Source: Xylanibacter ruminicola 23 (GTDB taxonomy: Bacteria > Bacteroidota > Bacteroidia > Bacteroidales > Bacteroidaceae). From it: a DNA stretch of 32,000 nt. How positions within the stretch are numbered: position 1 is the first letter of the stretch; every line of letters starts with the position of its first letter. The position numbers were made by a program, and so were the translations under genes. Location: contig NC_014033.1 in NCBI RefSeq assembly GCF_000025925.1, positions 120,001-152,000 on the forward strand, read 5' to 3'. The notes beneath the pieces were generated by a model. The model did no database searches and was not told where the DNA came from. It saw only the letters and a list, made by a program, of their open reading frames with translations. This document shows positions 1-32,000 of this stretch, one piece after another.

Positions 1-432
1 GGCGATTATACCTGCATCCAGAGTCATGGCGTTCTCGGTTGTTGGGAACGGTATGGTGAACAGCGTTTTTCGCCTTCTTTGACGATAGGCAATCATTGCA
101 GCATCGGTGAATATAACCATATCACAGTTTGCAATAAGATTACCATAGGCGATGGCCTTTTGACTGGACGCTTTGTATATATAGGTGACAATAGTCATGG
201 GGGATTGAGTATCGAAGAAGCAACAGTACCTCCTGCTGAAAGAAAATTGTATTCTAAAGGAGAAATCGTAATAGGTAATAACGTTTGGATAGGCGATAAG
301 GCCACTATCCTTGCTGGGGTTCATATTGGAGATAACGTAATAATAGGGGCAAATTCTGTAATAACAAAAGATGTTCCTTCAAACACAATGGTGGCAGGTG
401 CGCCTGCTAGAATGATTAAATCATTAAATTGA
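1..432 (+). CDS. Hexapeptide-repeat (left-handed beta-helix) sugar O-acetyltransferase, 5' end cut by the window edge
   Basis: Frame 1 is open from nt 1, with no stop before the listed TTG at 79. Repeated hexapeptide units (ITIGDGLL, IGDNSH, IGNNVWIGDKATI, VHIGDNVIIGANSVI) and a ...VAGAPARMIK tail are typical of WbbJ/LacA/NodL-type acetyltransferases. It lies in a polysaccharide operon. Confidence 0.8.
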   Translation, partial: GDYTCIQSHGVLGCWERYGEQRFSPSLTIGNHCSIGEYNHITVCNKITIGDGLLTGRFVYIGDNSHGGLSIEEATVPPAERKLYSKGEIVIGNNVWIGDKATILAGVHIGDNVIIGANSVITKDVPSNTMVAGAPARMIKSLN

Positions 433-436
433 ATGT

Positions 437-1546
437 ATGTCAAAACCAAGATTAATTGCATTATATTTACCTCAATTCCATCCATTTAAAGAGAATGACG
501 AATGGTGGGGCAAAGGGTTTACGGAATGGACCAATGTAGCTAAAGCACGACCACTCTTTCGTGGACATTATCAACCTAAGGTGCCTGCAGACTTAGGCTT
601 TTATGACCTTAGAGTGCCGGAGGTAAGAGAGGAACAGGCACGATTAGCAAAGGAGGCAGGAATAGATGGGTTTTGTTATTGGCACTATTGGTTTGAAGGG
701 CATGAGTTGATGGAGCGTCCATTTTGGGAAGTTGTTAATAGCGGGAAGCCTGATTTCCCCTTCTGTATAGGTTGGGCTAATGAGACATGGAAATCCAAAA
801 TGTGGAATAAGGATGGTTCGCTAGGAGCTGGGACAAAGACATTAATTGAGCAAACATACAGCGAAGAGGATGATGTGGCGCATTTCAATGCTTTGCTGAA
901 AGCATTTAAGGATTCAAGATATATTTTGGTTGATGGTGCGCCTTTAGTGTTTGTTCATAGGGCTACAGATATGCCGGAGCATACCATAAGAATATGGAAT
1001 GAATTAGCTAAAGAAAAAGGCTTTCCTGGAATACACTTTGTAGGTAGAATTACCTTGTTGGAAAACTATGCTCAGGCAAAAGACTTGCTCCTAAAAAGAG
1101 GATTCAATGCTGTCACTGTTTCAAGATTAGGTTCTTCTGCTTTGAAAGAATCTTTATACGATAAACTACTGAGGAAATTTTGGCAGACCTTAAGATATAA
1201 AGGGTGTACTCATTTGATTTCATATAGTCAGGAAATTAAAACACTTTGTGATCCAGAGTTTGATTCGAATGAAGATGTATATCCGGCTATTTATCCAAAT
1301 TGGGACCATAGTCCACGAAGTGGAAGAAACGGGTTTATTATAGTTGATAGTACTCCGGATTTGTTTGAAAAACATGTTGCTCAGGTTTTGGATGAGGTTA
1401 AGAGTAAACAGCCTGAGCACCAGATCGCCTTTATTAAATCATGGAATGAATGGGGAGAAGGTAATTATATTGAACCAGATTTAAAATTTGGTAATGGTTA
1501 TTTGGAAGCACTTTCACGACAGATTGAAAAAGTAAGGTATGAATAA
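437..1546 (+). CDS. WbsX-like glycosyltransferase (GH99-like fold)
   Basis: The N-terminal signature LYLPQFHPFKENDEWWGKGFTEWTNV and the C-terminal SWNEWGEGNYIEPD match my recollection of the WbsX family. It starts 4 nt after the upstream gene. Confidence 0.75.
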   Translation: MSKPRLIALYLPQFHPFKENDEWWGKGFTEWTNVAKARPLFRGHYQPKVPADLGFYDLRVPEVREEQARLAKEAGIDGFCYWHYWFEGHELMERPFWEVVNSGKPDFPFCIGWANETWKSKMWNKDGSLGAGTKTLIEQTYSEEDDVAHFNALLKAFKDSRYILVDGAPLVFVHRATDMPEHTIRIWNELAKEKGFPGIHFVGRITLLENYAQAKDLLLKRGFNAVTVSRLGSSALKESLYDKLLRKFWQTLRYKGCTHLISYSQEIKTLCDPEFDSNEDVYPAIYPNWDHSPRSGRNGFIIVDSTPDLFEKHVAQVLDEVKSKQPEHQIAFIKSWNEWGEGNYIEPDLKFGNGYLEALSRQIEKVRYE

Positions 1547-2534
1547 AAAATATCATGTGAATTTAATTTTTCGCATGAAAAATGCCGATTATAGTATAGA
1601 AAAGGTTTTTAAACCTTTACAACCAATTTTTGGTAGGCATTTTGTTGTTGATGATTGTTATGTGCCTTATTATAAGGTTTCATTATGGTCAATTATTTCT
1701 AATATGTGGTTTGCTTTTTGTCATAGAAAGGATATAAACCATATTACGGGAGTAATGCATTATTGCGCTTTACTATTGCCGAAAAAGAATACCATTATCA
1801 CCATACATGACCTCAATCTTCCTGGAGCAGGACTCAAAAGGAAAATTCTGATGTGGCTGTTTGTGAAGTATCCTGTAAAAAGGGCTAACTATATAACATG
1901 TATAACAGAGGCAACAAAACGCGAACTTTTGGATGAATGTCCTAAAGCATCGGGTAAGGTGTCAGTTATATATAACCCAATATCTCCAGAATTCAAATAT
2001 AGCAAGAAAGAATTTGATGTAGAAAATCCAAGAATCCTGCATATTGGAACTCGTGCGAATAAGAATCTAGAGAGAGTTATTGAAGCTTTGAATGGTGTGA
2101 ATTGCTGTTTGGTTATTATTGGACAACTAAGTAATAATCAAAAGTTGCTGCTACAAGCCAATCATATTAATTATATAAACAAGTTCAGACTTACAGATCA
2201 GGAAATCTTAAGTGAATATAATTCTTGTGATATAGTGTCCTTTCCTTCTTTGTATGAAGGTTTTGGCATGCCAATCATTGAAGGGCAGGCTATAGGTAGG
2301 CCTGTTTTGACATCCCATAGGGCGCCGATGACAGAGATTTCTGGCGACGCTGTGATTTATGTAGATCCTGAGAGCGTGGATTCGATACGTCAGGGATTCC
2401 TGGAAATAATTAGAAACGAGAGCCTTAGGAAAAATATCGTGGCAAAAGGGCTGAATAATGTGAAGCGTTTCGATGCCGAAGTCATTGCAGAAAAGTATAT
2501 GGCATTGTACAATATAATTCTATCTAAAAAGTAG
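1539..2534 (+). CDS. GT-B glycosyltransferase (family 4/1)
   Basis: C-terminal motif FPSLYEGFGMPIIEGQAIGRPVLTS (EX7E-type). The ATG overlaps the upstream stop (ATGAATAA), suggesting translational coupling. Confidence 0.8.
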   Translation: MNKKYHVNLIFRMKNADYSIEKVFKPLQPIFGRHFVVDDCYVPYYKVSLWSIISNMWFAFCHRKDINHITGVMHYCALLLPKKNTIITIHDLNLPGAGLKRKILMWLFVKYPVKRANYITCITEATKRELLDECPKASGKVSVIYNPISPEFKYSKKEFDVENPRILHIGTRANKNLERVIEALNGVNCCLVIIGQLSNNQKLLLQANHINYINKFRLTDQEILSEYNSCDIVSFPSLYEGFGMPIIEGQAIGRPVLTSHRAPMTEISGDAVIYVDPESVDSIRQGFLEIIRNESLRKNIVAKGLNNVKRFDAEVIAEKYMALYNIILSKK

Positions 2535-2537
2535 CGC

Positions 2538-3620
2538 ATGTATTATTTAGTCCTCTTTATATTGATAATGTTCAGCGCCATTGAGGTGGTGTCAGGTAAA
2601 AGAAGTGAGAGATGGTTTAATGTTTCTTACTTCTTAATGACCGTGATGGCTACATTCAGATATGGACAGATGGATGATTACTTTAATTATTATATTAACT
2701 ATGAACATCCAGAAATATATGGACTTATTGATCCCTTGTTCGGATTACTGATTGGTGTTTTCAAAGCCTTTTCAATTGGTTATCCTGTTTTTATTGCATT
2801 GCTGTCATTGACATGTATGCTTTTGTCTTATCGCTTCTTTCATAAAGATTGCGGATTTAGTTGTCTGAGTTTGTTGACGTTCTATGGATATACCTTTATG
2901 TTGTGTCCGATGAGCTCTATACGTCAGGGGATATGCTTGGCATTGCTGATGTTTATGTTTCCTTGGATCAAAGAGAAAAAGTATAAGCAATTCTATTTCT
3001 GGGTGATTGTAGGTTGCTTTATCCATTTGTCTTTTATTGTTGCTCTGATTCTCCCTTGGTTGCTGAAATTAAAGATCTACAACAAGGTAATTGTCATTTA
3101 TATGGCCTTAGGATTGACGGCATTTGCGATAGTGGGTATAAGCGTTACAACATTCTTACCGTTAGACCGACTGGCTACTTATCAAGAAGGAGAAGGGGCA
3201 AGTATCATCATACGCATGGCATTACGTATATTGATAATCATTCCAGTATTGCTATTTGAACCCGAAGAGGGAACTGATGGCTATTATGCAAAAGCTATTT
3301 GCCTAATAGGATATGCGATGTATTGTGTTTTGAGTTTCAACGATCTTGTGGCTGGCCGATTGGAATTTTATTTCAGATCTTTTATTTGCTTGTATGCAGC
3401 ATTTCTTGTACAGAATTATGTTCGTACATCGCGTATGCTGGCAAATTTAGGATTATTGATGTTTGTTCATATCTTTTTGTGGATCAAGAATGTTGATGCA
3501 GCTATTGATAGAATGAATTATAAAGAAGGGATAACAGCATTCAATTTTCCATATATTTCAGTTTTCAACAAGGCGGAATTGAATGAATACTCAGGTGTTG
3601 ATACCTTCGGACTTGAATAA
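2538..3620 (+). CDS. EpsG-family polytopic membrane protein, probable repeat-unit polymerase (Wzy-like)
   Basis: About 10 hydrophobic segments across 360 aa, no soluble domain, aromatic-rich and very AT-rich codons. It sits between glycosyltransferases. Confidence 0.65.
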   Translation: MYYLVLFILIMFSAIEVVSGKRSERWFNVSYFLMTVMATFRYGQMDDYFNYYINYEHPEIYGLIDPLFGLLIGVFKAFSIGYPVFIALLSLTCMLLSYRFFHKDCGFSCLSLLTFYGYTFMLCPMSSIRQGICLALLMFMFPWIKEKKYKQFYFWVIVGCFIHLSFIVALILPWLLKLKIYNKVIVIYMALGLTAFAIVGISVTTFLPLDRLATYQEGEGASIIIRMALRILIIIPVLLFEPEEGTDGYYAKAICLIGYAMYCVLSFNDLVAGRLEFYFRSFICLYAAFLVQNYVRTSRMLANLGLLMFVHIFLWIKNVDAAIDRMNYKEGITAFNFPYISVFNKAELNEYSGVDTFGLE

Positions 3621-3631
3621 GTGTAAGGATT

Positions 3632-4735
3632 ATGATTATTTGTGTTTTGGCTACGGTCGCAACAGAGACTGGTGCATTAACAATATATAAACAATTTCTG
3701 AACGCTGTAGAGCGGTTCGGGGATGGGCATGAATGGCATATTTTTGTAGCTGATGGTATGCCTGTTCCCGTTATCAATCATGTCTTCTATCACGTATGCC
3801 ATACTAAAGGTTTGGATAGAATGAAGTTTGATTTCTATGGTTTTAATCATAAAGTCAAGAAGATTGGGATAAAGCCTGATGTCGTGTTTTCGCTCCAGAA
3901 TGGAAATGTGAGATGTAAAGCTGCAAGATATGTCGTTTATTTCCATCAGGCGCTTGCGCTTTCTAAATATAAGGTAAATATGAGAGATAAGTTTGCAAAG
4001 ACTTATCTGTTTTACCATTATTTTTATCCGTTGTATGTCAAATTGTTCCTGAATAAGCGGACCTACATTGCTGTTCAGACTAACCAAATAAAGAAAGGTT
4101 TCTCGAAGATATTTCGCTTTCCGTTAGAAAGGATAGGTGTGTTTTTTCCAGATACGGATAAAATCGACATTGAAAGCCTGGGGGTATATCGATATGAGGA
4201 AGGTACTTCCGATTTTATATATCCTGCAACTCCGTTTACATTTAAAGAGCATATATCTCTTGCGTATGCTATGAAAGAAGCGTATAGGCGGAGCCCTGAG
4301 ATGGCTAAGAAAATACGAATCCACTTTACCTTGGAAAAAGGAGAGATGGGTGAAATGGATAAGTATATCGTAGAGAATGGTTTAGAGCGAAACTTTGTAT
4401 ATCATGGAAGAATTCCTCACCAGCAGCTATTGTCGATGGTAAAGAGCTGCAATGGCTTGCTGTTCCCAAGTATGATAGAAACACTGGGTCTGCCTTTGCT
4501 CGAAGCCGCATCGTTAGGTGTGCCAGTTATTGCCAATGATTTGGAATATGTGCACGAGGTGCTGAGTGGGTACACAGGCGTAAAATATGTGGGAGTGCAT
4601 CAATATGATGATTGGGCGAAACATATTCTGTCTTGTTGCTCTCAACAGCAGTATACTCCTTATTCATTGCCAGAAGATAATTCTTGGGAACGATTAATGA
4701 AATTAATAACAGAAGGAATAATACAAAATAAATAA
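3632..4735 (+). CDS. GT-B glycosyltransferase (family 1/4)
   Basis: C-terminal LLFPSMIETLGLPLLEAASLGVPVIANDLEY motif; operon context. Confidence 0.75.
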   Translation: MIICVLATVATETGALTIYKQFLNAVERFGDGHEWHIFVADGMPVPVINHVFYHVCHTKGLDRMKFDFYGFNHKVKKIGIKPDVVFSLQNGNVRCKAARYVVYFHQALALSKYKVNMRDKFAKTYLFYHYFYPLYVKLFLNKRTYIAVQTNQIKKGFSKIFRFPLERIGVFFPDTDKIDIESLGVYRYEEGTSDFIYPATPFTFKEHISLAYAMKEAYRRSPEMAKKIRIHFTLEKGEMGEMDKYIVENGLERNFVYHGRIPHQQLLSMVKSCNGLLFPSMIETLGLPLLEAASLGVPVIANDLEYVHEVLSGYTGVKYVGVHQYDDWAKHILSCCSQQQYTPYSLPEDNSWERLMKLITEGIIQNK

Positions 4736-4739
4736 GACA

Positions 4740-5786
4740 ATGTCAGTATTTAAAGACAAAACACTCTTGATTACAGGAGGTACCGGCAGCTTCGGTAATG
4801 CTGTCCTGAATAGATTTCTCCGTACGGATATCGGAGAGATTCGTATTTTTAGTCGTGATGAAAAGAAACAAGACGATATGCGTCATGATTTTCAGGCACG
4901 TATGCCGGAGGTAGCTAACAAGATTAAATTCTATATTGGTGATGTGCGCAATAAGAGTACGCTGAAGTATGCTATGAAGGGGGTGGACTATGTGTTCCAT
5001 GCTGCAGCGCTGAAACAGGTGCCAAGTTGCGAATTCTTCCCGATGGAGGCTGTGAAGACCAATGTGATTGGTACAGACAATACACTGGATGCCGCTATCG
5101 ATGCTGGCGTGAAGTGTGTGATCTGCCTTTCTACCGATAAGGCGGCTTATCCAATTAATGCGATGGGTATCACCAAGGCTATTGAGGAGAAAATTGCTGT
5201 CGCCAAGAGCCGTTTGAGTGGCGACACCAAAATCTGTTGCACACGTTATGGAAATGTGATGTGCAGTCGTGGTTCGGTCATTCCTCTTTGGATTGACCAG
5301 ATTCGCAAAGGTAACCCTATCACACTTACAGAACCTAAGATGACGCGCTTCATTATGTCACTCGAAGAGGCTGTTGACCTCGTGCTATTTGCCTTTGAGA
5401 ATGGTAAGAATGGTGATATACTGGTTCAGAAAGCCCCAGCTTGTACTATCCAGACACAGGCTGAGGCCGTATGTGAGCTGTTTGGTGGTAAGAAAGAGGA
5501 GATAAAGGTGATTGGTATCCGCCATGGTGAGAAGATGTATGAGACGCTGCTTACCAAAGAGGAGGCTGCCAAGGCTATCGATATGGGTAATTTCTATGCG
5601 GTACCTGCCGACAACCGTGATTTGAACTACGATAAGTACTTCAAGGAGGGTGACGTGAAGCGTGCTACTATCGAGGAGTTTAATTCGGATAATACCCGCC
5701 GATTGAACTTGGAGGAAACAAAAGCTAAGATTGCATCACTGGAGTATATCCAGAATGAATTGAACGGTATTCCTAACCTCGTGTAA
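4740..5786 (+). CDS. fnlA: UDP-N-acetylglucosamine 4,6-dehydratase/5-epimerase (FnlA/CapE/WbjB type), step 1 of UDP-L-FucNAc synthesis
   Basis: N-terminus FKDKTLLITGGTGSFGNAVLNRFL, plus IRIFSRDEKKQ and TRYGNVMCSRGSVIPLW, are hallmarks of CapE/FnlA. It is followed by fnlB/fnlC homologues. Confidence 0.9.
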   Translation: MSVFKDKTLLITGGTGSFGNAVLNRFLRTDIGEIRIFSRDEKKQDDMRHDFQARMPEVANKIKFYIGDVRNKSTLKYAMKGVDYVFHAAALKQVPSCEFFPMEAVKTNVIGTDNTLDAAIDAGVKCVICLSTDKAAYPINAMGITKAIEEKIAVAKSRLSGDTKICCTRYGNVMCSRGSVIPLWIDQIRKGNPITLTEPKMTRFIMSLEEAVDLVLFAFENGKNGDILVQKAPACTIQTQAEAVCELFGGKKEEIKVIGIRHGEKMYETLLTKEEAAKAIDMGNFYAVPADNRDLNYDKYFKEGDVKRATIEEFNSDNTRRLNLEETKAKIASLEYIQNELNGIPNLV

Positions 5787-5797
5787 AAAAGAATATA

Positions 5798-6994
5798 TTG
5801 GTTACAGGTGCAAAAGGTTTTGTTGGTAAGAACCTTTGTGCTACCTTATATAATATAAAGGAAGGCAAGGACAGAACTCGACCTGACCTGAAGATTGATG
5901 AAATCTTTGAGTATGACATTGATTCGACATCAGAGGATCTGGACGAGTGGTGCCAGAAAGCAGACTTTGTTTTCAATCTGGCAGGTGTGAACAGGCCGAA
6001 AGAAACTTCGGAGTTTATGGAGGGTAACTTCGGTTTCGCTTCGACATTGCTGGATACGCTGAAGAAATATGGTAATACTTGTCCGGTGATGTTAAGTTCA
6101 TCACAACAGGCCTCGCTCACTGGTCGTTTTGGAAATAGCGAGTATGGTCGAAGTAAAAAGGCTGGCGAAGACTTGTTTCTGAAATATCAGGAGGAAACAG
6201 GTGCTAAAGTACTTGTCTATCGTTTCCCCAATCTGTTTGGCAAGTGGTGCCGACCAAACTATAATTCGGCGGTGGCTACATTCTGCAATAATATAGCTAA
6301 TGATTTGCCGATTCAAGTAAACGATCCTTCGGTAGAATTAGAGTTGCTGTATATTGATGATCTGGTAACAGAGATGCTGGATGCCTTAGAAGGTAAGGAG
6401 CACCGATGTGAGTTTGATGGATTAGGGGTCCTGCCGAAAATTGAAGGCAGATATTGCTATTGTCCTGTTACCCATCAAGAGACTTTGGGCAAGATTGTTG
6501 AACTGATTAATAGTTTTGCAGAACAGCCTAAGACCCTGATGATACCAGAAATACCCGAGAATAGCTTCGCCAAGAAGCTGTATAGTACTTATCTGAGCTA
6601 TCTCCCGAAAGAGAAAGTGGCCTTCCCTTTAAAAATGAATGTGGATGAGCGTGGTTCGTTTACAGAACTTATTCATACGTTGAATGCAGGGCAGGTGAGT
6701 ATTAATATCTCGAAGCCCGGTATTACTAAAGGTCAGCATTGGCATAACACCAAATGGGAATTCTTTATCGTGGTGGCTGGTCATGGCTTAATACAGGAGC
6801 GTAAGATTGGTTCTGATGAAGTGATAGAATTTGAGGTAAGCGGTGATAACATCCAATGTATTCACATGCTGCCAGGATATACTCATAATATCATTAATCT
6901 CAGTAATACTGAGAATCTGGTGACAGTGATGTATTGTAACGAGATATTTAATCCGAGTAAACCGGATACATATTTCGAGAAGGTAAAAGAGTAA
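5798..6994 (+). CDS. fnlB: FnlB/CapF/WbjC-type bifunctional reductase/epimerase (N-terminal SDR plus C-terminal cupin)
   Basis: LVTGAKGFVGKNL Rossmann motif at the N-terminus and a cupin-like C-terminus (GITKGQHWHNTKWEFFIVVAGHG). It lies between the fnlA and fnlC homologues. The only in-frame start is TTG at 5798 (ATA at 5795 is the alternative). Confidence 0.85.
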   Translation: MVTGAKGFVGKNLCATLYNIKEGKDRTRPDLKIDEIFEYDIDSTSEDLDEWCQKADFVFNLAGVNRPKETSEFMEGNFGFASTLLDTLKKYGNTCPVMLSSSQQASLTGRFGNSEYGRSKKAGEDLFLKYQEETGAKVLVYRFPNLFGKWCRPNYNSAVATFCNNIANDLPIQVNDPSVELELLYIDDLVTEMLDALEGKEHRCEFDGLGVLPKIEGRYCYCPVTHQETLGKIVELINSFAEQPKTLMIPEIPENSFAKKLYSTYLSYLPKEKVAFPLKMNVDERGSFTELIHTLNAGQVSINISKPGITKGQHWHNTKWEFFIVVAGHGLIQERKIGSDEVIEFEVSGDNIQCIHMLPGYTHNIINLSNTENLVTVMYCNEIFNPSKPDTYFEKVKE

Positions 6995-7005
6995 AAAGGT
7001 AAAAG

Positions 7006-8172
7006 ATGGAAATAAAGCATTTTAAGAATGATGGAAAGCTGAAACTGCTGATTATCGTGGGTACACGCCCTGAGATCATCCGATTGGCAGCTGTTATCAA
7101 TAAGTGTCGAAAGTATTTTGACTGCCTGTTAGCTCACACAGGTCAGAACTATGATTATAACCTGAATGGCGTGTTCTTCAAGGATTTGAAGCTGGCTGAT
7201 CCTGATATTTTTATGGAGGCTGTTGGTGATGACTTGGGAGCCACCATGGGTAACATCATTGACAAGAGCTACAAGGTGATGGTAGAAACAAAGCCTGATG
7301 CCGTATTGGTATTGGGCGATACCAATTCATGTCTTTCTGTGATTGGTGCCAAGCGTCTGCACATCCCCATCTTCCACATGGAGGCTGGTAACAGATGTAA
7401 GGATGAGTGCCTGCCAGAGGAGACAAACCGTCGCATCGTAGATATTATCAGCGATGTGAATATGGCTTATAGCGAGCATGCCCGCCGCTATTTGGCTGAT
7501 TGTGGTCTGCCTAAGGAGCGTACATACGTTACTGGATCGCCAATGGCTGAGGTGTTGCATCAGAATTTGGCAGAGATTGAGGCTAGCGATATTCATGCAA
7601 AGCTGGGTTTGGAAAAAGGAAAGTATATACTGTTGAGTGCCCATCGTGAGGAGAATATCGATACAGAGAAGAACTTTATGAGTCTCTTTACCGCTATCAA
7701 CAAGATGGCCGAAAAGTACGATATGCCAATCTTATATTCATGTCATCCACGTTCAAGGAAACGCTTGGAGGCTTCTGGCTTCCAACTCGATAAGCGTGTT
7801 ATTCAACATGAACCTCTCGGTTTTCATGATTACAACTGCTTGCAAATGAATGCTTTTGCGGTGGTTTCGGATTCGGGTACACTTCCTGAGGAGAGTAGCT
7901 TCTTTACCAGCGTAGGTCATCCTTTCCCCGCCATTTGTATTCGAACTTCGACAGAGCGCCCAGAGGCATTGGATAAGGCTTGCTTCTTCATCGCAGGAAT
8001 CGACGAAAAATCGTTGTTGCAGGCTGTAGATACTGCTGTAACGATGAATCAGAATGGTGACTATGGTATCCCTGTACCTGATTATATCGAGGAGAATGTC
8101 TCTACCAAGGTGGTGAAGATTATCCAATCCTATACAGGGATTGTTAATCGTATGGTATGGAGAAAGAGCTGA
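7006..8172 (+). CDS. fnlC: UDP-N-acetylglucosamine 2-epimerase, non-hydrolysing (FnlC/CapG/WbjD type)
   Basis: LLIIVGTRPEIIRLAAVI, VLVLGDTNS, HMEAGNRC and SDSGTLPEES motifs of WecB-family epimerases. Confidence 0.9.
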   Translation: MEIKHFKNDGKLKLLIIVGTRPEIIRLAAVINKCRKYFDCLLAHTGQNYDYNLNGVFFKDLKLADPDIFMEAVGDDLGATMGNIIDKSYKVMVETKPDAVLVLGDTNSCLSVIGAKRLHIPIFHMEAGNRCKDECLPEETNRRIVDIISDVNMAYSEHARRYLADCGLPKERTYVTGSPMAEVLHQNLAEIEASDIHAKLGLEKGKYILLSAHREENIDTEKNFMSLFTAINKMAEKYDMPILYSCHPRSRKRLEASGFQLDKRVIQHEPLGFHDYNCLQMNAFAVVSDSGTLPEESSFFTSVGHPFPAICIRTSTERPEALDKACFFIAGIDEKSLLQAVDTAVTMNQNGDYGIPVPDYIEENVSTKVVKIIQSYTGIVNRMVWRKS

Positions 8173-8216
8173 AATCCCTGCATTATAGCCGTCCCTTGTC
8201 AAGGGACTCTAAAGGT

Positions 8217-9431
8217 ATGGCGAAAGTTCTAATCTGTACAAATCATTTTTATCCAGAAACGTTCAGATGCAATGACGTTGCATTTGAACTGGCAAATCGT
8301 GGCTATGACGTGACGGTGCTGACAGCTATTCCCGATTATCCAAAAGGAAAATACTATGATGGGTATGGCATATTCCGTAAACGGCATGAAACGGTTAATG
8401 GTGTAAAGGTGATTCGTGGCTTTATCATACCTCGTGGTAATGGCGGTGGTATCAGACTGATGCTGAACTATCTGAGTTTTTTGATATCGTCCATATTTAT
8501 TAGTATCTTTCTTGGACTCTTTAGAAAGTATGATAAGGTACTGATACATGAAACATCGCCTGTTATGATAGGCATTCCTGCAGTGATTGTGTCGAAAATC
8601 CAGAAGTTACCACTTTATTTCTGGGTGTTGGACTTGTGGCCAGAGAGTTTGCAAGCTGCTGGAGGAGTTAATAATAAGTGCGTCCTGAATGCGTTTGAGA
8701 AACTGACGACATGGATTTATAAGAACTCCAAAAAAATATTGATAAGTTCGAAAGGTTTTGAGAAGTCTATTCTTGAAAAAGGTGATTTCAAGGATAAAAT
8801 CGTATATTTCCCCAATTGGGCTGATAGAGCTTTGGCTGTGAATGCAGGTTGCAAGATTCCAGAATTACCAAAGGGCTTTATAGTGATGTTTGCTGGTAAC
8901 ATTGGCGAGGCGCAGGACTTTGATCACATTATGGAAGCTGCGAACTATCTAAAAGATGAGCAGAGTATTCATTTCGTGTTTGTGGGGGATGGCAGAAAAC
9001 GTCCTTGGGTAGAAAAATACCGGGATGAACATAAACTTCAGAATACAGTGCATTGGTTAGGAAGACATCCGGTAGAGACAATGCCATTGTTCTTTAGACA
9101 GGCTGATGTGATGCTGATGACCTTAAAAGACGTGAGCATTTTCTCGTTGACAGCTCCGGCAAAACTCCAGGCCTATATGTCGGCAGGCAAGCCAATTTTG
9201 GCTATGATGAATGGCGAAGGACCAAGAATCATCGAAGAAGCTTCGTGTGGCTTTTCTGTTGCAGCTAGTGATTCTCGCGCTTTAGCTGATACAATTGTAA
9301 AACTCTCAAAAATGCCTAAAGACGAATTGCTGCAGTTAGGTCAGAATGGCAAGTCGTATCAAAATACTCATTTTGACTTGAATAAATCTATAGAACATCT
9401 AATAGAGCTATTGGCTTATGAAGATAATTAA
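8217..9431 (+). CDS. wbuB: WbuB-type GT4 glycosyltransferase (L-FucNAc transferase)
   Basis: MAKVLICTNHFYPETFRCNDVAFELANRGYDVTVLT, WVLDLWPESL and FAGNIGEAQDF. It follows fnlABC as in O-antigen loci. I prefer the ATG at 8217 over the listed 8157, which overlaps fnlC and adds a non-homologous leader. Confidence 0.85.
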   Translation: MAKVLICTNHFYPETFRCNDVAFELANRGYDVTVLTAIPDYPKGKYYDGYGIFRKRHETVNGVKVIRGFIIPRGNGGGIRLMLNYLSFLISSIFISIFLGLFRKYDKVLIHETSPVMIGIPAVIVSKIQKLPLYFWVLDLWPESLQAAGGVNNKCVLNAFEKLTTWIYKNSKKILISSKGFEKSILEKGDFKDKIVYFPNWADRALAVNAGCKIPELPKGFIVMFAGNIGEAQDFDHIMEAANYLKDEQSIHFVFVGDGRKRPWVEKYRDEHKLQNTVHWLGRHPVETMPLFFRQADVMLMTLKDVSIFSLTAPAKLQAYMSAGKPILAMMNGEGPRIIEEASCGFSVAASDSRALADTIVKLSKMPKDELLQLGQNGKSYQNTHFDLNKSIEHLIELLAYEDN

Positions 9432-9814
9432 TGAAGAGTTGTTGAACGAAGTATCGCAACAGGCAAAGGAAAGTTCCAAGGTTGAGGATGAATTATAACT
9501 TTCACGAAGATCTGAGTGATAAATGTCAGAGATTGTTGAATGCCTTAGAACCTGGCACCGTAATGCCCATTCATCATCATAAAGTGGATGAGATGTTTGT
9601 GATACTGAGAGGTTGCGTGCGGGTGACTATTCATAATGACAAGGGCGAGGTTATTCAATCGGTAGAACTTTCGCCTCGTAAGGGCAATTATGCTGTAAAT
9701 ATCAAAGCTGGAGAATGGCATTCTGTAGAAAGTCTTGAAGCTGGCACAATGATTATCGAAGTAAAAGAAGGTCCCTACATCCCCCATGAAATAGGTGGAA
9801 TGCTTAAAGTTTAG
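9418..9814 (+). pseudogene. wbuC: WbuC-family cupin, interrupted by a 1-nt insertion (frameshift at TT 9474-9475)
   Basis: The ATG at 9418 reads MKIINEELLNEVSQQAKES, then runs to a TAA at 9496. The +1 frame continues PRLRMNYNFHEDL...PIHHH...GEWHSVE to 9814. Removing one T from AGTTCC gives an uninterrupted 131-aa protein with the AKESPRLRMNYNFH junction I recall for WbuC. Length 397 = 3n+1. Confidence 0.7.
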
Positions 9815-9870
9815 ATGCGAGGAGGAAGGCATCAGGTGTTATAGTTTCTCAATTTTGCAAGTGTGAGTTT

Positions 9871-9914
9871 TCTGCTGTTTGTCGTAGTTAATGCCGACAA
9901 GCAGCAGATTTTTT
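9871..9914 (+). terminator. Rho-independent terminator closing the polysaccharide operon
   Basis: TCTGCTGTTTGTCG / CGACAAGCAGCAGA stem (one G-U pair) followed by TTTTTT. Confidence 0.6.
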
Positions 9915-9951
9915 GTATATAGAACTACCCTCACTGGGTATTTTTGTTTCT

Positions 9952-9991
9952 AGCGGGAGCTTCATGGGTGGAGCTCCCGCTGTTGTGTTTT
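9952..9991. terminator. Perfect 10-bp hairpin followed by a T-run; possible second or bidirectional terminator
   Basis: AGCGGGAGCT-(10 nt loop)-AGCTCCCGCT, then GTTGTGTTTTT. It lies directly 3' of the minus-strand small gene. Confidence 0.4.
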
Positions 9992-10334
9992 TACGGTTGG
10001 GTGACTAGGGCGAAGAGGGTTTCGCGGAAGCCTTGCAGGAAGATGGGGGGCTCGTTGGGGAAGGCTTCTTGGAAGTCGTGCTCCAGACTGTCGAGAACCT
10101 TGGCTATCAGTTGCCATTTCTGATAGGAACTGAGTCCGGGCTTCTGCAGGAAGTAACGGAGCACTACATAGCCCTGCCAAAGGGCTATTACACTGCTTTC
10201 GCTTTTAAAAAACGGTCCCGTGTCTTGCGACCAACATGGACATACTCGAGGTTACGCACAGTGGCCTGCGCGTCGTTGTCAATCATGCCTTTAATCAAGG
10301 CACGAAATGACGGTGTTGTCATCATTTTCTTCAT
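9991..10334 (-). pseudogene. Small hypothetical protein (~114 aa if repaired), split by a 1-nt deficit in a T6A4 homopolymer
   Basis: The minus-strand ATG at 10334 reads MKKMMTTPSFRALIKGMIDNDAQATVRNLEYVHVGRKTRDRFLKAKAV*. The -1 frame continues ...FFKSESSVIALWQGYVVLRYFLQKPGLSSYQKWQLIAKVLDSLEHDFQEAFPNEPPIFLQGFRETLFALVTQP* and ends at 9991. The span is 344 nt = 3n+2. One extra T or A in the run at plus-strand 10203-10212 restores a single ORF. Confidence 0.5.
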
Positions 10335-10410
10335 TGTATTTGTTAAATGTAGTTTAATTTGTGTCCCCCTAATGGAGCACAAACGGAGCGCAAAGTAACT
10401 GCTTTTTTCT

Positions 10411-10418
10411 TATATTTG
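10411..10418 (+). promoter_or_regulatory. Bacteroidetes-type -7 promoter box (TAnnTTTG) for the ATPase/primase genes
   Basis: TATATTTG lies 64 nt upstream of the ATG at 10482. I saw no clear -33 TTTG. Confidence 0.4.
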
Positions 10419-10481
10419 CGCCATCAGACCATAACTCAACTGTATTTTTTACATCATTTAATCATTAACATCTTAACAATT

Positions 10482-11645
10482 ATGCAGAACCTAAAAAATG
10501 TGGTGTTTAATCCAGATGTGGGGCATCTGATTCGTGGCGAGCTTTGGCTGGCAGGCATTTCCTGTGAGCAGGAACAACGACTGAAGCAGCTGGAGCAGCG
10601 ACGTATTACACCAATCACCAAGTTACGGCCGATGGAGTTCCTGTTCCGCTTGTCGGGTAAGCCCTGCTTTGCCCGTGGCGAACTAACAGGACTATCTGGT
10701 AAGGCCAAGAGCGGTAAGACATTTGTTTCGAGTATCTTGATGGCACTATGCTTTTGCAACCAGTTGCTCTCCGTAGAGCGGATCGAGCAGAAAAAGCTGC
10801 ACGTGTTGTGGTATGATACCGAGCAGAGCGAAGAGTCGACGCAAGACATCCTCAAGCATCGTATCATACCACTCACAGGCATACCCGAAGACCGGTTCCC
10901 GATGGAGCAGATGGATGTGTTTAACGTGCGTGGCGAGCCCATGAATGAACGCTTAGGCCTATTGGAGCTGTTGGTGATGCGCTATCAGCCCGACCTGGTG
11001 GTGCTGGATGGTATTCGCGACCTGGTGGCGGATATTAACGATGGCGTGGTGGCTCAGGACACCATCGAACGGTTGATGCGCCTGGCATCGGAAAACCACT
11101 GTGCCATCGTGTGCGTGCTGCACCAGAACAAGAGTCAGGAGGACAAAAACCTGAGTGGTTGGATTGGTACAGAACTGAAGAACAAGGCCTTCGAGGTGTA
11201 CGAGTGTTCCAAGAACTCGGAGCATATCTTTACGTGGGGACAAACGGATACACGCAAATACACCATCCCGACACCATTGCAGTTTGCTGTGAATGATGAC
11301 GGACTGCCGTATCAATGCAGCCACGAGCAGCTACTGGAGGCGCAGTTCCGCAGTCAGCAGAAGATGGTCGATAAATTGCAGGGCTCGAACAAACTGCCCG
11401 ATATGAATCCGAAGTACGTACACAAGGAAGGCCGTAAACATGTGTTCGACGTAAAACAGCTGTTTATCGATATCATGCAACCCGGACTGGTATATTCCGA
11501 GGAGCAACTGAAGCCGCAGATTTTCGATCTGACAGGCGCCATCAAACCTAAATTGCACGATGAGATACTGCAAAAGGCGGTTGAAGAAAACGTGATAGTG
11601 TGTGTAACGAATCCCTTTGGCAAAAAAGAATATGGCCTGCGGTGA
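10482..11645 (+). CDS. RecA-fold AAA ATPase (AAA_25 / RepA-DnaB-like helicase or loader)
   Basis: Walker A GKAKSGKT, Walker B LVVLDGIRDLV, and VCVLHQNKS (sensor-like). I chose the start MQNLKNV at 10482. The listed 10359 start would run through the promoter box and encodes an implausible leader. Confidence 0.8.
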   Translation: MQNLKNVVFNPDVGHLIRGELWLAGISCEQEQRLKQLEQRRITPITKLRPMEFLFRLSGKPCFARGELTGLSGKAKSGKTFVSSILMALCFCNQLLSVERIEQKKLHVLWYDTEQSEESTQDILKHRIIPLTGIPEDRFPMEQMDVFNVRGEPMNERLGLLELLVMRYQPDLVVLDGIRDLVADINDGVVAQDTIERLMRLASENHCAIVCVLHQNKSQEDKNLSGWIGTELKNKAFEVYECSKNSEHIFTWGQTDTRKYTIPTPLQFAVNDDGLPYQCSHEQLLEAQFRSQQKMVDKLQGSNKLPDMNPKYVHKEGRKHVFDVKQLFIDIMQPGLVYSEEQLKPQIFDLTGAIKPKLHDEILQKAVEENVIVCVTNPFGKKEYGLR

Positions 11646-11657
11646 AGCGCTAACGTT

Positions 11658-11702
11658 CCCCACATACTACATTCTCTCTCGTAGAGAGAATTACGTATGG
11701 GG
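11658..11702 (+). promoter_or_regulatory. Long imperfect hairpin between the ATPase and primase genes
   Basis: CCCCACATACTACATTCTCTCT-CGT-AGAGAGAATTACGTATGGGG. The inner stem of 9 bp is perfect and the outer CCCCA/TGGGG clamp pairs. No T-run follows. Confidence 0.4.
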
Positions 11703-11772
11703 ACTTAGCATTCACCTACGGAGGAAGTAAAAATGCAAAAATTGAAAAATGTAAGAATGTAAAAATAAAAAA

Positions 11773-12798
11773 ATGAAATACAATGAATTAGATCTTCAAA
11801 AAATCCGCGAGATGCCCATATTTGATGTATGCTCGAAATTGGGCATTACGCTGAAAGGAAAGGGCAAGATTACCAAACGTACCCTTTGCTGGCACCACAA
11901 CGACAAGCACCCATCAATGCATATCAACAAGGACAAGAACATCTACAAATGCTTTGTTTGTGGCGAGGGCGGCGATGTGATTAAGCTGGTGCAGGAATAC
12001 GAAAATTTAGATTTTCTAGAGGCTTGCGATTGGTTGGTAAAGGAGTTTGATGTGATATTGACAAACCATACTGTTCAAAACCATGTAAAAAGCAAGCCAT
12101 CTGCACCTCCACCACCTATTGTGGTGCCGTTGGATACAGCTTTGGTAACTAAATCCAAAGGTCTGGGTTCCGAGTTTTGCAAAGCAGTGGTGGCTACAGG
12201 CTACCTGAGCGAAGGACAGCTACGAAATGCAGCAGAACGCTATCAGCTAGGCTACTCAAAAGAGGGCGGCGTTATCTTCTGGGAGATTGACCAACAGCAG
12301 CAGGTGCATACCGGCAAGATTATGTATTACCAACCCGATTGCCATCGCGACAAAGAGCATCATCCTACATGGGTGCATACCATCCTGAAACAGCAATTAC
12401 CTGCTGAATACGAACTGCAGCATTGCCTTTTCGGACTGCACCTGCTAAATGAGCGAACAGAACGGGTGGCGATTGTGGAATCGGAGAAAACGGCGGTAAT
12501 TATGTCGGAGAAGTTTACGGATTTTGTATGGTTATCGTGTGGTGGTATGCAGATGCTGAAACCAGAGCTGTTAGCACCATTAGTACAGTATCGCATCATC
12601 ATCTTTCCAGATGCAGATCCTGAGGGCGAAGCATACAAGCAATGGACCGACATCGTAAATGAGGCACAGCGACTTTACCGGTTTCGTTATCCCATTCGCT
12701 TATCGCCATTGCTGGAACAGAAAACTACCAAAGAACAGAAAGAACGCAAAATTGATATAGTAGATTTTTTATTTGAACAAGATGAAAGCCATGTATAA
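11773..12798 (+). CDS. DnaG-like DNA primase (zf-CHC2 plus Toprim)
   Basis: Zinc finger CWHHNDKHPSMHINKDKNIYKCFVCGEGGDVIKLV. Toprim glutamate in VAIVESEKTAVIM and DxD in IIIFPDADPEGE. Confidence 0.8.
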   Translation: MKYNELDLQKIREMPIFDVCSKLGITLKGKGKITKRTLCWHHNDKHPSMHINKDKNIYKCFVCGEGGDVIKLVQEYENLDFLEACDWLVKEFDVILTNHTVQNHVKSKPSAPPPPIVVPLDTALVTKSKGLGSEFCKAVVATGYLSEGQLRNAAERYQLGYSKEGGVIFWEIDQQQQVHTGKIMYYQPDCHRDKEHHPTWVHTILKQQLPAEYELQHCLFGLHLLNERTERVAIVESEKTAVIMSEKFTDFVWLSCGGMQMLKPELLAPLVQYRIIIFPDADPEGEAYKQWTDIVNEAQRLYRFRYPIRLSPLLEQKTTKEQKERKIDIVDFLFEQDESHV

Positions 12799-12961
12799 AT
12801 CAGAACTCGCCAGATTAGCTGGCGTGTCACCCAGAACTTTTCAGCGCTATATGGTTTCTCGCCAAAACGTTCTTGCGACTATGGGCGTAAGTCTTCATGC
12901 TCATCTGCTGCCCCCTCAGGCTGTAAAATACATATGTGATGACTATGGCATAGAAATATGA
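12773..12961 (+). CDS. Small helix-turn-helix protein, DUF4248-like
   Basis: YKSELARLAGVSPRTFQRYM...LLPPQAVKYICDDYG resembles the DUF4248 pattern I recall from Bacteroidales. The true start may be the ATG at 12782 or 12791, which overlaps the primase stop. Confidence 0.6.
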   Translation: MNKMKAMYKSELARLAGVSPRTFQRYMVSRQNVLATMGVSLHAHLLPPQAVKYICDDYGIEI

Positions 12962-13024
12962 ACTTTTTTCAGCCAAATTCGGCCAAAAACAGACAGAAAC
13001 AGACAATGAGTTTTCGAAATGTTG

Positions 13025-13032
13025 TATCTTTG
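13025..13032 (+). promoter_or_regulatory. Bacteroidetes-type -7 box (TATCTTTG) upstream of the repeat array and the HU-like gene
   Basis: It matches TAnnTTTG exactly. A tandem AAACAGACAG/AAACAGACAA (12987-13006) covers the expected -33 region. It implies a ~245-nt leader containing the 22-bp repeats. Confidence 0.4.
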
Positions 13033-13073
13033 TAATCGGTAAGCGAGCCAAGTGATACCGAGTCATCTACGGG

Positions 13074-13206
13074 TCATTGAGACTATCTTTTCGAGTCATT
13101 AAGAGCATCTGAACACCTCATTGAGATAATCCCTTAGGGGGTATAAAGACTATCTGAACGACTCATTAAGACTATCCGGATAGCACGTTAAGATGGTCTC
13201 CTCGCC
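13074..13206. repeat. Six degenerate tandem repeats with a 22-bp period (iteron-like)
   Basis: Units start at 13074, 13096, 13118, 13141, 13163 and 13185: TCATTGAGACTATC.., TCATTAAGAGCATCTGAAC.., TCATTGAGATAATC.., (G)TATAAAGACTATCTGAAC.., TCATTAAGACTATC.., ACGTTAAGATGGTCTC... The core is TCATTRAGAnnATC. The region is non-coding. Confidence 0.7.
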
Positions 13207-13219
13207 AGCCATATACTTT

Positions 13220-13265
13220 CGCTCGGCCTTGCCGCTTTTACAAAGGCGTCAGCCGACTAAAAGAA
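13220..13265 (+). promoter_or_regulatory. Conserved leader element, copy A (upstream of the HU-like gene)
   Basis: CGCTCG-n2-CTTG-n1-CGCTTTTACAAAG-n11-CTAAAAGAA, ending 21 nt before the ATG at 13287. A homologous copy lies at 13947-13990. Confidence 0.55.
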
Positions 13266-13286
13266 ACCATTTAAAATTTTAAAAAC

Positions 13287-13868
13287 ATGAGTCAAAAATT
13301 TATCAAGTCGCAGAACAAGAACAGTTCAAGTCAGGCTTTCGGCAAGTACTTTGCACAGGCCGTGTACGACAACCACTTTGTGGGAACTGAAGAGTTGGCA
13401 GATTTCATCCAGCGCCAGGCTTCAGTGAAGAAGAGTGACATCAAAGCCGTACTTCAGGAGTTGGGTGAGGCCCTGAAGCACTTCTTCGAGATGGGCCAGA
13501 AAATCAAGCTCAACGGTATCGGCATCTTCAAGGTGGGTTCCTCCAGCATCGGTGTAACGAAGCTCGAGGATTGCGGTGCCCAGACCATCACCACTCGCCG
13601 TATTCTGTTCCAGCCCGAGACCAGCCGTGTGGTGGTTGGCCAGGAGAAGAAAGAAGACGGCAGTGTGAAGCAGAAGTACGTAAATGCCATCTCGCTGCTG
13701 AAGGACGTAACCTTCGAGGAAACTCACGACAACGCTATGAACGTAGAAACAGAACCATCGGGTTCGGGCTCATCGAATTCAGGTAACAGTGGTAATACCA
13801 GCGGAGGAGGCAATACCGGTGGCGCTGGAAATAACAATCCCCCCAGCAACGAGCCTATTGGTGATTAA
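13287..13868 (+). CDS. HU/IHF-family (Bacteroidales long type) DNA-binding protein with a Gly/Ser/Asn-rich tail
   Basis: LGEALKHFFEMGQKIKLNGIGIFKVG and RRILFQPE match an HU-like fold. The C-terminal tail is low-complexity: SGSGSSNSGNSGNTSGGGNTGGAGNNN. Confidence 0.85.
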   Translation: MSQKFIKSQNKNSSSQAFGKYFAQAVYDNHFVGTEELADFIQRQASVKKSDIKAVLQELGEALKHFFEMGQKIKLNGIGIFKVGSSSIGVTKLEDCGAQTITTRRILFQPETSRVVVGQEKKEDGSVKQKYVNAISLLKDVTFEETHDNAMNVETEPSGSGSSNSGNSGNTSGGGNTGGAGNNNPPSNEPIGD

Positions 13869-13946
13869 ACCGTAAATCATGGAAGATAGCAGATGTGTCC
13901 GGGGCAAAGCGATACCATCCCGGTGAGAACACTGAAATCAATTCTC

Positions 13947-13990
13947 CGCTCGAACTTGTTCGCTTTTACAAAGCAAAGCGGCTAAAAGAA
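13947..13990 (+). promoter_or_regulatory. Conserved leader element, copy B (upstream of the micro-protein and amidase)
   Basis: CGCTCG-n2-CTTG-n2-CGCTTTTACAAAG-n8-CTAAAAGAA, ending 19 nt before the ATG at 14010. It shares the same blocks, in the same order, as copy A. Confidence 0.55.
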
Positions 13991-14081
13991 TTCTCAATTT
14001 TCAATTGGTATGAACGCAGCCTGCGCATCTGCTTCTTCCTTTTTCATCCATAAACTTTATCCATTAAAAATCGTATTAAAA

Positions 14082-14192
14082 ATGAAAATCAAGTGGTCAA
14101 CAATTAAGCAAATTATCAAGATTGCTGCAACCATCATCACTACTGTAGCTGGTACACTGGCAGTTCAGAGCTGCGGCCCCAGTTTGTTCTAA
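14082..14192 (+). CDS. 36-aa membrane/signal-peptide-like micro-protein (holin-like; resembles the Bacteroidales 'smalltalk' micro-protein family, from memory)
   Basis: MKIKWSTIKQIIKIAATIITTVAGTLAVQSCGPSLF has a basic N-terminus, one hydrophobic helix and a lipobox-like VQSC six residues from the end. The alternative start at 14010 (60 aa) is positioned like the HU start relative to the leader element. The gene ends 15 nt before the amidase. Confidence 0.55.
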   Translation: MKIKWSTIKQIIKIAATIITTVAGTLAVQSCGPSLF

Positions 14193-14207
14193 TTAAACCC
14201 GTAAGTT

Positions 14208-14651
14208 ATGAATAAACAGTTGAAGCCTCTTAAGAAAGTGCTACTGCTTGTAGTGCATTGCACGGCTACCAAGTGTAACCGTCCATTCAGTGTTGAGAAC
14301 CTGATTGCCTGCGGCGAAGCCAAATATGGTCAGTGTTCCTACCATTATTATGTGCGCAGGGATGGTGAGGTAATACCGCTGCTACCAGAAACCGTGCAGG
14401 GGGTACATGCCAGGCATTACAACTACTGCTCGCTCGGCATTGTGTACGAGGGCGGATTGAACGAAAAAGGCCAGGCTTATGATACCCGCACCGAAGCTCA
14501 GAAACATGCGCTCTATGAACTATTGAAGGAACTGACAGGAGAATATCCCCAAGCCCGCATCGTAGGCCATTGCGAACTACCCCATGTAGCCAAGGACTGC
14601 CCCTGCTACCGGCCCAGCTGCGAGTACGCCAATCTCCAGCCCAAGTGCTGA
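14208..14651 (+). CDS. N-acetylmuramoyl-L-alanine amidase (Amidase_2 / T7-lysozyme / PGRP fold)
   Basis: VVHCTAT..., YHYYVRRDGEV, GVHARHYNYCSLGIVYEGG and GHCEL...KDCPC match the zinc-ligand pattern of the family. No signal peptide is present. Confidence 0.85.
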   Translation: MNKQLKPLKKVLLLVVHCTATKCNRPFSVENLIACGEAKYGQCSYHYYVRRDGEVIPLLPETVQGVHARHYNYCSLGIVYEGGLNEKGQAYDTRTEAQKHALYELLKELTGEYPQARIVGHCELPHVAKDCPCYRPSCEYANLQPKC

Positions 14652-14669
14652 AACCTAACGGTTAACACA

Positions 14670-14720
14670 CGCCCCTAAGAAGAACAACGCTCCTTAGGGG
14701 CGTTTTCATGTTTTTTTTGT
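14670..14720 (+). terminator. Rho-independent terminator closing the cassette
   Basis: CGCCCCTAAG-(13 nt)-CTTAGGGGCG perfect 10-bp stem followed by TTTTCATGTTTTTTTT. Confidence 0.7.
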
Positions 14721-14749
14721 CGTTTGACAAGAAGAATGTTGCGTTATAA

Positions 14750-14781
14750 TTTGTATATTTAAAAATTTAGTATTACCTTTG
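14750..14781 (+). promoter_or_regulatory. Bacteroidetes promoter (-33 TTTG, -7 TACCTTTG) for the tandem WecA-like genes
   Basis: TTTG at 14750-14753, a 20-nt spacer, TACCTTTG at 14774-14781, then the ATG at 14811. Confidence 0.5.
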
Positions 14782-14810
14782 CGGCGGATATTAGCAGTGG
14801 AATTTACTAA

Positions 14811-15926
14811 ATGTTATATTACTCAATCATTATACCGCTATTGTTGGCTACCTCTCTGGCACTTTTTATTATCCCACGTATTATTATGGTAAGTGTGAAA
14901 AAAGAACTGATGGGAGAGGAGACAGTAGTGCGTGACGGAAAAATCAGACGAAGGGTTCCCAGATTCGGGGGCGTTTCGCTTTTCCCTATTCTTGTTGTTA
15001 GTGTTGGACTGCCCTTGGCATGCACCTTCTTCCTGAACGACCAGTTCTCGACAAATGCAGAGAATAGCACCTATTTTGTGCAGTTTATGTTGATGATGAC
15101 TGGGCTGACAGCTATGTATATGGTTGGTGTGATGGACGATCTGGTAGGTGTATCGCTCAAGTCGAAACTCGCCATCGAGCTGTTGGCTGCGTTATTAATA
15201 CCTCTGTCGGGTTTGCGTATCGATCATCTGGACGGTTTGTTAGGCTTGTACGAGTTGTCGTCGTGGATTAGTATCCCGCTAACAGTGATAGCTGTGTTGT
15301 ATGTATCGAACACCGTATCGATGCTGGATGATATTGATGGCCTGGCATCGGGAATGGTTATGATTGTTTTTGGCGTGATGGCCGTATTATGCGCGATAGC
15401 CAATCAGTATCTGCTGTTGATGGTATGCGTAGCCATGGTAGGTTTGTTAGTACCATTCCTGTTCCGCAATGTGATGGGATGGCGAGTAGGGTGGCGTAAA
15501 CTCTTCTTTGGTGACACTGGCGGATTGACGATTGGCTATCTGATGGCATTCGTGGTGATTGCCGTGAGCCATATGAGTGGTAAGGAATTGCCAGTTGGGA
15601 TTGGAATGGCCTGCTTTGGTACACTGCTGATACCAATGTTTGACGTGATGCGTGTGGGTATCACCCGACTGGTAAACGGAAGAAATGTGTTTAAGAGTGG
15701 CGATAAAAATCATATACATCACCGACTGATGCTAGCAGGCTTGAAGCCTAGACAGGTATTGGTGGTGGTACTATTGATTACATTCGAGTTCATCTGCCTG
15801 AATATGTGGGGCGTTTGGAATGGATGGAATCTGTCGTTGCTGTTAGTGATTGATGTTTCGGCCTGGTTCCTGATGCAGGTTGTGATTATGTATTATAAAA
15901 ATCGTGCGGGGAGGGACAAATGCTGA
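14811..15926 (+). CDS. WecA/WbpL/MraY-family polyprenyl-phosphate HexNAc-1-phosphate transferase, paralogue 1
   Basis: About 10-11 TM segments. Motifs VMDDLVG, NTVSMLDDIDGLASG, FGDTGGLTIGY and DKNHIHHRL. Confidence 0.85.
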   Translation: MLYYSIIIPLLLATSLALFIIPRIIMVSVKKELMGEETVVRDGKIRRRVPRFGGVSLFPILVVSVGLPLACTFFLNDQFSTNAENSTYFVQFMLMMTGLTAMYMVGVMDDLVGVSLKSKLAIELLAALLIPLSGLRIDHLDGLLGLYELSSWISIPLTVIAVLYVSNTVSMLDDIDGLASGMVMIVFGVMAVLCAIANQYLLLMVCVAMVGLLVPFLFRNVMGWRVGWRKLFFGDTGGLTIGYLMAFVVIAVSHMSGKELPVGIGMACFGTLLIPMFDVMRVGITRLVNGRNVFKSGDKNHIHHRLMLAGLKPRQVLVVVLLITFEFICLNMWGVWNGWNLSLLLVIDVSAWFLMQVVIMYYKNRAGRDKC

Positions 15927-17080
15927 ATTATATATTCGATATATTAATTAAGGCCGGGGCTGATGTGGATGCCCTGAAGCTGACGTATGCTACGGCTGTG
16001 CCTTTCGTGCTGTCGGCTTTGCTGGGCTGGTTGTTCGTGCCCAGAGTGCTGCTGATTAGCCGAAAGAAGAAGCTGTATGATATTCCTGATGCCCGAAAGG
16101 TGCATAAACAGCCCATACCTCGCTTGGGTGGTATTACCTTCTTCCCGGTACTGCTGATGAGTTTCTGCTTGTCGATTGGTATCTGGATGCTAATGCATCT
16201 GTATGGTGGCTTTACGCAAGTGTATATTCTGATAGCGCGCTTTATCATGTTGGCTGTGGGTATGATGGTGCTTTACCTGACGGGTGTGGCTGATGATTTG
16301 ATAGGTGTTTCGTATAAGGATAAGTTTGTGGTGCAGATATTATGCGCTTTGCTGTTCCCCTTATCGGGCTTGTGGATACATGATTTGTCGGGCTTGTTCT
16401 GGCTGCACGAGATACCTGCTTGGATAGGTATGCCGCTTACCGTATTCCTGGTGGTTTATATTACCAATGCCATTAACCTGATAGATGGCGTGGATGGACT
16501 GGCATCGGGTTTATGCTCTATTTCGCTCTTTACTTTGGGTATGGCTGCTGCCATTAAAACGCAATATCTGTTCTGCATGATTTCGTTTAGTATGCTGGGC
16601 GTGCTGCTACCTTTCTGGTTCTATAATGTGTTTGGCAATGCCGAAAAAGGCAAGAAGATATTTATGGGTGATACGGGTAGCTTAACGTTGGGCTATCTGC
16701 TGAGTTTCCTATTGGTATATATGGCCAGTCTGGATAAGATGGGATTCCCTAGAGGTATGTTGCTGATGGGCTTCTCGACTATGATTATCCCGTTGATGGA
16801 TATTCCGCGTGTGATGATGGCTAGAGTGCGTGAGGGTAGAAATCCGTTTACGCCTGATAAGAATCATATCCACCATAAGCTGATGCGAACAGGTATGAAG
16901 CCATTCTGGACAATGGTTACGCTTTTAGTTGTAACCGTTTTCTTGATTGCCTTTACCGTAATTACAGTGAAGTTAGAGGTGGATAAAACGCTGATTCTGG
17001 TGGTTGATATCTTGTTAGGTGTAATGCTTCATCTGATTATCGATCACTTTATAGCGAAGAAAGAAAAGCAAAAGAAATAA
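15920..17080 (+). CDS. WecA/WbpL/MraY-family polyprenyl-phosphate HexNAc-1-phosphate transferase, paralogue 2
   Basis: Motifs VADDLIG, NAINLIDGVDGLASG, MGDTGSLTLGY and DKNHIHHKL. Its ATG overlaps the stop of paralogue 1 (ATGCTGA). Confidence 0.85.
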   Translation: MLNYIFDILIKAGADVDALKLTYATAVPFVLSALLGWLFVPRVLLISRKKKLYDIPDARKVHKQPIPRLGGITFFPVLLMSFCLSIGIWMLMHLYGGFTQVYILIARFIMLAVGMMVLYLTGVADDLIGVSYKDKFVVQILCALLFPLSGLWIHDLSGLFWLHEIPAWIGMPLTVFLVVYITNAINLIDGVDGLASGLCSISLFTLGMAAAIKTQYLFCMISFSMLGVLLPFWFYNVFGNAEKGKKIFMGDTGSLTLGYLLSFLLVYMASLDKMGFPRGMLLMGFSTMIIPLMDIPRVMMARVREGRNPFTPDKNHIHHKLMRTGMKPFWTMVTLLVVTVFLIAFTVITVKLEVDKTLILVVDILLGVMLHLIIDHFIAKKEKQKK

Positions 17081-17082
17081 TA

Positions 17083-17108
17083 AATCCCCAGCCGAGCGGC
17101 TGGGGATT
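17083..17108. terminator. Bidirectional terminator hairpin between convergent genes
   Basis: AATCCCCAGCC-GAGC-GGCTGGGGATT, a perfect 11-bp stem. A T-rich tract follows on the minus strand. Confidence 0.6.
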
Positions 17109-17112
17109 ATTG

Positions 17113-18966
17113 TTAGTTCTCGTAGTCAATCTCGTGGTCGAGTTTGGAGAGGAAGTCTTCGTAAACGTCCTGTTCGACGTCGCCCATCTGGAATTCTTTT
17201 TCGGCATCCTTGCGGATCTCGGCAATCCAGGCGCGGCGGGCTCTGACGTAGTCCTCACGAATGCGCTCACAGGCGGCCTCGTCGAGTTCTTCGAGCTGGT
17301 AGTAGTCCAGAATCATCTGATAACTCCATGCCCAGCGGTAATCGCTGTAGTTGTTGTTGATCTCAACAAAGCGGTCGAGTACATCGTGGATATTGTCGAT
17401 GTTGCCATTTTTGATGTCCTCAACCAAGCGCTGCTCCTCGCTCTCGGGCAGCAGCAGTCCGCTCATGTCAATCCAGCGGCCCTGGCCTGTGGTGCTCACG
17501 GGCTTGCCAATATAACCCTCCTTCTGGGCACGCTTCAGTACGGCTCCCATATAGATGCGCAGGGCGATATCGTAGTACTTTAATCCCTTACGCAACGAGG
17601 TGGCATTGATGACATACTCGTGGAAGTTATAGGTAGTGACGTTATCACCCGATGCATGGCGCAGGTCCTTCAGAATCTGGATACCCTGCATAATCTCACC
17701 TACGGTGAAAGGTGAGAGCCAGTCGAAGTTGATGATACTCTTACGCGACTGCTTAGAACGCTTATCACGTTTGGGCCATTTCTTGATATCACGATACAAT
17801 CCCACGGTGGTGATGTTACGACCTGGTACCAGATAGCAATCGTCGCCATAAGCCAACAGGTAGCTGAATGGCAGATTGCGGGTGTCGGGGTGGTGCATCA
17901 GCTTACCAAAGCACACCGAGAAAGCACCGATAGTGGCAGGCATCAGCACGTAAGCACCCGAGGCGGTCTTGGTGCCGCGCTCCAGCGTACCATAGTGCAT
18001 GGGGCCCATCTTATAAGCGTGGTTTGAGAAGTTGGTGTTAGAGCCAGCGTTATAGAACGAGAACTCGCCACCAATCAGCAGCGAACTCTTATGGTGAGAG
18101 GCTGAGAATGGGCCGCAGAAAGCAGCACAAGCCTCGCCATTGGCCATGAACGAGTTGGCAAAGAAAAGCGATGCCTCGGCGGTAAAGCCATTGGTAATCT
18201 GACAGGCCTCGCCTACGAAGCAATCCTGCATTTTTACTGAGTTGTTGATTGAGCAACCATCACAGATAATCGAATTTTCGCAGATAACACCTGTGCCGAT
18301 AAACACAGGGGCATCCATTGAGCTCATCACCGTACACTCTGAAAGGCGTGCTGCGCCACTAATCTCGCAGTCGCCTTTGATGATGGTGTTGGTGATATCC
18401 TTGGCATTGATAATCTTTACGTTGTTACCGATATAGCCGCGGTCGGGGCGCGAAACACGCAGCTCGTCCTCGATCATCTGCTGGAGGGTTTGCTTCAGGT
18501 TCTTGTCGTTGTTATGCTTCACCATGAACGATGCCAGCTGTGAGTTCAACTCGCGGAAGATGGTGACATTGCCATCGCCCATCTCGTTGAGTACCGAGAT
18601 AACAGAACCTTCACCATAAGTGGCATCATCGGTGGTCTCAAGCGTACATATATTAGATATGTAACAGTCGTTACCGATGGTGTAGTTATTGATGTAGTTG
18701 CCAATCTTCTCGATAAGGCAGTCGTTACCTACCGTGACGTTGCGCAGGGTGGCATCGTTGATACCAGAGTGCTTGGTAAAGCCCTTGCTTACCTCGACCA
18801 TCTTGTTGAATGCGCCTAAGCGGATGTCGCCATAGAACATCACACGATGGAAATTGTACGGTTTAAAGTTCTCGTCGACTAAAACACGTTGCCAGTCCTC
18901 AGCCCAGCACACGTTGTTCTCCAAAACGTCGATTTCGTTCTGGGTTAGTTGTCTGTAATTACTCAT
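17113..18966 (-). CDS. Large left-handed beta-helix protein of unknown function (DUF4954-like)
   Basis: There are two blocks of hexapeptide-like repeats: VTVGNDCLIEKIGNYINNYTIGNDCYISNI and IIKGDCEISGAARLSECTV...ICENSIICDGCSINNSVKMQDCFVGEACQI. I chose the start MSNYRQLTQNEI at 18966. The listed 19053 start overlaps hflX. Confidence 0.7.
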   Translation of the reverse strand: MSNYRQLTQNEIDVLENNVCWAEDWQRVLVDENFKPYNFHRVMFYGDIRLGAFNKMVEVSKGFTKHSGINDATLRNVTVGNDCLIEKIGNYINNYTIGNDCYISNICTLETTDDATYGEGSVISVLNEMGDGNVTIFRELNSQLASFMVKHNNDKNLKQTLQQMIEDELRVSRPDRGYIGNNVKIINAKDITNTIIKGDCEISGAARLSECTVMSSMDAPVFIGTGVICENSIICDGCSINNSVKMQDCFVGEACQITNGFTAEASLFFANSFMANGEACAAFCGPFSASHHKSSLLIGGEFSFYNAGSNTNFSNHAYKMGPMHYGTLERGTKTASGAYVLMPATIGAFSVCFGKLMHHPDTRNLPFSYLLAYGDDCYLVPGRNITTVGLYRDIKKWPKRDKRSKQSRKSIINFDWLSPFTVGEIMQGIQILKDLRHASGDNVTTYNFHEYVINATSLRKGLKYYDIALRIYMGAVLKRAQKEGYIGKPVSTTGQGRWIDMSGLLLPESEEQRLVEDIKNGNIDNIHDVLDRFVEINNNYSDYRWAWSYQMILDYYQLEELDEAACERIREDYVRARRAWIAEIRKDAEKEFQMGDVEQDVYEDFLSKLDHEIDYEN

Positions 18967-20290
18967 AATCTTGATATAAAAAGTCGTTATAGGGGTATTT
19001 CTGCACATGCAGCTCACGTACTCGTTTATACAGAATGTCGCGCAGTGCATCAATATTATCCTTTTGTTTGGCCGAGATGAACAGGCACTCCAGGTAGTGC
19101 TGGTTCTCGCCTGTGCGAGCCATCCAGGTCTTTTCCAAATCTTCGAGTGTCATGTTCTCCTTGGTGGCAGGTGTCAGGTCGTCCTCCTCTTTTTCCACCC
19201 AGGTGTAGGCATCAATCTTGTTGAATACCAGCATGGCGGGTTTATCGGCACAGCCTAACTCCTTTAAGGTCTCCTCAACCACACGGATCTGATCCTCGAA
19301 GTCGGGGTGGGAGATATCTACCACGTGTACCAGCAGGTCGGCCTCGCGCACCTCGTCGAGGGTGCTCTTGAACGATTCAACCAGGTCGCTGGGCAACTTG
19401 CGGATGAATCCAACGGTATCGGCCAACAGGAAAGGCAGGTTATCGATGGTCATCTTACGTACGGTGGTATCGAGTGTGGCAAAGAGTTTGTTCTCGGCAA
19501 ACACCTCGCTCTTGGCCAGCAGGTTCATCATGGTGCTCTTACCCACGTTGGTATAACCTACGAGGGCCACACGAATCAGGCGACCACGGTTCTTACGCTG
19601 AGTGGTTTTCTGTTTGTCGATCTCGGCCAGGCGCTGTTTCAACAGGGTGATGCGCTGCAGAATGATACGACGGTCCATCTCCAGCTGGGTTTCACCAGGT
19701 CCACGCAGTCCTACCGAACCTTTTCCGCCACCTGAACCTGAGCCACCACCCTGGCGCTCCAAGTGGGTCCAGAGTCGCTGCAGGCGGGGCAGCATATAGC
19801 GATGCTGAGCCAGCTCAACCTGTGCCTTGGCCTCGGCGGTCTGGGCGCGCATAGCAAAGATGTCGAGAATAAGCGAGGTGCGATCCAGAATCTTAACCTG
19901 CAGTTCCTTTTCGATATTACGCATCTGCTTGGCACTCAGCTCATCATCAAAGATGACCATACCTACAGGCTGTGGGGCATTCGACTCGTCGAGCAAACCC
20001 TCGGCAAACAGCGAGGCATCCTGCTCATCCAGCCACTCATCGTAGGCATCCTGGCATTGCTTGATATATTCTTTGATTTCGAGCAGTTTACCGCTACCTA
20101 CATAGGTGGTCTGACTGGGTCCACCCACTTTCTGGGTGAAACGCTTCACGGTAACTGCACCGGCAGTATCTGCCAGGAACTCGAGTTCGTCGAGATATTC
20201 CTTGGTCTTAGCCTCGTTCTGTTCCTTGGTAATGAGTCCCACCAGTACGGCAGTCTCTGCTTTTGCTTCTGATATTACAAACTCTTTCAA
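18959..20290 (-). CDS. hflX: GTPase HflX
   Basis: G1 GYTNVGKST, G3 DTVGF, G4 NKID and the glycine-rich GGGSGSGGGKGSVGLRGPGETQLE linker. The start codon is TTG (MKEFVISE...). The stop lies 2 nt before the next gene's ATG. Confidence 0.9.
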   Translation of the reverse strand: MKEFVISEAKAETAVLVGLITKEQNEAKTKEYLDELEFLADTAGAVTVKRFTQKVGGPSQTTYVGSGKLLEIKEYIKQCQDAYDEWLDEQDASLFAEGLLDESNAPQPVGMVIFDDELSAKQMRNIEKELQVKILDRTSLILDIFAMRAQTAEAKAQVELAQHRYMLPRLQRLWTHLERQGGGSGSGGGKGSVGLRGPGETQLEMDRRIILQRITLLKQRLAEIDKQKTTQRKNRGRLIRVALVGYTNVGKSTMMNLLAKSEVFAENKLFATLDTTVRKMTIDNLPFLLADTVGFIRKLPSDLVESFKSTLDEVREADLLVHVVDISHPDFEDQIRVVEETLKELGCADKPAMLVFNKIDAYTWVEKEEDDLTPATKENMTLEDLEKTWMARTGENQHYLECLFISAKQKDNIDALRDILYKRVRELHVQKYPYNDFLYQDYE

Positions 20291-20333
20291 TGGACTATTT
20301 ACTATTTTTCTATTTTACAATTATTTTTCGGCA

Positions 20334-20341
20334 CAAAATTA
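20334..20341 (-). promoter_or_regulatory. Minus-strand -7 box (TAATTTTG) for hflX
   Basis: The plus strand reads CAAAATTA, about 44 nt upstream of the hflX start. Confidence 0.4.
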
Positions 20342-20367
20342 TAGAAAAATCTTCGCGACAGAAAAAA

Positions 20368-20396
20368 ATCCGTGTTAATCCGTGTTAATCCGTGCC
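20368..20396. repeat. Tandem 10-bp repeat ATCCGTGTTA x2 plus a partial copy ATCCGTGCC
   Basis: The sequence reads ATCCGTGTTAATCCGTGTTAATCCGTGCC, between the divergent hflX and nagB -7 boxes. Confidence 0.7.
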
Positions 20397-20415
20397 TAAA
20401 AAGAATATTTCGTTG

Positions 20416-20423
20416 TATTTTTG
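20416..20423 (+). promoter_or_regulatory. -7 box (TATTTTTG) for nagB
   Basis: It matches TAnnTTTG, 36 nt upstream of the ATG at 20459. Confidence 0.45.
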
Positions 20424-20458
20424 CACGGAAATAGAAATAAACTAAAATCAAATAGCGT

Positions 20459-21253
20459 ATGAGAGTTATTATTCAGAGTGACTATCAGAAAATGTCACAG
20501 TGGGCCGCAAACCACGTTATTAAGCGTATCAACGAGTTCAACCCAACTCCCGATCACAAGTTTGTACTGGGATTGCCAACCGGTTCATCGCCAGTAGGAA
20601 TGTATAATGCACTGGTTGAGGCTAACCGTGCAGGTAAGGTGTCGTTTAAGAATGTGATTACCTTTAACATGGACGAGTATGTTGGTTTGCCCGAGGCTCA
20701 TCCTGAGAGCTATCATGCTTTTATGGCCCGCAACCTGTTTGATCATATCGACTGTCCCAAGGAGAATATCCATATTCTGAATGGTAATGCCCCTGATTTG
20801 CAGGCTGAGTGCAAGCACTACGAGGAGATGATTAAGCAGGCTGGTGGTATCGACCTGTTTATCGGTGGTATCGGTCCTGATGGTCATATTGCCTTTAACG
20901 AGCCAGGTTCATCACTGCGCAGCCGTACTCGTATGAAGACTCTGACTACCGACACTCGTATTGCTAACAGTCGTTTCTTTGGTGGTAAGCCCGAGAATGT
21001 ACCTGCCCACGCTCTGACCGTAGGTGTTGGTACCGTGATGGATGCTCGCGAGGTCATGATTCTGGTAAATGGTCATGGTAAGGCTCGCGCTATGCAGGCT
21101 GCTGTTGAGGGTGCTGTGAACCACATGTGGACAATCTCGGCTCTGCAGATGCATGAGCACGGAATCATCGTAAGTGATGAGGAGGCTGCTGATGAGCTGA
21201 AGGTTAGCACCTATAAGTACTTTAAGGATATCGAAAGCGACCAGCTTTTGTAA
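20459..21253 (+). CDS. nagB: Glucosamine-6-phosphate deaminase
   Basis: The whole length resembles NagB: [36 protein letters not shown] and [10 protein letters not shown]. Confidence 0.95.
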
Positions 21254-21278
21254 TATTAAACATTAAACATTTAATATT

Positions 21279-23222
21279 TTGAAGAAAATATTTTTATCAA
21301 TAATGCTGGCGTCATCAGTCCTTTGTTGGGCTGATGACGTTCGTGTTTCATCACCTAACGGGAGTTTGGTGGTGACAGTGAGTGATGCAGAAGGAAAACT
21401 GAGTTATACGGCTACCCTTGATGGTAAGCAGATGTTGGCACCATCGGCCTTGGGTTTGCAAACCAGTCTGGGCGACCTGACTAAGGAATTGTCAATTGTA
21501 AATTCTCAATTGTCAACTGTAGCTAATAGCTACTCGATGCGTGGCACTAAGGCCTCGAAGGTGGATTACAAGGCCAATGCCTTGACCATCAATCTTCAGA
21601 ACAAGGATGGTGTAAAGTTCAGCATCCTGTTTCAGGTATCTGACAATGATATCGCCTACCGCTACCAGATGCCACGACAGACTATCCGTCGCCGTGAGTA
21701 CAAGCGTGTGCGTATTCTCTCAGAGGTGAGTGGCTTTAACTTCCCTGAGGGTACCACCACCTTTATCTCACCACAGATTGGCCCGGAAACTGGTTGGGAG
21801 CAGACCAAACCTTCGTATGAGGAGGGCTACTCTAACGATGCACCCATGGATAAGGCCTCGCAGTATGGTCATGGCTACATCTTCCCTGCGCTGTTCCATC
21901 TGCCTACTGGTTGGGCACTGGTGAGCGAGACTGGTGTTACTAGTGGCTATTGTGGTAGTCATCTGAGTGATTATCTGGCAGGTAGCGGCTATACCGTGGC
22001 ATATCCCGATAAGGGCGAGAACAATGGTTTTGGTACCGACTTTGCCGCTATTCCCCTGCCAGGCGAAACACCATGGCGCACCATTACCTTGGGCAGCACC
22101 TTGAAGCCAATCCTGGAGACAACTATCAGCTACGATGTGGTAGAGACCCGTTATCAGGCTTCGACTGATTACAAGGCTGGACGCTATACCTGGAGCTGGC
22201 TGATTGGTCAGGACAACTCGATTAACTACGACGATCAGGTACGCTTTATCGATCTGGCTTCGGCCATGGGCTTTGAGTACTGTCTGGTGGATAACTGGTG
22301 GGACCAGAATATCGGTCGTGAGCGTATTGCCGAACTCTCGAAATATGCCCAGAGCAAGGGTGTACACCTGCTGATGTGGTATAACAGTAATGGTTTCTGG
22401 AACGATGCCCCACAAACCCCACGCAACTGCATGAACACCGCCGTTGCCCGTGAAAAGGAGATGAGCTGGTTGGAGAGCATTGGTGTGAAGGGTATCAAGG
22501 TAGATTTCTTTGGTGGCGACAAGCAGCAGACCATGCAGCTGTATGAGGATATCCTGAGCGATGCCAATCGTCATGGTTTGCAGGTGGTGTTCCATGGTTG
22601 CACCGTGCCTCGTGGCTGGGAGCGCATGTATCCTAACTTTGTGGCTTCGGAGGCTGTGTTGGCTTCGGAGAACCTGTTCTTTGGCGAGGGCGCTACCATC
22701 AGCGAGGGCTTCGACCTGACGTTGCATCCCTTCTGCCGTAATGCTACAGCCTCAATGGACTGGGGCGGTATTATCATGAACAAGTTTATGTCGACAGATA
22801 ACAAGAGTCGCCACTCACGCAAGACTACCGATATCTTCGAACTGGCTTCGGGGATCACTATGCAGACCTCGGTACAGTGTGTAGCCATGCAGCCTAACAA
22901 TCTGCAGGAATTACCACAGTTTGAGATGGACTTTTTACGCGAGTTGCCCACCACTTGGGAGGAGACACGCTTTATTGATGGCTATCCCGGCAAGTATGTG
23001 GTGATGGCACGTAAAGCCACTAATGGCAAGTGGTACATCGCTGGTTTGAATGCCCAGAAAGAACCACTCGCACTGACTCTTGATTTGAAGGCGTTTGGTG
23101 ACCTGACTAAACTGCTTGTTGACGATAAGCAGATGCAGCCAGTACAGACAGCCTTGAAGAAAGACAAGAAGGGAAAGATAAAAGTCGTTATTCAGCCGAA
23201 TGGCGGAATGATTATTAAATAA
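21279..23222 (+). CDS. Glycoside hydrolase family 97 (alpha-glucosidase/alpha-galactosidase type), secreted
   Basis: GVKGIKVDFFGGDKQQTMQLYEDILSDANRHGLQVVFHGCTVPRGWERMYPNFVASEAVLASE is the GH97 catalytic core. Signal peptide MKKIFLSIMLASSVLCWA. The start is TTG, with no in-frame ATG before the signal peptide. Confidence 0.85.
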   Translation: MKKIFLSIMLASSVLCWADDVRVSSPNGSLVVTVSDAEGKLSYTATLDGKQMLAPSALGLQTSLGDLTKELSIVNSQLSTVANSYSMRGTKASKVDYKANALTINLQNKDGVKFSILFQVSDNDIAYRYQMPRQTIRRREYKRVRILSEVSGFNFPEGTTTFISPQIGPETGWEQTKPSYEEGYSNDAPMDKASQYGHGYIFPALFHLPTGWALVSETGVTSGYCGSHLSDYLAGSGYTVAYPDKGENNGFGTDFAAIPLPGETPWRTITLGSTLKPILETTISYDVVETRYQASTDYKAGRYTWSWLIGQDNSINYDDQVRFIDLASAMGFEYCLVDNWWDQNIGRERIAELSKYAQSKGVHLLMWYNSNGFWNDAPQTPRNCMNTAVAREKEMSWLESIGVKGIKVDFFGGDKQQTMQLYEDILSDANRHGLQVVFHGCTVPRGWERMYPNFVASEAVLASENLFFGEGATISEGFDLTLHPFCRNATASMDWGGIIMNKFMSTDNKSRHSRKTTDIFELASGITMQTSVQCVAMQPNNLQELPQFEMDFLRELPTTWEETRFIDGYPGKYVVMARKATNGKWYIAGLNAQKEPLALTLDLKAFGDLTKLLVDDKQMQPVQTALKKDKKGKIKVVIQPNGGMIIK

Positions 23223-23228
23223 TATCAA

Positions 23229-23261
23229 GGAGCATTTTTTTATTAAGAAATGCTCCTTTTT
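23229..23261 (+). terminator. Rho-independent terminator after the nagB-GH97 unit
   Basis: GGAGCATTT-(10 nt)-AAATGCTCC followed by TTTTT. Confidence 0.7.
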
Positions 23262-23262
23262 A

Positions 23263-23294
23263 TTTGCAAATGTCGCAAATAATACCTACCTTTG
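23263..23294 (+). promoter_or_regulatory. Bacteroidetes promoter (-33 TTTG, -7 TACCTTTG) for the M16 peptidase
   Basis: TTTG at 23263-23266, a 20-nt spacer, TACCTTTG at 23287-23294, then the ATG at 23333. Confidence 0.5.
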
Positions 23295-23332
23295 CGGCTG
23301 AAATAATTATTATTATCAATATTTTATTATTA

Positions 23333-26236
23333 ATGAAAACTAAATTTTTACTGACTATCGCAGCCATGGCACTTGGAATGAGTGTCCAGGCTAAGGATTT
23401 CAAGTACGTCACCGTTCCCGGCGACAAGATGCAAACCCGTATGTACACATTGGATAACGGCCTGAAGGTGTTCCTGAGTGTGAACACAGAGAAACCACGT
23501 ATCCAGACTTATATAGCCGTACGTACAGGCTCAAAGAACGACCCTGCCGAAACCACAGGATTGGCTCACTATCTGGAGCACCTGATGTTTAAGGGCACCA
23601 AGCAGTTTGGTACAAGTAACCCAGAGGCTGAGGCCCCATTGCTGGCTGAGATTGAGCAGCGCTACGAGGCTTATCGTAAGCTTACCGATCCTGAGGCTCG
23701 TAAAAAGGCATATCACGAGATCGACTCAGTGAGTCAGGTTGCTGCCAAGTACTTTATTCCTAACGAGTACGACAAGCTGATGGCTGCTATTGGTGCTGAG
23801 GGTACCAACGCCTACACTTCGAACGATGTAACTTGCTATACCGAGAATATCCCATCGAACGAGATTGATAACTGGGCAAAGATCCAGGCCGATCGTTTCC
23901 AGAATATGGTGATTCGTGGTTTCCACACTGAGCTGGAGGCTGTGTACGAGGAGTATAACATCGGACTGACCAGCGACAGTCGTAAGCTGTTCGCTACCCT
24001 GAGCAAGTTGTTGTGGCCTAACCATCCTTATGGCACACAGACCACCATCGGTACCCAGGAGCACCTGAAGAACCCATCAATCACCAATATCAAGAACTAC
24101 TTCAACAAGTGGTATCGCCCCAATAACGTGGCAATCTGTATGGCTGGTGATTTTGATCCTGATAAGACCATCGCTATCATTGATAAGTACTTCAGCAGTT
24201 GGAAGCCAGGTGCTGATGTAAAGCAGCCAACCTTTGCACCACTGCCAGCTCTTACACAGCCCAAGGATACTACCATCGTAGGTCCAGAGGCCGAGCGTGT
24301 ATGGATGGCTTGGCGTGCCAAGCAGGCCAATGCCCTGCAGGCTGATACCTTGCAGCTGATGGAGGATGTACTGAGCAACGGTCGTGCCGGACTGTTCGAC
24401 CTGGATTTGAACCAGACCATGAAGGTGCAGAGCGCCAATGGTGGTTGCGAACTGTTGAGAGACCATAGCGCTTTCTTCCTGATGGGTACCCCAAAGCAGG
24501 GTCAGAGCCTGGAAGAGGTTCGTAGCTTGATGCTGGCCGAGATTGACAAACTGAAGAAGGGCGACTTCCCCGAGAACCTGTTGCCCAGCATTATTAATAA
24601 CAAGAAGCGTAGCTACTATCAGCGTCTGGAGAGCAACGAGGGTAGAGCAGATATGTTCGTGGATGCCTTTATCAACGAGGTTGACTGGAAACAGGAGGTT
24701 GAGAGTATCGACCGTATTTCGAAGATTACCAAGCAGGAGCTGGTTGACTTTGCCAACAAGTTCTTTACCGATGGATATGTAACCGTATTCAAGAAACAGG
24801 GTGTTGACAGCCTGCAGAAGAAGATTGATAAGCCTGCCATCACCGCCATCCCTACCAACCGCGACATGATGAGTCAGTTTGTGAAGGATGTACAGAATGC
24901 TGAGGTAGAGCCCATCCAGCCACGATTTGTTGACTTTAAGAAGGATCTGACCATCGCTAAGCTGGGTAAGAGTCTGCCTTTCTACTACGTGAAGAATAAC
25001 GATAACGGTTTGTTCAACCTGGTATTCTTCTACGAGTTTGGTCAGAGTGCTGATAAGCGCTACGATGTAGTGGCTGATTATATTAAGCTGCTTGGTACCG
25101 ACAAGCAGAGTGCCGCTGAGCTGAAGCAGAAGTTCTACGAGCTGGCTTGCGACTGGTCGATGAATGTAGGTACTGAGAATATCACCGTTAACCTGTCGGG
25201 TTTGAACGAGAATATGCCTGCAGCACTGGCTCTGCTCGAGGACCTGTTTAAGAATGCCAAGGTAGATAAGGCCGCTTACGATCAGATGGTGAATCTGACT
25301 TTGAAGCGTCGTAACGATACCAAGAAGAGTCAGGGTGCCTATTTCTCACACCTGTATAGCTATGCTACCGTTGGCGAGCGTAATGCTTATCGCGACCTGG
25401 TAAGCGAGCAGGAGTTGAAAGATACCAATCCACAGGTATTTGTTGATCTGCTGAAGGGCTTGAGCAATTACACCCATAAGGTGGTTTACTTTGGTCCGAT
25501 GAGCGAGAAGGAGGCTGTTGCTGCTATTGCTAAGGCTCACCGCACAGCCAAGAAGTTGGCTGCTATCCCAGAGAACAAGCCATACCTGAATGCACCTGCT
25601 ACCCAGAACGAGGTTCTGATTGCACCTTACGATGCCAAGAACATCTACATGCGTATGTACCACAATGAGGGTCGTAGCTGGAATCCTGATGAGGCTGCTG
25701 TACAGGAGGTATTCAACGAGTACTATGGTGGCGGTATGAACGGTATCGTATTCCAGGAGATGCGCGAGGCTCGCGGTCTGGCTTACAATGCCTACGCTTA
25801 CTATGCTCAGCCCAGCTGGAAGGATCGTAAGGAGTTCTTTATGACTCATATCATCACCCAGAATGATAAGATGAGCGATTGTATTGCACACTTTAACGAG
25901 ATTCTGAACAATATGCCTGCTAGCGAGGCAGCCTTTAAGATTGCCAAGGATGCTGTTACCAAGCAGATGGCCAGCAACCGCACTACCAAGATTGGTATCT
26001 TTAATGCCTATCTGAGTGCTCTGCGCCTGGGTCTCGACTGCAGTCTGGATGAGATTATCTACAAGAACCTGGATAAGGTAACCCTGCAGGATATCGTGAA
26101 CTTTGAGAAGCAGCAGATGGCCAACAAGCCATGTCGCTATATCATCTTAGGCGATGAAAAGGAACTCGACATGAAGACACTCGAGAAGATCGGTCCTGTG
26201 AAGAGACTGACTACCGAAGAAGTTTTTGGATATTAA
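23333..26236 (+). CDS. M16-family (insulinase/pitrilysin-like) zinc peptidase, secreted, double-length
   Basis: Inverted zinc motif HYLEHLMFKGT (HxxEH). Signal peptide MKTKFLLTIAAMALGMSVQA. I chose the start at 23333 because the listed 23264 start contains the promoter box. Confidence 0.85.
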   Translation: MKTKFLLTIAAMALGMSVQAKDFKYVTVPGDKMQTRMYTLDNGLKVFLSVNTEKPRIQTYIAVRTGSKNDPAETTGLAHYLEHLMFKGTKQFGTSNPEAEAPLLAEIEQRYEAYRKLTDPEARKKAYHEIDSVSQVAAKYFIPNEYDKLMAAIGAEGTNAYTSNDVTCYTENIPSNEIDNWAKIQADRFQNMVIRGFHTELEAVYEEYNIGLTSDSRKLFATLSKLLWPNHPYGTQTTIGTQEHLKNPSITNIKNYFNKWYRPNNVAICMAGDFDPDKTIAIIDKYFSSWKPGADVKQPTFAPLPALTQPKDTTIVGPEAERVWMAWRAKQANALQADTLQLMEDVLSNGRAGLFDLDLNQTMKVQSANGGCELLRDHSAFFLMGTPKQGQSLEEVRSLMLAEIDKLKKGDFPENLLPSIINNKKRSYYQRLESNEGRADMFVDAFINEVDWKQEVESIDRISKITKQELVDFANKFFTDGYVTVFKKQGVDSLQKKIDKPAITAIPTNRDMMSQFVKDVQNAEVEPIQPRFVDFKKDLTIAKLGKSLPFYYVKNNDNGLFNLVFFYEFGQSADKRYDVVADYIKLLGTDKQSAAELKQKFYELACDWSMNVGTENITVNLSGLNENMPAALALLEDLFKNAKVDKAAYDQMVNLTLKRRNDTKKSQGAYFSHLYSYATVGERNAYRDLVSEQELKDTNPQVFVDLLKGLSNYTHKVVYFGPMSEKEAVAAIAKAHRTAKKLAAIPENKPYLNAPATQNEVLIAPYDAKNIYMRMYHNEGRSWNPDEAAVQEVFNEYYGGGMNGIVFQEMREARGLAYNAYAYYAQPSWKDRKEFFMTHIITQNDKMSDCIAHFNEILNNMPASEAAFKIAKDAVTKQMASNRTTKIGIFNAYLSALRLGLDCSLDEIIYKNLDKVTLQDIVNFEKQQMANKPCRYIILGDEKELDMKTLEKIGPVKRLTTEEVFGY

Positions 26237-26258
26237 ACATGAAAGATTAAACATTAAA
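26232..26258 (+). repeat. 27-nt AT-rich leader element ATTAAACATGAAAGATTAAACATTAAA
   Basis: It matches the minus-strand sequence at 31983-31957 (upstream of clpB) at 26 of 27 positions. A related (ATTAAAC)n stretch lies at 21255-21270 upstream of GH97. Confidence 0.75.
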
Positions 26259-26280
26259 CGTTGATTAAACAAATACGATT

Positions 26281-27930
26281 ATGGCTAAGACAGTTGAATT
26301 TAAGTATGCGCCCATGTTCCAGGTGGGCGAGGACAAGACGGAATATCGTCTGTTGTCGAAAGAAGGCGTATCTACCGCCGAGTTTGAAGGAAAGCAGATC
26401 GTGAAGGTTAGCAAAGAAGCCCTCACTCTCTTGGCCCAGCAGGCATTCCACGATGTGGAGTTTATGCTGCGTCGCGAACATAACGAACAGGTGGCTAAGA
26501 TCCTGACCGATCCCGAGGCCTCTGAGAATGATAAGTATGTAGCCCTGCAGTTCCTGCGCAATGCTGAGGTGGCTTGCAAGGGTATCCTGCCTTTCTGTCA
26601 GGATACAGGTACTGCCATCATCCATGGTGAGAAGGGACAGCAGATATGGACTGGTTTCGAGGATGAAGAGGCTCTGAGCCTTGGTGTGTTCAATACCTTT
26701 ACTCAGGACAACCTGCGCTACTCGCAGAATGCTCCTCTGAACATGTACGACGAGGTGAACACTCGTTGCAACCTGCCTGCACAGATTGATATCGAGGCTA
26801 CCGAGGGTGCTGAGTATAAGTTTGTGATGGTTGCTAAGGGTGGTGGCTCTGCCAACAAGACCTACTTCTATCCCATGACCAAGGCTACTATCCAGAACGA
26901 GGGTACACTTATCCCATTCCTGGTTGAGAAGATGAAGAGTCTGGGTACAGCTGCATGTCCTCCATACCACATTGCATTCGTAATCGGTGGTACATCAGCC
27001 GAGAAGAACCTGTTGACAGTGAAGCTGGCTTCTATCAAGTTCTACGATGGTCTGCCCACAACAGGTGATGAGACTGGTCGTGCTTTCCGTGATATCGACC
27101 TGGAGCAGAAGCTGATTAAGGAGGCTCAGAAGATTGGCCTGGGTGCCCAGTTTGGTGGTAAGTACCTGGCTCACGATATCCGCGTAATCCGTCTGCCTCG
27201 TCATGGTGCCAGCTGTCCTATCGGTATGGGTGTATCTTGTTCGGCTGACCGCAATATCAAGGCTAAGATTAATGCCGATGGTATCTGGTTGGAGAAGATG
27301 GACTCTAACCCAACAGAGCTGATTCCTGAGGAGCTGCGCAAGCCAGGTGAGGGCGGCAAGGGTATCGAGATCGACCTGAACGAGGGTATCGATGCTGTAC
27401 GTGCTGAGCTCTCAAAGTATCCTGTAAGCACCCGTGTAAACCTGAAGGGTACCATCATTGTGGCTCGTGATATCGCTCATGCTAAGCTGAAGGCTCGTCT
27501 GGATGCTGGTGAGGGAATGCCTGAGTACTTTAAGAAGTATCCTGTACTGTATGCAGGTCCTGCTAAGACTCCAGAGGGCTATCCTTGTGGTTCGATGGGC
27601 CCAACCACCGCTAACCGTATGGATCCATACGTTGATGAGTTCCAGGCTAATGGTGCATCGCTCGTGATGATTGCTAAGGGTAACCGTTCTGATGTTGTTA
27701 CCGAGGCTTGTAAGAAGCATGGTGGTTTCTACCTCGGAACCATCGGTGGTGTAGCCGCAGTTCTCTCTAAGAGCTCTATCAAGAGCATTGAGTGCGTAGA
27801 GTACCCAGAGCTGGGTATGGAGGCTGTATGGAAGATTGAGGTTGAGGACTTCCCCGCATTCATCCTGGTTGACGATAAGGGTAATGACTTCTTCAAGACC
27901 CTGAAGCCATGGACACCTTGCGCAAAATAA
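26281..27930 (+). CDS. Class I (Fe-S) fumarate hydratase
   Basis: [20 protein letters not shown], the [16 protein letters not shown]-terminal domain and the C-terminal beta-domain [13 protein letters not shown] all match FumA/FumB-type enzymes. Confidence 0.9.
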
Positions 27931-29411
27931 TACTGTTTGCATTTGTGTTGCTGGTGGCGGTTGCCACCAGCGCACAAGAGCGAAAGCCTTGTGTACTAAA
28001 TATCCCCACTGATAAAGCTAAGACCCGCGGGGTGCTTAGTTTTCCCGTTCAAGATTGGGATCCGCAGAAAGTGTATCGTCAGGCTGTGGTACTGATAACC
28101 TTTGCCGATTGCGATTTTTCGATGGAGGATCCTGCCGCCTATTACCAGCGTTTGTTTAATGAGAATGGCTATAACGAGGGTTATGGTTTAGGCTCAGTGG
28201 CTGATTATTTTCGCGATCAGTCAGGTGGACTTTTTAACTTGCAGTTTGACATCTATGGCCCTATTAAGGTCGGCATCAGTGCAAAAGGTTCTTATAATAA
28301 CTATGGCTTTAATGCTATGGAAGAGGCTTTGGCGGCATTGGATACCTTGACCACTCAAGACTTCTCTGTTTACGATTGGAATGGAGATGGTGTGGTTGAA
28401 CAGATGCTGTTTGTGGCAGCTGGTATTTGCGGAAACCAGGCTTCGGGTTACATTTGGCCTAACACAGATTATACTACTTTTAATGCCCCAGGAAAAAAGG
28501 AAATGGTGAATACCTGTATAACTTGTGAACTGTGGAGAGACAGGACACTATGTGGTATTGGTACCATTTGCCACGAGTTTGCCCATTGCTTAGGGTTGCC
28601 TGATATCTACCCTACGAGTAGTTCAAGCTATTTCTCGGTGGTGGATGAGTGGGACCTGATGGATGGGGGAAACTACACCAACAAGGGTTGGTGCCCACCC
28701 AACTTATCGATCTTGGAGAAAATGCTCTTGGGGTGGGGTACACCTACCGAACTGACAGAACCCACTACTATCACAGAAATGAAGCCTGTAAGTGAGGGAG
28801 GGGCAACCTATTTAATTCGTAACTCTGGCTGCACAAACGAGTACTATCTGCTGGAGAATCGAAGACAAACTAAGTGGGATTATGGTATTCCTGGCAATGG
28901 CTTAGCAATTTTTCATGTAGATTACGATCAGGAAAGGTGGCATTTAAATGAAGTAAATATCGCTGATACCCTTTTCCGTTACGATTTGTTCCATGCGGAT
29001 GGTAAGGATTACCTGACTTGGGATCCCAAGAATAATGGCAAGGATTTGGGAAAATATACGATGGACGACTGGTTGCGTAACAGGTACCTGAGTACCTCGA
29101 CTTATCCTTATACCAATCCCGAAACGCAGTTGATAAACGATGTGCTGAATGATAGCAGTACACCTGCATCTACCGTGCATAATAAGAATGTTGAAGGTGC
29201 CCTGCTGATGTCGAAGGCTATTACCAATATCCGTATTGCTGATGATGGTACGGTATCATTCGACTTTATGAAGGGCACATCGGGTATCCAGCCGATTATC
29301 GAGGTAACGGATACTGATAATCGTTGGTACGACCTGCAAGGGCGCCAGCTACAAGGCGAACCACGCCATAAAGGAGTTTATATACATAATAGAAAAAAGG
29401 TTGCCCGATAA
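27909..29411 (+). CDS. M6-like (immune inhibitor A-type) zinc metalloprotease with a T9SS C-terminal sorting domain
   Basis: [13 protein letters not shown] (HExxH). Signal peptide [23 protein letters not shown]. The C-terminal ...[26 protein letters not shown] is typical of Por/T9SS CTDs. It overlaps the upstream gene by 22 nt. Confidence 0.75.
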
Positions 29412-29430
29412 CTCGAGCAACCCTTTTTTT
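29399..29430. terminator. Terminator hairpin between the convergent protease and clpB genes
   Basis: GGTTGC-(12 nt)-GCAACC followed by CTTTTTTT. Confidence 0.6.
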
Positions 29431-31939
29431 AGTTTCTAAAAATCAGTCCTTCGCCGTATTCATCGATGATGATAGGTTTGGTGCGATCCACCTCATCCGA
29501 CAGGATCTTCTTCGACAGGTCGTTGAGCACGAACTGCTGGATGGCACGCTTTACAGGACGAGCACCATAGTCGGGATCGTAACCCTGCTCGGCCAGATAG
29601 TCGATGGCCTGTGGTGTACACTCTAAGGTGATGCCCTGAGGTGCCAGCATATCGGTAACCTTCTTCATCTGCAACTTCACTACGTCGGCAATCTGTTCCT
29701 TGGTAAGAGGTGTAAAGGTGATAATCTCATCAATACGGTTCAGGAACTCTGGGCGCATAGTGGCTCTGAGTTGCTCACGGGTGGCGTTCGAGGTCATGAT
29801 AATGATGGTGTTCTTGAAGTTGGCGGTACGTCCCTTGTTGTCCGTCAAACGTCCATCGTCCAGCACCTGCAACAGAATGTTGAACACATCCGGATGGGCC
29901 TTCTCAATCTCATCGAACAGCACTACCGAGTAAGGCTTGCGGCGCACGGCCTCGGTCAGTTGTCCACCCTCGTCGTAGCCTACGTATCCTGGAGGCGCAC
30001 CAATCAGTCGGCTCACGCTGTATTTCTCCTGATACTCGCTCATGTCGATACGCGTCATCATGGTCTCGTCGTTAAACAGATAGTCGGCCAGGGTTTTGGC
30101 AAGCTCTGTTTTACCTACACCTGTGGTACCAAGGAAGATGAAGCTGGCGATAGGACGCTTGGGATCCTGCAAGCCAGCACGACTACGGCGCACAGCATCA
30201 GATACGGCAATGATGGCTTCGTCCTGACCAATCACACGCTTGTGCAACTCATTCTCTAAGTGCAACAGCTTTTCGCGCTCGCTCTGCATCATCTTGGTTA
30301 CGGGGATACCTGTCCAGCGGCTTACTACCTCGGCGATGTCATCGGCGGTAACCTCTTCGCGAACCAGAGAGTTATCGCCTTGGGCATTGGCCAGCTGACT
30401 CTGGATATGTGCAATGTCGTCCTCAAGTGCTTTCAGTTTCGAGTAGCGTATCTCGGCTACCTTGCCGTAGTCGCCCTCGCGCTCGGCACGTTCTGCCTCC
30501 AGCTTCAGGTTCTCAATATCCTGCTTGTCCTGTTGGATTTTGTTGATGAGTTGGCGCTCGCCTTCCCACTTGGCACGGAACTGGGTTTCCTGTTCCTTCA
30601 GTTCGGCGATGTCCTTATCCAACTGTGCTATCTTCTGGGTGTCGCCCTCTCTTTTGATAGCCTCACGCTCGATTTCGAGCTGAGCCAGTCGGCGGGTAAT
30701 CTCATCCAACTCCTCAGGTACCGAGTCGCGCTCCATGCGCAGTTTTGCTGCGGCCTCGTCCATCAGGTCGATGGCCTTGTCGGGGAGGAATCTTTCAGAG
30801 ATATAGCGCTCTGAGAGTTGCACGGCAGCGATACAGGCATCGTCCTGGATACGTACCTTGTGGTGGTTCTCGTAACGTTCCTTCAAGCCTCGCAGAATGC
30901 TGATAGCACTCAGTTCATCGGGCTCATCTACCATCACGGTCTGGAATCGGCGCTCCAGGGCCTTATCCTTCTCAAAGTATTTCTGATACTCGTTCAGCGT
31001 GGTGGCACCTATGGCACGCAGTTCACCACGTGCCAGGGCAGGTTTCAGAATGTTGGCTGCATCCATGGCGCCCTCGCCACCACCTGCACCTACCAAGGTG
31101 TGGATCTCGTCGATAAACAGGATGATGCGGCCCTCGGCCTTGGTCACCTCGTTGATCACACTCTTCAGGCGCTCCTCAAACTCACCTTTGTACTTGGCAC
31201 CTGCTACCAGTGCACCCATATCCAGCGAGTAGAGTTGCTTGTCCTTCAGGTTCTCGGGCACATCGCCACGCACAATACGACCAGCCAGTCCCTCAACGAT
31301 GGCTGTTTTACCTGTACCAGGTTCACCTATTAATATAGGGTTGTTCTTGGTGCGGCGACTCAGAATCTGCAGTACACGACGAATCTCATCGTCGCGACCA
31401 ATCACTGGGTCCAGCTTGCCTTGGCGGGCCAAATCCACCAGGTTCTTGGCATATTTCTCCAAGCTCTGGTAGTTATCATCGGCACTCTGCGATTGCACCT
31501 TCTGTCCCTGGCGCAGCTCCTGGATAGCCGCCTGCATATCCTTCTCGGTACAGCCGGCATCCTTCATGATGCGCGAGGCAGTAGAATTAACTTTCAGCAG
31601 GGCGAGTAGGATAGGTTCTACCGATACAAACTCGTCGCCACCTTTCTGGGCTACCTCTTGCGCGCGCACGAGTACATTATTACTATCACTGGAGAGATAA
31701 GGCTGACCAGCACCCTGTACTTTGGGCAGATGCTGTATCTCCTGATCTACCAGTAACTCTATCTGCTGGGCATTTACACCCAACTTCTGGAAGATGAAGG
31801 TGGTTACATCCTTCGCCTTCTCTATCACACCTTTCAGTATGTGTACAGGTTCTATCACCTGCTGACCATTCATCTGGGCCGCGTTCACCGCCTGCTGAAT
31901 GGCCTCTTGTGCTTTAATTGTAAACTTGTCGAATGTCAT
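29429..31939 (-). CDS. clpB: ATP-dependent chaperone/disaggregase ClpB
   Basis: Two AAA modules ([16 protein letters not shown]), the coiled-coil middle domain and the N-terminus [15 protein letters not shown]. Confidence 0.95.
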
Positions 31940-31956
31940 AATATGCTCCTTTCTGT

Positions 31957-31983
31957 TTTAATGTTTAATCTTTAATGTTTAAT
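31957..31983 (-). repeat. Second copy of the 27-nt AT-rich leader element, 18 nt upstream of the clpB ATG
   Basis: The minus strand reads ATTAAACATTAAAGATTAAACATTAAA. See 26232-26258. Confidence 0.75.
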
Positions 31984-32000
31984 GTTCAAAGCTTATGCCT

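Follow-up and report, generated by a model that had tools for sequence, protein, structure and literature searches.

The mobile-element-type genes that sit between polysaccharide genes of the Prevotella-like rumen bacterium Xylanibacter ruminicola 23 are very probably a cassette that recurs in Bacteroidales without an integrase, here in its Prevotellaceae form. The best reading is that its modules were derived from mobile elements and that it has become fixed in the chromosome, at the border where polysaccharide genes meet variable islets of defence or toxin-antitoxin genes. Tentatively, the whole may be explained as an origin-plus-lysis module of mobile-element descent that has been domesticated and probably takes part in phage conflict. 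The conserved cassette occupies positions 9951-14720 (~4.8 kb) of the window, the whole stretch of 32,000 nucleotides that was analysed, and its six main genes, all on one strand, encode in order an AAA_25 ATPase, a primase, a 56-aa helix-turn-helix (HTH) protein and, beyond a repeat array, an HU-HIG protein, a smalltalk peptide and an amidase (Table 1). Every part listed by a first-pass annotation of this DNA is present, approximately where that annotation had placed it.

Table 1. Features of the cassette and its borders (window coordinates)
Feature	Position	Strand	Description
Terminator-like hairpin after wbuC	9872..9914	+	13-bp stem, 10-nt loop, T run; read directly
Hairpin and T run	9951..9982	+	strong, 14-bp, GC-rich; left border of conserved block
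57-aa small divergent ORF	9991..10164	-	no family match
Small divergent ORF	10188..10334	-	48 aa from ATG; 64 aa from TTG at 10382
-7-type box (Bacteroidetes)	10411..10418	+	TATATTTG, 64 nt 5' of ATPase start codon
AAA_25 RecA-fold ATPase	10482..11645	+	PF13481 E 9e-10
AT-rich 8-bp tandem repeat	11727..11775		GTAAAAAT, ~6 copies, just 5' of primase start
DnaG-type primase	11773..12798	+	Zn_ribbon_DnaG E 2e-18, DUF6371 E 2e-44
56-aa helix-turn-helix protein	12791..12961	+	shortened remote relative of DUF4248
Box	13025..13032	+	TATCTTTG, upstream of repeat array and HU-HIG gene
Iteron-like array	13068..13200		four exact and about two degenerate TCATTRAGANNATC copies, spacing 22 to 23 bp
HU-HIG DNA-binding protein	13287..13868	+	PF18291 E 3e-17, TIGR01201; glycine-rich-tail subclade
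36-aa smalltalk-type membrane peptide	14082..14192	+	best NCBIfam match NF033879, E 1e-3 (18.6 bits, under the 24.7 cut-off)
T7-lysozyme-type N-acetylmuramoyl-L-alanine amidase	14208..14651	+	PF01510 Amidase_2 E 6e-17; signal-less
Terminator-like hairpin and T run	14686..14718	+	closes block; hairpin itself 14686-14704

The unit had been thought to start at 9991, but homology with two sister loci, L006 and L343, begins exactly at 9951 in both, and the conserved block is therefore taken to start there. Terminators had been proposed at its ends, and three terminator-like hairpins are found (Table 1). The one after wbuC is outside the conserved block: the counterpart of window 9814-9949 in L343 is 881-1019, 7.6 kb from the cassette of L343. 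The GC content of the cassette is close to that of the core genome; the sugar genes upstream are low-GC.

The suggestion that similar sets recur is borne out by a syntenic block across Bacteroidales, in which the gene order is the same whether the primase or the amidase is taken as anchor. In the primase-anchored survey the ATPase and primase genes stand side by side at 38 of the 41 GTDB species loci, and most loci have HTH or DUF4248, HU, smalltalk and amidase genes downstream. With the amidase as anchor, a smalltalk gene lies directly upstream in 70/72 loci, smalltalk and amidase are preceded by HU-HIG in 37/37, and the ATPase-primase pair is present in 24/26. In a comparison with one relative that is 91% identical, the dN/dS values of all six genes are 0.06-0.17, like those of flanking housekeeping genes (ATPase 0.07, primase 0.08, HU-HIG 0.08, smalltalk peptide 0.165, amidase 0.06). 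This constraint, which extends to the 36-aa peptide, the intact catalytic residues and a gene order kept over dozens of species whose proteins are 35-65% identical largely refute the idea that the cassette is the inert, now functionless debris of a prophage or transposon; the mobile-element ancestry of the modules and the deletions in one lineage (L343-345) lend that idea a very small residual probability.

The ATPase contains the Walker A motif GKAKSGKT and is a putative hexameric helicase or initiator. Its C-terminal domain, a helix/beta-hairpin structure, was modelled confidently; the fold of the model matches KaiC, RadA and Twinkle, and a separate search also gave a weak Twinkle match. Homologues of the ATPase fill >3600 protein clusters in the database. 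The primase joins a CHC2 zinc ribbon to DUF6371, with Toprim-like motifs VESEK and FPDxD that are invariant in the primase alignment. Phage T7 gp4 and gp3.5 provide the same elements: a zinc ribbon, a Toprim-type primase and a RecA-fold hexameric helicase fold in the first, and in the lysozyme gp3.5 the fold and catalytic residues of the cassette amidase. The cassette, however, splits primase and helicase into two genes and reverses their order, its amidase has no T7 RNA polymerase to regulate, and it lies in a cellular host, with no virion genes.

The earlier proposal of a domesticated replicon module is the best fit, since distant relatives of the helicase-primase pair occur in temperate-phage contigs and Tn4555-like elements and iteron-like arrays recur in place. 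Tn4555/NBU-type mobilizable transposons and small Bacteroides plasmids have an ATPase gene directly 5' of a DUF6371 Toprim-type gene whose DUF6371 part is 37-44% identical to that of the cassette, and an AAA ATPase-DUF6371-Mob-cfxA arrangement is seen in both. Unlike the cassette, these elements have integrase and Mob genes, often together with cfxA; they are near-identical across genera and are without the zinc ribbon, HU, smalltalk and amidase genes, and the similarity of their ATPase to that of the cassette is no more than marginal (E 0.39). IMG/VR contains temperate phage-like contigs from rumen Bacteroidales in which AAA_25 is followed by a full-length Zn-ribbon/DUF6371 primase at ~30% identity, L186 with an HU-HIG gene as well. 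In these contigs integrase, HNH, repressor-like and tail genes are also found, and there is no DUF4248/HTH56, smalltalk or cassette-type amidase beside the pair.

The unit had been described as integrase-less, and this holds: integrase and relaxase HMMs have no match anywhere in the 32-kb window, and an integrase accompanies 1/41 related loci, compared with integrase and Mob in ~35/39 Tn4555-like loci. An ordinary prophage, ICE or mobilizable transposon is rejected. Regular contiguity with integrase or virion genes, which had been offered as the sign of plain prophage debris, is contradicted by the same one locus in 41 and by the purifying selection on the genes.

A primase-helicase with iterons alongside resembles the modules by which P4 and PICI satellites replicate. 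In P4 (alpha/ori) and SaPI (pri-rep/ori), as in the cassette, primase and helicase are closely followed by short direct repeats and A/T-rich DNA. The cassette might thus be a non-autonomous mobile element or phage satellite with its own origin, for which a helper supplies excision, packaging or transfer; relatives of the pair in integrase-bearing viral contigs, and the few cassette-bearing contigs that IMG/VR classes as viral, agree with this. Yet the integrases, attachment sites and helper-exploitation genes of satellites are not found for the cassette, whose origin is itself putative: 40/41 loci have no integrase, no attachment-site-like repeats are seen flanking the cassette, and genes for capsid redirection or packaging are absent from it. 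One chromosomal position, right flank included, is shared by the window, L006 and L343, and dS of the cassette genes is close to that of the flanking wecA and DUF4954 genes, which suggests vertical inheritance on the basis of few comparisons. A satellite is thus improbable.

The 56-aa HTH protein had been called DUF4248-like. A Pfam search gives no DUF4248 match, but kinship stands at the profile level, against the DUF4248 proteins that take its place in sister cassettes (hhalign 94.8%, E 5e-8). It is the fastest-evolving gene of the cassette, with 71% identity to L006 versus 91-93% for its neighbours. TAnnTTTG boxes ascribed to the unit are indeed present at 10411 and 13025, with a third at 14774, but the motif occurs 22 times across the window against 21 expected, i.e. 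not above chance, and the box at 10411 is suggestive by its position alone. The exact TCATTRAGANNATC copies of the array start at 13074, 13096, 13118 and 13163, no further exact copy exists elsewhere in the 32 kb, and an A/T-rich tract separates the array from the HU-HIG start. Many sister cassettes have periodic 18-25-bp repeats of other sequence in the same intergenic region, and in L343 the first repeat copy is the exact end point of the deletion. Instead of marking an origin, the repeats could serve as operators within a long 5' leader that is structured (z -2.9).

A role in biological conflict has been proposed for the HU-HIG clade, which was described as almost entirely without conserved operonic linkage (Burroughs et al. 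2017, PMC5499826). The cassette protein belongs to the glycine-rich-tail subclade, but its sub-group departs from the description in being linked to smalltalk and amidase at 37/37 loci. The smalltalk peptide has a Lys-rich N-terminus, one hydrophobic helix and an invariant VQSC followed by 0-7 residues (72 distinct homologues aligned). Its gene occupies the slot held by holins in real phages, and in Bacteroidales phage holin-endolysin cassettes, too, a small membrane protein gene lies directly 5' of a signal-less amidase of the same family. Those partners, however, are ordinary holins of 70-100 aa with two transmembrane segments, whereas the cassette partner is a 30-40-aa single-helix peptide that stops at or just past the invariant Cys and is without the charged C-terminal tail typical of holins. 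The smalltalk peptide of this lineage resembles a lipoprotein signal peptide.

The amidase has T7 lysozyme (1aro, 1lba) as its best PDB matches, and its catalytic set, H17, Y45, H121, K129 and C131 (Zn ligands with catalytic Tyr and Lys), is invariant in the alignment. With no signal peptide and with wecA-type transferases as the commonest downstream neighbour, it could be pictured as a housekeeping, AmpD-like cytoplasmic enzyme that recycles peptidoglycan, acting on anhydro-muropeptides or precursors and affecting the undecaprenyl-phosphate pool common to capsule synthesis. This is very improbable: the match to AmpD is weak (E 1.5e-6, 27.7 bits versus a cut-off of 143), the phage lysis amidase family phrog_822 scores far better (E 7e-36), and a core recycling enzyme would not be expected to be multi-copy and located in islands.

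Three non-homologous primase-helicase forms fill the same slot upstream of the DUF4248-HU-smalltalk-amidase set: the split AAA_25 and ZnR-DUF6371 form of the X. ruminicola window, a fused Toprim_2-DnaB_C in L263 and L315, and DUF3987, which lies beside amidase/HU genes in B. thetaiotaomicron locus tags (PMC10434189). This repeated filling of one slot, the presence of the pair at nearly all amidase-anchored loci and the strong purifying selection on the intact primase argue against two unrelated neighbours, i.e. a decaying replication remnant beside an independent HU-HIG/smalltalk/amidase envelope or nucleoid module with no functional coupling. That arrangement is unlikely, but the halves are separable: L142 and L153 have HU-smalltalk-amidase without the helicase-primase pair, the amidase half is absent from L031-033, L038 and L039, which have the pair, and L343-345, a common sister lineage, have lost the primase C-terminus, the HTH gene and one promoter box while keeping HU, smalltalk and amidase. 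Thus the replication half is dispensable in L343-345.

Adjacency to polysaccharide genes, noted at the outset for this locus, is seen in 7/8 Pfam-annotated contexts and in the literature, and glycosyltransferases top the flank-family counts; toxin-antitoxin or defence genes are also frequent in the flanks. At Bacteroidales CPS loci, 'phage' blocks of two to five genes headed by a T7-lysozyme homologue were described by Xu et al. 2007 (PMC1892571) and again for P. distasonis (PMC9409006). Like the cassette, the earlier-described blocks have no assigned function, lie in or beside polysaccharide loci and have no virion genes described. The cassette is therefore a variant of a kind already noticed, though uncharacterised. 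These papers give no gene-by-gene architecture or mechanism, whereas the cassette is resolved from helicase to amidase, and it differs in host family (Prevotellaceae) and in its DnaG/DUF6371 type of primase.

Control of capsule expression by the cassette had also been suggested; HU-HIG and the HTH protein would shape local DNA and control adjacent polysaccharide transcription. The adjacency and the precedent of the HU protein PG0121, which controls polysaccharide genes in Porphyromonas gingivalis (PMC3969353), are in its favour. However, cassette orientation relative to the polysaccharide operons is inconsistent, the sugar genes of most relatives being convergent or set off by defence genes; a terminator and a separate promoter box lie between cassette and wecA genes; and only two of ten B. 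thetaiotaomicron copies are CPS-linked. A capsule regulator, which leaves helicase, primase and amidase unexplained, is thus distinctly improbable.

For the origin-plus-lysis module, we infer origin activity, lysis, a trigger and a selective benefit, in a mechanism that is possible though rather doubtful. The small HTH protein and/or the winged-helix-like ATPase tail would recognise the 22-bp iterons, HU-HIG would bend the DNA, and the RecA-fold ATPase and DnaG-type primase would open and prime a local origin. The 36-aa membrane peptide may play a holin-like role through which the cytoplasmic amidase reaches peptidoglycan. Such a conditional 'replicate-and-lyse' module is favoured as being retained for phage conflict, which here might mean that related temperate phages are countered by superinfection exclusion or abortive infection. 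Abortive infection, raised in the first-pass annotation, gains indirect support from the defence and toxin-antitoxin neighbours, but PADLOC matched no defence model, returning the zinc ribbon only.

At the left end, what had been taken for one frameshifted divergent gene is two small ORFs. The 57-aa ORF is kept in L006, L008, L009, L011, L040, L103, L104, L108, L109 and L138, with a dN/dS of 0.40 versus L006. The 48-aa ORF is always paired with it and shows zero synonymous changes versus L006, the intergenic DNA alongside being 90% identical. A pseudogene is rejected, since the two ORFs are retained as a pair in ~10 relatives.

The conserved block begins at 9951, rather than at 9991 as in the first-pass annotation, and lies between wbuC, which ends at 9814, and two wecA-like GT4 genes (14811-17080), with terminator-like hairpins flanking both ends. 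The gene set described in that annotation is real and its description was largely right: the ATPase, primase, helix-turn-helix (HTH) protein, repeats, HU-like protein, small peptide and amidase were all found (see the table). The block occurs once within the 32-kb window, and its neighbours there are sugar, defence or housekeeping genes. The HU-like protein belongs to the HU-HIG family (PF18291, 63.4 bits against a Pfam gathering threshold of 26.2). The small peptide scores 18.6 bits against the smalltalk family NF033879, for which the NCBIfam cut-off is 24.7, and its motif is common to a local family of 72 sequences. The HTH protein had been called DUF4248-like, but this kinship is remote and holds at the profile level only, by hhalign profile-profile comparison; DUF4248 (PF14053) gave no Pfam match at E 0.01, and BLASTP against one DUF4248 protein gave nothing. 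Genuine DUF4248 proteins occupy the slot of the 56-aa HTH in sister cassettes. The divergent gene at the left end, read earlier as frameshifted, is a conserved pair of small ORFs, and a frameshifted pseudogene is ruled out by conservation of the two-ORF layout in relatives. These ORFs have no family and are unrelated to the small divergent genes of L101, a sister cassette. Rfam returned nothing credible over 9400-15000.

Features of the block, with window coordinates and dN/dS against the close relative L006, and longer HU-HIG proteins of sister cassettes, with coordinates in the locus named
Feature	Position	dN/dS
Divergent small ORFs, two, left end	9991-10164 and 10188-10334	
AAA_25 RecA-fold ATPase	10482-11645	0.07
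Primase, CHC2 zinc ribbon and DUF6371	11773-12798	0.08
HTH, 56 aa	12791-12961	0.125
HU-HIG protein, glycine-rich tail	13287-13868	0.08
36-aa peptide, smalltalk as top NCBIfam match, under curated cut-off	14082-14192	0.165
Amidase_2	14208-14651	0.06
Flanking wecA paralogues and DUF4954		0.06-0.09
Longer HU-HIG, L086	11563-12339	
Longer HU-HIG, L101	11634-12488	
Longer HU-HIG, L102	11413-12225	

Blocks of this general kind were described by Xu et al. in 2007 as ‘putative phages’, comprising two to five genes led by a T7 lysozyme and lying in or beside capsular polysaccharide (CPS) loci (PMC1892571). Of the ten counted in B. thetaiotaomicron two were CPS-linked, as were all five of B. vulgatus; P. 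distasonis had four, and every B. fragilis strain a single one (PMC1892571). A 2022 study says the same for 26 P. distasonis genomes (PMC9409006). The present block likewise has a T7-lysozyme homologue (an N-acetylmuramoyl-L-alanine amidase) in a short run of six co-oriented genes, within or beside a polysaccharide biosynthesis locus. It is a better-resolved variant of this gene set, noticed in 2007 and never characterised; our literature search found no paper giving a function to the block, DUF6371 or smalltalk.

A primase profile scan of one genome per GTDB species gave two clearly distinct groups of loci. The 41 loci of the first group, in Prevotellaceae and other Bacteroidales, have the AAA_25 gene directly before the primase in 38 cases, and most then carry the 56-aa HTH or a true DUF4248, HU-HIG, smalltalk and the amidase, in that order. 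In contrast to prophages, these loci as a rule lack an integrase, which was found within 10 kb in only one of the 41, and the window has neither integrase nor recombinase. The absence of integrase and phage structural genes noted at first pass was confirmed by integrase and relaxase HMMs, without match across the whole 32 kb, and by Pfam and PHROG scans of all block genes, which gave no capsid, terminase, portal or tail gene. In the second group, of 39 loci, the DUF6371 half alone matches (37% identity), copies are often identical across genera, and the arrangement is integrase - AAA ATPase - DUF6371 - Mob, in arrays. These are Tn4555-like mobilizable transposons and small Bacteroides plasmids, some with cfxA. 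Between their ATPase and the AAA_25 protein the similarity is marginal at best. The combination of integrase and Mob, present in about 35 of the 39, is absent from the first group and from the window, which thus differs from Tn4555/NBU elements in lacking an integrase and a Mob relaxase beside its ATPase-DUF6371 pair. The integrase-bearing element is near-identical in Segatella, Porphyromonas, Phocaeicola and Parabacteroides (L062-L084, L191-L202; for example L063 5836-12500) and extends to MAGs that bear a Selenomonas or Lachnospiraceae label; cfxA plasmids have the same module, and IMG/VR lists copies of the element as viral. This Tn4555-like mobilizable transposon has spread very recently.

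Use of the amidase as a second anchor, in JGI metagenomes, gave the same order. Smalltalk lies directly before the amidase in 70 of 72 loci, HU-HIG before smalltalk in 37 of 37, and the ATPase-primase pair upstream in 24 of the 26 loci with enough sequence; two amidase homologues picked solely for their long contigs were both in full cassettes. Burroughs et al. (2017), who defined HU-HIG and proposed for it a role in conflict, stated that conserved operonic linkage is missing from the clade (PMC5499826), a statement contradicted by the HU-HIG sub-group of these cassettes. In human-gut contigs, DUF4248 - HU-HIG - smalltalk - amidase is preceded by a fused Toprim_2-DnaB_C/AAA_25 primase-helicase, and in B. 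thetaiotaomicron, to judge by locus tags, amidase genes adjoin HU and DUF3987 genes (PMC10434189). Three unrelated primase-helicase types thus occupy the same slot of the cassette, and this is the main argument for priming and unwinding being part of the role of the block. In the main rival reading, the two halves are simply neighbours. In the L343-345 lineage, a common one, a 721-bp deletion (window 12352-13072) takes the catalytic half of the primase, the HTH and a promoter box and stops precisely at the first iteron, leaving HU-HIG, smalltalk and amidase intact; the replication half is dispensable in this lineage.

The closest named relative is L006, from a Xylanibacter ruminicola MAG, with a primase 91% identical. 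Between the window and L006 the dS range of the block is about that of its flanks, and the GC content of the block (0.45-0.53) is like that of the core genome on its right and unlike that of the low-GC sugar genes on its left. The right flank (two wecA, DUF4954, hflX, nagB and GH97) is common to the window, L006 and L343, whilst the left flank is different in each, homology restarting exactly at 9951. The low dN/dS values, the matching dS and GC, the constant right flank and the varying left flank identify the block as a selected resident on the stable margin of a sugar-gene region that can be swapped. Debris is a less likely reading, and that of plain prophage debris was rejected on dN/dS and synteny.

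The left border has further features. In L343, a 7.6-kb insert of unknown proteins and an AraC-type regulator lies exactly between the two terminator hairpins (spans compared: window 9814-9951, L343 881-8614, L006 left of 8193), and the border resembles a hot spot for precise recombination or insertion. The upstream polysaccharide genes (window 1-9814) have a GC content of 0.33-0.45, against 0.45-0.56 for the cassette and right-hand core genes, as would be expected had the sugar-gene region been replaced horizontally. A 48-aa divergent ORF in the 10188-10481 region shows five amino-acid and zero synonymous changes relative to L006, and the intergenic DNA adjoining it is 90% identical, against 59-72% in the other intergenic regions compared. 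This conservation at the nucleotide level points to a regulatory element or RNA. In L343, 131 bp of the region are deleted (window 10332-10462).

Upstream of the HU-HIG gene, four exact copies of TCATTRAGANNATC, spaced by 22 to 23 bp, occupy 13074-13176, and the rest of the window has none. The region has the layout of an iteron origin: at least three direct repeats, each about 17-22 bp long and in helical phase, adjoin A/T-rich DNA and lie near replication genes. In the intergenic region preceding HU-HIG, over half of the sister cassettes show repeats with an 18-25-bp period, clearly exceeding shuffled controls, and short-period A/T-rich repeats often come next, adjoining the HU-HIG start. 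The repeat sequences vary from cassette to cassette, and no protein of the block evolves faster than the HTH (71% identity to L006, against 91-93% for its neighbours). By analogy with iteron origins and phage immunity regions, this pattern fits what may be a diverging protein-site specificity pair, and operators within a long structured leader would fit it too. Regulation of the capsule by the block is a less likely reading. The HU protein PG0121 of P. gingivalis does regulate a capsule operon (PMC3969353). The orientation of the block relative to sugar operons is inconsistent amongst its relatives, and in the window a terminator and a separate promoter box lie between the block and wecA.

The amidase has T7 lysozyme as its nearest solved structure, and the zinc ligands and catalytic Tyr and Lys are invariant amongst cassette amidases. 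PHROGs places it in a lysis family (E 7e-36) and the primase amongst phage primases. As in a holin-endolysin pair, the signal-less murein hydrolase directly follows a membrane-protein gene, here that of the 36-aa peptide, after a gap of 15 nt. Since an ordinary 70-100-aa two-TM holin lies just upstream of the amidase in about 70 of the 80 viral contigs that have a related one, smalltalk sits in the holin slot; HU-HIG and smalltalk themselves were absent from these contigs. Holins typically have at least one TM segment and a charged cytoplasmic C-terminus, whereas the peptide has a single hydrophobic helix and no charged tail, ending in VQSC plus 0-7 aa. IMG/VR gave no close relative of the primase, but did contain AAA_25 and full-length primase pairs of about 30% identity, 4-7 kb from an integrase; in locus L186 such a pair accompanies a repressor-like gene, an HNH gene, HU-HIG and a tail gene. 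The ATPase model from AlphaFold is mediocre (pLDDT 63), though with a confidently modelled C-terminal helix/beta-hairpin domain; its likeness to the hexameric RecA-fold ATPases of KaiC, RadA and Twinkle type supports a general assignment of that kind only. The block is, with good probability, a domesticated, mobile-element-derived cassette, and the reading favoured is a putative origin-plus-lysis module. A satellite is less likely: P4-like and PICI satellites have an integrase and flanking attachment repeats, whereas the window has no integrase, and repeat searches, which covered 12950-13300, gave no matching direct repeats for the borders at 9951 and 14720.

The linkage to polysaccharide loci proposed at first pass was borne out. 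In the window, fnlABC/wbuB/wbuC lie upstream and the two wecA-like genes downstream, and polysaccharide genes are within 10 kb in seven of eight Pfam-annotated contexts. Aggregated Pfam scans of the nearest flanking ORFs in rumen metagenome loci were led downstream by Glycos_transf_4 (WecA-like; 9 of 103 flanking ORFs), followed by AAA_21/AAA_15, HipA, NTP_transf_5, DegT, Bac_transf and Poly_export. Per-locus detection of polysaccharide genes with seed proteins and local HMMs was too insensitive, and its 12 of 41 loci are a lower bound. Defence or toxin-antitoxin genes occur in six of the eight contexts (AAA_15/21, GmrSD_N, putAbiC, PIN-TPR-GreABC, SLFN_AlbA_2, SocA_Panacea, HigBA-like and TIR). 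PADLOC 2.0 gave no defence-system match for the block, the zinc ribbon alone matching DRT-associated models. Retention of the putative origin-plus-lysis module for conflict with phages is the mechanism favoured, if only tentatively; a recycling role is less likely.

A bolder proposal, which we consider improbable, is that the cassette is a putative immobile chromosomal origin. A phage or stress trigger would cause over-replication in situ of capsule and defence islands and then lysis, feeding these loci into helper-phage particles or free DNA, much as in lateral transduction. An engine of this kind, if real, would account for capsule loci and nearby defence islets being exchange hot spots in Bacteroidales, and for the divergence of HTH, HU-HIG and iteron specificities amongst co-resident copies. 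In gut and rumen Bacteroidales, no parts of the genome are more variable or ecologically decisive than capsule loci and defence islands, and at the border of these, in many species, lies a conserved, selected, integrase-less block with helicase, primase, repeats, an HU-like protein and a lysis-type pair. Termed ‘phage’ since 2007 without study, it now has a defined architecture, which gives the smalltalk peptides and the expansion of HU-HIG a concrete genetic setting and turns a vague annotation into hypotheses open to test (origin activity, lysis, phage exclusion, locus mobilisation), with tractable homologues in Bacteroides thetaiotaomicron.

Some minor observations may be added. A sigma-70 promoter scan was uninformative (6 found, 8.6 expected), Bacteroidetes promoters differing from sigma-70, and TAnnTTTG boxes in the window are not above chance in number. 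GCTTTTACAAAG, a 12-mer with a ...CTAAAAGAA motif after it, occurs only at window 13234-13245, before HU-HIG, and 13962-13973, before smalltalk; it is not conserved beyond close relatives and may be a shared regulatory site of the two genes, whose leaders fold better than shuffled sequences (z -2.9 and -3.4). Cys is invariant in the Prevotellaceae smalltalk set, whilst the human-gut peptides end ...GAFSANAMNL, without Cys (L263 5204-5317, L265 7899-7994, L315 4093-4188), so lipoprotein-type processing cannot be a family-wide property. The longer HU-HIG proteins of some sister cassettes (258-284 aa) have a CHB_HEX_C_1/Fn3_assoc Ig-like fusion and no glycine-rich tail. Dense defence and toxin-antitoxin islets surround some cassettes (L086 1-21167, L102 13693-20650, L092 13340-17702), with GmrSD_N, HATPase_c_3, AAA_15/21, DpnII-MboI, Trypsin, putAbiC, PIN-TPR-GreABC, a 1544-aa TIR protein, DUF3800, SocA_Panacea and PIN_3 as examples. 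The two WecA-like initiating transferase genes of the window are tandem and overlapping, their products about 35% identical to each other. Finally, GTAAAAAT, an 8-bp A/T-rich tandem repeat of about six copies (window 11727-11775), ends at the primase start codon.
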